Shown: positions 1 to 64,000 of the stretch, piece by piece | How positions within the stretch are numbered: the first letter of the stretch is position 1 | How the letters are laid out: each line of letters opens with the position of its first letter | From: Amphiscolops sp. MND2022 | Taxonomy: Eukaryota | Assembly: GCA_964187785.1 (NCBI GenBank) | Contig: OZ076409.1 | Location: 54,438,001 to 54,502,000 of the forward strand | Length of the DNA: 64,000 nt | Reading direction: 5' to 3' | Program-made: the position numbers and the translations under genes | Notes under the pieces: model-generated | Databases searched by the model: none | Told to the model about the DNA's origin: nothing | The model's input: only the letters and a program-made list of their open reading frames with translations

Positions 1-3000
1 TTTTTTTCGAAAAAAATCAAAATTTTTTTTTTGAAAAAATTTTTTTTTCCAAATTTTTCCAATAGTTGTTCCTTGAATATTTTTGAGCCTAAGATATGGC
101 GCCGACTTGGGACGTTCCCGTCTTGTTTTCTTTTCAGCAGACAATCTCACTCTGAATGGTCCACTTTTTTACAATCTTTTGTTCATTTGTTCAACTAATT
201 TTCTGAGAAGCAGGATAACGTGGGTTCGATTCTCGCACTAAACCACAAATTTTTAATGCTTCCAAAAGTAGAAGCGAGACCAAAGGGTCGCCCCTTTGGG
301 TTTTTTCGGCACTATGTGACTTCTTTTCGAAAATTTTCGAATTCTATCAAAGGGTACCCCCTTGCATTTTTTTGAAGTTTTCGGTTTGTAAAAACGTTTA
401 ATGAGCCTAAATGTTTTTTTTTCGGCATTGTGCAACTTTTTTAAAAAATACTTTTTTCGAAGATATGGCGCCGACTTGGGACGTTCCCGTCTTGTTATAA
501 AATTATTGATGGTATAATAAGCTGTAAGCTGACTGCTCTTTGTTGTATTCCAAGCTATGTAGTTCGGAAGAGGTTATCTCTAGTAACAGATCCCTTGCTC
601 AACTGTTTTTAATATGCTATTGTCCAACTACGTAGTTTATCAAATTAAAACAATAGAGCGATGATAGATAAACAAACGTTGTCCCAAAATTCGGCAAAGT
701 CAATCCGGTCAAACCTTATAACACTCGTACGATCTCTACTTTCGAAGTAACTGTTAAAACTTAGCGCTTCAAGGTTTTGCTAGATTTTAGCCCAATTTTT
801 TGCAAGGAGCGTGTTACTTGCCGCGATCTTGCAGGCCATTCCTTTTTTACAAAGATTTTGGAAGATTCTACCAAATGAGAATGAATTATCTAGCAAGATC
901 TAAAAGGCGAGGAAAGAGTACTCAATGACATTAGACATGATACGAATTGTTTGAATTTCAGCTACTGATAAGATTAGAAACAGATGAAATTATTTACACG
1001 CCTTAAATTTTAATTCTGAATAACGTTTATCTGGTTATCTGACCTTATTAGACATATTCCATATTTTTTTGAAAAAAAATATATATTTCTTACATGAGTT
1101 TTTTCTTTGGCACTTAATTCATTGTGGGAGTAAACGTTTTCAGGTATCCAATTTTTTTTTTGTTTTTTTTCCAAAGAGTTTTGTTGCTAAGACACTTCAA
1201 TCATTGTGGGAGTAAAACTTTTTATGTATCCAATTTTTTCATTGGGGCTTCATCTTTTTTATTCATCGATTGCTTAAAGAAACGAAATTTAAACTCAATA
1301 CGTTTTGTGATTGTAAGTTTCAATTGTTTTTGTTCTCAAAATGTTTGTGCCCAAAAAAACGGAACATTTATATCACTCTTCCAGAAAGTTTCAGTAACCA
1401 CTCACTGTCAAAATCTGACAAGTGACCCATAACTTCTTGTTTTCAATTACACCGCATGCCGTTGAAAAATTCTTTCAAAACTATGCAAAATTTGATCTTC
1501 AGCGAAAACCAAAAGAATCAGTTTTCAGGAGGAACTTGCTGTTGGAATCGAAACTAGTTGTTTGAAGTTTATGATGGTTGAAAATTACCTCACTCACTAA
1601 CCAAATTCTAGAAGCAAAAAGAATAACTTTGAAGTTGTCAATTTGAAAGGAAGGTAATCTGATTCCTTAACGCGGTAATTTCAAACCAAGCATTTATTTG
1701 AATACTTTTGATGGGGCTTCATTCGGTAACAATATATGCTTCAAATAAAAGCCTTTATTGATTCCACAATAAACTCCAAATCACAGAAATTGATTGATGC
1801 TTTCAGATTTAACAGTTATCGAATTTCAAGTGAAACGTAACTATGAATTTGAATGAAGGTTTAAAAGGGCTTTTCGTTTTCATTGACCGAATTCATTTTT
1901 TATAAGCGTAATGCATGAATTTGATATGAGCGCCGCTACATAACACTGTTTGAAGGGAATACTCCAGCAACGGGCACCAATATATTTTATTCTTCCCGTT
2001 TTGGAATACAGTTCTTTAAGTTTAGGGTTAGAGATAAACACCATATCTGATGAACCAATGGGTGAATCAGAAAATAGACTATTCAGAAAAGAATTTGTGC
2101 CGATGTTGAGAAAAATGTTGGGCTGGCCGGGAAAAATTGGTCCAGACTTGCACTAGGGAAAGCAGGGAAAAATTTGCATCATTGAGCTTTTGTCCATAGC
2201 TTGGCTTTTTTCGGTAACTGTATTCTTATTCTCAGGGTAGTCTCCGGTCTGCATTCCGAGAATCTTTGCGAGACACCGCCTGACTAGACATATTAATGGT
2301 TGGAAAGAGGTCTTCATTCCCTGATAAGCAAATTACGACACCAAAAATTATTTGTCACGTCCGCGCTGTGTGCGTGTCATTGCATAATAAGTTACGTAAC
2401 ATAACAGAATCATGCGTACTTGCTTCAGGCAACAGGAAAAGTCAGCAAAAGAAGTGCTGGAAAGATGTGGAATTCAGCTCTCGGCTCTTTGGAATATTCA
2501 TGACGTAACCCAGTCCGAATTGAGCCGAATGAGGCCGACTGAGAGGATGGTATACATGATGAATAAAGTCTTTGATGTAGTAAGAGATAGAAAGGTTCAT
2601 TTCTGCATTATCTATTTTGCCACCTTTTAAAATACATTACTCGTAGCCTTTGAAGCTTGATTTAAATTTCCTTGACAAAATTTGAGTGTATATGATAACA
2701 TGCCACGAGGAAAAGCCATCTTACGTACTTAGTTCACTGATACCTCTCTCCACAGGAGAAGATAACAATTTGCGAAGGTGCAATTTTAAAACTGCAAACG
2801 CTCGTAGTTGCTGTTTTTGCGTTAGCACAGCAGGAAATTATTATGATGAGGAAAATGACATGAAAATATCACAAAAAGTGCTCATTTTCTGCAAGAATGA
2901 TTGATTACAAAAGCGTGCTGGGGGCTCTAAGTCCTTGTCTTTACCCCCAATGGTGCTTATTTGATCAGGTATATCAATTCAAGTTACTAGCCAATTGATA

Positions 3001-4069
3001 ATGGGACTTTGACATGACATAATTTAAATGTTAACGCTAATCTAGGAGAAACCATTCAAATTATATTTCATGCGTAGAATCCCAATCATGATTATTTGTT
3101 GCTTGTTCTGTCCGCGGGCTGCTTGCTCTGTCGTTTTTTTTATTTTTGGGAAGAAATGTAAATAACCGGAAATTAGGGAAAGAGAGTAAAAATGCTCATT
3201 TTGTTAGCATTTGCATTGTTTGTATAAGCCAATGCAACTGCAACTGCAATTAATATACATAGGGAAACGGAACTTGAACCAACATTCTCAAAACTGAAAA
3301 TTATGCAAAAAGTTGCAACATTTTGTGTTCTTTCCCATACACCGCCCAGATTGGTCATTATGACCCTGGTTTTCATCCATGATCCAAGTTTCAAGAGAAA
3401 GATTTACATTCATTCAACTACGTTTTTTAAATATGAAATTTCACGGAAAAATCCAAATTTCTTCCATCAAGCACAGGTCAATTGAGAAGATTGTTTCTTG
3501 CTGAGAATTTTGTTTGTGAACTACCACAACTATCAAATATTAAAATCTACAAAATCTCTTCTTGACTCAGATTCAGACCTTGATTTTTCTTCGTTACGAT
3601 ATCTATTGGGCACCTCTAAAAATAAGATTTAATACATATTGGGTCAATAGTGAAGTTGTGTGTTATAATCCACAAACTTACATGATTAATAATATGATAT
3701 GAACTGACAATATGAACTAGTATGGGATAATGTTAAATTGATGTGGAATGATGCTGAGCATGAATAAACCATAATCATTGTTCAATTCACCAAGCAATCA
3801 ATAATCGAAACTCAAAAACATTTAGGGGTAAAACTGTGTTTCCAACAACAAGGCGCCTGCTGACCAGCGAGATATTTCCCGCCCCAAACTGTTCTACAGC
3901 GACATGAATTTGAGGCTATAGAGTAGCCAATGCACTATCAAAATGCAAAAGAAGTTCGAAGGAAAGAAAGTTTTGAAGCCCAATTTTAAAGGAAAAACCT
4001 AATTTATCAAGACGCTGAGTACCTAATGGTTTTGTTGTTGAACTATGTGGACATCAATACCTAACATAC

Positions 4070-4664
4070 CAAATTTTTAGTCGGCGCTTTTCTTTAGAAA
4101 AGAGCGACAATAGTTATGGCGTTTTTAGTCGGCGCATTTTAGTAGAAAATGTGCCCGACTCTTACAGTGGGTAGTTTTTTTTAAAAGCGTAAGGTCCACT
4201 TTTTTGTTCATTTGTTCAACAACGTCAAACCTCAACAACTTCAAACCTCAACAACTCCAACCTCAGAAGCGCGTCCAAAACGAAAAGAAAAAACAAAACA
4301 GACGTCCAGAACCTCGAAAACACACTAAGAATCCCCACATAGCCCCACTTTTGTTCGGCACTATATTTTTTGAAACTTTTTGGATTGCACCAAAGGGTCC
4401 CCCCTTGATTTGTTTCGATATTTTGCAACACAATGGACGTCAAAAAATTGCAAAGGGTCCCCCTTTTTAAATTTTTCGGCACTGTGACACTGTTCAAAAA
4501 TCTCATTAAAAAAATTTTTGGAAAATTTTTTCATGCCCCCAAAGGCTCCCCTTCAATTTTCTCATTTTTTGCAACCAGCTGGAGTTTCACAAAGCCCGAA
4601 GGGTCCCCCCTTTTCAATTTTGAGCCTTAGATGTGGCGCCGACTTTGGCCGTTCTCGGCTTGTT
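4070..4664 (+). mobile_element. Copy of the same Helitron-like repeat family
   Basis: Internal TTCGGCACT(A/G)T and AAGGGTCCCCC units; ends GCGCCGACTTTGGCCGTTCTCGGCTTGTT. Confidence 0.5.
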
Positions 4665-6842
4665 TTTCGATATACCTGATCTGTCCAAAATAGTTCTACC
4701 AAAAGGTTTTTCAGGTAATTCTATACTGCCACTTGGCCTGGTGGGTAACGCGGACTTCTTTTTTAACGCAATTTCGAATTCTTGGAGGTTTTCCATAAAA
4801 AAATCATGTTTCCTGAACCTCTTTGTTACTTTTTGATCCTGCAGAACTGATGAGCTGTGGAAGATGCTGTGGAAAATACCTTTTTTAAGATTTCGTGCGT
4901 CTTTCCGAAACTTTTTTTCGTCGACGATTACCCCCACGTTTTCATATCTAATTTACGCTTGAAAAACGTTTTGCGAGCTGAAATGCTTTTCCGCACTATG
5001 AGACTTTTCCGGAAAAAACATTTCCCGAGAAAAAGATTTTCCCACTTGGAAAAAGTGGTTTCCGAGTCTCAAGCGTATGTTTTGTTGTGTTTTTGTCACT
5101 GAGAATTTCGAAAATATCGTCCATAGCATATTTGAAACGAGCTGTGTGCCGACTTGTGCCGGTCCCGGTTTGTTATAATTTTCCACATAACATCAAAAAT
5201 GTCGAGAAAAGGAAAAAATTAACTTTTTCGACAACTTTGGGGTGAACATGATGAACTTTCCTAACAAGAAACTACAAGTGTCTTTTCTAAAAAGCCTAGC
5301 GGATACCAAGTTTAGTCGCTGTGGAATGTTTACAGCCTTCTAGCCCACGCCAGTGCTCGAAAAAATTGCAGAAAATCATTTAAAAAGTTACTGATTTTTG
5401 GGTCATTGTGAAATTTATTTATGCGTGGGAAACTGCAAAATCACTTTTCATTGGTGATTTTTTTGGAGCTCAGTGATTAATAAACAAATTAGGTGTCGAA
5501 AAAGATCTTTACGTTTTCGAGTTAGGTTTTCTGGAGTTTTTGCAAACAATTTTGTCTAGTTTAATCTAAAACAACACCGGTAGCTTATCGTGTCAATCTC
5601 GAGTCTATGGGATTTCTGATTACGGGAAACATTCGGAGAGGAAAGTGTCCGACAATTGGACTTTCTTATCGAACATTCAGAAAACTCGGAAGATTCGACA
5701 CCTTTATCGTCGAATCTGAGGAACTCATCTTTTTTCCCAAATTATGTTTCAAATATCCTATTGTTTCGACGTTCATGTCAATGGAAGGCTCGTACTGCAA
5801 ACGTTTCCGTGGATTGAACAAAAATTGGGATTTGTTTGTCAAAAAACGTGTCTTTGGAGACTGGTGTGATATGACGCCAATTACAACAAGAAATTGTTGA
5901 TATATTTTCGAAAACTCCTATTGGATACCGACATTAGTTATTGCTGGGTTCTAAAAGTTATTGTTTTCGAAAAAATTTTTCAAAAAAAACCAAAAAATTG
6001 CTCAAAAGTGGCAAAAATTGAAAATTGTTGTAAACTTTGAAATTCTAAGTTTTTCCCGTAAGATAGGTCATTCTGACCTAACTTCCCTCTTAAAAAGTAC
6101 AAATTATTCTCTACAAAGAATGCTGTGAACATGGTTTAGTTATCTGTTCCATTTTAAAGTTTTTTTCCCAAAAGTCTTTATTCTCAAATTAAAAAGTCAC
6201 TGAAAATGTCAAACGAATCAGCAAACTTTTTGACATTTTCCACTTTTTGCAATCAATTTTGGGGCAATTTCCAACAGAAGTTTGCATATATGTCTTCAAA
6301 AAAAACCTACTGATTAATGGGTTCAATTGTTGTTGAGCGCTTCATTATTCTGACTTCAAAACAATTCGAAAGATACACATAAGTAGCAAACAACGTGAAG
6401 ATTTTAAAACGTTTCAAATTTTCGACTCATTCGGAGTTTTTCCGAAGTTTTGAAGGAAACCTCTGAAGGGTTCTGTGCAAAAAAAAACATACTGCACAGC
6501 TAGTTTATTTGTTTTGTAACCTTTGGGACGTTTTATCCCACGAAATCTTTCAGAAATTGTACCGAAAGTGCATGAAAAATAACAAAAACATGAAACTTTT
6601 GGACTTTTCGACATTTTCTGGGTTACTTTGAGGTCTTTTTTTTGTCACGAACTGCATTTGTCTCCTAGCAAAATCTTACGGGACATCAAATTCTTCCGTT
6701 TATCTAACAGTTTCAACTTCTAGTTCACGAAGTATATCGATATTTTGACATGAAAAATGAATGAAATTGAAGAAAATCGGAAAATTTTGGACTTCTGTTT
6801 TTTTTTCTTTCAGTATCAATTCAAGACATTTTTCTTTTGGAA

Positions 6843-6937
6843 AACTGAATTTATCTCTTCAATAAGCCTACTGGACAACGCATTCTTGTCACAAGAATGC
6901 GTTGTCCAGTAGGCTTATTGAAGAGATAAATTCAGTT
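6843..6937. repeat. Perfect inverted repeat, 47-bp arms, 1-nt spacer
   Basis: 6843-6889 is the exact reverse complement of 6891-6937. Confidence 0.95.
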
Positions 6938-7878
6938 CAACGGTTGAACGTTTACATCATTCTAATCTACGAATTCTAACGAAAAGTTGACAAAGATTGC
7001 ATTGGTCATTCTGGGGTCGTTTCAGTCTTTCCCAGAAAGTTTAACAATTCTCTACAAATACATATCGCACAGAGCCAACAAAAACAGTCAAAACGAATTT
7101 CGTAAAAGAAAAGAATTTTGTTCGAATTAATGTCTGAGCGAAACTTCAAGGTCAAGCAAAACTGACAAGCAGTCATTCGGAGAAGCCTCTAAACAATTAA
7201 CACTGGAAGAATTTTTCAACGTTGTTCAAATGTTTTTCACGAACTACACAGATTGGACAAAAAAATTTCGTACTCATTCCAATTTTTTTCCAAGAATCAA
7301 GACATCATTCGGAGAAGTTCTGGAAAAGCGGATCTTCGATAATATAAATAATTCAATTGAATATTCTTAACGAAATTTTCACCTGGTAATGGAACTTCCA
7401 TGAAAATGTTCAAAATTTCATTCCCAAATTGAGTAGAAAATACGTCAAGGTGTAAGCCAAAAAACTCAAAAGGTAAGAGAAAAAGCCATAATATTGAGCA
7501 GCGTAACTTCAGCAAATGTTTTTCGGCAGATTTTTTAAATAGAATGCATTGTTTTCTTTTCGCCAAAAAACAATACTTCCGAGACTCAAAATTCGAAATG
7601 ACCCTAGAATAATGAAAATTAGTAACGGAAATTCCATCGAGGAAAAGTTTTGAATTTCACATGTTTCGACTGAAATAGACACAAAAAAGCCGGACTCTAT
7701 GGTGTCTTCGAATCATCAACTCTCTTACGTGCTTGTTTCTTCAATAAAAGATGCGACAAACAAAACACTCAACTATTTTTGCTCAGAAAACATTTTTTAA
7801 ATATTACAACTTTTTTACTACTAACAGGCAAAACTACAAACAGTATGAAATATCAGAAAATAAAACCAGGTCGGATCC

Positions 7879-7956
7879 GAAATGAAGCGCCAAGAATAGA
7901 TCGGTTTTCAATGTATCTATACATTGAAAACCGATCTATTCTTGGCGCTTCATTTC
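7879..7956. repeat. Perfect inverted repeat, 38-bp arms, 2-nt spacer
   Basis: 7879-7916 is the exact reverse complement of 7919-7956. Confidence 0.95.
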
Positions 7957-10900
7957 AGAAAAAGAAAAATGCGATTTTTGATTTCGACATATCATTGACT
8001 GAAATTTACGAACAATTACAATGACTTTAGCATAGCGTCTATTGACTATAAGACAATTTCAGCACGCCGGAGATATGAGCTACATTTTTGTCCAAAACGA
8101 ACAACGTTCATATGTTATTTGGCCGGAAAAACCATAAAAATTGATGGGAAAAAGATATTTCCTGAGTCACCTTAGACAGTTTGCTTCAAAATTTAAAAAG
8201 TTCGGCTTAAATATATATAAGCACCCTTCTGGTTACCCAATTTTCACCAAACCTGTAGACAATAGATTCCAATTGAAAAATTTTCATTTATTTACTGCCA
8301 ATGTTGTGTGAGTTTTTTCCTGTTTGCATACCAAATGGCGAAACGCATTATACCCAATCTAAAAACAGCTCAACTGTTTGCAAAAATCTGACGTGCATGC
8401 GTTTCAACTGGTTAATGATTGCAATCATATGTTATAACAAATAGTACACTTAGTGTATTGGTATAGAAGCAAAAACCAGCCTTTATCACAGAAGTTGAGA
8501 GACAATCTATCAATATCAATAACATTGCCACTAAATCTGTCAGCTTTTCTGTTCAAGTTTGACTGATACGAAAAAATTTAACCATTTTTATTTAATCAAA
8601 ACGCTTTTTCCTGAGGTTTAGTGAACTGCCATTGAGCATTTTCGTTGTTTCAAGCGTTTTTCAATGTTTTAGCATTCATTAAAACTTATGGAGCCAAAAT
8701 TTTTCGATACAAACATTTGGTCAAAAGGTTTTCCATATTTCTAGAGTACTGATATTGTATGGTCTCAGCAATTCAGTCCAATTTTGAGATATTAGGCAAA
8801 AAATTTGAAACCAACAGTTTTTCTTCAAAAAAATAATCGCAAAGCCAAAGTTTCGCAGAAAACTAAATTTTGCTAATCTGGAGCGCGGGGTATCTTTTTT
8901 TTCAGTTTCGAAATACTTGCTTCAAACTAGAAAAAAAATCATTTTAAATGTTTTTCACGGTTTTTTAGTAAAAACATAAGGCTAAAGCTTTTTCGAGTTT
9001 GAGACGAATTTAGAGTTTGAGAAAATTTTTCCTTCCACGCACCTATAATAGGCACCTTTCACGCACTTATTATACTCAAGGAGAAAGGCAGAGTTCAAAG
9101 TTGAAAACCCCCAAAATGACACAAAAGTGACACAAGAAAAAGGTGGGATCAGAGTATGAAAACTGAAGGACAATCAGCTTCGCCTCACATAAAAGTGGAA
9201 ATGCCATCACAGCAATTCAAGGCAATAAGCTTCTCTATCCTCTCCTTAATGTTTATGTCGAGTATTTAGTGCAAGGCTCTTGAACACTGCACTATAAATA
9301 AAGCTATCACTTTCCGTTTCATCTGATGTTTGCTATAACCACTTTTGTATTTTCAAGAGTTTAATGGAAGGTATTAGTTATTGTAATAAAGTGAAGTCTA
9401 AACTAATGATGAGCTTAGGTTTGAAGAATTCAGCAAAACTTGATAAAGATTGCATTTTAGTCGAAGATTGTCTCACATTCCAACCAGAAACAAATTTTAA
9501 ATCTGAGCCGTTCGAAGACTTTTTGATTTACATTGGATTGATCGTGAAAGTGGACCAAAACTCCCATAATCGATTCGCTATAACTAGAGTCACCATGGTC
9601 GATAAAAGCAAAAATCTAATTAACGCATCGTCCTATAATTTATCTCCCCTGCTAATATTTCCATGTTTTATTTCCATGTATCCTGTCCGTTTCTAGAGAA
9701 TTAATCTCTACTATTTTTCTCTCTTCTGTTTCCCTGACCTCATTATTTTGTGAAGAGCTGCCTCTATTTGCCATTGGGGCTTCTTCGATATTATGATCAA
9801 GTCCATCTCACCTGTTGGTCGTGTGCTCCTGTTCTCTTTCTCTCTGGTTCCGGTTGTTATTTAGGTTTCCAGCCTTTATATCACAGGTAGAATCATAATT
9901 CCCGAAAAGTATGTGTAACATTTGGAAAACCGAACAAACAAATCGCAACGTTTCACAAATTTTCAAGACACGGAAATTTCCCACATATTATTTAGTTTTT
10001 GTTTTTTGTTCGTTTCATGTTGGACCTATTAGTAATTCTATTTGAATTGAATATTCAGATCGTCCATTTATCAGGAAAATGATAGTTATGTATCGGTCAG
10101 ATACGAAGAGAAAATCAAATAACTCGAGACTTTCGAGATTCGAGCATACAGTAATTGAAATTTCAAAATCAGTAGACTATGCCTTCTGATAATTTCTGAT
10201 CCCAATTCGAATGATTTAATATTTATCTTGTATAGTGAAAAATGCTTGCGAACAAGGATAAAGTTTTCCAGTATCAAGTACTTACATTTGATATGACGAT
10301 ATGTATGTCTTTGCAATTTTTCGTTTTCTCACAAAACAAAAAATGTAAGTTTTACCCGCGATTTCCTCTTTTCTTTCGCAGTTTCTGCCATAACTTCTAT
10401 AACTTCAATTTCACACACTTGAATTGGCGCCACTTGGTGTAGGGCATAACTGGATTTTCCGTCAAATGCAATTGTGTTTCTTTGGGTGTGCGTGACTTCG
10501 AGTCCTGCACTACAACATTTTTTTCTGCCAGATCAGAAAATGTTTTTTTTCGGCACTATGAGACATTTTTTAATTTTTATTTTGAAAAATTGAAAGCTCC
10601 CCCTGGACGTTTTAGCAGTAACAAAGCGTTTTGGGAGCATAGAGTCACTTTAATGTTTTTCTGCATTATAAGACTTACTGAAGAATATATTTTTTGCAAA
10701 TTGTGTTCGAAAATTTTCTTTTCTCAGTGTTTGTTGTTTCGAGCTTTTCTGTTACAGAACCGTTTCCCAGTTGTGAGGGTGACTTTTTTGGTTAAAGGTG
10801 ACCTCTGGGAGGATAACGAGAGTTTTCTCGAAAATTGAGAAACTACTTTTTTCGGGTCTGTATGACTTTTTACCACTTTTGTCACTTGAGGTTCGCTGCT

Positions 10901-12849
10901 TCGGTTTTTCGATCCCAGAGGGTCACAACTTTGAATAGTTTCAGCAGTGTTTGATTTTTTCCGAACAGTTTTTTCTGAAAAACAACATAAATTTGGGTTT
11001 TTGTGATTTTTTTCAGTTAAGAAAAGTTTCTTTTTAATCGTGAAGCTACCCATGGAAAATGTTCTAATGTAATACCGCAGTGTTCAAAATACCGCAGTGC
11101 CACTGCCTCTCTTGTTTAGTTCTCTGGTTTCAGTTATAACAAAATTAACTAGTTTATCTTCCTAATTCGATTGTGAATCTTTCCATGTTGAATAATTGAT
11201 AGAGAGAAGGAACAAAATCTCTTTTCATGCGTCTCGATCGATTGCTCATTGGTTGGTTTGTTCGTGTAAAATTTTCATGCTTTCGTGCTTTTCATGCTCG
11301 ATAGTGCGATATAAGCCGACTAAAAAGCTCTCCTTAATCAATGTATGACAACTTTGGAAAACGTTTCAGTTGTTTTCGAAGTATTAACTTAGGATTTACT
11401 TGCATCTCCATTGTGTAGAGCTTTTTATTGAGTCAAATCTATAAGTCGCGCTTTTGTCATTTTTGCTCAATTGAGTTTCGCTTAAAAATGACCAAGTTTT
11501 GAAAAGTTTCATTTTTCATGAGTTTGTGCAGGCTTCGCTGAGTAAAGACTATTCTTTGTGGTTGCCGGAATACACTCCAGAAATTATCCAAACTATTTCA
11601 GTAACGACAAGCTTTTAGGGCTCGAGCCAAGCTGGCAAACAAACAACCGAAACTAGCATTCGATAAAGTTCCGTTCAATTTATCTTTTTTTAGTAGAAAA
11701 ATTATTATTTCTCTAAACTAGCTAAGTATTTTGGTTGTTAAACACTGTGGAAACTCAAATCCAGAAAACAGCCAAAAAAAACAATACAATTTCTACAAAA
11801 AACAGTCGCAAACAAACAATTTTTAAAACATTTACTATCTTTTTTGATTGTAAAAACTACATATTTAGTTTAAAAGAGTACACTACGCCTCTAAATGTTT
11901 TCTTGAATTGTTTTGTTTTTCATGTGCACAACAACTTCCAAAATTTCAAACTTGTTCAATAAAATGGAATATAGATGAGAACAATGAAACAGATTGTTAG
12001 ATCCCACTGTTCCACGGAACGTAAGCTCAAGAAGCAGTTCGGTTTTCCTAAACCAGTGCCTCTTCGGGAAACCCTCTTTTGCAAGATACTGTACTATTTT
12101 CATAGCTACCGACTTTTAAATGTGAAAATCGAGTTTCAGGTGACACTCCCAGTTGACTTGCTCAAGGAGACAAAGATTCGCCTTGAATGGTCGGTGTTGC
12201 CATTTTCGTTTTTATTTTTTTCTGTCAAAGTCGTTGTCTCGAGACCAGTCCAACTTTTTTCAGCTACTGCCAAACAATTGCACAAATCCTAACAGAAGGG
12301 AATCGAAGGAGGTTTGTGATTATTTCTAAAAAAAGCCTAATGCTCTAATCATTACACCGTGATCTGAAAAAACTAAAAATTTTGTCACTATGTGGAAAAT
12401 TTAAAACATTTAAACAATGACAATTTTTTAAATGCAGTTTTGTTTGCTCGATTGAATTTTTGAACATCAGTGGAACTTCATACCCGCGGAAAAATCAAAC
12501 AACATCTTCATCAATTCAAGTTCGAACAGCTGTTTTTTAGTAGGCGCTTTTCGATCAAGTAAAAGTGCAAGACTTTTACAGTGACTAGTTTTTTGTCAGT
12601 CTCACTCTGAACGGTCTACTCTTATGATACGGTGCACTTTTCCGACAATTACTTAGTATTTAATTCTAAACGCATCCAAAGCCTCTAACAAGAAATACCA
12701 AACCATTCCAAAGCAAAAGGGTCCCCCTTTCCTCTTTGTTCGGCACTATGATACTTTTAGAAAATTTTTCATATTTTTTCTCAGGTCCCCTTTCAATTTT
12801 TCCGGCGTTGTGGTACTTTTTTTCCCAGAAATTTGTCCATGTCTCCATA

Positions 12850-13679
12850 CCCTAGTTGAAAAAAGTACAAAGCTTTCAAGAATCTTGCAAGACAATGCAT
12901 TTTTCTGGCAGATTTCTTGCAAGATTCTTGCAAGATATACCTCATATTGCAAGATATACGTCATCTTGCAAGATTCTTACTAGATAAAACTTTAGCTTGC
13001 AAGATTCTTGCAAGACAAACACTTCTTTTGCAAGAATCTTGCAAGATATGCCATTTCTAGATTGTGTTCAGCATGTTCCAAAAAGTCCTCGTAGCAAGCT
13101 TCAGCCTCGTACAAACAAGCAGGTGCACAAAAAAGCTTCATTCACAATAATACATCAAATGAATGAGCACAAAAACCATGATGGATGTCTCTCGAAGTCC
13201 AACCTACAAATCGACCTACAAATGAAAAAAGGACCTCGAAAAGAGACATTTGATTGGTTTAGATCTTATTCCGTTAGATTTTATTCCCCCTCTCCGGGAA
13301 AAGCCCTTTTTCTATCATTGTATCCGGCACTATTGAGCCCAGACATAGTCTCGACTATGGGAATAGTACCGGAACAGTTATTCTGACCATAACCCAATGC
13401 TCATGGGCATAATTGATACAAAATACACTTAAATGTGATAGGAAATACAAGCAACTAGTTTTCCCTACTCAAATTCAAAATGGCCGCGCCTTATTCGCAA
13501 CTTCGAATTTTTCATCGAAATTTTGGTTCGATGTATTTCTTGAAAGAATCTTGCAAGATTCTTGCAAGAAATATTTTTTTCTGTCAGGTTCTTGCAAGAA
13601 ATGTATTTTCTGACAGAATCTTGCAAGATTTGTATTTTTTGTCAAGATCTTGCAAGATTTGTATTTTTTTCAACTAGGG
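12850..13679. mobile_element. Non-autonomous DNA transposon (MITE) with palindromic TCTTGCAAGA subterminal repeats
   Basis: TIR CCCTAGTTGAAAAAA / TTTTTTCAACTAGGG, TA on both sides, and many TCTTGCAAGA units near both ends. Confidence 0.85.
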
Positions 13680-14727
13680 TAGGGTCCTTCTTCATTTTTA
13701 AAATATTTTGAAACAAACCTAACTTTCAAAAAGCACAAAGGCATTTTATAATTCTCGCGCCATTGTGAGATTTGTCAGAATGAATATTGTTTCTCTTAAA
13801 ATTAGGTCCTGAGCGCCTTTTTTCTAAATTGTTTTTATCGAAGCCCCCTCGTTTTCACTAGAAACTAAACGTTCGCGAGCATAAAGAACTTTTTAGGGTT
13901 TTCCGCACTATGCAACTTACCGGAGATATTATTTGAAACAACTTTTAAAATTTTGTTCTTCATTGTTTCGTTTTTTTTGAGAGGTATTAGGTTAAGCATA
14001 TTGGGTTTTTAAAAATTTTTTACTTAGTAAAAAAGTAGTTTTCGAGCCTTATGCGTATCTCATCGGGTATTTTTGACACTGTAAAAGTGATGAAATTTTA
14101 ACATTAGTGTCTTTTTGCATATTTAAAAACTTTACTCTGTTGAACCTTGAGCGGGCGCTGACCCGGGCGTTTCCGGCTTGTTGTTGTTTCTGTTCATTTC
14201 TCTCTGAAACGCTTTCTTTTCCTGCTTTATTTATTTTGCAAAACTTCATCTCTCACTTCTGTTTTGCCCGAAAACATCCCAAAATAGGGCAGAAGCTGCA
14301 AACAAAACATTCGCCTTGAGAATACTTTGACACTTTTTGTTTCAACGCAATTTTTGATAAAGAAACTAGTAGTCAACGATGGTGTTCAATTTTTTTGGCA
14401 TTTTTCTCATTGTTTTCCGCGACTTTCATTGCAAGAACTTTGAGTCGTTTTTTCTTTCAAAAAACATGCCCTGTTATTAAATTCAGAGCCCGTCTGTGAA
14501 GTTCGGTCTTTTCTAAAAAAAAAAACATTTTTTCTATATTTTTCTTTTGAAGTTGCTCCTTGAGGTCAAAAAATGAACCTTGTTATTTTCCGACACACAT
14601 TTTCAACGGGGAGGAAAATCATCACCTGTGTTGCGTTTTTTTCCCAAATTCTGCCAAATCTCCACGCTCCATCACTTGACTATAGTCACTTGTCTATTTA
14701 GTTACTTGACAATTTTAGTAGGAGGGG

Positions 14728-14928
14728 GGAATAAGATCTAAAGTCAAAAAAGGAATAAGATCCAAAGGGAACAAGATCTGAAATTTCAGGACGAGTATAA
14801 AATCTGATGGGAATAAGATCTAAAGTAAAAATGGGATTAAGATCCAAATTGAATAAGATCTAAACTTTCAGGACGGGAATAAGATCTAAAGGGAATAAGA
14901 TCTAAAATCACTAAATTTTAGATCTTAT
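14728..14928. repeat. Array of GGAATAAGATC(T/C)AAA motifs (second copy ~18610-18811)
   Basis: About nine irregularly spaced units, followed by one inverted unit TTTAGATCTTATT. Confidence 0.8.
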
Positions 14929-15303
14929 TATATGGATCCTATTCCCCTTCCAAAATAGCGTTGGCTCAAGTGATGAAGGCGAAAAGGGAGGAAAATATCC
15001 CGGTGCTTAGCGGGCGTCTTGTTTGTATTCCAACGCTGTAAATAACAACAAGCCCTTGTGGGACACGGCAACAGTTTCGCTTCAGGCTGCAATAACTATT
15101 AACTTTGATGTTCAAAAATAAAAAAACATCTGAAATAACAATGTATTCCTGTCATTTCATTCAATACAATTGTTTACTGTACCATTTTACAACGCTTTTC
15201 ATTCGCCTTGAACTACTGAAAACAACTACTACGCGTATGCGACGTTTCGCATTCGAATCGGGATGCAGTCGAAGCTCCCGGCATACGAATAATTAGCAGT
15301 CGT

Positions 15304-16219
15304 TGTTACGACTTGTAAATGGGTCGCTGTTTAAAGAAGTGTTTATTTTACCCATCTAGTTGGGGTCTAGAAACTCCTAGAATCGTCTTCAATAATATCT
15401 TCACATTCGTCTTTATTTTCGCCTCAATTTCAGCAACTCTTTCTGGAACTCCAACAAAAACCCTTAACTTTCTGACGTAACCTCTTCCTCCAAAGATGCT
15501 CTCAAACCTTTTCGAGCGGCATTTTCAATTCTAGGGGACTTAGTGTTAGGAGGACCCGAAATCACTACGTCCTGCTCATTTGGCTCTTTATTTTGTACCA
15601 AAATTGGTGAAACAAAGGTTTCGCTTTCGTTCTCGGTGCTTTCTTGCTGGTTGTTTCCTCTTTTTTGGCTTCTTGTGGACATTTCGTTGAAACGATTTTG
15701 ATTTTGTCAAATTTAATTGAAGTTTTCAAAGTTTTGATGTTTTATTGTTTGAGTTTAGCTATAGAGGTATCGCAAATTGAATGAATGAAATTCACAAACC
15801 TAAAGTATATATACCTTCCTAGCATCATTTGATCACGATAGAACACCCAACTGTTCCTCGAACAATTAGTCATTTCCTGTGAATTCAGGGGAATTTTCCT
15901 CTAAGTCCCTAAATTTGCGTCGTAATTTCGTCACTCAAAAAAAACTTTTATATTCGATCAGGCGTAATAAAAATAGGTCAAAGCAACGTCAACATTTTTT
16001 AAAACTGGTTGGTAATCCAGAAATTATAACACCAATAATGAATAACGTTCTTATTGCTCAACACATGGCAGAGCAGGTGGTGAAATTCATCCTGAACTGG
16101 TAGCAACAAACAATATTCAACTGGCAACAGACATCAAAATGATCACAACAAAATATTTGTCACTTAGCTTTATATTGAATGACGACGTGATGACGTCAAT
16201 TTAGAGAAGCAATATTACA
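15304..16219 (-). mobile_element. LTR-like fragment with gag-N-like ORF (duplicated at ~19187-20102)
   Basis: TG...CA bounded segment containing MSTRSQKR... (15464-15682), similar in character to the LTR-encoded MPSTRRQK Gag start. No TSD found. Confidence 0.45.
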
Positions 16220-16938
16220 AGATCAGTTATCAAAATCCCAGTTGACTTGCTCAAGGAGACAAAGATTTGCCTTGAATGGTCGGTGTTGCCATTTTCGTTT
16301 TTATTTTTTTCTGTCAAAGTCGTTGTCTCGAGACCAGTCCAACTTTTTTCAGCTACTGCCAAACAATTGCACAAATCCTAACAGAAGGGAATCGAAGGAG
16401 GTTTGTGATTATTTCTAAAAAAAACCTAATGCTCTAATCATTACACCGTGATCTGAAAAAACTAAAAATTTTGTCACTATGTGGAAAATTTAAAACATTT
16501 AAACAATGACAATTTTTTTAATGCAGTTTCGTTTGCTCGATTGAATTTTTGAACATCAGTGGAACTTCATACCCGCGGAAAAATCAAACAACATCTTCAT
16601 CAATTCAAGTTCGAACAGCTGTTTTTTAGTAGGCGCTTTTCGATCAAGTAAAAGTGCAAGACTTTTACAGTGACTAGTTTTTTGTCAGTCTCACTCTGAA
16701 CGGTCTACTCTTATGATACGGTGCACTTTTCCGACAACTACTTAGTATTTAATTCTAAACGCATCCAAAGCCTCTAACAAGAAATACCAAACCATTCCAA
16801 AGCAAAAGGGTCCCCCTTTCCTCTTTGTTCGGCACTATGATACTTTTTGGAAATTTTTCATATTTTTTCTCAGGTCCCCTTTCAATTTTTCCGGCGTTGT
16901 GGTACTTTTTTTCCCAAAAATTTGTCCATGTCTCCATA

Positions 16939-17570
16939 CCCTAGTTGAAAAAAGTACAAAACTTTCAAGAATCTTGCAAGACAATGCATTTTTCTGGCAG
17001 GTTTCTTGCCAGATTCTTGCAAGATATACCTCATATTGCAAGATATACGTCATCTTGCAAGATTCTTACTAGATAAAACTTTAGCTTGCAAGATTCTTGC
17101 AAGACAAACACTTCTTTTGCAAGAATCTTGCAAGATATGCCATTTCTAGATTGTGTTCAGCATGTTCCAAAAAGTCCTCGTAGCAAGCTTCAGCCTCGTA
17201 CAAACAAGCAGGTGCACAAAAAAGCTTCATTCACAATAATACATCAAATGAATGAGCACAAAAACCATGATGGATGTCTCTCGAAGTCCAATCTACAAAT
17301 CGACCTACAAATGAAAAAAGGACCTCGAAAAGAGACATTTGATTGGTTTAGATCTTATTCCGTTAGATTTTATTCCCCCTCTCCGGGAAAAGCCCTTTTT
17401 CTATCATTGTATCCGGCACTATTGAGCCCAGACATAGTCTCGACTATGGGAATAGTACCGGAACAGTTATTCTGACCATAACCCAATGCTCATGGGCATA
17501 ATTGATACAAAATACACTTAAATGTGATAGGAAATACAAGCAACTAGATTTCCCTACTCAAATTCAAAAT
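16939..17570. mobile_element. Truncated copy of the TCTTGCAAGA MITE (right end deleted)
   Basis: Left TIR and subterminal repeats are present; the right TIR is removed by the deletion in duplication copy 2. Confidence 0.8.
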
Positions 17571-20500
17571 TCCTCTTCATTTTTAAAATATTTTGAAACA
17601 AACTTAACTTTCAAAAAGCACAAAGGCATTTTATAATTCTCGCGCCATTGTGAGATTTGTCAGAATGAATATTGTTTCTCTTAAAATTAGGTCCTGAGCG
17701 CCTTTTTTCTAAATTGTTTTTATCGAAGCCCCCTCGTTTTCACTAGAAACTAAACGTTCGCGAGCATAAAGAACTTTTTAGGGTTTTCCGCACTATGCGA
17801 CTTACCGGAGATATTATTAGAAACAACTTTTAAAATTTTGTTCTTCATTGTTTCGTTTTTTTTGAGAGGTATTAGGTTAAGCATATTGGGTTTTTAAAAA
17901 TTTTTTACTTAGTAAAAAAGTAGTTTTCGAGCCTTATGCGTATCTCATCGTGTATTTTTGACACTGTAAAAGTGATGAAATTTTAACATTAGTGTCTTTT
18001 TGCATATTTAAAAACTTTACTCTGTTGAACCTTGAGCGGGCGCTGACCCGGGCGTTTCCGGCTTGTTGTTGTTTCTGTTCATTTCTCTCTGAAACGCTTT
18101 CTTTTCCTGCTTTATTTATTTTGCAAAACTTCATCTCTCACTTCTGTTTTGCCCGAAAACATCCCAAAATAGGGCAGAAGCTGCAAACAAAACATTCGCC
18201 TTGAGAATACTTTGACACTTTTTGTTTCAACGCATTTTTTGATAAAGAAACTAGTAGTCAACGATGGTGTTCAATTTTTTTGGCATTTTTCTCATTGTTT
18301 TCCGCGACTTTCATTGCAAGAACTTTGAGTCGTTTTTTCTTTCAAAAAACATGCCCTGTTATTAAATTCAGAGCCCGTCTGTGAAGTTCGGTCTTTTCTA
18401 AAAAAAAACATTTTTTCTATATTTTTCTTTTGAAGTTGCTCCTTGAGGTCAAAAAATGAACCTTGTTATTTTCCGACACACATTTTCGACGGGGAGGAAA
18501 ATCATCACCTGTGTTGCGTTTTTTTCCCAAATTCTGCCAAATCTCCACGCTCCATCACTTGACTATAGTCACTTGTCTATTTAGTTACTTGACAATTTTA
18601 GTAGGATGGGGGAATAAGATCTAAAGTCAAAAAAGGAATAAGATCCAAAGGGAACAAGATCTGAAATTTCAGGACGAGTATAAAATCTGATGGGAATAAG
18701 ATCTAAAGTAAAAATGGGATTAAGATCCAAATTGAATAAGATCTAAACTTTCAGGACGGGAATAAGATCTAAAGGGAATAAGATCTAAAATCACTAAATT
18801 TTAGATCTTATTATATAGATCCTATTCCCCTTCCAAAATAGCGTTGGCTCAAGTGATGAAGGCGAAAAGGGAGGAAAATATCCCGGTGCTTAGCGGGCGT
18901 CTTGTTTGTATTCCAACGCTGTAAATAACAACAAGCCCTTGTGGGACACGGCAACAGTTTCGCTTCAGGCTGCAATAACTATTAACTTTGATGTTCAAAA
19001 ATAAAAAAACATCTGAAATAACAATGTATTCCTGTCATTTCATTCAATACAATTGTTTACTGTACCATTTTACAACGCTTTTCATTCGCCTTGAACTACT
19101 GAAAACAACTACTACGCGTATGCGACGTTTCGCATTCGAATCGGGATGCAGTCGAAGCTCCCGGCATACGAATAATTAGCAGTCGTTGTTACGACTTGTA
19201 AATGGGTCGCTGTTTAAAGAAGTGTTTATTTTACCCATCTAGTTGGGGTCTAGAAACTCCTAGAATCGTCTTCAATAATATCTTCACATTCGTCTTTATT
19301 TTCGCCTCAATTTCAGCAACTCTTTCTGGAACTCCAACAAAAACCCTTAACTTTCTGACGTAACCTCTTCCTCCAAAGATGCTCTCAAACCTTTTCGAGC
19401 GGCATTTTCAATTCTAGGGGACTGAGTGTTAGGAGGACCCGAAATCACTACGTCCTGCTCATTTGGCTCTTTATTTTGTACCAAAATTGGTGAAACAAAG
19501 GTTTCGCTTTCGTTCTCGGTGCTTTCTTGCTGGTTGTTTCCTCTTTTTTGGCTTCTTGTGGACATTTCGTTGAAACGATTTTGATTTTGTCAAATTTAAT
19601 TGAAGTTTTCAAAGTTTTGATGTTTTATTGTTTGAGTTTAGCTATAGAGGTATCGCAAATTGAATGAATGAAATTCACAAACCTAAAGTATATACACCTT
19701 CCTAGCATCATTTGATCACGATAGAACACCCAACTGTTCCTCGAACATTTAGTCATTTCCTGTGAATTCAGGGGAATTTTCCTCTAAGTCCCTAAATTTG
19801 CGTCGTAATTTCGTCACTCAAAAAAAACTTTTATATTCGATTAGGCGTAATAAAAATAGGTCAAAGCAACGTCAACATTTTTTAAAACTGGTTGGTAATC
19901 CAGAAATTATAACACCAATAATGAATAACGTTCTTATTGCTCAACACATGGCAGAGCAGGTGGTGAAATTCATCCTGAACTGGTAGCAACAAACGATATT
20001 CAACTGGCAACAGACATCAAAATGATCACAACAAAATATTTGTCACTTAGCTTTATATTGAATGACGACGTGATGACGTCAATTTAGAGAAGCAATATTA
20101 CAAGATCAGTTATCAAAATTGAGTGCAATGTTTTAAACGTATGAAAATGTCCTTGGTAATGAAAAAATAAATCTGTCTCGTTTCATTGCAATTCCAGACT
20201 GTGACTTTCAACAAGATTCTATGAAAATTTCTGCACTTCGTAATACGATCTTTTGGTGATCTTATTTCCTGTTCGATTGCTTTCAATCCTTGCCGACGTA
20301 ACCCAGACGTAGAATTAGGAATTCCTGGTCTTCAGAGTGATGGCACAATGGTTATAAACAAGATTTCTCTTAAGCTTCCCTACCAAAATTGTTCAACTTT
20401 TCAAGTTTAATACCGCTTGAAAGCTTTTTTTCATAAGTTTGTGACGTAGAGTTGACAAGTTTTATTTGCAAGTTTGGCTAGCTGCCTAGTTTGACGAGAT

Positions 20501-23500
20501 GCTGATAAGTATTTTGGAATGAAATTCAGCTAGCCTCCATAAAAGTGACGTAGTGTTGACCTCACAGGTCTTACGCGTACCGATATTAGCTGCCGCGGCC
20601 ATATTTGTTTACTTAACGACAAGTATTTGTCTCATTTCGCATTAATTGCTCTTCTAAGAGCAATGAAGCTGCCTTTTTTCAGAAATGCGTAGTTCTTTTA
20701 ATGTGTGTCTCAAATATGTTTTCTGTTGTAGATCAGTATATGCTCTTACTTTAAAAGAAACTATATCTGTAATTTTAAATTAGATTAGATTAGTTTAAAT
20801 CCAGATTTCAGGTTGAGAATATCCATAAATTGACGTGGCTTAAACATCTTGGCAGAATTGTGTGAAATCATTTCAATCTGTTTGGTTTTGATGTACATTC
20901 ACGTTTTAGATCCGTTCAATTTTGGTATTCATTTTTGTTTTTAGATTAGTTTGGAATTATACATATGTTCGATTATTAAGTCAGTGTTTACTTATTTGTT
21001 CAGAAAGTTTGTTTTAAAAGTTGAAAACCCACTTTGGGAACCTTGAGCTGCATCCGAGGCCTCTCCCAATTCCTATTCTTGTGCACCCACAAGCCAGTCC
21101 GGGCGCGGACTGTGACAGTCGTTCCCTTCGTCTCATTTGAAAACGTATAAGGTTGAACTAGCTGAGACCGGAGCAAGTCGGCGGCCTGCTCAAGTTTCTT
21201 GAATATGCAAAAGACACTATCGTCAAAATTTTACCAAAATCTCAGTGCCGAAAATACACCAAGGGATATGCACAAAACCATTTTTCCCCAACTGGAAATA
21301 CAAAAAAAAAACATTTTTGAAAATCACATCTTTTCAAAATTCATTTTTTTCGGAAACGTCTCATAGGGTCAAAATAGGAGCTTTCAGCTAGCAAAAATAC
21401 TTTTTTCAAGCGGCAATCTCCTATCGAAGTGAGGAGGGTACCCTTTGACCAAATGAATGTTTAGAAAAAAAGACGCCGAGAGCCGAAAAAAATGCTGAAA
21501 AAAGGTGTTTTCCACGATCGATAGACAGACTAATAAGTTCCGCAGGCTCAAAAGTTTATGCAATTTTCGGTGGTAATTTGGTATCATTTCGAAACTTTTT
21601 AGAAAACACTTTCTCGCAAGAAAGCTCAAATAATTCGACATTTACTTATGCTACATATGTACTAATCATTGCCTTTAAATTTTGTGGTAAATTCTCTATG
21701 TTGGGTACAAAATTGGTACGTCCTACTTGGGAAAAATGCAACAGGGCGGGGCATGTATATAAAAATTTTTTAAGGGTCAGGATGATTTTTTAACGCAATT
21801 TCATTTTCTGTTAGTTGGAAGACCAAAAGGTCATTGTCTTACTTGTCAGAGTTCCGTGAAGTGCTGATTTTGTTTGTCATTTCAACGAACAGGAATAAAG
21901 TGTAATACTTTCAAAGGATGACAAGCAAAAAATAGTCAATAACTTGGAAAGGAAGAAAAACAAGCCAGTTCAGGAATACGAAATTCGAGAAACAGGAAGC
22001 TATCAGGAAAGAGTTCTCTCTTTACTTTTGAAACCAGCCTGGATTCCTTGGAAAATGGAGGATAGCAATAAATGGAGCGAGTAGAATTCAATAATGCTAT
22101 GATTCTTGTCCTGTTCACTTCAGTTGGATATTGGAGGATGTATGAAACAGGGAAAATATTGTAAGTGGTAATGACTTGTGAAGCTTCTAAGCAATTGGGG
22201 AAGTACTAAGTAGTGAATAGTGGAAATGAGATTTCGAGATGGTTGGATGGAATGATGGTAAGTCTATTTGGGCATATACTAAAAAGGCGATGGACCTAGG
22301 TAATTTGCGCTGCGTCATCAACAAGAATCCTCTTAATAGGAAAATAATTACAAGGTACGCATTGTTAACAGTCAAATGAATACAACCAATACACGTATGA
22401 GTAAGAGATAACCCGATCGAGCTGTATTGTATGTTGTAATCTGTTAGAAAAGTATCATACTATGGTATATACTCTTTTGTATAAGATGTTTTTTTTCAGT
22501 AGTGTCGCCGTATCATTTCATCCTATTTTCCTGTTGAATTCCTTCTACCCGCGCGGCGTTTTCTACCTGGCAAAAAGCAGGAATATTGCTGGTGCGAACT
22601 ATTCGTCAAAATATGGCGGCTAACTGAAGAGCAGCTAATTTTTTTGCAATTATTTTCTTTTTTCTCAGCAGTCATTTCGTTCTCTTAACAGTTCACGGCG
22701 CTCCATTTGTTGCATTTTTTGCATTTTTACGCATATTTTTCCATTACCGTAGACGCCCGGTAGCAAAAGTCTGCACGCGAGAAACAAAGTCCACAAAATA
22801 TGAGAAAAAAGGTTACAACCGATCGCGTCGGTAAGAGTTGAACAATTTATTATAACAAAGGAAAAAACAAAAGTGTAAAATGTCGCATATCATCACTTCA
22901 CAGTATTACAAGTAATTTGTCATATAATATACTATATAAGACGTTTATCGGTAGCACACCAACAGGAAATGCACATTTTTCAATTAGATTGTCCCGTTTT
23001 ATATTTTACAAACGCAAAATAGTACCAACGTAGATATATTGCTCGTAGAACCGAAGTGCCATATTTCACTTTTATGAAAGGAGTAAAGGATTAGAGTAGA
23101 GGCGAGTAATTTTACAATTAGATAATGTGATGCATGGAATACACACGTATATGCTATGGAAATGTTGGTAAATGCTAAAACCTTGAAGGGTTTTGTGTGG
23201 AATGAGAAAATGGGAAAATGAAAAGCGAATGGAATACGAAAAAAAATAAACAGGAAATCGTTAACAATAAAAAGAAAAAAGAGTGTACCGTGGAAATACA
23301 AACAATGTGCAATGAGAGAAAATTCACACTGCAAGCTGCTTCAAAAGCTAAAGGTTCACATAGTCTCTAGGGACTTGATATGACAAATGCAAGGGCGCAA
23401 TTGTGCGAGCATTACTTGTTTTTACGACATATAATTTCCCATCCATCACCATATGTGAACAAACAACCTCTGTTGCTACCATTCTTACTGGTCGCTGCTT

Positions 23501-24412
23501 CCATGTCCAAGTCCTCTGAAGTTTCACCAATTCACAAATAACAACCAGCATGTGAAAGATGCTCTGTTTTCCAATGGTCTGACTCAAGTGCGTGATTTTT
23601 ATGATTTTTTTTAGCAGATTTAGTATAATCAATGGATGTTTGCAGTAGGGAGACTAAATTCTACTGTAGCACTTCTGCTGAGTCAATATGTGACATTACC
23701 AGACTACGCCGGAGCTATTTTGAAAAAGAAAATTGGGAAAGGCATTCTTTTTTTGCTTGCATTGTTCAAGAAAGCCTCCATCGCACGATGTTTATTACAA
23801 GGACAAGGACTGAATAACAACTCCATTTATGAATATTTTGTTGGGCGGGAAAAGTCGCAAAAGTTTCCTGCTCGAGTGCGAATTTCCCTTTGGCACTACA
23901 GGTCGGGAAAAGTTCAGCGTGCATGTGTGATACAAATTTGGTGCATTTCATAGACTTAACCAGAACATTGACAGATTATTGTTCATCTTGAAGATTTTCA
24001 TGAGAAATTTTTGACAGCCAAGTATGTGAGAAATCAAAAGACGTCTCCCGTTATAAAAAATTTAGTCCATGAATTTAATGTCAGACTTTTCAGTGACTGC
24101 TGATGATGACTGCTAACAAAGATTCGGAAAATTGCTAATACTTCGACAAATATGATTTTCGAATCGAATGACAATAGGAAAGGAGATTCTTCAATATAGT
24201 TAAAAAACCTTTTTATTTTCAGTTTGAATTTTAAAGTATTGAACTTTAACAATGCGAAACAGTGAAAAGGGTTTTAATCAAGTTTAAAGGACTTATGAAA
24301 TATCATAGTTAAGGTTTCTAGAAAATATATTCTTGTAGTCATTCTTCCTCGGCTTGATATTTTTGTTTTATGACGCTATCTTCTCTTTCAAAAGGAAGAA
24401 AATAGGTATCCG

Positions 24413-27400
24413 TGTAACGGCAGCTGGTTCCCTTCACTTGACCAAACTTAACGCAGCCCTGAATTGGGTGCTCGGATCGTTACCAAACATTGCTTGCTCC
24501 TCAGATTCAAGGGACTGAATCTTGAACTAGTGTGATAAAAAATCCCGAATTGCACTTCTTCGTTGTCTCTTAACACGTCCAACTCTCAATACGTTGAGAG
24601 TAACTAACTTAGTCGCCCTTAGTCTTTGGCGAAAAGTCGAAAAGAGGTGAAGAAATGGATTGAGAATTGAAGTGGTCCTAAGAACCAACTTGACTATAGC
24701 TATTCAGTCGTTATATCTCTATCTAGTAATGGTATATATCTGGTTGACAATTATACAGTAAATATAGAACAAAGATGAGTGGGTAACAATAAATGTCTGC
24801 AGAAGTAGACCGAGCACCAGAGTACACTACCCACCCAGGAAAGCCCAATTGAGACCACTTTGAGCACACATAGCTTTGTATAGTTCACCACCAGTGGTAA
24901 AACAACGGTCGTTGACGTGTTAGAATAGTGCATTTTTGACTGTCTACCAGTAAGATGATCATCCAGTTGTCTGCCGAATTGATGATAACCGCCCAATTCA
25001 TAATGTCCGCCTCGGCGGGCAAAATGTAACGGCTGCTTGATCCCTTCACATGACCAAACTTTACTTCGACCTGAATTCGGTGCTCCGTACTACGGATCAT
25101 TACCAAACACTGCTTGCTTCTCGGATGAAAAGGACTGTATCTTGACTTAGCGGGATCCAACGATCCCGAATTGCACTTCTTCCTTGTTACTTAACACGTC
25201 CAACTGTCCACAAATTTCGGGTAACTAACATAGTCGCCCTTAGTCGTTTGCGAAATGTCAAAAAGAGGTGAAAAAATGAAATGAGAATGAGAATTTAAGT
25301 GGTACCAAGACCCCACTTGCCAATAGCTATTAAGTCGTTAAAATCTATCTAGTTTTGTTTATATCTGGCTTACAATTCTACAGTAATCAAAGAGCAACGA
25401 AGTGGTGGATTTGGCATGGTTTTCAGGTGCGTTACGAAAGTATGTTTACTCGGTGTAAAGATCACCAATGCCACTAGCATTACACTTCTTTCAAGGTCTT
25501 ATGAGAAAATCACATAATAGGTTATGTATCAAAAATTGGTTTTCATTGCTCAAAAATTGGTTTTCAAAAATTAGGCGTTCATTGCTCTGGACCCAGGGGA
25601 GATGCGTGTTCGGGTGCCTCGAGTCAAAAGTTGGGTTTACATCTCTAGGGTGTACATGCCAAAATTGAGAGTGAGAGGATAAGCGTTTCTCATAAAAAAG
25701 TGAGTGGCCCTTTTTCACATGGGGCCATTTTTGCTAAAAGTGGTAATTTTCAACTGAAATCTGGACAATGTTTCACAGTGTTTTGAGTTATTAAAGTCAC
25801 CAGTCACGTTCAATTTTCACTCTGCTGTCTTGCAATTGACTGGCGCCAACATTGCCGGCTCTAGTTTTCTCCCCAAAAACGCTTTCATTGAAGAAATGTT
25901 CCAGTTTTATCACGGATCTCTTTAGATTGCCATCTTTTGTCATAGCTGTCGCAAGTCTAACACTGCCATCGCTTACTTCTTGCACTTCCAATATTCTTGC
26001 CATCTTGTAGTTTGACCGCTTCACATTTTCATCCTCAACACAAAACGTTAACTTTCAGCTGTCTTTATTCCATTTACTACGCAGATTCCATTCCGGCAGA
26101 TTTTCTTTAGTCCATCTGGTCCAGGACATATCCGAGTAGGCTTGCTATACTCGGAATACTCGTCTCAAGTCCGTAAAACTTTGGCTGTCTGATAGGAATG
26201 GTGTGGCTAACTTAGCTTTTCCCAATAAGGAGAATTAGGGGTCAACGCTTCTAAATCATCTGAATCGTCATTGGTCTAGCATTCAACGTCTGCTCTACCG
26301 AACACATTCTTGTTATGGGCACTTCATCTGTCAAGGATCGTCCATCCAATACAGCCAGCATTGCTGTTTTATAACTTCGAACCAATCGTTTCCAGATTCC
26401 TCCCAAATGTGGAGCTCGAGTAGGATGAAGTTTCAATTTCGATTTCTTTTTGAGCTAGAGAATCCTCAATCTCGGACCGATTCATTGCATTTATTCAATC
26501 CCTCATTTCGTTAGCTGCACTCGCGGAATTTGTGCCTTTCTCGCTCACAATTGTAGCAGTTTTGCCTCTCCGGGCAATGAACCGTGTGACAGCAGTTAAA
26601 CAGCTCTCTTCTTCCAAAGATGGAACAACTTAAATGAAGGGTGAAGAGACAGCAGCATCATCTCTTCAGGGTCTTTAACATTAACGTAACTTCAAAAAGA
26701 CCAAAACAATCAACTCTAGTGTTGGTCAATAGCAACGCCCGTTCCTGCAACCATTCTCGTAGCAAATCAACCATCAATGGTTGAGACACTCCAGCTCATT
26801 GCTTTCTACATTTTACACAGTTCGCTTTGACGTACCTCGGGAATTTCGCAATCCAATAATCCAATAATCTTGCCCCAGGCCACTACTAACGTATTCTCTT
26901 CTAAATGAAATTTCTATTGATGCGCATCTTCCATCAACTTGATGACAGCATATTGCTTTGCTGACAACAAATTTCGGTGTTTGGCCTCATAACTTGAACT
27001 TGAATGCTGCAGTAAGCCTTGTAGTCGTAGGATTTCAATTTCCGCCAGAAACGGCTATTATTTGTTCAATTGATCCGACGCCAACAACAACTGTTTCATA
27101 ACAATCTTATCGTAAATGTCAGGAAAACTTTCTTTCTGACATCGTTTCAAAATTGTCTATTTTGTCGCATTGTCCCTTCAATGATTTCTGCAACTCTATT
27201 CGCCACAACGACTGGTTGCTTTTTGTTAGCTGAATGAAGCCATTGTAGGACCGTTCTCGAATCTGTCCAATGCACTATTCGATCTATTTGAATACCATGT
27301 TGATCCAATACAAGCTTTGGGAGTCTTATTCAGAAAACTGCGACCTGCATCCCTAACTTAGCCACACGCTGTTATGTTTCGTTTTGGAGCTTCTCTACAC

Positions 27401-30400
27401 TTTCCGATCACAAAAGTTACTTCTTCATGTTCTTGCACTCTCAAGTAGGCAACCATTAAAACTGCTTCCGACAAAGCATCTGACAAGATATTTAGATCAA
27501 CTTTGTTCATACCTCACTCAAAACATGCTCTCCCAAGGACAATTTAATTCACATGAATCATCTCTGATGCCCATTTTTTGAAGTCAAGTCGATCCTCTTC
27601 GTTCCATTTTGTATCCCACGACTGTCTGTTCTCGTTCCATTTTGATTTCAGTGGCAGTCGCATTCTGATGGTGAATGAAGACACTATTCCCAGAGGGCCG
27701 AATACAGCTAAAACATGTGATAAAACCGCTCTCTGCGTAATCTTCATCGGTGACTCTTTTTGCGTGCCTCTACTGACTTCCAGGCTGTCTACGTCATCAG
27801 TCCATTGCAGTTCCAATATTGATGGTGAAGTTGATTTGGCTTCGAAAGTGTAACTCGAGGACAGTGACTTGTCTGCTGGGTCCACAGTCGTCATAGTCTT
27901 CTCGCAGTTGCTAATTAATTTTGTTAACTGAAAACTTCCATTGGGCAGCACCGCTCGCAACGATTTGTCTATGTCAATTGCCTGCTCGGCACTGGTAACC
28001 AGACTTGTCAGAATCATCCATGTAGAAGTTTTGCGTTAATAATTCAGCAATTTGTGGAGACTTTTGTGCGTTAACTTTTGCGACATGTTGCAGAGCATAG
28101 TTAGCACAAGTAGACGAACTTTTTGCTCCAAAGATGTGTCTTCCATACTCATACAGTTTAACAAGGTTGTCTTAATACAGAACTTGGATTGTCTCGCGAA
28201 AGGAATCGTGACACTTTACAATCTTCTGGAGGTACTGTTGGAACATTGGCTCAAGGTCTGCGGTAATGGCGATCTCTTGTTCTCTAAACCTGAAGATTAT
28301 TCCAAGCACATTCTGCAATAAGACATTTACCTTGACGGAGTCTCTATAGAGCTTCTTCAACTCCGGTTTTGCATGTCTATACTAAGCCAAGGATTTCATC
28401 TGACTCAATGAAGAAGAGTAATTACTCGGCAGGAAGGGGTCATTTCTTTCCCAGAAAAGCCCAACTTCGCATATTTCCCTATCAATTTTTGTAGTTTGCT
28501 CCTGCAACTGCAAAGCTTTCTCATCTTCCGTAAACCTTTCAGACATATTGCAGCCAGATGCATATGATTCAATGTCCAACTAAGTTTTCATCTGTTCTGC
28601 CAGCGCGTCATCTTCAGAAGCTGTTACGCAAGATGCAGTCTCATGCACAGCTTCTTGTTTAGGAAGTGGTCCGCGGAGGGTCCATCCAAGTCCGTTTTCA
28701 CTGTCCACGGCTCGTCATTCGTGCAGCTTTAACATTCTTGGGTCCGATGTATATGGTAGCAGTTTTGTCCCAATATAATTTTTAAATCTTTGAGCTTCAA
28801 AGTTCCTTTGTCTAGTATCGACAAATGAGGATAGGTATGTTTGAGTTTTCGGTAGTTGTAGATCTTTCTTCAGGCGTCTGTGTTTGGATGAAGGTAGACA
28901 GTCAGGTGGTGAGTATCGCTCTTTGTCTTGCCACGGATTCCCACGGTGAATCATTCGCATTTCACATCATTTGTCCCATGTATTCCAGCCACACTTAAAT
29001 CATTTTCTTCACCTTGAATTTTTACCTTGTCAGCCAGAGTCGCACAACGCCAAGGTTGATTCTTGATTCTTTCCAATTTGGATGAAGTCAGGAATAACTG
29101 GCATCATTCCACGGCTCTCCAGTGAACAAAATGCTGAATTCAACTCTGCTTTCTGTTTTGCGTTTTCCGCTACACTTTATTCCCGCCGTCCATTTGCCTC
29201 GCGATGTAGCAATTGATGGTGCCGCCTGCTGCAACCTTGGACCCCACACGCTTGATTTGTGCAATTTTTCATCACCTGCTTCCCAGCCAAACAACCAAAG
29301 CAGAAATACAACTCTTTGGCCTTCTCATTCCGGGCTTGACATATCATCTTTAACAACTTCTCGCATTTCCAAACAGGATCTTCCAAGGAAGTTAATGCAT
29401 CCTGATATCGGCAGAATCTATTGCCTTTACAATCCATCCATTCTAGTTGTTACTTGGCTTTCAAAAGCGCAATATTCGCGGCGATGAGTTACGCCCATGT
29501 GGTCAGTAGGTTCTGTCGGTTTGGCAGAAAGCCTGCAAGATTATCATTCGTCACGTTTTCTTTGCGCAGCTCAGCATGTACAACATCCACTTTTGTCTCA
29601 AAGTTTTGAATTGCTTTCATGTTGTTCTCCGATTGTGGCTCGTCCATAAAACTCTTCAAATAGTTGTCAATTGTTTTTGTAATCGATTCGTTTAGGATCA
29701 GCCATTTTCGAAGTAGCCACAGAACGCAGAATACACTAACTCAGAGAGTCCAAACTTTCCACTGCGAATACGATTCCAAAGAAGCAGATGAAGTAGCCCA
29801 AAACCCCTGAGCACACTATATACCCAAGAGCCCAGTATGTCCACTTCGTATACAAACTTCCAGTGTCTGCAGGAGTAGCCCAAGCACCAGAAAACACTGT
29901 ACGCCCAGGAACGCCCAGTTGAGACCACTTTGAGCACACACAGTTTTGTATAATTCACCAACAGTAGTTAAACAACGGTGGTTCACTGTACACGTTCGCT
30001 TGTTCGAATGTGCGTTTCTGACTGTCTACCAGTTAGATGATCATCCAGTTGTCCACCGAATTGATGATATCCGTCCAATTGATAATGTCCATCCGGCGGG
30101 CCAAATGTAACGGCTGCTTGAACCCTTTACTTGACCAAACTTTACTCCGTCCTGAATTCGGTGCTCCGTACTGCGGATCGTTACCAACACTGCTTGCTTC
30201 CTGGATATAAAGGACTGTATCTTGACTTAGTGGGACCAATGATCTCGAATTGCACTTCTTCTTCGTTTCTTAACATGTCCAACTCTCCACAAGTTGAGAG
30301 TAACTAACTTAGTCGCCCTTAGTCTTTTGCGAAATGTCAAAAAGAGGTGAAGATATTAAATGAGAATGAGAATTTATGTGGTCTTAAGACCCCACTTGAC

Positions 30401-30990
30401 AATAGCTATTCAGTCGTTAAAATCTCTATCTAGTATTGGTGTATATCTGGCGTACAATTCCACAGTAAATAAAGAGCAAATATAAGTAAGTTTAAATAAA
30501 TGACATTTAAGTGTAATATGAAATTATTGGTATGTAAACAAAGTATGTGGTGGAATTGGCATGATTTTAAAGAGGGTTGGAAAGTATGTTTACGCAGTGT
30601 AAATATCCCCAATACCAATAGCATTACATTTTCTTCAAGATCATATGAAAAAATCAGATAAAAATTTATGTATCAAAAATGGGTTTTCTTGGGGTCCGAC
30701 CAATGTCTCTTTGGGCGTTAATTTCTCTGGACCCAGGAGAGATACGAGTTCGGGTGCTTCGAGTAAGAAGTTGTGTTAACACCTCTAATGTGTACGTGCC
30801 AAGTTTGGTAGTGATTGGATAAGCGCTTCTCCAAAAAAGGGGAGTGGTCCTTTTTTACATGTAGCCGTTTTGCTAAACGTGGTAATTTTCAACTGAAATC
30901 TGGACTACGTTTCAGAGTGTTTCGAGTTTTAAAATTCACGAGTCACGTTCAAATTTCACTCTGCCGTCTTGCAATTGACTGGCGCGAACA
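24413..30990 (-). mobile_element. Decayed BEL/Pao LTR retrotransposon with three LTR copies
   Basis: LTRs begin TGTAACGG at 24413 (partial), 25025 (to 25851) and 30106 (to 30990). TSD ATCCG at 24408-24412 and 30991-30995. BEL-type coding remnants lie between them. Confidence 0.9.
25797..29700 (-). pseudogene. BEL/Pao gag-pol remnant with many stops and frameshifts
   Basis: Gag CFGC and CGVQGCSRRHHQLLH; RT-region FRFREQEIAITADLEPMFQQ; Pao TQRAVLSHVLAVFGPLG; integrase PHLGGIWKRLVRSYK and VEQTLNARP; C-terminal DGSVR...KRSVIKL. Confidence 0.88.
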
Positions 30991-31899
30991 ATCCGGATGT
31001 TTACTTGTTGAGTCGCAAATAAAGGCTTGCTTGCAAGTAGAAATTCCAAGGCAGCAGGGCCAATTTGTATGCCCTAGCTTTCCAAATTTCAGATTGGGGT
31101 TCGAATTCCGCCCGATATAAAAGATGTTTGGTGTTTCTAAAAGTAGTAAAAATGTAAAGAGTTTAGAGAACTTTCAAAAACCAATTGCAAATCTTGAAAT
31201 ACATTTGCTATTATTTGTAAACTGTGTGCTCTCCGAAGTGTCTGCATACTATACCACTGGGGTCTGGAATCATTCTATTGTAATGCTCAATACCACATAG
31301 CTTCAATCAAATAAGGTGTAAAAAATCAAACCAACCTAACCCTGGGCGCAAACAACACTTTCCCCATAGGCTTGAAAAACTTCCAAAGGATGAAAACAGG
31401 CATATTCCATCTAGTTCATTCACACAGCTTCTTTTTCTTTCAAAAACTTAACCACACTGTGTCTACTGAACCCATTTTTGCCGTCATTTTTGGAGCAGAT
31501 CTCCAGTGACGAAACATCGTGGATCTACTAACCCAACTAGTACTTCTCCGAACCAACTGCGAAGACAGCGTATGTTCGTGAGTGAAGCCGAAAAAAACTG
31601 ATGTTACTCCGAAACCTATATTGCATGCCTAAACTTCGTGCTACATTTTGTAGATAGCAAAAATTTGACGCGCGCAAAGACAATTTAAGTCAAAAATGAA
31701 ATGAAACAGAGAAAAAGTGAAACTGCTTACAATCAGAAATTTACTTTTCTGTTCCGCTACTCGGAAAAATTTTGTTTCCGCTTCCTAATTATGTTAAGAA
31801 GTCAACTATATCAGTATCGTTAGTTTTAATTTAGGTACGGAATTGATCGGAAAAGTCCTTACCTTTTAAAAAATTGTTTCACAAAGCCGAAAAAATTTC

Positions 31900-31940
31900 T
31901 GGCTGAAGCAGGGACTCGAACCCGCGACCGCTGGGTTCTC
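31900..31940 (-). other. tRNA-derived fragment (T-arm/B-box), probably SINE or pseudo-tRNA
   Basis: Minus strand GGTCGCGGGTTCGAGTCCCTGC resembles a tRNA 3' half; no 5' half or cloverleaf is visible. Confidence 0.45.
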
Positions 31941-32359
31941 CCTAATCTGATTGGTAGAAGTTATTAACCTCAGGGTCGTTATTAAAAGACCCCTATTGTA
32001 CTTGTCACTTCGTGTCAATCTTCACTTCAAGCAAGAATTGCACTTGCAAATATGCTGAATGTGACCTCTCGTCCGAATTTGTACAACATTTCAGACCCGC
32101 TAAAAAATCATTTTTACGACGGTCAATCAATCAGGGTGGTGAGAATATAGATAGGGTTGATGGATTTTCACACATCAGGGGAGATCAGAGTGACAAGGTG
32201 GTCAGTAGTTTCAACATGAAAGACAACTGGAAGTCTTTGAAGTCTTATCCCATCGTTACTTGAATTTGGTTGTACAAGATTTCTATTTCAAATGATAGAC
32301 AAAAATTGAAAAATTTGGAGCGCCTAGTTGACCGAGATACTGATTATTAGAAAAAGTGA

Positions 32360-32921
32360 TGTAAGGGCTAACGTCCGAATGTTCTCTCAGATCACAAGCG
32401 GACCTCGAGTCCCTCTTTGTCATTCTTGTATTCATGTTCTCCCATGCGCTTCTGGTTCCATCCTCATTTAAGGACGTACCCGGCTCAACGCCATGTTGAC
32501 CCAAAGGCAAATTTTCTACCATATTTTGTATTTCCGGGATAACTCTCTCACTTATAGCAGAACTAATGGCCCTGGTAATCTGTGATTGCATTAGGTCCAT
32601 CATAGCCTCCATCTCGCGCGACATCCTAGCGTTCATTTCCACAGATAGTGTATTGATAGACTCTATCAGTCTACTTTCCCCAACTGGTTCATTTCTACCA
32701 TCGATGTTTCTGATCTCATTTTCTTGAGATGAATTTTCTCTGTTCGGAAAGGACTGAAAGTCTCGTTGTCCCTCAGGGACGTTAATCAAGCTATCAAGTT
32801 CTCTTTCTATAGAGTTGGAACTTCTGCCACCTAGCATTACGTCCATGTTGCCGTAGTCTGACAACATATCTAATTCTCTAGATTTTCTAGACTTGGCCTT
32901 TTGTCTCCTCGTAGAAGGCAT
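32360..32921 (-). other. Intact copy of the Gag N-terminal coding segment in the 3' LTR
   Basis: ORF 32283-32969: MPSTRRQKAK...SDVSPY runs to the LTR end and then into flanking DNA. Confidence 0.8.
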
Positions 32922-33987
32922 TGAAAATGTTATTCCAGGAGAAAACATTTGAATTGTTCCTGGGGACAAATACTTCTATTTTCAGATTAATCAAGATGAG
33001 CGTAGTGTATCAGGTAGCTGCAAAATTATGATTAACCTTTGTCAGGCCGACTTGGGTATATATACCCCAGAGGGCATGACAGGCAAAATTGTAACGGTCA
33101 TGATACTAAAAATAGCAACGCAAACTAAAAATAGATACGTCAGCACTATAAATAGTAACATGACATCATTTTAGACTTGTGCGGGCGGCTAGATCAAAGG
33201 GCCCGACAAGTCTCATCCGCATATGGGTCAAATTGTTTACAAGTATAATTCATGCAAGCAACAGTTTACATGCACAACAATTCATGAAGGCCCTGTTCGG
33301 CGTATGGCCGTTGGGGTTTTCTAATTCAGTCCCATCATAATATGAGAGAGCAACAATTACATGTTAACAGTGTATATGTCTGTTTATTGCATGGGGTGGG
33401 TTATTTGCATCTTCAAGCCACTAATTAACTGGAATACCAATTTCATATGGCAAGTATACAGCATTTGAGTATTCATCGTGCTAACCGGCCATGACAGGCC
33501 TTATTTACTGCATAGCACCAAGACAATTAATACAGTGAATTGGGACAGCTATGTCACATAGCCGCTTTCGTCCTTTTTGTAATTACTGAATACCAATCAA
33601 GTATAGCATTAGAGCACAATAAGGCCGGCAAAGTTAGTTGGCCGCCTTGGTCCATTCTAAATAGTCATTAGCACAGTTACGTAATAAGTAATAAGATGGC
33701 TATTACAAACTGCACTCTGATTGGCCAATTGACCGTAGACGGCATAGCTAGCCATACTGAGCAGGCAAACATTTGAACACGTTTCCTTTCTGCCTGTCAG
33801 TATGGCTTGCTGTCAAATGTATTTTACATAAGAAATAACAATATAATCCATCAATTAATATTACATGTTCAAAATAATACTGAATGTTTGAAAGTTTTGG
33901 TTTATAATGGGAGCGTCCCAGGTAGGGCGATTGGCTTCGTATGGTCAATCGTGTAAATGTTGCCATCGCAGGCGGCAGCCTGCGACA
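32360..33987 (-). repeat. 3' LTR of the Gypsy element (1628 bp)
   Basis: Starts TGTAAGGG and ends GCGACA on +. Matches 46498-48122 apart from about 10 substitutions and two small indels counted by eye. Confidence 0.96.
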
Positions 33988-34732
33988 CTCCCCCTGGTAG
34001 CAATAAGAAAGTGCCCACTTGCATTCCTTCCAAAAAGGCTCTTTTGCGCGCTTCTAGTTGATCTGCCGATTCTCCCAAAATGGCCGTCTTGCGCAAGTAG
34101 TCTGTGACAGCTTCACTCTGGATTTGTAATGTAGATTTCCCACATATCACGCAATCTGAGTAATTTGCCATAGGATTGTTCGTCTCAATCTCCATTCCTT
34201 GGAAATGGTTTGCAACTGCGTCCAATGACTGCTGGGTAATCTCGTCCGCTGAGTAGGTGTCGTAAGTTGGTCCTTTCTCTTCTGGTGGGGGCGACATGGG
34301 AGTGTCCACCATGGGAATGATTTCCCTACACAGCTTGATAGGGTGATTATTGCGCACTCGGTCGTCTCGCCGTATTGGGCCGTTTCCTTTTCCTAATGAG
34401 AAAAAGGATTGGTCAAGAGTAGGCCTTGTTGCAAAACTCGCCCCGGAGGTCCCGTACCTTGGTGGGTTATATCGGGGGGCCTCGTTTCTAATTTTCAGCG
34501 ATGTGGATGGACCAGGCACTGGGATGGGTGATGATAATTCCATCTCGACACACTGGGCCATCATCATGATTTCGTCATCTATTTCTTCTTCGTCCTCCGA
34601 TGACAGTTGAAGGTCTAGCACCGAAGTCATGCTTAGGTCACACATTCCCTCCTCTTCGTCGCTGGACAGGCAGATGATATCTATGCCCTCGGGCGCTGCG
34701 CCGATGAAGTCTTCAGGAAATCGTTGAGCCAT
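33902..34732 (-). CDS. Accessory ORF3, 276 aa, acidic N-terminus with SIM-like motifs and a CxxC; unknown function
   Basis: ATG-initiated open frame inside the element. Motifs IDIICLSSDEEE, VLDLQLSSEDEEE and CVICGK. Reads through the PPT and ends 86 nt inside the 3' LTR. Confidence 0.75.
   Translation of the reverse strand: MAQRFPEDFIGAAPEGIDIICLSSDEEEGMCDLSMTSVLDLQLSSEDEEEIDDEIMMMAQCVEMELSSPIPVPGPSTSLKIRNEAPRYNPPRYGTSGASFATRPTLDQSFFSLGKGNGPIRRDDRVRNNHPIKLCREIIPMVDTPMSPPPEEKGPTYDTYSADEITQQSLDAVANHFQGMEIETNNPMANYSDCVICGKSTLQIQSEAVTDYLRKTAILGESADQLEARKRAFLEGMQVGTFLLLPGGVSQAAACDGNIYTIDHTKPIALPGTLPL
33988..33995 (-). other. Polypurine tract (AGGGGGAG)
   Basis: Purine run directly upstream of the TG of the 3' LTR on the minus strand. 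Confidence 0.88.
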
Positions 34733-35079
34733 AAATCTATCTTTTATTATCTTTTTTGCAATTTTGAATGCGATAGGACAATTTTAATTCGGTTTGAGTA
34801 GAGCAACTGTTTAGTTTGAAAGTTAGGAAGCAAATGGCGATTTTCATTTTTCAATTTCTCGATGGTTTTGCTTCACATTTTCCCGGTCTTTCGTTTCCCG
34901 CATCATGTTTCGCTGACTAAACTTTCCAAGATGTTCTTTGATATAGACCGCCTTCTGCTTTGTTGACCGACGATCAACTTCAGCTTGCCTAAGTCGGCAA
35001 AGAACCTTCAAGGACTTCGTCTAGTGTTTATCTCCACTTGATATCCACTTGAGAATTTCAAGAGAGGGTGATGAAGTTT

Positions 35080-35155
35080 TAAGGCCACGCGCGGCGCATC
35101 GCCGCGACAGCCAATGGGAATCGCCCACTCAGTCCGCTTTTCAATATGGCGGAAT
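35080..35155. promoter_or_regulatory. Putative internal bidirectional promoter core
   Basis: CpG-rich patch (GGCCACGCGCGGCGCATCGCCGCG), CCAAT box and YY1-like AATATGGCGG between the divergent 5' ends of ORF3 and the antisense gene. Confidence 0.5.
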
Positions 35156-35892
35156 TAAAAAGAATAATCCAAATAAGGAAATAATAAAATAACTAAAAAT
35201 AATGAAATAACTAAGGTAATAAAATAATGAAAATGCATGTTTCGAAATATAACTAATGTGGATTTCTCTGGCAGATTCCATCCACAAAATAATTCTCATA
35301 ATTGTAAAAATATTTGACATCAAATCCAGTTTGCCACGAACTCCAACTTTGCTACTGCAATCGCAATCATTTTCAATTCTTCAATTGTCAATTCGTTACA
35401 TTACTTACATTCGTATTTATCCATTGTTTATTTAGTACAGAGTCATTGTTTGAATTTTATACTGCCTCTCATCCCCTCATTCAGGATCGTTGTCCAGCTG
35501 CCGGACTCGTCCAGATCTTCCTTTTCGTCGTCATCAAGACCTACTCCTCCCTCTTCACTGCCAAAGATTTGCCCAATCAGGACATTCGGTTCCTCAGGAT
35601 CTTCTAGCCTGGTTTGCAGTACAATTTCAATACGTCAAAGATCTTCACGTCATACTCCTTCAGCTCCCAATTGGCCAACAACTGCAGGTAAGCTATCTGG
35701 TCTTTTAATTTTTGAACGGAAATAAGCTTGATCAAGGCTTTTCATCTCGTTCATGCACTTCCTGTCCATTTTCGTCGATGCAATTTAAACGTCATGTTTT
35801 ATTCCTTTTCACTTCCGGAAGATTTTACTGCGGTTTGGATGGACTCATATTCAGGAAGTTGTCCGCATGTATTTATCTCTTTTCATTTAGGT

Positions 35893-38800
35893 ATGACAAC
35901 AGAGGAAAATTCGCCAGAACCCACTACCGCTCCAGTTGTCGGGAACGATGAAACTGAGACTCCAGAGACCGTTGAGTTACCAGGCCTTATCAGGCCTTCT
36001 CCCCAAGTGTCCGAAGGCAGCAGGTCTACTGAAGAAAGTGTGACCGCATTTATTGAAAGGACCCTTGACGTAATGTCTCAACCCGAGGCTGAGATCATAG
36101 GTCCACTGCAAAGTCAGCCAGGTGTTACTGCCCGGATGGTCACTGTCAGCATCCCCTTTCTAAAAGCCTCTGTGTCGGAGCCCATTGCTGTGAGGAATGA
36201 TCTGACAAACATTGAGACAGGGGCCGGCAGTAACAAAGAAACTGAATCTACAGAGGAAGTACCAGGACTATATGGCGACACCACAGATGTGGAAGATTTT
36301 ATGGACAGCTCTGGCGTTGCCGTTTACCCACCAGTCGCTCCGAATGTCATTTTGGATTCTACTACTTTCCCTGATCTAGAAGAGGGATTCCATGAAGACT
36401 CAGGGCACAGTGATTCCGAACAGGAGCAGTATCGAGCCAAATTAGACGGCGCCGATAGGCAACTTTCCGCAAAGGGCAAACTAGTCATCAAGAAGTATTT
36501 TCAGGACACTCGCAACATTGAACTACCCAGAGATCAACCAGTCATCGCTCTTACCGCAGATGAGATGCACGCTGTCCTGAGGACCGTTTCCGACGAATCT
36601 GTACTTTCGTCCTACCACATGATGAAGTCTTTGTTGCTTCATGCTACTCGGGGAGCTCCCCAGGATAAGAAAAGGCCTATGCCCAAACGGTGTGCAACTC
36701 CTGCACGGCCGTTCACTGACAGTTCAGGAGATGAGAGTAAATTTGAGGGACACGTCTCAGATGGTTACACTAGTGGAGCCTTCAATACAGATGAAGATCC
36801 TTACCAGTTGGGGTCCAGTTCTGGCACAGATTGCCTGAGTGAATCTGATCCTTTGTCTTCGACTCCAAGGGCCCGGAAAGTCCACGCCACCATCACGTCC
36901 CGGGTAGATACTGCAACGCCAAACTCTGGAAGCGGGTATAGCAGTGCTGATTACCAGCCACTCTCGTCGCTTGGACGGATACCCGAGCAAGAAACTCAGG
37001 ACAGGAGCCCAGCCCGGAAAAGACGCAAGTTGCTCAGCAAACCTGGGAAGGTGATGAAAGATGCCTATTTTAAGGGCATCCAATGGACCCGTATCTTCGT
37101 ATCTGGCCCCGTCGATCCCGTCCACAATAAATTCAAGTTTTACTGCATGCTATGTAAAACTAATGTCTCTATTTTCTCAAAGGGTGCCAGGGAGATCCTA
37201 AGACACTATAAGACAGAAGGACATCTCCGGAAAGATCAAAAGTGGAGGTTCACCCATCTGCAAGAGGCTGATGAAGTTACTGGGGTTGTTACGCACTATG
37301 TCAGAGGGAAAGATGGTTACGTCCTTACTCCAATTGAGCTGGAGCGAGAAAAGCCATTATTCATTGATGCCCCCCTGATCGAGGCAGGTGATCGTTTCCC
37401 GTTCTACGATGACTACATGGCTAGTATTGGAGGACTAACCAGCCCTGATGACCTTCGGACCAGTACCTTAATCTCATTGATTGGGACTTTCGTACCGCAA
37501 GATGGCAATATTTCCCTGTTGCGAAACTTATGGACTCGAGTGGGCATGTTCACCAACCACCAAGCCTTGTTTTCCTCATTCGATTGGGGACCTGCAACTC
37601 TTACTGTAAGTAGAATCTTCATCTATAGAATTAATTGTAAGACCCAATGTGGCCTCCGGCTAAGACGTCCCTTTTGTACATTTGTGTTTTGTTTTAGAAC
37701 GTCTTCCATCACGTTTTCATGAGAGGTCTCGCAGATATCTCCAGTCACATCATGGCTACTGAGATGTACTCGATTGAGTTCACGACAGAGGGCATCCACC
37801 GGTGCATGTCTGTCCGTTTCTGGAGAGATGACTCACTCGTTCGGGTTGAACTTCATCGGCACAATCAAGCTGACCCTTATCCGTGCTGTTACTTAACAGC
37901 TATCTCATGTCTGCTGTTAGTTGTGTCCTCAAAGCCCAATCTTGTCAGTGTTTCCGGATGTTCTTCCATGGTCTTCAGAGCTTTAGAGACATGTGGGCTG
38001 TTCAACCGCGGGATTCAGTACCCGTTCCGCTTCGAGGTTTTCTCCCTTCCCGAGTTAATGCAGCCCACAGCACTACTGCAGACTGGTTACATCTTTGGTC
38101 GAATTGACATTTTCTCCCAACTGAAGATCCTAGTTGTCTACCTCCGAGGCGGGCTCAGTCAATCTTGGGCTCTACAGAGTCCTGAACTTTGCAAGGTGAT
38201 TTATTTTCCAACATAATTTTTCATTAGACGTTGACCTGGTGACCTGGTGTCGATACTCTTTCCTGGTCACTTTCATAATAGTAAAAGCAGTTCTCCTTAT
38301 TTGATTGTGTTCCGTAGGCCATAACAGCATGTGATGTGGAACTCAAGAAGATCCCTGCCGTTTGTTCCGAGCTCGTTAGAAGCTGGAAAGCTATCAAGGA
38401 CTACCTGACCAGTATAGCCCCAACCCAGAAGATGCAAGGAGCTAAGAATAAGGTAGCTATTAGCCGTTTTCTAGTTGATCAGCATTGGTAACTACACCAC
38501 ACTGTAATCTTGGAAGATGTAATCCTTATGAGGTAAATTTCCTTTTAAGCCTCAGAGCCTGGAATGGGAGATTATTCTAGATGACTTCTTCACCATCAAG
38601 CTTGAATTCCTCTCCTTGCTGGTCCGCGATTGTTAGTTTTTCTTCATTTTTATTTGAACCGCCAGCGTAGTTGACCTACCGGCTCATGTGCCGATCACGG
38701 CCTTAAGCATAACCACAATTGTGATGAGGTGGGGGATTTGGTGGATTCTGGTGATTTGCATCTGACTCTAAATTTGTTTAGATGCCAAGTGTTTCGAACG

Positions 38801-39938
38801 AAGTCTCTCTGGACGGCGGGATGCAACCCTCTTCGTTTATGGCCAATATTGCAGATTCATCCGCCGGTTGTGCCACCGCGCCATCTTGCCCAAATGTATC
38901 CCAAGCGATACAGACTGGAATGGTCTCTTGCAATTGTGCCCTGACGATCTGAGACAATTATCAATCCGTGATTTCTTGCATCGCCTCAAACTCACATGTG
39001 ACCTTGATCTGGTTTGTCAAGCAAAACTGGAGAAATCTAGGGGATCAAATCTTGTACCCGCTAATCAGGCTGAGTTGGTCTCCAAGGAGAAGGAGAATTT
39101 TGGGACTGAAGCCCGGGCATATATAGTCACTCTGTTGGAGTCTTTGCTTCGGGATATTCACTTCACCGCGAATATTGTCCGCGGTATGGGTAGCTTCGAT
39201 CCCCATGTGTTATTGACATTACCTCTTGAGCAAGTATCCTTTTGCTTCAACGCTTTGTATGACAGCTTTCGACTTCGCGGCTGGGTGGACGAATCCTCCC
39301 GCAATGACTGTCGGGATGAATATTTCGAGTTTCTGGACTACTTTCGCAAATGTTACCCTTCCATTAAGTCTTCCCCAGGGACTATTGCTCACGTGTTACA
39401 TCTCCTTATTCCAATTACTGAGTTCCGAAGTCGTGCTAGGCTTTTTCGCTTGTTTCAGTTGTGCTGCCTTTGCATAACTGAGGGACATCAAACCCTTCCT
39501 GCCGTTAAATTCCAGGATGTCGATACCTCCAATTCCCGATGCCGTCTTTCTGCGGTAATACTGCCCGCCCAATCCTACTTGACAAATTGCCCAAGTGCGA
39601 TTTCCGTTTGTACCACTGAAGCCGCTCTAGCTAACTACAAGGAATTGGAGGGACAATTTAGTTCCGGACAGCTTGCTGGAGACCCTTGGGTTCACGTCGA
39701 CGTCTTTGGGCAGGCGAATTTCCTGAAGACCCTTACTGCTGCCTTCAAGAATTTGAAAGGAACTCCCGTGGTTGGCGTTAGCACGGCTTCACGTTCGTCC
39801 TCTGTCTCAACTTCTGCTGGGCGAAAGATAAATTGGGCTGCTGGGCAAGCTCAAAAATTGGCCTATTTTGGCGACATTCCTGCTAGTGAGATCTCAAAGA
39901 CAGTCCAAGAATTGCGAGAAGGAAGCTCTAAAAGTTAA
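35893..39938 (+). CDS. Antisense spliced cargo gene: ~1192-1194-aa protein with BED-type zinc finger and degenerate hAT-transposase-like body
   Basis: Coding exons 35893-37605, 37698-38195, 38318-38452, 38550 (or 38556)-38631 and 38782-39938. All introns are GT-AG with compatible phases (0,0,0,1) and give one stop-free frame. Probable 5' UTR intron 35688-35890. C-x2-C-x16-H-x5-H finger (FYCMLC...RHYKTEGH), basic NLS PARKRRK, AATAAA at 40085-40090. hAT assignment is from motif resemblance only. Confidence 0.8.
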
Positions 39939-40115
39939 ATGTACATAGTGTACATTCGCCATTTTAGACTTTTCTATTTGTAAATTTCAGTTCTGTTTCT
40001 CGTTTTAGTATTTATATAGTTAGTTTCTTCTGAGTCAAAGAAGTCAGAGTAGTCCCAGTAAAAACATGCCATCTCGGGCAGTAAAATAAATAGGGACATA
40101 ATTTAACGTTTCTGA

Positions 40116-43100
40116 CTAGTATCTGTATTCATCAGTATAGTTGGGGTTGGGGTTAGGTCGAAGGTTGTATTTCCCCCCTCTAGGGCTAGAGTTTTCATCA
40201 GTTTTTTCATTTGCTTTTTCATTCGATATTCCGGGCACGGTAATATCATCCCCCTCGTTAGGAGAGTTTTCCTCGCTTTCTAATTCATTTGTGACGTCAT
40301 TCACGTTCTTTTCTGAACTAGGTGGTGTATTGCCACCATTGTGGCTATTTCGGCTAGTGGCCGTTCTCGGCCTTTCTATTTCGCTGCTTTGTTCGCCTCG
40401 CGCAGCATTCTCGCTAACGTCATGTTCATCATGCATTATAAGTGCGTCTCGGCTAGCGGCCGTACTCGGTCCCGCTTCATTTTCATTCTTTTTGGTTCGT
40501 TCATTCAGTTCGATGACGTCATTTGCGTCTCGTGTCATTGTGCCGTCTCGGCTGGTGGCCGTCCTCGGCCTTACCGCGTTGTCATCAGCGTTGTCATAAA
40601 TGACGTAATCACTAGTCGTGACACCAGCATCGCTGTCTGGTGCTTGCGATTCTTCGTCCGTATTATCGTCTCGTCTCGGCTCAAAGAGATGGTAGTCAAA
40701 ATCTGCTTCCCATGAGATGGTGTATAAATCATCTTGTGGTATGATTATTTCATCATCTGGTTGCAATTTCTCTTTGGCATATTTGTCCTCTAAAGTCGTA
40801 TTAGGAACAAACTTTTTCAGGCGAATTCGGTGTAATATCTGTGTTTTATTCGTATTTAACCGGCGGACAATGTAATTGTCGTTAGGTAATACCTTTTCAA
40901 TTCGATAAGGACCGATCCAGCGATATTCTCTGAATGGTATTTTTGATCCTTGATTGTCCGCTTTAGGTTGTAGGATAAAGCAAAAATCTTGGTCACTGAG
41001 AGGAGCTGCTTTGGCCTTTCGGTCATAGTACTCCTTATATTTCAAGTAGGACTGCATAATGTTATGTTTCGTTTTGTCAATGAGAACTTTTGTTCTCTGT
41101 TGTAATTCTTCAGCAAATTCAGTAGTCGGGAGGAAATCCTTATTAGGATTATTTCCAAGTTTATGGTCAAGAACATTATAGGGAATTCTTCCGTGAAAGA
41201 CCTTGCTCGGTTCACAACCGATGCTGGAATGATAAGTTGTGTTATAATTGAGCACTGCTAGTGGCAAATATTTGTGCCATTGACGGCGATATTCCCCTGA
41301 GGCCATTTTCAAATTTGTTTTCAATGAGGCGTGAGTTCTCTCGAGTTTGCCAATTGTTTGTGGATGTTTAGTCGTCGCACATTTTAGGGTTATTCCTAAT
41401 ACTTGCGTTATCTCTGCAATAATTTTTGATGTAAAAGCGGTTCCTTTGTCGGTGATGATCGTAGTTGGCAAATATGAGTGCTTTGTCATGATGTCTATTA
41501 AGACCTTTGCCGTGTTAGAGGCTGTTGCCTCAACTAACGGGTAGGCAAACAGATATCTTGAGAAGACATCTATTGCTGTCATCACTGTTTGGTAACCTCC
41601 GCTTGTTGGCAAGTTTGGGAGTAAATCGATTTGCATTGCGTCCTCTGGTCCAAGGTCCCATTCTGGCAAGTTAAGCAATTCGGGCGTTATCGTGTTGTTT
41701 GGGACCCGTTTATCTTTTGCGCAAGTTACACATCCTTCTACCCACTTTTTAACGTGTTTTGCTATACCGGGGTAGTAGTATTTCTGTCGTATTTCTTGTA
41801 ACATCTTCGATATACCCGGGTGTTTGTGCGCCGTTCCGTGTAAGGCCTGTAACAATTCTGTCAAAAGGTGTTTTGGTAAGAGAACTTGGTGATACTTGAC
41901 TTGTCCAGTTTCATCATAATATTGTCGTGTGACTATTTCGTCTTTAAGGACTATTCGGTCCAAGTTGTAAAGGTAGTGTTTGTATCGGATATCTTGCTGG
42001 AGTAGTTCTTCAGAATAGTCTTCGTTCTGAATTTTGGCTTTGAGTTGGCGCAGTATAGGGTCGTTGGATTGTTCAAGTAAAATTTGATTCGTTCTGCGCA
42101 TTTTTTGGGTAAAGTTTGTAATCTCATCTACTATGTTTTCAGATATTGCGTCAATTTGAATAAAGCCTTCTTGGTCGATTGGGTTGGTTCGGTTTTGTTT
42201 TTTACGCTCCCAAATTTGAGCTTCTGTCTCATCATCTTGCTCCGTGAAGAAAACTTGTTCCTCTTCAGCAACGCCTGCCGATTGGACATTGACCTCGATG
42301 GGCTTAGTCTCTATGTCTTCGCGGATTTTAAGGACTAGTTTCTCTCTGGGGTCCATTTCCATGCGAGATAAGTAGTCGGCGGCTGTGTTGTTTTTCCCTG
42401 GTATATGTGCTAAGACAAAATTGAATTGTATTACATAGTCACATGCATTCCAGAGTGTTGGAGGGATTATCTTCGTCTGGAAGAATCTCGTGACCGATTT
42501 GTTGTCCGTGAGGATGGTAATCGGTTTAGGGGCTCCCCAGAAAATATGTCCAAATTCTTTGAATGCGTAGTAAATCGCTAAGAATTCCTTAGCGTATATG
42601 GACATTTTGAGTTGCGATGGCGTAAACGTTTTTGAGCCATATGCAATTGGAGCGTATGATTTTTTGACAGATGAATATTTCTGGTTTGGGTCGTCCTCGG
42701 TAAGTATGGCGTAGCCGGCCGCTGTGAAACTAGCGTCAGTCATCAGGACCAGTTGCTTGTTTGGCAAAGGTTGCTTCAGGGCCAATTGGCTACATTTGTC
42801 GAGGTCCCGATTGATTTCATTGAACTGTTGTATTAGTTCTGTGGTCACCAGGACTTTTTCGTCTTTTTTGAGAAGTTGAAAGAAAGGGGCTAATTTTTCA
42901 GATAATCTTGGGATATAGTTCCTGTAATAATTTAGGAAACCAAGATATCTTTGTAGAGCCTTTTTAGATTTGGGAAATTTGGTTTTTCCTAGGAAGTTTG
43001 TTATTCGCTCCTTTTGTGGTTTGACTCCCTCCGGAGTAATTGTTCTCCCCAAGAAATCGATTTCCGTTGCCCCGAAGTGGCATTTGTGCATTGTCAGTTT

Positions 43101-45365
43101 AAGGCCAGCATGCCTAATGCACACAAAGGTTGCTTTCAAATTTTTTATGAGATGATCCGCATCATTGGCGGCTATGCCAATGTCATCGACATATTGGGCA
43201 CATTGATCAGCTTTGATAACTTTATCGAGATATTCCCTCATGAAACTTGAAAATGCTGATAATGCCCTGCTAAGGCCCTGGGCAAGTCGTCTATACGCAA
43301 AGGTGCGGCTTGCAAAGTTGAACGCAAGCATCTCAACGGACCTTTGGTCCGCCATTGGTAGGCAGTGATATGCCTGTGAGCAATCAAGTTTACAGAATAG
43401 TTTCTTTCCTGCCATATGTTGTGCAGCGTCCGTTAGGGTACTAACCGGATGATTGTTGTTGATATAGTCATCCGAAATGAGGTTGTTAATTTTCCTCAGG
43501 TCGACTAGTAGTCTTAGCTTCCCATTCGGCTTTTTCTGTGCGAATATGGGACTGGCGTATTTCGAAAATGGCAGTGTAGTTATTATGCCATATTTGTGTA
43601 ACAGGGCCAGTTCGACAAGTATGTCCTCTTTTAAATTGACTGGAGTTGGGAGACTTTGGCTGTAAGCAGGCGAATCGTCCTTAGGAGTCAGTTTGACCGT
43701 GAATTCTTCATTCATTCCGATGTCAAATCTGTGTCGTGCAAATATGTCATGGTATTCGACTAAAAGCGATTCGATCTTTTTGATTTCATGTTGTTGCAGC
43801 ATGGAGTCTTTCCAGTCGAAATTGCCAAGGAATTTGCGGCGTGACTCATCATCATTCTGTGGATTCAATTGTTCAGCTTCTTGGAGGTTTCGTAATTCTT
43901 GAAGGATTCGTCGTTGGATGGGAGTATGGGAATCTTCGTCCCCTGGGTTTTCTGGCGTAGGAAACCAGTACTGTTCATATTGGTCATTGTTCCGATTAGC
44001 CTTGAGTAGACTACTGACATAGTAGATCGCATCCTCTTCGTTTTCATTGAGGAGATGCCATGTGGACACCGGGTCAATTGGTTTGACGTGTTTCATCTGT
44101 TCCGGTGTTAGTACGGAAAAGTTTGCTATGTGTAGTCCCTTTTTAAGCTTGTACGGTTGGTCTGTAAAATTGTTGATATGAACGTTGACGTTTCCATTAG
44201 TCAATGTGACTATTGCGGCACAGAATGTGATGTCGCCTTCTTCATGGAGGAGATCACTGGGTTGCAACACCCCTGTGACCGTATTTTCATTGTAGATTTG
44301 GGATTTGATCTCTACTAAGGTACGGTCATTGGGTGGTATTGTGATATCGTCTGGGTTAAGTATTGGTTCCAGTACGTTAGAGTATTTATGGTCAGCCGTT
44401 TTGAGTTGCATCGAGAAATATGGGAAATTGAGTATGCCTTGTCGCATGTCCAGTACTGTATGATTCCTCTGGAGGAACATTAGTCCTATGATAGGGCCAG
44501 TCAGTTTTTTCATTACTATGAATATTTCATGGAATTCAATATCTCCGACTTCGAACTTGAGTTCAACAGTGCTCTTTGGGGTTTCCAATTGTCCGTTTGC
44601 GACCATAATTTGAAACGTCGGGGCAGGTCCCTCTTTGACTATGGATTGGGGCGCCAATAGGCGTATTTTCCTGAGGTCTGCTTCCGGAATTGCGCTGGAG
44701 TGAGCTCCAGTGTCTATGAGGCCGTCTATGGTTAGTTCCCCAAAGTCCATCGGGAAATATAGCATCCGTTTTTTGTATTTGAGTCCGAGGTTTGTGGATA
44801 GTGGTATGTACGCTGGTTCTCCCTCTTTAGTTACCAGGACATGTATGAAGGCTGTCTCGTCGAGGAGGCCAGGTGTGGCCTGTGTCTCTTCTGCATGTGG
44901 TTGATCTTTGATCGCATCAAAATTTGGTTCCCATTGTTCGATGAGTGCCCGGGACAGTATGGTGTCTACAATGTCAGGGTCATCCTCATCGTCTGTTGGC
45001 GGGTAGTCATCATTCCGAAATTGTAAATTGTGTTTATCATATAACTCATCATCCCAGTACGGGTCTTTGCCGTACTCGGGGTCGTAGTATTGGGGGTTGT
45101 AGTCTTCGACAGTTTGTAAGGGTCGGAATTGGGTTTCTGAGTCTTTAGTAAGGTTATTACGTCGATATAGGTATGGGTGGTCACTGTGAATAATATATTG
45201 AGTTTGAGTACAGGCTTCCACCATCTGCTGCTGCCAGACAGTCGATGGGGTCCCTGTGATGTTCTTTTGTGATTGCTTATAAGCGATGTTAGCTGGGTCA
45301 GATATGACATACTGTCGTATCGACATTTGGTCAGAGATTTGGAGTCGTGGCAAAATTAGTTTTTT
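40116..45365 (-). CDS. pol: Pol polyprotein: aspartic protease, RT, RNase H, integrase (intact, ~1745 aa)
   Basis: Protease LIDTGA; RT LLVDLRKIN, KLDCSQAY, YVDDI; RNase H LMTDAS, KEFLA, LTDNKS, ADYLSR; integrase H-H-CC (HGTAHKHPG...CVTC), QIDLL, TDKGTAF, GKLERTH; GPY/F motif WIGPYRI. No stops. Confidence 0.97.
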   Translation of the reverse strand, partial: KKLILPRLQISDQMSIRQYVISDPANIAYKQSQKNITGTPSTVWQQQMVEACTQTQYIIHSDHPYLYRRNNLTKDSETQFRPLQTVEDYNPQYYDPEYGKDPYWDDELYDKHNLQFRNDDYPPTDDEDDPDIVDTILSRALIEQWEPNFDAIKDQPHAEETQATPGLLDETAFIHVLVTKEGEPAYIPLSTNLGLKYKKRMLYFPMDFGELTIDGLIDTGAHSSAIPEADLRKIRLLAPQSIVKEGPAPTFQIMVANGQLETPKSTVELKFEVGDIEFHEIFIVMKKLTGPIIGLMFLQRNHTVLDMRQGILNFPYFSMQLKTADHKYSNVLEPILNPDDITIPPNDRTLVEIKSQIYNENTVTGVLQPSDLLHEEGDITFCAAIVTLTNGNVNVHINNFTDQPYKLKKGLHIANFSVLTPEQMKHVKPIDPVSTWHLLNENEEDAIYYVSSLLKANRNNDQYEQYWFPTPENPGDEDSHTPIQRRILQELRNLQEAEQLNPQNDDESRRKFLGNFDWKDSMLQQHEIKKIESLLVEYHDIFARHRFDIGMNEEFTVKLTPKDDSPAYSQSLPTPVNLKEDILVELALLHKYGIITTLPFSKYASPIFAQKKPNGKLRLLVDLRKINNLISDDYINNNHPVSTLTDAAQHMAGKKLFCKLDCSQAYHCLPMADQRSVEMLAFNFASRTFAYRRLAQGLSRALSAFSSFMREYLDKVIKADQCAQYVDDIGIAANDADHLIKNLKATFVCIRHAGLKLTMHKCHFGATEIDFLGRTITPEGVKPQKERITNFLGKTKFPKSKKALQRYLGFLNYYRNYIPRLSEKLAPFFQLLKKDEKVLVTTELIQQFNEINRDLDKCSQLALKQPLPNKQLVLMTDASFTAAGYAILTEDDPNQKYSSVKKSYAPIAYGSKTFTPSQLKMSIYAKEFLAIYYAFKEFGHIFWGAPKPITILTDNKSVTRFFQTKIIPPTLWNACDYVIQFNFVLAHIPGKNNTAADYLSRMEMDPREKLVLKIREDIETKPIEVNVQSAGVAEEEQVFFTEQDDETEAQIWERKKQNRTNPIDQEGFIQIDAISENIVDEITNFTQKMRRTNQILLEQSNDPILRQLKAKIQNEDYSEELLQQDIRYKHYLYNLDRIVLKDEIVTRQYYDETGQVKYHQVLLPKHLLTELLQALHGTAHKHPGISKMLQEIRQKYYYPGIAKHVKKWVEGCVTCAKDKRVPNNTITPELLNLPEWDLGPEDAMQIDLLPNLPTSGGYQTVMTAIDVFSRYLFAYPLVEATASNTAKVLIDIMTKHSYLPTTIITDKGTAFTSKIIAEITQVLGITLKCATTKHPQTIGKLERTHASLKTNLKMASGEYRRQWHKYLPLAVLNYNTTYHSSIGCEPSKVFHGRIPYNVLDHKLGNNPNKDFLPTTEFAEELQQRTKVLIDKTKHNIMQSYLKYKEYYDRKAKAAPLSDQDFCFILQPKADNQGSKIPFREYRWIGPYRIEKVLPNDNYIVRRLNTNKTQILHRIRLKKFVPNTTLEDKYAKEKLQPDDEIIIPQDDLYTISWEADFDYHLFEPRRDDNTDEESQAPDSDAGVTTSDYVIYDNADDNAVRPRTATSRDGTMTRDANDVIELNERTKKNENEAGPSTAASRDALIMHDEHDVSENAARGEQSSEIERPRTATSRNSHNGGNTPPSSEKNVNDVTNELESEENSPNEGDDITVPGISNEKANEKTDENSSPRGGKYNLRPNPNPNYTDEYRY

Positions 45366-47056
45366 GATTCAGGTTTTTTAGAATTCGATTGGCCTGATGA
45401 GGATGTTGTGGATTTTTCATTCTTGGTGCGAGTGCCTTCGTCTTCAGAGGGCTCCGTGTCTTTGGTGGAGTCCTGTCTATTTCTTTTTGGACGAAGATGG
45501 GCACCAGCGCCACGCCAACATTTCTCTGCTGGGTGATTGGTTTTACTGCAGGTGGGACATTCTGGATAAGTTTGTCGTTGAGGCTTCTTGCCGTCTTTGG
45601 CCTCTGATTCTTTCTTCTTTTTCAGTTTTGGACAATTTTTCCAGAAGTGGTCCTCTGCCTTGCAGTATGAGCATTGGTAATTTTTGTTGGTGTCGATGCC
45701 GTTAGATAGTAGATTTCGGGACTTGTTGGACGACGAAGCCATTGTAGCAATGGGTAGGTCATCAGATTCTTCTAATGCGTTTAACTCGAGTTCCCGTTCC
45801 AGATGTGCCACAATCTCCTCGTAGGTCCCGTTTTCCAGTCGAGCCATATTTACTGATCTTTTGAGTTTTGGGGGTAATTTAGCATACAAGAGGCTGTCTA
45901 TCATGCTTTTGGCGTTTTCCCCAAAGGCCTTCTCGGCACCCTGGTTGAGTTCCTCAAGAAAATCGGGTAGTTTCATCGTGTTGGGATCAAAGATGAGCCT
46001 GTGCCACTTGTGTTTAGCTGTGGCTTGAGACTCGGGTTTGACGTACTTTCTGCGGAATATGACCAATACGTCTTCTAATGTTTGACGGTTTATGGAGTTT
46101 ATATTTCGGAAAGTTTGCAGTGCTCCTTTTCTGAGCAGAGAATGAAAATGATTTATTTTCATTTGTTCTGTCATGGCAGGCTGCATCTTTATCATTGTAT
46201 GAAATAAATCTTCAAACAATTCAAATTTCTCTGTTTTGCCGTCAAATGTCATGGGGTTCGTCATGACTGGTCTAATTGTCATCGAGTGTGGTTTATTTTG
46301 GAGGTTTACCAGGACATCTGCCAATCGGTTGATAGGGTCTTGTTGCTGTTCTGCCGGAGCAGGCTCCGCTATTGGCAGAGTTGTATCCAGAGTTGTATCA
46401 TGAGTAGATTCTTGTCTTTGGAGGTCTGGCTGAGAGTGAATTCGTCCTGTGAGGAATTCAGGAATCGGCTGTTGGAGTTCGGTAGCTCCTGTCACCATGT
46501 AAGGGCTAACGTCCGAATGTTCTCTCAGATCACAAGCGGACCTCGAGTCCCTTTTGTCATTCTTGTATTCATGTTCTCCCATGCGCTTCTGGTTCCATCC
46601 TCATTTAAGGACGTACCCGGCTCAACGCCATGTTGACCCAAAGGCAAATTTTCTACCATTTTGTATTTCCGGGATAACTCTCTCACTTATAGCAGAACTA
46701 ATGGCCCTGGTAATCTGTGATTGCATTAGGTCCATCATAGCCTCCATCTCGCGCGACATCCTAGCGTTCATTTCCCCAGATAGTGTATTGATAGACTCTA
46801 TCAGTCTACTTTCCCTAACTGGTTCATTTCTACTATCGATGTTTCTGATCTCATTTTCTTGAGATGAACTTTCTCTGTTCGGAAAGGACTGAAAGTCTCG
46901 TTGTCCCTCAGGGACGTTAATCAAGCTATCAAGTTCTCTTTCTATAGAGTTGGAACTTCTGCCACCTAGCATTACGTCCATGTTGCCGTAGTCTGACAAC
47001 ATATCTAATTCTCTAGATATTCTAGACTTGGCCTTTTGTCTCCTCGTAGAAGGCAT
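45356..47056 (-). CDS. gag: Gag with two CCHC zinc knuckles; N-terminus encoded in the LTR and frameshifted in this 5' LTR copy
   Basis: ORF 45356-46582 has a capsid-like region (FDGKTEKFELFEDLF) and the knuckles CSYCKAEDHFWKNC and CPTCSKTNHPAEKC. The 3' LTR copy shows an uninterrupted frame from MPSTRRQKAK to the LTR end. The 5' LTR has 2-bp and 1-bp deletions with a stop at 46622-46624. Confidence 0.9.
45359..45365 (-). other. -1 ribosomal frameshift slippery site A-AAA-AAC at the gag/pol junction
   Basis: Minus strand reads TCA AAA AAC TAA. The X-XXY-YYZ heptamer sits just before the gag stop, and the -1 frame continues as K-L-I-L-P-R-L-Q into pol. Confidence 0.85.
46481..46497 (-). other. 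Primer-binding site (TGGTGACAGGAGCTACC)
   Basis: TGG immediately follows the terminal CA of the 5' LTR. It resembles a tRNA-Leu-type PBS (TGGTGTCAGGAG) with a mismatch; tRNA identity not verified. Confidence 0.85.
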
Positions 47057-48122
47057 TGAAAATGTTATTCCAGGAGAAAATATTTGAATTGTTCCTGGGG
47101 ACAAATACTTCTATTTTCAGATTAATCAAGATGAGCGTAGTGTATCAGGTAGCTGCAAAATTATGATTAACCTTTGTCAGGCCGACTTGGGTATATATAC
47201 CCCAGAGGGAATGACAGGCAAAATTGTAACGGTCATGATACTAAAAATAGCAACGCAAACTAAAAATAGATACGTCAGCACTATAAATAGTAACATGACA
47301 TCATTTTAGACTTGTGCGGGCGGCTAGATCAAAGGGCCCGACAAGTCTCATCCGCATATGGGTCAAATTGTTTACAAGTATAATTCATGCAAGCAACAGT
47401 TTACATGCACAACAATTCATGAAGGCCCTGTTCGGCGTATGGCCGTTGGGGTTTTCTAATTCAGTCCCATCATAATATGAGAGAGCAACAATTACATGTT
47501 AACAGTGTATATGCTTGTTTATTGCATGGGGTGGGTTATTTGCATCTTCAAGCCACTAATTAACTGGAATACCAATTTCATATGGCAAGTATACAGCATT
47601 TGAGTATTCATCGTGCTAACCGGCCATGACAGGCCTTATTTACTGCATAGCACCAAGACAATTAATACAGTGAATTGGGACAGCTATGTCACATAGCCGC
47701 TTTCGTCCTTTTTGTAATTACTGAATACCAATCAAGTATAGCATTAGAGCACAATAAGGCCGGCAAAGTTAGTTGGCCGCCTTGGTCCATTCTAAATAGT
47801 CATTAGCACAGTTACGTAATAAGTAATAAGATGGCTATTACAAACTGCACTCTGATTGGCCAATTGACCGTAGACGGCATAGCTAGCCATACTGAGCAGG
47901 CAAACATTTGAACACGTTTCCTTTCTGCCTGTCAGTATGGCTTGCTGTCAAATGTATTTTACATAAGAAATAACAATATAATCCATCAATTAATATTACA
48001 TGTTCAAAATAATACTGAATGTTTGAAAGTTTTGGTTTATAATGGGAGCGTCCCAGGTAGGGCGATTGGCTTCGTATGGTCAATCGTGTAAATGTTGCCA
48101 TCGCAGGCGTCAGCCTGCGACA
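46498..48122 (-). repeat. 5' LTR of the Gypsy element (1625 bp)
   Basis: Direct repeat of 32360-33987. Followed on the minus strand by the TGG-starting PBS and flanked by TSD AGTGA. Confidence 0.96.
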
Positions 48123-49038
48123 AGTGAACTGTTCACCTGTTACTTCAACATTCGAGCTCGAAAAAACACACACATTTAGGAACAACTCATATTGATTAAA
48201 ACTGACATGTGTTCAATGCAATGCATTATTTAGGAGGATTAACTACATCTTATTTTCAGCGAAGGTAATTTAACAGTTCCCCACTGGGAAAACTTGCTCA
48301 TTTTCTTCGAAGGTCTGTCATTGAACTCCTGTCTAGTATTAGTGTAATTCTGAAAAAAAATGGAAAACATATTTTACATACTTGCTAAAGTTGACAGAAA
48401 ACTAAGAATCAAATTTTAACGACTGCTATTTTACTACATAAAGCGCTAATAATTTTAATTTAATTAAAAGCACTAGAAGTTCACTCGGAAACAGTGTCAA
48501 CATTTGCTGGAAAAAAATTGAAAAAACCAAGTGACACGAAAAAAACGCAAAAAATAGCAAATTTGACTGCGAAACATTTGTAAACAGAATATCAAAATTT
48601 TTGAAAAATATATATGTTTGGTCACTAGTCGCTCATTCAGAAAGATCACCTTCGAGATCACCATTAGACCAATTGGGCGTTTGGAAACGCGAAATTGTTT
48701 GAATACGCGTTTCGCACTTTTTCAGTATCACTTCGTTTCGAGAAACTATCTGATGATTGATTGCTCATAATTGATTTTCAATTGGAGCAGAGAAAAATAA
48801 ATTGACGGTTTTTTGCGGACTACTTGATAGTACCGTGATCTGAACGAAACTAATTTTTTGCCGAATCAGAATCCCAGTTACTAGGTGAACAAAAAACAGA
48901 ATGCAAAGAAGTAGTTTCTTCTCAAGATTGTAACGTTTGCAAACACTGCACTGAAAGTGTTCCATTTTTTGTCAAACATTCAAAATGTAGCTCTCATTTT
49001 AATTACATTTTCATAGGACGGGTCCAGCAATGAGAAAT

Positions 49039-52000
49039 TGTCGGAACAGCTGTTGGCAGTTGGAAAGACATTAATGTCATTACCTTCTCCATTACTAAAA
49101 AAAAACGTTTCAAATAGAGTCCCTACTAAACTATTTAACTCGTCAATCTTTCAATTCAAGCAGAGAAACGTCTTTCGATTGTACTATTTCATGTTCTCTT
49201 TCCTGTATCTCTAGACATTCATTACCAATAATATTGTCCAAACCGTTTAATGGAAAACTTGGAAGACAGGTAATTTGGTCTTTATTGATGTAATTGTTCG
49301 TTTGGACAGGTACTATTTGCTGATGATAGGAGGTTGCATGTTGTTTCATTTTGAATTAAGATTTCTGTTGATTTCAATACGTTTGATCAGTACGTTTAAC
49401 AGAAGCAGCATAGATGATAGCAACTTGCAGTTTTGGTAGTTCAAAATCTTGTGTGTCTGTGACTAACCGAACGGGGTTTAACGCAATACTGGTTGCGCAC
49501 CCTGTCACGTGACTGTTTCAGCCAACCATAGCGACTATTTTGATTGTTGTGAGCTGGCGCAAGTAGTGATTTACAGCTTTGAGGTGGGTTATAAGACTGC
49601 ACGCCTTTATGGCTACTGCATATTTAGAGTCATGTTTGATATGCTTGTACAGGTTAATCATCACTAACTACTGTTTTCGTCGGTAATGAAACATATTACT
49701 GTATTGGAATTGGTAATATCACAATGCCTATTTAGCTATAAATGAAGATACAATATTGACGGCTGCCCATTCCAGTCATACTTGCACGTATATTTGTGCG
49801 GAAGGTTACCATGAACACCGAAACGATAGACATTTCAAAATTGATTGAACAGTACAATGATGGTAGTTTGAATGGTATGATGACTGGCTAGTCTAGTCAT
49901 AGTTAAAACGTTGGCTTCTTCGAAAACATGATTAGCAACTGAAGGCATGGGATGGTTGTATATGATGACTTGTAATTTAAGTCATGTAATTTTGTTTATT
50001 GCATGCATTCAAACAACGGAATTTTTTTTGTTTCTTCCTTTCTTCTATCATGCCATCAGGCATGACTTTTCCCCTTTTGCGAGAGAGTGCGTGGTAGGGG
50101 TTGATGAGAGAAATGATTGGGCAACAAGGCTCGTATATTGGTAGGCTCGTTGAATCATCAAATATTTAGCAAGACTATTGGAAGTGGCAGCATCTGTATT
50201 GAGAAAGGTACATAACCGGTGTAGCAGGGGCGCATAACAAGCTCTGTTTGGAAAACTTAAGTATGAACAACATTTCGGAGTGAACTTGGAAACGTGATTG
50301 CAGTGGTATGAGTGTTTGTTTGAGCAGTTCAATAGCAACTTCATCCTTTTGTGCGCGTGTTGTTTGTAACTTTCTTGAGAGACCTTTTCAATCGATGCCA
50401 GTTGAATTGAGAATTGTTCATCAGTCGTGGAAATCTGTCAAAAAGAATTTTTGTTCACTTTTTGTCCGTTGTTCTCCGATCTGCTGCTGTCAACTGTAAT
50501 CTCCTTTGAAATAGAAAGTTTGTTCATTTCACCGCACCAAAAACGGGTAAACAATAAATATTTTTGTAGGCACAACTGGAACGAATGACTCCCAGTATCA
50601 GAAGTAAGTGTCCCTTTTTGCCGGAAACGTAGAATGTAGAAGTACGTATATGGCTTCTTTGAGAACTAACGAAATCTGCATTCCTTGCCAGTGAGGGTGA
50701 TCAGCCAGCATTTTTTAAATGGAGAGATGAGCAATTGCCGTCGTTGAAGCAATCTTCCCCAATTGTGTTTATCTTGTTCCACCCTTGTTTATTGCTGTTA
50801 TGTTGCGTGTTCGAGCTTTTCATTCGTTTGATGTCCCTTTAGCTGACATCTTGTATGAGGCACACAGAAGGTTGTCTGGTGCAGATATAGTGTTTCTCAT
50901 GCCGAAAGGAGGTGGGCTTGTTTTATCTGAGTTGCTACAAGGCCCAGATCCTTGCTGTCATTTGGCGTCGCGGGTAACTGCAGCAAATGTTATTGAATTA
51001 GCGTAGTTGTTAGTCGTCGTCTTGTCACAAGATTTCGGTGAGTTATCGCAACTTTGGTTTGTTTCACTGAGTAAGTAGGACATTCGAAATAAGTTACTTA
51101 GTTGGCTAAGCTTGAAGAGCTAAGCTTACTTAAAAAGCTAAGGTTGAAAAATGAAGCCTGGATACTGTGGGGGCGTTTGCCATTGATGATTCCCTTGGTC
51201 AAAATTAACGAAACGATGCAAGAGATTGAACGTCTGTTAAGGGGTCCTGAAGTCAGTTGTCCACTTCTGTCTCCTTCATCACGTACGTATAGTGTTGCTG
51301 CCAGTGTAACTAATGCCTCTGTACTGGGCGCTGTAGATGGTTCCTCGATGCCGACTGCGTTTGGCGGGAGGAGTGTAGTACCACATGACTTGGGCGTCTG
51401 GGTAACTTCCACTTCGCGATCTGGTACGAATTTCACAAGATAAGTGAGGAGCGCTATCTTTTCAGAAAATTCAGGTACGCGTTTGGTTCATGCGTGTCGT
51501 GGAAAACGATTAGGGTGTGTAATAATGATAAAAACCATTCAAGTGAATTTTGTGAGGAGGGGTATACTCGCTTAAGTTTTCGCACTATTTATTTTGTTCA
51601 GCTATTTATGACTGATGATGTATGTGCGGTTTGTTGTGATGTAGAGGCTGGTTCTTTATGGGATGTATCCTTGTCTTGTGGAAAAGTTGGACGGAATACT
51701 GTCGACTGGGGTTCCTTTTCGGTTGCATGTGCACACTGATTGACCGTTACGCAGGATAGACTCCACGCGCTCGATGGTACCTCAGTAAAAACTGTAAAAG
51801 TGGTAGTAGTCTTTGGAGGTCACCAGTGGGAACGGACTATGCTGAAGAATGCGGCATCACTGGTGACCTATGTGAGTTCCAGTTTCGGACTGTCGTTGGT
51901 TAGTGTGTCTGGGAACATTAGACTGGGGCGTGCGATTACAATTGTTGCTTATTCTATCATGCCGTAAATCCATAGACTATTCAATCTAGCTTGGCTCTGA

Positions 52001-55000
52001 GATTTGCTGCTACGTCAGTATTCAAAGTAATTCAGTGGACTGGAACCGTTCGGAGTGCTTAGTATTTCAAGTATCAGTTGTCAGCTGTCCCTTCGGATAG
52101 AGCCTTTTAATCGAATGCGGATGTTGCAAACGGTGGGTCAAAGTGTTGCTTATTACCAATTTACTCTTTTTAAAAGCAATTTTTTGTTTGGTTTTCTTGT
52201 TTTTGGTATGTATAAAGTATGGTGTTACGCTCTGTGTGTGCAATACACTGAATTGAGCTGTTGATGTCCTCTCAATATGACTGTTTGTTTCAGTTCGTGC
52301 CTGGAGATATCCAGCATGCCAGGAATTGTCTGCTTTGTGTGGAGAACTTGTAGAGAGGTGGGATGACTCTCGCCTACACTTCGGGGTCAGTCGAACTTAT
52401 GTAATACCTGATACGCAGACGATAGCTTGTATGGAGTATCCAGTATTCGATGATGATATAGCACGACACCGATTTGCAGTGTTGAAATTCATCTTAGACA
52501 CGAGTCATTCCTGATTCTTTTTGTATCTAGGTGTGTTGGTTGTTGCAGAAAGGTTTGTTCTCTTGCCAGTTTTGGAGCTTCGATCTTTGCGAGATGCACA
52601 TATGGAGGAGATTTTTCGCAGATTTTGACACTGTTGGCCACTTTTTACACTTATGAGGCAAACTTAGTAATTCCAACAACAGATATGGATACTTTTTTTT
52701 ACGCTTAAGGTTGCGCAAGGTCTTAAGCTACACGTTCGTCAAAAAACAGTTCAATTTCTTGGTTTCTTTTGCTATGAAGTTTTGAAAAAACTCAATTTTT
52801 GAGGGCTTTTTATCTCGGATCCCCTATATCTCAGAACTGAGACCAAACACAGACTCCATGGTTTCGTAAACTGCACAAGCGGTTTATTGGCTACATTTTA
52901 CTCTGTAGTCAAACTGTTTTGATATTTTTTTCGAGCAAGAAAAGTGTTTGAAAAGGTCTGACTTTTTTCGCTTTCGAAGCTGATTTACCTCAAAACTGAC
53001 AAACGATACAGAAACCAATCTTACTCAAAAACTACAACAAGGTAGTTAGCTAGTTTTTGTACCCAAAAATTGCAGTCATCAAGTATGACGTCTTCGTTTT
53101 TCTGCCAAAAAACTTAATTTTTTCCTGTTTCTCAGCTCTTTTATACTTGAGCTCTTATATCTCAGGTCTGAGTTCGAATGCGGAGTCAGTGTTTTCATAA
53201 ACTATACAAGGAAACTGTAGTGTACGTTTTAGGTTAAAAATGACGTCGAATTGTTTCTCGTTCTTGTTTTTTTTTCGGCAATCAAAAGGTGAAAAAGTAT
53301 CTGACAACTTCACTAGCTTCATGTGGTAAATCCCACTGGAAGTGTGCTAGGAACTTCTTCTATTGTTGGTCGTCATGTTGGATCCAGTTTTTCCTCATGC
53401 CGAGATTTGACAATACTGTCGTATATTCTTTTTTCAATTAGATTCAGTTTTCTTGGATTATCGCAACGCTCCGGTGTAGGAGACCATTATCAAGCTGATT
53501 TGGATTCTAGATCTTGAAACAGACAGTTGGTTAAGCACATTGGTGGCCTCCTCAGTGTGTTTGGTGATAAGCGAGAGTTGTTCGTTCGACATCATTGTGT
53601 AGGTTGTTGGCTTGAGTGGTGTCAGTACCTTTAATGTAGCCATTGCTGTAGTCTGGTTCAGGGGTATTGTGTGACTGGTGGGCTTTGTGATTTGGACGTG
53701 ACTTCTCGTTCAAGTAATTTGGGCCAGTGCTGAGGACAACAATAGTTTTGTCTTTTGTTCAAAAGCTGGAAAAGCACGCAGTGTGCTCGTGATTGTGTCA
53801 AGATCCTTCTCCATCAGATCGGGCACAAACAGCGGTTGGTCTGGCTGAGTGACTGTTTTCCGGGATGTTCTCAGTTCGATCATATAAACCTTGTACTGTC
53901 CACGTTCTGGTTTCAATTGAAGTGTGTTATCCGGAAACTGGACCATTTTATTGGCAATATCAAGTAATACACAGTGTTCCTTAAAGAACGACATTCCGAA
54001 TAAATTGTTGCCCATTGTAGTTTCATGAAAGTTTCATGATGGATCATGAAGAAATCCTCGGAAGTTTTAACACGATGAAGAAACAAAGAAGTACATGGTC
54101 CTGGACCAGAACAATGCTCCCTTTGGCAATTTGAACTTTTAAATCCGGGACTGGGTATTCCTCTAGGAGTGCTGCGACTGGGCTGATGTGATTGGGCGGC
54201 ATAGTTGTCTGTATGCGACATTGCACTCTGTATGACTCATATGTCGAGGAATCTGTGGTTTCAAACCCGCGAAATAAGAAGGGTAAGTACATCAATTTGT
54301 CATTCTTGTTCAATTGAAGCGTCGCATTATGGAGCCGAATTGCAACATCTTTTCCCCTCTCGTGGTAGCCCCGGGATGTTTAGTTGTTGGAGGTTTTCTG
54401 ACATTGTCTGCTTCTCGTTTGGGGCATTTCTGAGTGCCGATGCTCCAGGGATTCTGTATCTGCAGTCTTTCGCTGAGTGTCCTACCTACTCACACATTTG
54501 GCAGACTAGTTTGGTGTTGTATCTGATACGGTTTTTTCGTTGGGATCTAGCCGCTTCTGAACTGGGTTTGGCTTGTGAGTTGGTGTTTCCAGCTGCTTCG
54601 TCCCTTTGTCCAATCAGCGCCTTTGTGAATGTAATCGAGCAAAATTGACAGTTTGCATCAATTTACTGTATAGCTTGTGGTTTATCATTGTCGGCTTTCC
54701 TGGTTTTTGGTTTGGCTTGGCTTTCTTGAACCTGTGCATCTTGGTTAGAAGGCTGCCTTTGCTGGTTGCCCGGTTGTTGGGCTTATTGACATCATCTCTG
54801 AACAAATGTTTCAATCATTTCGATATTAGCATTGTGTTTGCCAGCAATCGCATGTTTGTTCTGTAATTGATTTGGTAGTTTTGCGAATAGTCAAAATTGT
54901 TCAATCGCTGATGCTTCACCACCATAGGCTTGTTTGTCCACTTTATCGTAGTTTGACCTGAAATTAATTAATGATTCCGTGGTCAAGTTTTATTGGAGTA

Positions 55001-56313
55001 TATAGAAATTGAACTTCAATACTTCGTTCAATTCATATTTGACATTTTCTTTTTTGAACGCTGAACATAGTTGTTTCTGCCAACACTTTTGGAGTTTGTC
55101 AATATTCAATGACGTCGTCTCTCAATAGGGTTTGAGAAAAATTCGGCTTTTGTTCTTCGGTGAGTTTTTTGGCTGTAGTCGCAAATGGTTGAGAAGTAAG
55201 TGCTCAAATTGTATTTCTTCCTGTTGCATTTAAACAGTGGCACTTGTGTTTGGAATTTTTCGGGTCATGCTGTCTCTCATCGAGTGTCACAATTGATGGA
55301 TTTTGGTCAATGTGATGGTTTTTTGGGGAGCGTGGTTTGTTTGTGTAGTCCTGATTAGCGTTGTAGTCTGAGGGTATTATTGGTGGCTGACACTGGACTC
55401 TCGTCACCATGTCGGGACTGCTGGTCGTCGCAGTTCTTTCGACTGCAGCTCTTTCGCGTTCTTTTTCCTGTACTTCTAGATATTCAATATCAATGGTTTT
55501 GTCCGTATCGTTTAATGGAAAATTGGGAAGACTTAAAGTTCCTTCGTTATCAATGTAATTGTTCGTTTTGATAGTACGGTTTGCTGATGATAGAAGTTTG
55601 CAATTGTTTCAATTTGGATTGAGATTTCTGCTGATATCAATACGTTTGATAAGGACGTTTAATAGAACTATTATTCTTGATAGCAACTTGCAGTTTTGGT
55701 AGTTCAAAATCTTTTGTGTTCGTGACATACCAAACGGATTTAACGCAATACTTGTTGCGCACCCTGTTAGGTGACTGTATCAGCCAACCATAGCGCATAT
55801 TTTGATTATTGTGAGTTGGCGCAAGTAGTCATTCACTATTTTAAAGTGGGTTATAAGACTGCACGTCGTTATGGCAACTGCATACTGAGAGTTGTGTTTG
55901 AAATACTTGTTAAGGTTAATCGTCACTAACTACTGTTTGCATCCGTAATGAAACTGCATACTGTATGTCAATTGGTAATATGACAATGCCTAATTGGCAG
56001 TATATGAAGATACAGCCATTCCAGTGATACTTGCATGTAGAATTGTGTAAAAGGTAATGATGAACACCAGAACGATAGGCATAATTCTCATTGATTGAAT
56101 AAAATATTGATATAAGGTGAATGGTATGATGACTGACTATTACAGTCGTAGTTAAAATGTTGACTTGTTCGAAAACGTGATTGGCAACTAACGGAAAGGG
56201 ACTGTTGGTGGTTTGAAGTTTTAGTCTTGTACTTTTATATTTCATGCATCCAAAGAACGGAATAATTTTGATTTTATTCCTTTCTTCTTTTCTTATGCCA
56301 TTTGGTCTTGACA
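49039..56313 (-). mobile_element. Old, decayed Ty3/Gypsy element related to the intact one, with RT/RNase H missing
   Basis: Diverged LTRs ~49039-50067 and 55410-56313. TSD GAAAT at 49034-49038 and 56314-56318. PBS TGGTGACGAGAG next to 55410; purine tract near 50068. Protease-region remnants (LMYLPFLF, LFGMSFFKEHCVLLDI) align by eye with pol at ~44400-44770; integrase C-terminal IRIRLK near 52110. Confidence 0.82.
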
Positions 56314-56321
56314 GAAATAGT

Positions 56322-56862
56322 CGAGACGTCTTGATTACTTCTTTTGATCTAATTTTGTTCTGTGAAAGTTCGTTCGCATCGAAGAAACGTTGCTAATTTG
56401 AATGATTGACAAAAGCGAGCGTTCAAAGTTGCTTTAAAACGTTTGTTTACTAATTTTGATACTTTGGAAGCTCGAAAACTTTTATGCGTCACTTTCTGTG
56501 GTTCATCTAGTACATGTACTAGGCATCCTAAAAAGACGGAACGTATGAAACTTTCCTCATCTTCAAGTAGCACTGTTTGTCAAGAAGCAAGTGAAACTTT
56601 GTCAGTCTTTCAAATAATTTGTCACTAGGTAACCAATATTTCCGAATAAGATGTGTCAAACTTTGAATGAATGTGTACTTGGTGAACAAAACAAACAGAT
56701 TGCATCAAAACTCGAGCTCCCAAAATTGAAAATATTTTTCAACAAACGTTTCAAAACAACTTTGAACGCTGTTGTCAATCATTCGAATTCGCATGGTTAC
56801 TTAGATGCTAAACAACTTTCGCGCAACGAAAGAGAACATACAGACTGATGAAGACGTCTAGA
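56322..56862. mobile_element. Old MITE with ~130-bp imperfect terminal inverted repeats
   Basis: GACGTCTT...GAATGATTGACAA..GCGTTCAAAGTTG..AAACGTTTGTT at left is mirrored by AACAAACGTTT..CAACTTTGAACGC..TTGTCAATCATTC...AAGACGTC at right. Confidence 0.6.
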
Positions 56863-57239
56863 GTCTTTTTGATAGTTCGAACCATTTTTAGTTGGAGATG
56901 TGATTATGTATTCTGAGCTTCAAGCAATGAGATTGACAGAAACTTTGAAAGACTTCCTGTGCCGTCTTTACAAATGGTTAAAACTTGAAAAGTAAGATTT
57001 TTGTGCGTTCCTTTTTGGTTCACTCATAAAAATGGTATACTCAAAACGTAACAAAATGGCTTAGAAAAACTCGGTTTATTATTTTTTGATGGCTAACACA
57101 AGGATAGCTGAACCAGTTACACCGACCATAAAGTTTATTTTGGTATTAATGCAGTACATATTAGTTTATTTCACTTTTGCAACAGATAAAGATAAAATTT
57201 GAAAAACTTGATACGATTCTAGTACTTGATTGGCTCTCC

Positions 57240-57560
57240 AGTGTCGAAAATGCAAGTTGTGTTTCTTCAATATTCTTCTTACCATTGTGTGAGATATAGT
57301 TTTTATACTGAAACTGTTGAAAATACATCGATAATTTGCAATTGTCTGCTTGCGGTTCAATTTGGCATATGAAATATTTTGTCGTTCTTTTTTCGCAGAC
57401 AACTTATCAGGACGCCCTGTCAGTATAGCACTGAAATCCGGATTTTTGAATGTGCTCTTCAAATTCCCCTTGCAGTTCAGCGATGTCAAACTTTTCTGCA
57501 ATTTCGCGCCAGCTGTTGTCTTTTCGTGAAATAACAACTTGTGCTTTATTTCGGCTTGCT
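57240..57560 (-). pseudogene. Tc1/mariner transposase N-terminal (HTH) fragment
   Basis: GRPDKLS...ISHTMVRRILKKHNL matches the GRPR and S-x-x-TVRR-x-L motifs of Tc1 DNA-binding domains. Confidence 0.65.
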
Positions 57561-58744
57561 CTTCCTTGTGGCAACTGACGGCGTGTGAACAAAATTGAGA
57601 ACATTTTTGAAATGAAGAAAGAACTAGAAAATTTTTTTGAAGGTTGATGTTTCATTGGTAAAAAAACATTTACATTTCTGTATCTGTTTTTTGTCTTTTG
57701 CATAAATTTGCCGGCCCTGTCAAACTTTATGGTCGAATAGTGTATATATCTAAACGAAACGTGATTTCCAAGTAAGTGCCAGTCAAAAAACGTGCAACGC
57801 ATTCTGGACTGTCAATATTGACAAAAAGCATAGGTACAACTATTCGTGACATAAAACCGCTGTGACCGAAAAAAACTGTAACGTCGATTTAAAGTCACAG
57901 TACCTGCCAAACTTGTCCGCTGAAAGCTCGGTTTATGTTGACTTTTCAATGCCTATACCGTTTGTGTGTGTCTTTCAATTAAAAAATCGGTCTACTTCTT
58001 AGTTGGCACTTCTTTGCAAATGACAAAAAGCGGGAATGTCATAGTTGCTTTTGTCGTTGTTATAAAATTTTTTTCAATCCACACGAATTGAACAAAGTAG
58101 TTTTTCAAAAGTTCTAGAACATTTTGAAAAGTATTTTTTGGCCTACGAACTGAACTATATTAACTTTTTTCTGATATGAACAAAATTATGCGCCATGTTC
58201 GAATTTTGACGTTATATCTGAAGACAATTGCGTTTCACTAAGCAAAAGGCCGAAGTTGAAAAAACAGCACTTCCGTATGGCCCACCATGTTATATCCAAA
58301 CTTTTGACGTTATTACACAATCAAATTCTAACTTAAACTTGAGGCTCAAAAGTCCCCGTTTGAGTTTTTTGGGTACTCTGCAGAAAAATCGTTGACGAAT
58401 ACGCTTTCACGTCCTTCTATTTTTGAGGCTGAAGCGGGGTGCCGACTTATGCTGTTCCCGGCTTGTTGATGTTCAAAATTGTATGTTTGAACAGGATGGC
58501 ATTTTGAATGTGAGTGGTAGCCTGAAAAATTACGCGTTCCATCTTTTGTGCACCTAGTACTCATCGGTTTTACGGGCAACATCAGACAGTTACGCGAAGT
58601 ACATTGACCTGAACGAAAAACCTCCATCCAAAATAGTTTCTATTATTTGTAACCCCATTATTTACTGAAGAAAGTACTGAAAAGTTTTAAAGTCTCTATC
58701 AATCATTCAGAATGAAGATATTGTTCGGTAATCACATCTTCAAA

Positions 58745-59110
58745 AACTAGCCGGGACCAGCCCAAGTCGGCGCCATATCTAAGGCTCAAAAATAGCACAA
58801 GGACTACTGCGTGTTAAATAAAGTATTTGTGAATTGGGGATCCTTCGGTAAAAAACAAGATTTTCGAAAAGTCTCACAATGTCAATTGAATTGAAAGACA
58901 CTTTAGTCTCGCCCAGTATTGTATATTACGCTGAAAAAAAAAGAAAAACCCTTTTGGTTCAGTTCCCTGGGCCAACAGGAACAATATAAAATTTTTGAAG
59001 GACTTTTGGTAGAACTATTTTGGTCACTTCAGGTGTAGCGAAAAAAACACTGACGAAAAGCCATGACTAAAGTCGACTCTTTTCTTAAGAAAAGAGCCGC
59101 TTAAAAATAG
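58745..59110 (-). mobile_element. Helitron-like non-autonomous repeat (3' GC hairpin + CTAG)
   Basis: Minus strand ends GATATGGCGCCGACTTGGGCTGGTCCCGGCTAGTTT. Related ends occur at 85-127, 460-497, 4622-4664, 5140-5175, 14145-14182, 18031-18068, 21165-21193 and 58433-58466. Confidence 0.5.
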
Positions 59111-59972
59111 TTCAAAACTATCCGAAATAGTCAAGTCAGCTTGACAAGTCATTCTCTTCTCACTTTCATTGTGTGAACGTTCTCTCGCTTCTTACAATAG
59201 ACGCTACATTTGAATAATTGAATAAGATTTTGTGAATTCCGCAACTCCTCTACATACAACGTTCTTTGGCAGTTCACCGGGTTCTGGATAACTAAGAAAT
59301 GGCACCAAGAAACCCTGAATTTGTCAAACATGGAAGTGCTCGCAAATATCTCATTGAGAAATCACTTCTCAGCATTTCAATCCAATGGTCTGAAAAAACC
59401 TTACAAGTCAATGCGAGTAACCAATCTAGAATTGATATATCCAGATTCGAAAAGCGGAGCTAAATTACTTGGACTGATTGATTTTGAGGATCCAAAGGTT
59501 TTTATGGAAAATTTGACAAAGTAGCAACTGCATCGCTATTCGAACACCTTCTAACTTCGCTGAAATTCGGAAGGAATGTACAAACAGCGAGGAAGTGTGC
59601 AACCTTAAATATCTAAAACGCATCGGAAATGAGTTTGAATTCATGTTGAAACATTCAGACAATTAATCACTTTACTGTCACTTTTTTGCACCCAAATTCA
59701 ACATTTTATGGTGTTTCAGCAAAATTTTTCCTATTGTTTGTGAACAAACTAGCCCTCCGGAGAATTTTAAACTATGCATTGACTCAATTTATGATTATTC
59801 CTCTTTCATACTAGACCAACGAAATCTTCCCAATATGAAATTTCGGAGAACCAATTTATTTTCTGTAGAGGTGTCTATGAAAATCATCTAAGAACTTCAT
59901 AGAAAAATCCGACCACAAAAAAAGACAAAGTAGAGAAACTTTGTAAAAATTCAACTTTTAGAAGCCCTGCAT

Positions 59973-61882
59973 TGTCACATCCCCCTCAGCGTTGTGAGGA
60001 AGAAGACTAAGTGGAAGCGCCGGAAAGGACGAAAGATGGAAAACACTAAAACAAGACACATAAAATGAACCCGAAACACAAGCTATTAATACGTATAAAC
60101 GTGCATAATTCAGAGAATATTCAGTCTAAACTTCAATAAACCTGAAATGAAACACCCTAAAAACATCAATAGAAGTAGTTAAATACTTATATAAAGATTG
60201 AAATAAAAACAACACCATCGCGCAGTACCTGAAACACATACATATGTAAATACTTGAATAAGCTCAAGTGCAGTATTTATTTGTAGTCAAACAGCCAGTC
60301 CGTTGACTGAATTTAATCCAGGAAGCACGTTGACTGGAGTGTGGCCTCAGCAACGGCAGCGAATACAAGCTAGCAGTAGTCACCCGCTCAGTCAACCTTC
60401 CAACGGACTTTTTATTTACACATCTAATAAAACTTTAACTTTATCTTAGTCATTTATTGATACTAATCAACAACTGCATAGAAGCCTAAAATGAACGAAA
60501 TATGAACCGAAGAAATAAATATTGATCTTATAAGGATGATGATTGTAATTCATGAAGTCCTAAGATCTGAGTCGACGTTCCAGGCAACACTCTGATTTTC
60601 GCGTGAGTCAATCGCCAAGGCAGAAAGAAACCATTCATTTATGTAATGTAATTTGCAGCTCATATAATTGCTATTGTCTCGTTTTTAGTTATGTAATGCT
60701 TTTAACGCTAATTATTTAATTTTAGCAATGTTTCCGTTTGAGTCGACCTGAGTCATCAATTTGGTCGATCGTTTTGTTGTTCAGAAGGTAAACGCGCCAC
60801 CTGGCATGAGACCAGGGATTTTGTTAAGTAATTGGAATAAAATGCAAATTGTTCGAACTAATTAGTCACCTCGATATCTGCGAAAGGTGCTTACTTATTT
60901 TTCAGTACATTTATTTATTCACACTCGTCAGAATTCCGAATTTCTTTCGATGTCAATTTATTTTCTTTTCTCGCTTCTCGCATCAGTTGCTAGGTTCATG
61001 AATTTCAGTGCCAACTTTGGTTCGGCATCCTGAATTGACAGGGAATGAAGAAGAAAGGAACACGGAACTGGGACTTCGGCAGGATGTTAATTCCCATTTT
61101 CCTTGAAGTCAGATGACACTGAACGCCGAATCCCGAGGAACCCTACCGTATTTGGATTTCTTTGCCTCGGAAGGACACCGTGTTAAACAAGGTGTGACGT
61201 TCACGCGCGGATTTATCCCGAGTGTCTAGCGCAAAGTATAATTACCTGTTGCGGGATTTTGAGAGGACTTCATTTTTCCAATCTCATTTGAATGCAGTAT
61301 TCGATTCTGACTTTGTAATTCTCAACTTTGTTTGAACTTTGAATTGTAAACCCTATTTGTTTTATCTCAACCTTGATTTGTTCGGTTTGTTTTGTATAGA
61401 ACAGTATTCGTCTATATCATTCGCTTTTATAAAACAAAACTTGGCATGCTGACGGGATCCAATAGGTGACTCGACAATTATTACATTAATTGAACTTTAA
61501 TTCTGTCACGAATCTTTTCCCCAAGAACATGCCAGAAAAGACTAAAAGGGGCAATTGAACAAAGATCCCCTAAGCAATCAGGCTGTAATTGAGACAACAA
61601 GCTCAATAGCATATGAAAACCAATTTTTGTCGGACCGGGATTTTGGGAATATTTTTAGTAAAATAGAAAGTAGAGTGTCCAAATGGCTGCGCGACACAGG
61701 ACACAACCAAAGTGAAATACTAGGGCTGATAGAGAACATGTCATACTAAGTCGAAATTTTATCCAACACCTCCTTGGAACAATGCTATCCTAATTCCAGG
61801 ATTGATAGTCAAGGAGTTTTGTCAGACCTGCTAATCACATATTCTGAGGGACTAAACATATCTACAAACGCTTGTTACAACA
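59973..61882 (+). mobile_element. Solo LTR (~1.9 kb)
   Basis: TGTCACA...ACAACA ends flanked by TGCAT at 59968-59972 and 61883-61887. Contains a broken gag-N-like frame (MPEKTKRG..., ~61530-61750) near its 3' end. Confidence 0.7.
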
Positions 61883-62089
61883 TGCATTTACAATTTGCTC
61901 ACGAAACTCTAGCAAATCGATGGCGATACTCCCCTCTTAGGTCAAGTGGGCCGGGCCACAGTACGAAAATATCAGTACGAAATGAGGTCCGAATTGAGAG
62001 GGATTTCAACCATCAAACAGGAAAATCTCAGGGATGATTGTCGAAAAAGTTCAAAGTTCAAAGTTCAAAATTGAAAATTCCCTAACGCA

Positions 62090-62560
62090 CTCAAAAACAC
62101 TGGTGATGGATAACGAAAGGTATTTCACTTTTTCTAGATGCAAAATTTCTTCAAACGCGGGATTTTCTTCATCAAATGTCAGACAATTACCTCGAGAAAC
62201 CAAAAAGTACCCTACTAAAGAATTTGACTAAAAATGATTAGGTGCGCAGTTTCCAACGACAGTGTGAGTCGTGTTTGCGTGGCAGAAAAAAAAGAATCGA
62301 TGAATACAGAACGCTACCAGTCTATTCTCAAGTGTCATCTCTTACACTTCATTGAAACAGTGTGGCGGTTGTGATAACCTTATTTCCCGGCCAGATTTGG
62401 CATTATCTCATTTCGCAACTGATGTTTAATCTTTGTTAATTTTTGAGAACAATGATTTTGTGAAAACAACCCTCCAAACTGTCCACATCTGAGACCTATT
62501 GAGCATTTTTTTGGTCTATTCTTACACAATTGGTAAACAATAACGATTTTCAAGCAACTT
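62090..62560 (+). pseudogene. Tc1/mariner (DD37E-like) transposase catalytic-domain remnant
   Basis: Motifs LVMDNERYF, PDLALSHF and NPPNCPHLRPIEHFF, spread across frames with stops. Confidence 0.75.
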
Positions 62561-64000
62561 CAAGAGATGATTTGGTCCAAAGTATCAAAAATTGTTTCAA
62601 AAAGATGTTGAAGTCATCGAACAGACGATGAACAAAGTACCCCAAAAAACAAACGGAAATACTCAACAGTCTTCAATTGGTTCTCAATCTCGGTACTTTA
62701 TCTTTTTGTTATAATAACTCTGTTTTTTGTGTCTTGATTTGGCAATTTATCATTCTTACTTTTTTCCTAATTTTGCTGTTACTTACCATAGCATACATGT
62801 TTCTCTCTGAACAAATGGATTTCTTGACCTACATTAGACTAGCGCATGTCGACATTATTTTCAGAGTTGTTCCCTCCAGTCCCACAACTGTTGCCGATGA
62901 AATTGTTTTCTGAAAGACACCTACACTCTTGGGTGCAACTTCTTTCATCATTCACCCCATGAATTATTCTTTCCGTTACAGTAAAGTGTATTTTCAAATT
63001 CAAAACGGCACTATTCGGAGCCCGAATCATATGTTGAAAAAGGATATGTGTAAATCAAAAACTATTGTCGCAGGTTTTTTAGAGAAGCGGCTAAAAAGCG
63101 ATTATGGCGTCTTCGAAGGTTGTGATCATTCATTTGTGGTTTTAATGTGACCATTTTTAGAAAAAGCTTCCAACATGGTTTTCGAAAACACTTTGGGTTA
63201 TTGTTTTGTTCGTCGTCCAATCCGATTCTACAAAATAAAGTACAAAAATGCTGGAAAAGTGTCTTTACATTGTCAAAATAGGCCCCTCCGGGGCTCAGTA
63301 CTATTTCTGCTTTAATCTTTATTTTTTTGAAACAAAAAAATCATTAATAAAAGAATCATATCTGGATTACCAATACACTCTTGTTCAATTATTATTTAGC
63401 GCACAATTACATGTAATCACTGTACAAGTTTACACCGCCTTTAATTCTTCTCGGACCAAAAAAAAAGATAACTACTAAGCGTAGACGAAGTTTCGCATTC
63501 GCATTTGAATGCAGGCGAAGCTCTCAACGAACGAATAATTAACACTCATTCGCTTCATCTCAATAACTCGGGGCAACGAAAGCACAAATACGAACATTCG
63601 CTCGCTTCATCTCAATGACGTCAGCATACGAATGGATAATTACCACTCGCTCGTTCCATCGCACTAGAATTGAATTGTTGTCGGCAGCTTTCCCACGCTT
63701 ACAGTCACTGCCGAACAAAATATCTGAATTATTCAGTATCACGACAAAAATTGTTCTGAAAAAAAAGTAGAAAGTTTGAGGTTACAATAATATTCCTGCT
63801 AAAGCAGAAATATTAAAAATTAAATACATTTTCTCAGCTTTTCTGGTTATTTTGAGCTTTAAAATCACGTTTCTCTCATTAAGAGTATGCTACATGATTA
63901 TTCAGTTCATTTTTGAACTTAGCAACATTCGCTGAAAATCCTGAAAATTTTGCATTGAAGTGTGCAAAAACGGGAAGTTTTTGCTTTTCTGCGGATAAAA

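Follow-up and report, generated by a model that had tools for sequence, protein, structure and literature searches.

Retroviral accessory ORFs such as nef and the sag of MMTV run over the polypurine tract (PPT) into U3 and travel with it. In LTR retrotransposons of plants and rotifers, conserved extra ORFs in both sense and antisense orientation are reported in the interval from pol to the 3' LTR; their functions are described as mostly unknown, and most of the sense ones either resemble env and have transmembrane domains or represent captured enzymes (PMC7264820, PMC5408684). The Gypsy element Cer1 of C. elegans encodes CERV, described as a non-env, Cys-containing, phospho-regulated RNA-export factor that is spliced to gag exons (PMC10309623), and VANC21 of the Arabidopsis element VANDAL21 is reported as a proven transposon anti-silencer that acts sequence-specifically on DNA methylation (PMC8616336). 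In flies, SUMO-SIM recruitment of SetDB1/Wde silences transposons, as reported in 10.1101/533091. The SUMO-interacting motif (SIM) is described as a loose motif, composed of a hydrophobic core, in which Cys counts as a core residue, and an acidic or phosphorylated stretch, in either orientation and subject to CK2 phosphorylation (PMC12751080). Herpesviral regulators also carry SIMs: a CIVI core plus two CK2 serines of HCMV IE2 are reported to serve SUMO-dependent transactivation (10.1101/655282), ICP0 and K-Rta are described as SUMO-targeted ubiquitin ligases (STUbLs) that have several SIMs plus a RING and degrade, and LANA1 and K-bZIP as repressors (PMC8430037). The open-access literature yielded no prior description of a SIM-bearing retrotransposon protein, of acoel Gypsy ORFs or of non-AUG retrotransposon starts, although repeat libraries or supplements may annotate them.

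The locus described here lies in a 64,000-nt stretch of Amphiscolops sp. MND2022 DNA (contig OZ076409.1, positions 54,438,001 to 54,502,000), referred to as the window. Judged by its sequence, ORF3 belongs to a large acoel Gypsy lineage, in which it is conserved as an accessory gene other than an envelope. The window copy of the element is organized as follows.

32360..48122, minus strand: full-length Ty3/Gypsy LTR retrotransposon of 15.8 kb (LTR pair, ends, Pfam)
46498..48122, minus strand: 5' LTR (LTR pair comparison), its final ~560 nt carrying the start of the gag frame
45356..46600, minus strand: gag, remainder of the frame (open frame)
40116..45368, minus strand: pol, with protease, RT, RNase H and integrase (Pfam matches)
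35716..39938, plus strand: antisense spliced gene, with conserved frames at ~35837-37605, 37698-38195 and ~38782-39938
33902..34732, minus strand: ORF3, 276 aa from an AUG at 34732, within an open frame of 33902-34783 on the same strand
33988..33997, minus strand: PPT, within the ORF3 coding sequence, in codons for P-G-G-V
32360..33987, minus strand: 3' LTR, whose first 86 nt code for the end of ORF3

The element has the TG...CA LTRs, target-site duplication, primer-binding site (PBS), PPT and pol order PR-RT-RH-IN of Ty3/Gypsy elements. Its LTRs are 99.2% identical across 1629 columns, its ends are TG...CA, and a 5-bp target-site duplication, TCACT, flanks both. A PBS-like TGGTGACAGGAG sits 3' of the 5' LTR, within gag, and the site is also present in all eight of the other 5' halves retrieved. 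The gag frame opens ~560 nt inside the LTR (46498-47110, minus strand) and reads across the PBS, a layout shared by distant subfamilies; in the window copy, it is broken once, near 46620. We also observed a dUTPase-like stretch between protease and RT (~44110-44350, minus strand; pol residues 339-419), with an E value of 3.7e-4, just below the Pfam cut-off. An imperfect palindrome centred on TATATATA lies in the LTR (33040-33081), ~140 nt ahead of the gag start, and the sole AATAAA of the LTR is upstream of this palindrome.

Elsewhere in the window, an older, decayed LTR element with Gypsy-like fragments spans 49171-56288, with 79% identical repeats at 49171-50046 and 55435-56288. Another decayed element, at 24413-30996, has repeated ends that are 80-85% identical, and we take its fragments to resemble BEL/Pao pol. 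A recent tandem duplication of ~4 kb (12147-20119; 99% identical) carries palindromic TCTTGCAAGA arrays and 82-nt repeats, and two near-perfect hairpins are found at 6843-6937 and 7876-7959, with arms of 47 and 41 nt.

The first-pass annotation had placed ORF3 in the env position. ORF3 does precede the 3' LTR as the last gene of the element and reads through the PPT into U3, with its final 86 nt in the LTR; it does not, however, directly follow pol, as 5.4 kb with the antisense spliced gene intervene. The likeness to nef and sag is positional only, with no sequence relation. We regard CERV as the closest retrotransposon parallel of ORF3. Both are non-env accessory ORFs located after pol and before the 3' LTR, lineage-restricted and with a Cys cluster, and CERV is reported to be under phosphoserine control (PMC10309623). 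Unlike CERV, ORF3 overlaps the PPT and U3, bears a SIM-like motif and apparently starts from a site of its own. The arrangement also differs from the plant and rotifer ORFs, since here a soluble, SIM-bearing ORF lies back-to-back with a spliced antisense gene.

A genome search with ORF3 gave 7405 first-look candidates, the best 141 of which ranged from 100% to 57% identity. No internal stop was found in 113 of these 141 scored matches, which, as the best-scoring rows, are a biased sample. Three distant relatives used as queries returned 147, 141 and 142 matches from other subfamilies (overlaps kept in). ORF3 is present in hundreds of copies in this genome. Some ORF3 matches are spaced by ~14 kb (C4:51533816 and C4:51547734; C5:3374023, 3388125 and 3402227), which suggests tandem arrays of elements that share LTRs.

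Outside the genome, 101 unnamed proteins match ORF3, and a profile search gave 588 cluster representatives at E <= 0.001, the best 150 of which were inspected; relatives reach down to about 30% identity. For two of them, P0182 and P0244, the scored genome matches include no close copy (best 46% and 41%), suggesting that the family probably extends to other genomes. ORF3 matched 0 Pfam families, and PDB sequence profiles searched with its C-domain gave a best E of 0.54; neither with ORF3 nor with the C-terminal part of P0043 did the ESM Atlas return a usable match, an uninformative outcome of low recognition. In our classification, ORF3 represents a new family of proteins whose class of role is known.

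Among 35 subfamily pairs, dN/dS is 0.05-0.17 in the seven with unsaturated dS; the remaining 28 are synonymously saturated at 56-80% protein identity. The ratio is far below 1 across residues 1-240, that is, outside the LTR. Where the end of ORF3 overlaps the PPT and U3, synonymous sites are partly constrained (pS 0.54 versus ~0.75), and the LTR end partly dictates codon choice around C255, although Cys, Asp and Gly codons there still vary synonymously. Judged by these substitution patterns, ORF3 is a real gene under purifying selection. The order integrase, antisense finger, ORF3 is kept in 43 of 45 retrieved 10-kb loci. Across the 45 loci, integrase identity ranges from 61 to 99%, whereas that of ORF3 drops to 29%, and ORF3 is only 29-40% identical in loci whose integrase holds 70-84%. 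Such faster divergence would be expected of a host-facing factor.

The N-terminal part of ORF3 contains three features relevant to SUMO binding.

34655..34678, minus strand: SIM1, residues 19-26 (IICL-SSDE), a hydrophobic core and two CK2-type serines (alignment)
34595..34621, minus strand: SIM2-like motif, residues 38-46, poorly conserved (alignment)
34535..34591, minus strand: acidic-hydrophobic helix, residues 48-66 (model, alignment)

Tandem phospho-SIM-like motifs had been proposed in the first-pass annotation. Both are present, with IICLSSDEEE beginning at residue 19 and the SIM2-like VLDLQLSSEDEE at residue 38, but conservation is confined to SIM1, as the SIM2 columns are highly variable and, in 3 of 14 lineages, mostly gapped. 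A tandem SIM array was therefore rejected. The same annotation had made its reading depend on conservation of the ORF and the SIM cores among copies; the ORF is under selection and SIM1 and the cysteines are kept, whereas SIM2 is not.

The SIM survey sample was drawn from 239 family proteins, of which 81 were near-full-length, and reduced to 30 representatives sharing less than 60% identity with one another. In 20 of these 30, h-h-x-h-[DSE]3 was present, a pattern that we assume to describe a SIM, versus 4.3% in shuffles, with the qualification that the representatives share descent and are non-independent. Among controls of similar D/E/S content from the same elements, none of 34 acidic pol tails had it, and antisense N-termini had it in 1 of 30. 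Among genomic reads, the pattern was present in 81 of 83 belonging to 14 forward lineages (some places doubly sampled) and in 0 of 18 from one other clade. SIM1, whose columns are among the most constrained in the N-terminal part, had a class entropy of 0.14; the values for its flanks, SIM2 and the folded C-domain were 1.43, 1.05 and 0.72, respectively. The h-h-x-h core was class-conserved in all 14 forward lineages, with the third position variable. One protein, P0277, carries the pattern elsewhere, at residue 187. SIM1 has the features of a phospho-SIM: it lies in a disordered region (pLDDT under 50 for residues 1-47), and its hydrophobic core of four residues precedes Ser and acidic residues.

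The clade that lacks SIM1 has a tree support of 99 (quick search; P0072 and P0184 left out as N-terminally truncated). In 9 of its 10 rows, two of them identical, an acid-I-x-V-h sequence occurs at the start of the acidic helix; this antiparallel form is found in none of the 14 forward lineages. A shifted L-V-x-L core is present in 6 of the 10 rows. It looks as if an antiparallel SIM-like motif compensates for the loss of SIM1 in this clade, as a single event and at a site with an acidic-hydrophobic character in every family. Where the hydrophobic core is gone, SSDE and the preceding Tyr persist, and in the subfamily alignment S24 is present in 20 of 20 subfamilies, E26 in 19 of 20 and a Tyr at position 21 in 15 of 20. 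The retention of SSDE and Tyr without the core suggests that the SIM1 site may serve another partner.

SIM1 might then be a CK2-phosphorylated acidic docking or activation motif for some other host protein, with ORF3 an acidic-activator type of factor unrelated to SUMO. The near-invariance of S24 and E26, which includes the core-less clade, and the frequent Tyr at 21 are compatible with this, as are the unconserved SIM2 and an N-terminus that is acidic throughout with scattered hydrophobics. However, the h-h-x-h class is kept in 14 of 14 forward lineages with the variable third position that is a SIM signature, and the antiparallel pattern is confined to the clade that lost the core; we consider a role unrelated to SUMO rather unlikely. 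On the conservation of its core, SIM1 is probably the site through which ORF3 docks on SUMO.

The likeness to IE2, ICP0 and K-Rta is that a parasite-encoded regulator carries a short hydrophobic core with CK2 serines and acidic residues behind it. The herpesviral proteins are, however, DNA-virus proteins and non-homologous, and ORF3 has one conserved SIM and neither a RING nor a recognisable DNA-binding domain. RING spacing was absent from ORF3, whose five conserved Cys/His residues are scattered over 120 residues with no Pfam match, so that ORF3 lacks both the tandem SIMs and the RING of an RNF4/ICP0-type SUMO-targeted ubiquitin ligase. With one conserved SIM and no RING, ORF3 more likely provides a single docking site than acts as a poly-SUMO decoy or STUbL. 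The proposal of a SUMO decoy or counter-defence factor in place of an envelope holds as regards the non-envelope nature of ORF3 and the conservation of SIM1, but loses ground, for the same reasons, as regards a poly-SUMO decoy. The host has a SUMO gene, 80-81% identical to the closest named acoel proteins, and two zf-MIZ (PIAS-type) loci. Lineage-specific proteins of divergent ubiquitin-like repeats, some of them fused to other domains, were also noticed (L109, L111, L113, L120 and L121).

Outside the SIMs, two further features were delimited.

34286..34303, minus strand: [TS]-P-x-S-P-P, residues 144-149 (subfamily alignment)
33968..34330, minus strand: Cys/His set C135, H176, C194, C197 and C255, with a helical hairpin at 201-239 (conservation, models)

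Several descriptions in the first-pass annotation were borne out. The absence of a signal peptide or transmembrane segment agrees with an acidic N-terminus and a maximal 19-residue Kyte-Doolittle mean (KD19) of 1.12, by hydropathy only; a KD19 of 1.6 was reached by only 3 of 30 representatives. The Pro-rich linker is evident at residues 67-104 (21% P versus 8% overall), and the C-terminal CxxC plus helix corresponds to CVIC at residue 194 and the hairpin, modelled at pLDDT 84-97. All 20 subfamilies have C135, C194, C197 and C255, and 18 of them have H176; together, these residues form a possible zinc site. The AlphaFold models are poor overall (mean pLDDT 57 and 63.5), the hairpin alone being confident and the zinc geometry unreadable. 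P145, S147, P148 and P149 are present in all 20 subfamilies, in what we presume to be a Pro-directed phosphorylation-site pattern. Fold searches with ORF3 returned no convincing relative (best E of 2.3 in PDB Foldseek and 1.3 among viral structures; best Z of 4.6 in VIA, generic hairpins), and no psi-K-x-E site was found in the window copy. An LxCxE motif, which we take to be the Rb-binding pattern, was considered and rejected because A, not L, stands two before the Cys.

Upstream of the ORF3 AUG, two conserved features were recognized.

34733..34765, minus strand: basic in-frame leader, (K/T)-I-A-K-K-h-h (in-frame anchor, subfamily alignment)
34804..34809, minus strand: initiator-like CAGTY, candidate ORF3 transcription start or splice acceptor

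Coding-like conservation starts 10 codons ahead of the ORF3 AUG, and 101 of 114 ORF3 frames have the leader peptide ahead of the first Met; of the 13 that lack it, several are frameshifted in the A-run or truncated. The peptide was also found in five database proteins whose annotated start lies further upstream; two of these belong to the P0182 group. The 20 subfamily representatives, which were taken from leader-anchored frames, have the leader Ile codon (34760-34762) as ATT in 16 and ATA in 4, always with A at -3 and G at +4, whereas the leader Ala uses all four codons and Lys both AAA and AAG. An in-frame stop lies within 20 codons upstream of the leader in 13 of the 20, no ATG occurs in the 50 nt upstream of it in any of them, and the first Met follows at a variable distance of 7, 11, 12 or 14 codons. 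Criteria for conserved non-AUG N-terminal extensions have been described (PMC3105428). The ORF3 leader shows a near-cognate codon, a good context, coding conservation downstream only and no upstream AUG, and is probably AUU/AUA-initiated. Frameshifting into ORF3 at a slippery site was rejected, as synonymous changes break the A-run in several subfamilies, and splicing straight onto the leader was rejected, as no conserved AG adjoins it. In 17 of 20 subfamilies, CAGTY is found at a distance of 17-48 nt upstream of the leader, against 7.8% in shuffles; we take it to resemble an invertebrate initiator, and it could alternatively be a splice acceptor. This conserved basic leader and the CAGTY upstream of ORF3, both recognized by alignment, are new in this analysis.

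ORF3 and the antisense gene lie back-to-back, diverging across about 1 kb. The antisense gene, which comprises at least three conserved frames, has GT/AG borders at 37606, 37697 and 38196, and the phase into its last exon suggests further small exons. Its Cys/His finger presumably represents a BED-like pattern, and we read the gene as a degenerate hAT-like transposase; a PDB sequence profile search with the last antisense frame gave a best E of 0.39 and did not confirm hAT homology, and no longer relative of the finger region was found, which is weak evidence. The cassettes are exchanged among elements, the upstream antisense one freely. Elements with 95-99% identical integrase bear ORF3 of 56-68% identity and unalignable U3, and among 465 locus pairs with near-identical ORF3 C-halves, U3 is discordant in 48 and the upstream antisense segment differs in 304. 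One ORF3 type is joined to two U3 types (L045/046/050 versus L047/048/049). ORF3 and U3 mostly travel together because they overlap; the two U3 types of that one ORF3 type and the swapped antisense cassette argue against a strict lock-and-key relation with its own promoter or partner.

We tentatively favour ORF3 as a pro-expression or anti-silencing regulator that docks on SUMO-tagged nuclear proteins via one CK2-type phospho-SIM and would act as a transactivator or anti-silencer much as herpesviral IE2 does. In such a mechanism, a promoter inside the element, situated at CAGTY and back-to-back with the antisense gene, would presumably give a short mRNA ending in the 3' LTR. Weak AUU/AUA initiation would add the basic leader, and the downstream AUG would yield a shorter form. 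Phosphorylation of S23/S24 by CK2 might raise the affinity for SUMO, and the SIM would bring ORF3 to SUMO-rich chromatin, where SUMO normally recruits SetDB1-type silencing. There, the acidic helix and the Cys/His domain could recruit activators or block the silencing complex, with DNA binding perhaps contributed by the antisense finger protein. As SIM-bearing viral proteins activate, degrade or repress, the sign of the effect on element expression is one that we infer. ORF3 resembles VANC21 in being a transposon-encoded accessory protein, with an anti-silencing role that is only proposed for ORF3; VANC21 belongs to a plant DNA transposon, whereas ORF3 seems to have no strict pairing to one U3 type and would act through SUMO. 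A more elaborate and doubtful form of this proposal is a back-to-back counter-defence cassette, in which a tamed DNA-transposase finger protein and an AUU-initiated, dosage-limited, CK2-switched SUMO reader would jointly block SUMO-dependent heterochromatin on the element.

ORF3 might instead bind SUMO and act after transcription, either in a Rev/CERV-like protection or export of unspliced genomic RNA or by guiding the integration complex to SUMO-rich nuclear sites. Its invariant cysteines, invariant S-P-P site and basic leader would suit such a role, and so would the overlapping antisense RNA that the element presumably makes, given its antisense gene. However, Pfam, profile and fold searches gave no named relative and no sequence or fold link to CERV, and the available text of the CERV paper makes no mention of SUMO (PMC10309623). 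In addition, ORF3 is acidic without an Arg-rich RNA-binding stretch, and no conserved acceptor next to the leader fuses it to gag exons. A post-transcriptional role thus seems unlikely. Binding to SUMO might also restrain the element, with SUMO-dependent repressors brought to its own LTRs for copy-number control or latency in the manner of KSHV LANA1 or K-bZIP. The LANA1 SIM is reported to recruit SUMO-KAP1/Sin3A (PMC8430037), IE2 to auto-repress (10.1101/655282), and very high element copy numbers coexist with the host; yet the fast divergence of ORF3 and the cassette swapping fit conflict better, though not decisively, and self-restraint appears quite improbable. An envelope or fusogen, or a non-coding by-product of PPT/LTR constraint, would account for a position ahead of the 3' LTR and for an end that overlaps the PPT and U3 with partly constrained synonymous sites, but with a maximal KD19 of 1.12 and dN/dS far below 1 in residues 1-240, it is excluded as far as can be told from sequence and given next to no credence.

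An anti-silencing role through SIM1 would bear on a core step of animal transposon silencing, the contact between SUMO and SIMs, which DNA viruses attack with SIM-bearing proteins. Proven transposon anti-silencing proteins are rare, and most come from plants. In ORF3, a short motif can be studied together with a host SUMO sequence and with many natural variants, one lineage among them having apparently swapped SIM orientation. A conserved non-AUG start in a retrotransposon accessory gene would be a second oddity. If the cassette proposal were true, a SIM-based anti-silencer would for the first time be encoded by a transposon, in convergence with the herpesviral strategy. ORF3, most of whose sampled frames are intact, may help to explain the very high copy numbers of this Gypsy lineage.

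Follow-up and report, generated by a model that had tools for sequence, protein, structure and literature searches.

Two divergent extra genes, one probably descended from a hAT transposase, in a Ty3/Gypsy retrotransposon of Amphiscolops sp.

A Ty3/Gypsy element with two extra genes behind pol

The window considered here, i.e. the whole 64,000-nucleotide stretch of Amphiscolops sp. MND2022 contig OZ076409.1 (GCA_964187785.1, positions 54,438,001 to 54,502,000), contains a young 15.8-kb Ty3/Gypsy LTR retrotransposon on the minus strand, which is the host of two extra genes. Its 5′ LTR (46498..48122, minus strand, 1,625 bp, with a TATA-like box near 47195) and 3′ LTR (32360..33987, minus strand, 1,628 bp) differ by 10 substitutions over 1,625 aligned bases. 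The TG...CA ends of the LTRs, the 5-bp target duplication (32355-32359 and 48123-48127), the polypurine tract (PPT) that borders the 3′ LTR on its inner side (33988..33998, minus strand, within the ORF3 frame) and the order of the pol domains all fit Ty3/Gypsy. The pol gene (40116..45326, minus strand) encodes protease, a weak dUTPase-like insert, reverse transcriptase (RT), RNase H and integrase, in that order; the insert (pol residues 325-405, window about 44110-44355, minus strand) lies between protease and RT and has an E value of 3.7e-4, under the Pfam cut-off. A dUTPase in the same place is reported for rotifer and basidiomycete elements in the available text of PMC5408684. The gag gene (45356..47056, minus strand) starts inside the 5′ LTR, with about 190 codons within the LTR, and a primer-site-like TGG just past the LTR falls in the gag frame. 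Within the LTR this frame is open in the 3′ copy (32360-32948) and interrupted in the 5′ copy (46498-47056), both on the minus strand. No Rfam family or tRNA was found. The flanks of the element hold a near-identical ~4 kb tandem duplication and two older repeat-bounded elements (12147-20119, 24413-30990, 49171-56288), none of which carries ORF3 or the antisense gene.

The two extra genes occupy the 6.1 kb that separate the pol stop (40116) from the 3′ LTR: ORF3 in sense with the element (33902-34732, minus strand, 276 aa, its final 86 nt within the 3′ LTR) and an antisense gene on the plus strand, likely extending from 35839 to 39938. That an ORF on the minus strand and a zinc-finger gene on the plus strand diverge from a spacer of ~1.1 kb, as proposed in the preliminary description of this DNA, is borne out, the gap between the start codons being 1,106 nt with the antisense start at 35839.

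ORF3 encodes an N-terminal SIM-like motif and an acidic tract, followed by a Cys/His-bearing C-terminal half. In a SIM, a Ser/acidic run follows a hydrophobic core; the SIM-like motif, also part of the earlier description, is conserved together with the acidic tract in 41 of 52 near-full ORF3 representatives, and the pattern is present in L001, the one locus returned by a metagenome scan for relatives (three scans of viral contigs found none). The motif likely makes ORF3 a candidate SUMO binder. ORF3 homologs form 101 clusters at 31-99% identity, with one further homolog in L001, and in the C-terminal half Cys, His and Pro residues are invariant among 26 aligned rows. The most conserved block of ORF3 is the PPT/LTR edge, which is kept as DNA (50 of 71 bases match L001); since 118 of 170 long homologs stop 28-29 residues past this block, the extension of ORF3 into the 3′ LTR characterises the family. 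Searches with ORF3 against Pfam, PDB sequences and the Atlas gave no usable match and no known family. Assignment as an env-class third ORF was rejected, there being no transmembrane stretch (the highest 19-residue hydropathy is 1.12) and no family match. A short A-rich block 15-30 nt before the ORF3 ATG (34748-34765, minus strand) appears as the same five residues where the proteins of five relatives read through it, and probably belongs to a conserved leader.

The antisense gene is predicted to comprise five coding exons and four introns and to encode about 1,210 aa. Because prokaryote-style gene calls run into introns, the exon borders can be read from relatives. Exon A (35839..37605), which encodes a conserved 18-residue start, a long low-complexity stretch, a CxxC-H-H zinc finger and a helical region, ends at a donor at 37606, where homolog similarity ceases and the donor-encoded Val follows in 100 of 120 proteins. 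Exon B (37698..38195) encodes the first half of a predicted RNase H-like core, and four homologs, at 36-42% identity, read through the whole of it. Exon C (38318..38452) is continuous with exon C2 (38556..38631) in homolog P0622, and C2, whose own donor is weak in score, is continuous with exon D (38782..39938) in P0609, P0659 and P0736; all five exons are on the plus strand. At the exon D acceptor (38781) the encoded Asp stands directly before exon D in 86 of the 98 proteins reading in from upstream, a tally made by eye in which many rows are near-identical. Exon D encodes a hAT-like helical and C-terminal region, has an AATAAA downstream at 40085, and its profile matches 828 clusters at 50% identity, i.e. 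a large family. Thus the zinc-finger gene noted previously is a real plus-strand gene, but is larger than was described, running to 39938 over four predicted introns. Its start, placed earlier at 35893, is likely at 35839, because the intervening 18 residues are kept in 55 of 78 long homologs, some of which lack the second Met.

Farther upstream, a possible coding exon at 35485-35687 has a phase that fits exon A, but it lacks an ATG and is open in almost every frame, and was treated as non-coding. A perfect 10-bp palindrome with two ETS-like halves (35812-35821) lies 18 nt before the antisense ATG; read-throughs suggest that it is kept in distant relatives, and it may be an acceptor, a binding site or both.

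Relation of the antisense protein to hAT transposases

The zinc finger of the antisense protein, like the SIM-like motif of ORF3, was named in the preliminary description and is conserved, with CxxC-H-H ligands in 107 of 120 homologs; weak matches to PF25420 are present in 34 of 42 homologs, and none to zf-BED. The predicted structure of P0237, a read-through homolog, has a mean pLDDT of 54, with values of about 70-89 across the exon B core, and its order of elements is RNase H-like (helix, three strands, helix, strand, helix). With this model Foldseek returns Hermes at ranks 1-9 (best E 3.8e-3) and VIA-align returns Hermes at rank 2 (Z 6.7, 139 aligned residues, rmsd 9.4), other RNase H-like folds being similar in score, over fewer residues. 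A model of exon D aligns with Hermes 367-590 over 163 residues (Z 5.0, rmsd 8.5, rank 4), the other rows covering at most 87 residues; Foldseek gave no match for exon D. The Atlas neighbours of the antisense protein carry a hAT dimerisation family on 53-60% of members and include FAM200/GTF2IRD2-like clusters, all under the Atlas recognition mark. Searches of the antisense protein against hAT in Pfam profiles and against PDB sequence profiles gave no match. Every line of hAT evidence falls under the firm threshold of its tool (Z under 8); the weak lines agree and are colinear with Hermes, and descent of the antisense protein from a hAT transposase appears probable.

The hAT enzymes have a DDE triad, with two catalytic aspartates in strands 1 and 4 of the RNase H-like fold. 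In the window sequence and six read-throughs, mapped onto the P0237 model, no conserved Asp was found in strands 1 and 4 of the exon B core, and the third catalytic residue was not placed; a partial row, P0280, has one Asp at the end of strand 1. No terminal inverted repeats flank the antisense gene among the 25 longest of 63 repeat pairs. Because a conserved strand 1/4 Asp and terminal inverted repeats are both lacking, the antisense protein is likely a disarmed DNA-binding descendant, which is predicted to bind DNA without cutting it; the preliminary description of the zinc-finger gene did not recognise this probable origin. Within the LTR (32950-33900), 8-mers around TTGGCCAA and GCCTGTCA are each present in 3-4 copies and in none of the flanking DNA; these are candidate sites for the antisense protein.

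The spacer and the sources of the two transcripts

A candidate promoter core in the spacer (35086..35235, plus strand) comprises a CpG patch (35086-35108), a CCAAT box at 35111 that faces the antisense gene and lies inside a full NF-Y-type 9-mer (35109-35117), a YY1-like ATGGCG at 35146 (a second lies at 34834) and an A-rich tract (35156-35235). The CpG patch, CCAAT box, two ATGGCG motifs and A-rich tract named in the preliminary description are all present, though weak against chance. The best spacer 100-mer has 10 CpG, a count matched by 0.66% of window 100-mers, and CpG depletion is slight across the window (observed/expected 0.88); among shuffled spacers the NF-Y 9-mer arises in 322 of 2000, and two or more ATGGCG in 111 of 2000. 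Each of the named motifs is singly near chance.

The sole relative with readable DNA is L001, a 1,310-bp contig with an ORF3 that is 35% identical and 554 nt upstream of it, ending before the antisense coding sequence. Gapped alignment of the spacer with L001 scores 303, a value reached by 0/300 global shuffles, 0/300 local shuffles and 0/364 real-DNA controls, and by this alignment the spacer region as a whole is homologous to L001. By segment, the homology is significant on the antisense side alone (9/1000 shuffles); the CpG and CCAAT core (452/1000), the middle (255) and the part next to ORF3 (158) are not above shuffles, and chains of 8-mers between spacer and L001 are not significant (36-190 of 1000). 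L001 retains the NF-Y 9-mer in the same orientation, pointing away from ORF3, at a distance to the ATG of 347 nt, compared with 385 nt in the window; by chance it occurs anywhere in 206/5000 shuffles, and in 37/5000 in a position band that was picked post hoc. L001 also has an A-rich run behind the CCAAT box and a strong antisense donor farther on. Of the promoter motifs proposed earlier, the CCAAT box is thus retained in a homologous spacer, but the YY1-like motifs and CpG patch are not evident in L001. A 10-mer with a quasi-palindrome behind the CCAAT box occurs in both (window 35266-35275, L001 99-108) and is not above chance alone; in the window it also coincides with a predicted plus-strand acceptor.

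On the antisense side, the spacer is predicted to hold an intron-containing 5′ UTR of the antisense gene (35216..35838, plus strand), with donors at 35216 and 35688 and acceptors at 35274, 35484 and either 35821 or 35890. On the plus strand of the element interior, donor 35688 ranks first of 902 GT, and acceptors 35484 and 35890 rank third and fifth among 703 AG, as scored with generic weights. Since the best interior donor and these highly ranked acceptors sit there, the spacer from about 35216 is likely a spliced leader; about 35216-35838 looks like spliced 5′ UTR, and the earlier view of the whole spacer as promoter is not upheld.

The introns of the antisense gene survive retrotransposition because genomic RNA holds their complement, and a separate antisense transcript would therefore be needed. 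The promoter of this transcript likely sits in the spacer. Alternatively, transcription of the antisense gene could start in the 3′ LTR, as it does for HTLV HBZ, the spacer then supplying exons and splice signals only. A plus-strand donor in the 3′ LTR (33922) scores 5.8, second only to 35688, antisense LTR promoters are known according to the available text of PMC7264820, and the spacer promoter motifs are singly near chance. However, donor 33922 lies in ORF3 codons and is not evident at that place in L001, L001 retains the CCAAT 9-mer, followed by A-rich sequence, and the promoter of maize Grande gene23 is described as lying just upstream of the gene itself (PMC7264820, available text); an LTR origin of the antisense transcript is improbable.

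The source of the ORF3 transcript is less clear-cut, and the earlier proposal that both genes are transcribed independently of the LTR fares differently for each: the antisense gene appears to need its own transcript, and for ORF3 an acceptor-like site would also allow env-type splicing from the LTR. This acceptor-like (or start-site) motif (34807..34826, minus strand) lies 74 nt before the ORF3 ATG with no ATG between, and in L001 its counterpart, the best local match there, lies 53 nt before the ATG. A by-eye impression that the motif before the ORF3 ATG is strongly conserved was set aside, as 88/300 shuffles reach it; the motif is a weak lead, compatible with a start site, with an acceptor of the env type and with trans-splicing. 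One 11-mer occurs before the acceptor-like site (34814-34824) and after the ORF3 stop in both LTRs (33886-33896, 48021-48031), all on the minus strand, and nowhere else in the window.

It may be that the spacer works one way only, as the promoter of the antisense gene, with ORF3 expressed in env-like manner from LTR-started RNA spliced onto the acceptor-like site at 34806. The site has a branch-like motif and is preceded within 660 nt by five ATGs, each near the CCAAT box or on the side of that box towards ORF3, and followed by no ATG; compatible Gln-Leu codons are found 23-27 codons before the start in two of three independent long read-throughs of relatives; and the CCAAT box points to the antisense gene in both the window and L001. 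An efficient short sense intron would, moreover, be expected to vanish on retrotransposition. Splicing of the env type is the usual route as described in the available texts of PMC5408684, where rotifer ORF3s are said to use spliced messages, and PMC4402516 (Tor3a). By contrast, generic weights give the acceptor-like site a low score, its resemblance to L001 does not exceed that of shuffled sequence, and the stretch from the LTR TATA box to the gag ATG has no good sense donor, the strongest donor of the LTR (46616) being 440 nt inside gag, although Tor3a is described as having odd donors near its gag start (PMC4402516, available text). On balance a one-way spacer seems rather unlikely, if the most credible of the alternatives.

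A related possibility is that the 5′ end of ORF3 RNA, whether internal or LTR-started, is formed by spliced-leader trans-splicing at 34806. The acceptor-like site without a good sense donor nearby would be in keeping with this, and precedents are given in the available texts of PMC3315495, on an SL1-spliced subgenomic RNA of C. elegans Cer1, and of PMC9911081, on LTR-rich animal genomes some of which trans-splice 30% of genes, the latter as an example only. The acceptor-like site is itself a weak lead, however, and trans-splicing here is quite improbable. Initiation of ORF3 from the spacer has about an even chance, perhaps slightly better.

The reading that is favoured, at somewhat better than even, is that the spacer combines the promoter of the antisense gene with its spliced 5′ leader, and possibly also the start of ORF3, the antisense product being a hAT-derived DNA binder. 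Antisense transcription would begin shortly past the CCAAT box, near 35140-35210; non-coding exons would precede the ATG at 35839, and the transcript would end after the AATAAA at 40085. ORF3, 5.4 kb behind the pol stop, would need its own mRNA, for which the simplest source would be the other face of the same promoter; this mRNA would have its mature 5′ end near 34806 and its 3′ end in the 3′ LTR.

Co-occurrence, candidate roles and known systems

The two genes recur together across relatives, as was anticipated earlier. With contigs matched by their length, ORF3 shares, per 100 cluster pairs, 46 contigs with exon A and 29 with exon D, against 41 between exon A and exon D, which belong to the same gene; the control, between different clusters of one gene, gave 1, 3 and 0 shared contigs in 45 pairs. 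The sample took 10 clusters of each kind, out of 101 for ORF3, 101 for exon D and 120 listed for exon A, with at most 15 members each, drawn from among larger clusters that were mostly near that of the window (two JGI members of cluster P0104, of 35-38 aa, were left out). Sharing here means presence on the same contig and says nothing on adjacency or orientation, the position relative to pol being taken from the window only. A listed antisense-gene protein accompanies ORF3 on 96 of 229 ORF3 contigs, the remainder not being negatives.

The pairing is block-like (p 5e-5), and it is mosaic, in that the top partner takes 34 of the 46 contigs shared by ORF3 and exon A, against 38 of 41 in the exon A with exon D control. 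Mantel values of ORF3 against the antisense gene exons are 0.32 and 0.47, and that of the exons against each other is 0.71, computed from contigs that carry a single long protein per kind (32, 31 and 29). The genes co-occur yet recombine, which argues against a tight lock-and-key pair. Modelling of a complex between ORF3 (residues 110-276) and the antisense protein in three pieces, run without alignments and with the fold of the partner uncertain, gave no answer (score 0.00).

The reshuffling of ORF3 against the antisense gene, and the fact that its top-conserved block, the PPT/LTR edge, is kept as DNA, would be compatible with two unrelated passengers, i.e. a nested, decaying hAT transposon and an ORF kept open by its overlap with the PPT/LTR edge. 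However, both frames remain open over their whole length across hundreds of proteins with identities as low as about 30%, the invariant Cys, His and Pro residues of ORF3 lie outside the LTR overlap, and the antisense gene lacks terminal inverted repeats among the repeat pairs considered; that the two are mere passengers is very improbable.

Under the favoured reading, of a spacer that serves a hAT-derived DNA binder and possibly ORF3, a hAT transposase gene would have landed backwards behind pol in an ancestor of the element, its introns surviving retrotransposition by lying on the opposite strand in genomic RNA. In the descendant the zinc finger and fold would have been retained without the catalytic aspartates, and the protein would have become the element's own DNA-binding regulator, with activation or anti-silencing ranked above integration tethering as its probable role. 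ORF3 would likely bind SUMO via its N-terminal motif and counter SUMO-dependent silencing, acting beside the DNA-binding protein and not necessarily bound to it. The two would thereby form a self-regulatory cassette of a hAT-derived DNA binder and a small SUMO-binding protein, each favouring expression of the element, all functions of both proteins being deduced from motifs. A bolder version, in which a domesticated transposase acts as a sequence-specific targeting protein with a SUMO-binding effector under a private bidirectional promoter, as a two-gene anti-silencing switch that helped the family to hundreds of copies, is speculative and unlikely. The family is real, and a bidirectional promoter in its spacer is plausible.

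Antisense extra genes behind pol are described in Grande, RIRE2, Retand and Boty, with origins called unknown in the available texts of PMC7264820 and PMC11963269; the former, a review, reports no likeness of the antisense ORFs to other transposons, and raises the capture of a nested transposon as a hypothesis unsupported by sequence. The family described here looks like a worked case, in which a hAT transposase gene is retained with introns and predicted to lack catalytic residues. In the openly accessible literature, no element with a multi-exon hAT-derived antisense gene head to head with an LTR-overlapping sense gene was found, and repeat databases may already hold such families. Together, the antisense gene and the gene with a SUMO-type motif form a candidate regulator or counter-silencing system encoded by a retrotransposon, and one concrete enough to be tested.

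The closest parallels in layout are plant Ty3/Gypsy elements (maize Grande with gene23, rice RIRE2, Retand with TRP28/Transposase_28), which also have a long pol-to-LTR region and a family-wide antisense gene. The available text of PMC7264820 describes their antisense ORFs as proposed nuclear or DNA-binding regulators, as here, and gene23 as transcribed from a promoter upstream of itself; it also cites brtn of Boty (Botrytis, Sclerotinia), likewise an antisense gene behind pol. By contrast with the plant ORFs, the antisense gene here has a predicted product of 1,210 aa, four coding introns and hAT-like character, and a second gene, in sense orientation, runs the other way from the same spacer. 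No match to the TRP28 (PF04195) domain, the criterion of the Retand/Grande lineage, was found in the antisense protein. Among animal Gypsy-type elements, Oikopleura Tor3b/4b express a third sense ORF (env) from an internal promoter, and Tor3a does so by LTR splicing (PMC4402516, available text); unlike the Tor env, ORF3 here has no transmembrane stretch and is not env, and no antisense partner is noted for Tor in that text.

Among hAT transposases (Hermes and domesticated FAM200/GTF2IRD2-like proteins), the antisense protein appears to follow Hermes in the order zinc finger, RNase H-like core, helical region and C-terminal part. It differs from the group in the absence of conserved Asp in core strands 1 and 4 and of terminal inverted repeats, in its long low-complexity N terminus and in being borne by a retrotransposon and not fixed in a host genome.

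With regard to function, VANC of VANDAL transposons is presented as the model of element-encoded anti-silencing in the available text of PMC6719617. No sequence or fold relation to VANC or to complex-retrovirus accessory genes was found. The nef gene overlaps the PPT and U3, and ORF3 crosses the PPT into U3 as nef does. Like VANC, HBZ and Nef, the products of the antisense gene and ORF3 would be element-encoded accessory factors, here acting on expression of the element itself.

Follow-up and report, generated by a model that had tools for sequence, protein, structure and literature searches.

Organization of the element and its antisense gene

The window, a 64,000-nucleotide stretch of Amphiscolops sp. 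MND2022 DNA, contains a full-length Ty3/Gypsy LTR retrotransposon whose genes and signals are listed in Table 1. The domains of pol follow the Gypsy order of protease, RT, RNase H and integrase. The 5 bp flanking the element are identical on its two sides. Its LTRs are 99.4% alike: across 1625 aligned bases there are 10 mismatches, and two small indels further set them apart. Judged by its LTRs the element is young, as the initial annotation had stated.

Table 1. Positions of the Gypsy element, its genes and associated signals within the window.
Feature	Position	Strand	Remarks
Ty3/Gypsy LTR retrotransposon, full-length	32360..48122	-	15,763 bp; 5-bp target site duplication flanks both ends
5' LTR	46498..48122	-	1625 bp; TG...CA ends; followed by a primer-binding-site-like stretch with TGG at its start
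gag-like ORF	45356..46499	-	DUF1759 just below cut-off; weak CCHC knuckle
pol	40116..45368	-	1750 codons; protease, dUTPase, RT, RNase H, integrase
3' LTR	32360..33987	-	1628 bp; preceded by a purine-rich tract
Second accessory ORF	33902..34732	-	276 aa; gag-pol sense; extends into 3' LTR
Region between the divergent accessory genes	34733..35687	.	Conserved GC/CCAAT-containing block near 35060-35160
Antisense gene, predicted 5' UTR intron	35688..35890	+	ATG 2 nt past acceptor; GT and AG in 30/30 loci
Antisense gene, exon 1	35893..37605	+	aa 1-571
Antisense gene, exon 2	37698..38195	+	aa 572-737
Antisense gene, exon 3	38318..38452	+	45 codons
Antisense gene, exon 4	38550..38631	+	Upstream acceptor favoured; alternative start 38556
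Antisense gene, exon 5	38782..39938	+	Helical domain, then low-confidence Ser-rich tail
Antisense gene, candidate polyA hexamer	40085..40090	+	Kept in only 15/30 loci

We found that the element holds a real gene on the strand opposite to gag and pol. Its five exons join into a single frame of 1192-1194 aa without an internal stop, the length being set by the exon 4 acceptor, and its four coding introns are all GT-AG with phases 0, 0, 0 and 1. The gene lies tail-to-tail with pol, with the stop codons at 39938 and 40116 separated by 177 bp. These features, and a predicted 5' UTR intron, had been proposed in the initial annotation and were borne out. The polyadenylation signal proposed with them is present as a hexamer but is conserved in only half of the loci. 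The intron 3 acceptor is most likely the upstream AG, which gives 1194 aa: all 30 close loci and all seven distant loci have it, whereas three of the seven distant loci lack the downstream AG.

Several observations indicate that this exon structure goes beyond chance. Canonical splice dinucleotides are found at 232 of 240 sites across 30 loci. Exon lengths are constant across loci while intron lengths drift; in six pairs with copies ~77% identical, the exons show a single 3-nt event and the introns 6-13 indels of 1-2 nt. Together with the frame-specific dN/dS described below, these data rule out chance open reading frames. An env-like gene was also ruled out, since the gene is on the wrong strand and no env family was matched.

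Relatives lacking single introns confirm, at the level of sequence, three of the four junctions. Introns 2 and 4 are precisely absent from locus L043, intron 4 from P0010, P0088 and L058, and intron 3 from P0013; four database proteins read across intron 1, all at one shared position. Splicing of the antisense gene is thus indirectly shown, by precise intron losses.

The initial annotation overlooked a second accessory ORF, which has an acidic N-terminus, a C-x2-C motif and is under purifying selection. We take its acidic N-terminus to belong to a SUMO-interacting-motif-like class. This ORF and the antisense gene are predicted to be divergently transcribed, and the region between them is a candidate internal bidirectional promoter. 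A putative promoter belonging to the antisense gene is indirectly indicated by the conserved upstream block and the 5' UTR intron. No repeated short motif beyond those in shuffles, such as might serve as a binding array, was found in the LTR and promoter region.

The antisense gene is linked to pol and constrained across the family

We found the antisense gene tail-to-tail with pol in 37 of 37 checkable genomic loci, down to ~30% protein identity. These comprise 30 close loci, the window itself being one, and 7 distant loci at 30-55% identity; all were picked for carrying the antisense gene, so that the share of gene-less elements falls outside this count. The gene is thus not confined to one copy, and a nested insertion in a single copy is ruled out by the shared position and the lack of terminal repeats. 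The family has 6326-7366 first-look candidates in the 1.07-Gb genome, with hundreds of scored, diverged copies, and the initial annotation had understated this scale of thousands of candidate places. On sequence grounds the gene is old and clade-wide.

The predicted frame has a dN/dS of 0.086-0.102 at a dS of ~1.1, far below the value near 1 that would have told against a functional gene, and the two shifted frames gave 1.95 and 2.09. The lowest value was obtained for the finger region, aa 381-571 (0.044-0.054, ~0.045). This pattern of substitution indicates that the antisense gene is under purifying selection on its protein. Stops or frameshifts are present in 20 of the 30 close loci; such lesions are expected in inserted copies after insertion.

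Alleles of the antisense gene recombine freely with respect to promoter, ORF3 and pol alleles. Gene alleles only 77% identical sit beside integrase regions that are 94-96% identical (e.g. L014, L016-L020, L022), and in L031 the pol protein is 93% identical while the accessory protein is ~50% identical.

A database search with the finger region returned 400 proteins, and the 120 among the matches listed are unnamed family members. Scanning metagenomes with the finger alignment yielded 3 loci among 349 pattern matches; the same scan with exon 5 gave no match, and the viral contigs searched held no relatives of the gene. Database searches found no longer relatives of exon 5, which is weak evidence.

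The predicted protein has a BED-like finger and lacks hAT catalytic residues

The protein begins with an acidic, Ser/Thr-rich N-terminus (20% Asp/Glu in the first 180 aa), and the conserved segment of exon 1 starts at ~aa 170-190. Exon 1 also holds basic NLS-like stretches and a BED-like C2H2 finger at aa 418-444 (C418-x2-C421-x16-H438-x5-H444). All three features agree with the initial annotation. The Cys and His residues of the finger are 99-100% conserved in 131 aligned rows, and the finger region is the most constrained portion of the protein.

The segment encoded by exon 2 sits where the RNase H-like core is expected, and its invariant residues are Glu598, Trp613 and Arg625 with no conserved catalytic Asp. 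With the catalytic positions placed by the order of motifs and not by structure, the conserved Asp is missing at aa 593-606 (15-17 rows) and aa 652-664 (14 rows), CxxH is missing at aa 678-695, and ERxFS is missing at aa 1022-1050 (~140 rows). This is consistent with the proposal that the catalytic Asp, Asp and Glu and the CxxH motif have been lost. The longest exact inverted match between the gene flanks is 10 bp, a length at least equalled in 76 of 300 shuffles, so no terminal inverted repeats were found there. With no DDE, no CxxH and no terminal repeats, the predicted antisense protein is not an active hAT transposase.

Evidence for and against hAT ancestry

The initial annotation had aligned short peptides of the protein with hAT transposase blocks. 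These peptides are present, but sequence tests gave them no significant match. No Pfam hAT family was found in any of 90 exon 5 rows (PF05699 included) or in 15 finger-region and exon 2 pieces (PF02892 included), and PDB sequence searches gave no match. PF14291 and PF18658 had no matches in the genome, where controls were also silent. With a profile built on 14 hAT sequences of the same genome, 12 of the 280 family rows reached P<0.01, rows that are not independent; 10 of these 12 match the finger in the BED register, and one of 280 reversed rows scored. Against the same-genome hATs, a small and mostly Ac-type set, hhalign and HMM comparisons gave no match outside the finger. The finger score was reached by none of 30 shuffles, and other regions did no better than reversed or shuffled controls. 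Profile tests of the exon 2 RNase H-like core gave no match.

The language model Atlas matched aa 381-571 to DUF4371, FAM200-ZBED5 RNase-like, zf-BED and zf-C2H2_12 clusters at 0.81-0.83, scores below 0.9 and with a recognition value under threshold; exon 2 gave no usable Atlas match. Exon 5 was modelled from a 90-row alignment with a pLDDT of 82 in the helical domain, compared with 37.6 for a single-sequence model. Foldseek searches of PDB and viral libraries with this model returned nothing at E<=0.001. VIA re-alignment of Foldseek's 351 chains gave a best Z of 5.2, and Hermes was not among the matches listed. In a wide fold search the model weakly matched Hermes (8edg_A), with a Z of 4.7 and an rmsd of 6.6 over 167 residues. 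The match is collinear, with model residues 1-279 on Hermes 368-609, the segment predicted from motif order. Among the best 50 rows it is the longest alignment (the next is 110 residues) and the only one to span model 1-279, but it ranks 33rd and its Z lies within the tool's background for helical models. The finger, the Atlas leads and the Hermes match moderately support hAT ancestry, and we consider the gene probably hAT-derived.

Discussion

Our data point to a spliced, selected, family-wide gene, with splicing predicted, on the antisense strand of a Gypsy element. These parts of the earlier proposal, that the retrotransposon domesticated a DNA-transposon protein as an accessory factor, stood up; the hAT ancestry on which it also depends has only moderate support. 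The protein may well be a hAT-derived, disarmed, nuclear DNA-binding regulator or anti-silencer of the element. A hAT transposase would have been stripped of catalytic residues and terminal repeats, keeping its BED-like finger and helical C-terminal half. The introns of the gene lie opposite to the genomic RNA strand and for that reason survive reverse transcription. The gene would now be an accessory, expressed as a spliced mRNA from an internal promoter, and its product a nuclear, sequence-specific regulator that binds the LTR or internal promoter of the element and sustains transcription despite host silencing. We infer the DNA binding, its target and the direction of its effect. The model would be host-domesticated hAT proteins such as ZBED1/DREF, which act as gene activators; ZBED1 is described as binding DNA through its BED finger and activating genes via SUMOylation of Mi2-alpha (PMC7471704). 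Free recombination of gene alleles against promoter, ORF3 and pol is hard to reconcile with targets that are allele-specific and have tightly co-evolved. A trans-acting factor should also invite cheating, yet strong selection is seen. A broader version, in which the disarmed hAT protein and a divergent SUMO-binding-motif protein form a two-gene counter-silencing cassette swapped between lineages of a Gypsy clade that domesticated a DNA transposase, is possible but doubtful.

Other explanations have to be weighed. That the gene is not hAT-derived, or is so only by way of the host, seems unlikely. It would then be a zinc-finger gene captured from the host with its introns, perhaps one that itself began as a hAT domesticated long ago, or else a helical protein of other origin. 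All hAT sequence tests beyond the finger were negative, Foldseek was empty, and five introns suit a host gene no less than a transposon. However, the Hermes match is collinear on the predicted segment, the Atlas leads are to hAT families, and no relative examined carries a host-gene-like name or Pfam family (10 clusters; 120 proteins listed). A hAT-derived integration tether or pre-integration-complex factor, binding element cDNA or host DNA and steering or assisting integrase, is rather improbable. The finger and NLS-like stretches would suit it, the strong purifying selection would be easier to understand if the protein acted on the cDNA of its own element, and nuclear import has been proposed for plant antisense ORFs (PMC7264820). 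Diverged gene alleles on near-identical integrases, and L031, make an allele-specific integrase interface unlikely.

We give similarly little credence to a post-transcriptional or self-limiting role: a Rev- or CERV-like part in the export or protection of genomic RNA, or a curb on copy number by the protein or antisense RNA. The gene overlaps the genomic RNA over its full length, Cer1 reportedly needs a spliced accessory protein to export its genomic RNA (PMC10309623), and antisense transcripts could make dsRNA that silences the element (PMC7264820). Yet the constraint is on the protein and peaks at the BED-like finger, and the very large family argues against strong self-repression. Nested insertions are common, and the lesions in two thirds of the close loci would suit a neutral hAT passenger with no role for the retrotransposon. 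Such a passenger is most improbable and, judged by selection and linkage, largely refuted: dN/dS is ~0.09 at substantial divergence, the position is identical in every checkable locus, terminal inverted repeats are absent, and the catalytic residues are missing in all aligned relatives, which makes self-mobilisation impossible.

Gypsy elements with antisense accessory genes have been described before. The aORF-3R genes, between pol and the 3' LTR, include maize Grande gene23, RIRE2, the Retand TRP28 ORFs, PvRetro13 and Botrytis Boty brtn; according to two reviews they have no similarity to other transposons and their origin is given as unknown (PMC7264820, PMC11963269). As described there, they share with the Amphiscolops gene its position, antisense orientation, family-wide presence and conservation, as well as a presumed nuclear and DNA-binding product and probably a promoter of their own. 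The Amphiscolops gene differs from them in its size (~1190 aa), in its four coding introns, which are conserved even among deeply diverged copies, and in an origin that can probably be traced to a DNA transposase. Boty brtn is itself reportedly multi-exon. The 3' antisense ORF of plant Tat/Gypsy elements encodes a plant mobile domain that has a relative in MULE DNA transposons (PMC4408406), and for which an anti-silencing use has been speculated (PMC4408406, PMC5418596). That ORF likewise lies 3' and antisense in a Gypsy lineage and has a domain akin to a DNA transposon's. However, the domain is an add-on and not the transposase, and MULEs are thought to have got it from host genes, whereas the Amphiscolops gene appears to be a whole transposase body, taken and disarmed.

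With hAT transposases (Hermes, PDB 8EDG; DUF4371/FAM200-ZBED5-type) the protein shares the BED-like finger, the apparent order of segments and a weak collinear C-terminal fold. It differs from them in having no DDE, CxxH or PF05699 match, and neither terminal inverted repeats nor an 8-bp duplication. It is also extended by 380 aa at the N-terminus and is mobile only inside the retrotransposon. ZBED1/DREF, hAT-derived BED-finger DNA-binding regulators, are the template for its proposed action (PMC7471704). They are described as host genes, whereas the Amphiscolops gene resides on a mobile element with many copies, between whose lineages it recombines. VANC proteins are named as anti-silencing proteins of VANDAL transposons (PMC13547354). 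They belong to plant DNA transposons. VANC and CERV of Cer1 would resemble the Amphiscolops protein in role, as accessory factors encoded by elements against host control, and no sequence relation to either was seen; CERV is described as the product of a spliced Cer1 mRNA that acts in RNA export (PMC10309623).

We found no hAT-derived gene in an LTR element in the titles and abstract openings searched, and no description of a retrotransposon domesticating a DNA transposase in the literature searched. The initial statement that no example had been described therefore holds for that literature, with the MULE-related Tat ORF as a caveat (PMC4408406). Reviews of 2020 and 2025 describe it as unknown where the antisense accessory ORFs of LTR retrotransposons come from and what they do. 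Among possible sources they name the insertion of a nested transposon, for which they find no support in sequence (PMC7264820, PMC11963269). The Amphiscolops family looks like a case of such an origin. Its diverged scored copies, conserved introns and defined, predicted DNA-binding module make both origin and function directly testable. If true, one transposon would have domesticated another, giving an antisense accessory gene a traceable origin. Transposase domestication, known from host genomes, would then have a mobile element among its agents. This could also account for the spread of one Gypsy clade to thousands of sites in a genome of 1.07 Gb.

Structure and conservation of the antisense gene

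The antisense accessory gene is real and old, and is probably spliced. The five exons proposed in the initial annotation join into 1192 aa with no stop. A DNA search of the 1.07-Gb genome (32 of 1585 candidates scored) gave 30 close loci, one of which is the window. The gene is thus not confined to this copy, since it was found at 29 further close loci and at seven distant loci. Nor did its flanks contain the terminal inverted repeats of a nested hAT insertion. Canonical splice dinucleotides were present at 232 of 240 sites across the close loci, and 10 of 30 retain an uninterrupted frame. Exon lengths (1713, 495, 135, 76 and 1157) are constant in copies about 77% identical while intron lengths differ, and six pairs of such copies show one 3-nt exon indel each versus 6–13 intron indels of 1–2 nt.

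When the window was compared with six ~77%-identical copies, dN/dS was 0.086–0.102 (dS 0.95–1.16; the pairs are mutually non-independent and dS is close to saturation), so the value near 1 that had been considered was not observed. In large contrast, the shifted frames gave 1.95 and 2.09.

We found a GT at the identical position for introns 1 and 3 in all seven distant loci (30–55% protein identity). Introns 2 and 4 are missing from L043 exactly at the predicted junctions. Intron 4 is also missing from P0010, P0088 and L058, and intron 3 from P0013. In four database proteins, intron 1 is translated as an insertion at the same place. That separate lineages lack single introns so precisely provides indirect support for splicing. 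These losses would most simply be explained by recombination with spliced cDNA, the alternative being intron gain in the other lineages, and suggest that the antisense mRNA may sometimes be reverse transcribed and then recombined back. For intron 3, the sequence favours the upstream AG as the most likely acceptor, which gives a predicted protein of 1194 aa. The GT and AG of a predicted 5′ UTR intron are kept in 30/30 close loci, and a candidate polyA hexamer in only 15/30.

The host element and its second ORF

The LTRs of the host element are 1625 and 1628 bp and differ by 10 mismatches and two small indels. Its pol is a single 1750-codon frame whose domains follow the Gypsy order: protease, dUTPase, RT, RNase H, integrase. 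A BEL/Pao-type peptidase found elsewhere in the window suggests that the eukaryotic host is an animal, and no feature seen indicates a plant. Placement of a dUTPase between protease and RT is already described in the available portions of PMC6431247 and PMC5408684. A frame within the LTR, without a Pfam match, is possibly an N-terminal extension of gag.

The second accessory ORF likewise had no Pfam match. It has several deeply diverged alleles and is under purifying selection (pN 0.08–0.31, pS 0.33–0.80, five pairs). Its N-terminus, hydrophobic and then Ser/acidic, is kept in alleles 61% identical and presumably resembles a SUMO-interacting motif. The block between the two divergent genes includes a stretch that we take to be YY1-like.

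Coordinates of features in the window
Feature	Position	Strand	Remarks
Full-length LTR retrotransposon	32360-48122	-	LTRs and identical 5-bp flanks at both ends
LTR-internal frame, ~185 codons, to LTR end	32360-32921; 46498-47056	-	Open in 3′ LTR, interrupted in 5′ LTR
Second accessory ORF	33902-34732	-	276 aa; through purine tract into 3′ LTR; upstream of, and divergent from, antisense gene
Conserved GC-rich block	35060-35160		CCAAT; between the divergent genes
Predicted 5′ UTR intron	35688-35890	+	
Antisense gene	35893-39938	+	Five exons
dUTPase domain of pol	about 44110-44350	-	E 0.00037, just under Pfam cut-off
BEL/Pao-type element, older	24413-30996		LTR-like repeats about 81-85% alike
Peptidase_A17 match in BEL/Pao-type element	27544-28035		
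Direct-repeat pair	49171-56288		79% alike, separated by ~6.3 kb; likely a degraded LTR element
Tandem duplication, recent	12147-20119		~4 kb, 99% identical; internal short repeats and palindromes
MITE-like near-perfect hairpins and dispersed inverted repeats	6843-6937; 7876-7959; 78-129; 4618-4705; 58742-59045		
Tc3-type HTH	57166-57651		Weak match

Linkage and relatives

The gene continues into the pol 3′ end at 30/30 close loci, and a Gypsy pol end lies just downstream on the opposite strand at 7/7 distant loci; every locus was retrieved through the antisense gene, so these counts cover gene-bearing elements only. The Gypsy clade bearing the gene is very large. Protein searches of the genome gave 108, 114 and 150 scored matches out of 7366, 6990 and 6326 first-look candidates, which are not copy numbers. 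Public collections contained 431 representatives for exon 5 (E ≤ 0.001), and a search with the finger region gave 400 proteins; no protein name or Pfam family appeared among the matches listed. Relatives on three metagenome contigs (28–35% identity), too short to reach pol, share introns 1–3 where covered.

Ancestry of the antisense gene

The initial annotation derived the gene from a hAT transposase. Its C-x2-C-x16-H-x5-H finger is conserved at 99–100% in 131 aligned rows. Set against a profile built from the genome's own hATs, it gives a weak score in BED register. Atlas, a language-model search of protein clusters, returned hAT-associated clusters at 0.81–0.83 for aa 381–571, a lead only. 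The exon 5 model, a confident one (pLDDT 82.3), was aligned to 48,161 structure chains. The hAT transposase Hermes ranked 33rd (Z 4.7, rmsd 6.6), a Z within the tool's background and level with unrelated helical bundles. Its alignment was the longest among the best 50 rows (167 residues, next 110) and joins model residues 1–279 to Hermes 368–609; this match gains weight because the hAT hypothesis preceded the fold search. Hermes 368 opens the helix whose end falls in the block that aligns with 'LSGESYPTL' from the genome's hAT frame L035 (numbering offset of 78 inferred from chain lengths), and 'LSGRRDATL' at the start of exon 5 has spacing equal to that of the L035 block.

The finger and the collinear Hermes match speak for the proposed origin. 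Against it, nothing was detected outside the finger by Foldseek, by Pfam, by PDB sequence profiles or by hhalign, with a comparison set of only 14 mostly Ac-type hAT sequences. We consider hAT ancestry likely, and a non-hAT or host-gene origin unlikely. The suggested loss of catalytic positions held up: no conserved Asp, CxxH or ERxFS occurs where expected, even in the most distant relatives, which places the product outside the active hAT transposase family. The gene is probably a domesticated, dead hAT transposase. The genome also has several hAT transposase frames (L032–L036; 597–697 codons, PF05699) with apparently intact catalytic motifs, none detectably close to the accessory gene.

We found no hAT-derived gene within an LTR element in the open-access articles searched. 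In the parts available of PMC7264820 and PMC11963269, antisense ORFs located in the interval from pol to the 3′ LTR have been described from plants and Botrytis, their origin is stated to be unknown and a nested-insertion origin lacks support from transposon similarity. The nearest precedent is in Tat elements, whose antisense plant-mobile-domain ORF is related to a MULE domain; this domain, unlike the disarmed transposase-like body described here, is not a transposase (PMC4408406, PMC5418596, in part). The Pfam names Transposase_28 and Transposase_32 appear among plant extra ORFs (excerpts of PMC11963269, PMC11728184), and the rotifer-element extra ORFs in the accessible text of PMC5408684 are of other types. 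CERV (PMC10309623) and accessory-factor networks (PMC13547354) are, from their available sections, analogies at the functional level, and brtn receives a mere mention in those of PMC8365987 and PMC4227169.

Possible function and module shuffling

The antisense protein is acidic at its N-terminus, where Asp/Glu make up 20% of aa 1–180. It further has NLS-like basic stretches, a finger under high constraint and a body resembling a disarmed transposase, a ZBED1-like anatomy that matches domesticated hAT regulators. This anatomy, together with a selected second ORF whose N-terminus presumably resembles a SUMO-interacting motif, favours a DNA-binding activator or anti-silencer, a role we propose tentatively. 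ZBED1 itself uses its BED finger to bind DNA and turns genes on by SUMOylation of Mi2-alpha (available part of PMC7471704). No repeated-motif binding array for the accessory protein was found in the LTR or promoter region. That the protein is instead an integration tether appears doubtful, and an RNA-level or self-limiting role of the gene is just as improbable. Constraint extends throughout the gene (dN/dS 0.04–0.16 by segment, strongest at aa 381–571), and we regard a neutral passenger as very improbable indeed.

Nine close loci (L014, L016–L020, L022, L026 and L027) carry gene alleles 77–78% identical to the window and integrase regions 94–96% identical to it. In L004 and L005 the gene is 97–98% identical, yet the second-ORF allele is 61% identical. 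In L031, synonymous difference is 0.09 for protease, reaches 0.62 for integrase and is highest, at 0.75–0.81, for the accessory gene. Across L001–L031 the modules (second ORF, putative promoter block, antisense gene, integrase core and pol tail) are combined almost independently of one another, a mosaic that fits recombination between co-packaged genomes. That alleles shuffle so freely speaks against close, allele-specific partners of the accessory protein, and shows that old alleles persist on shared element backbones.
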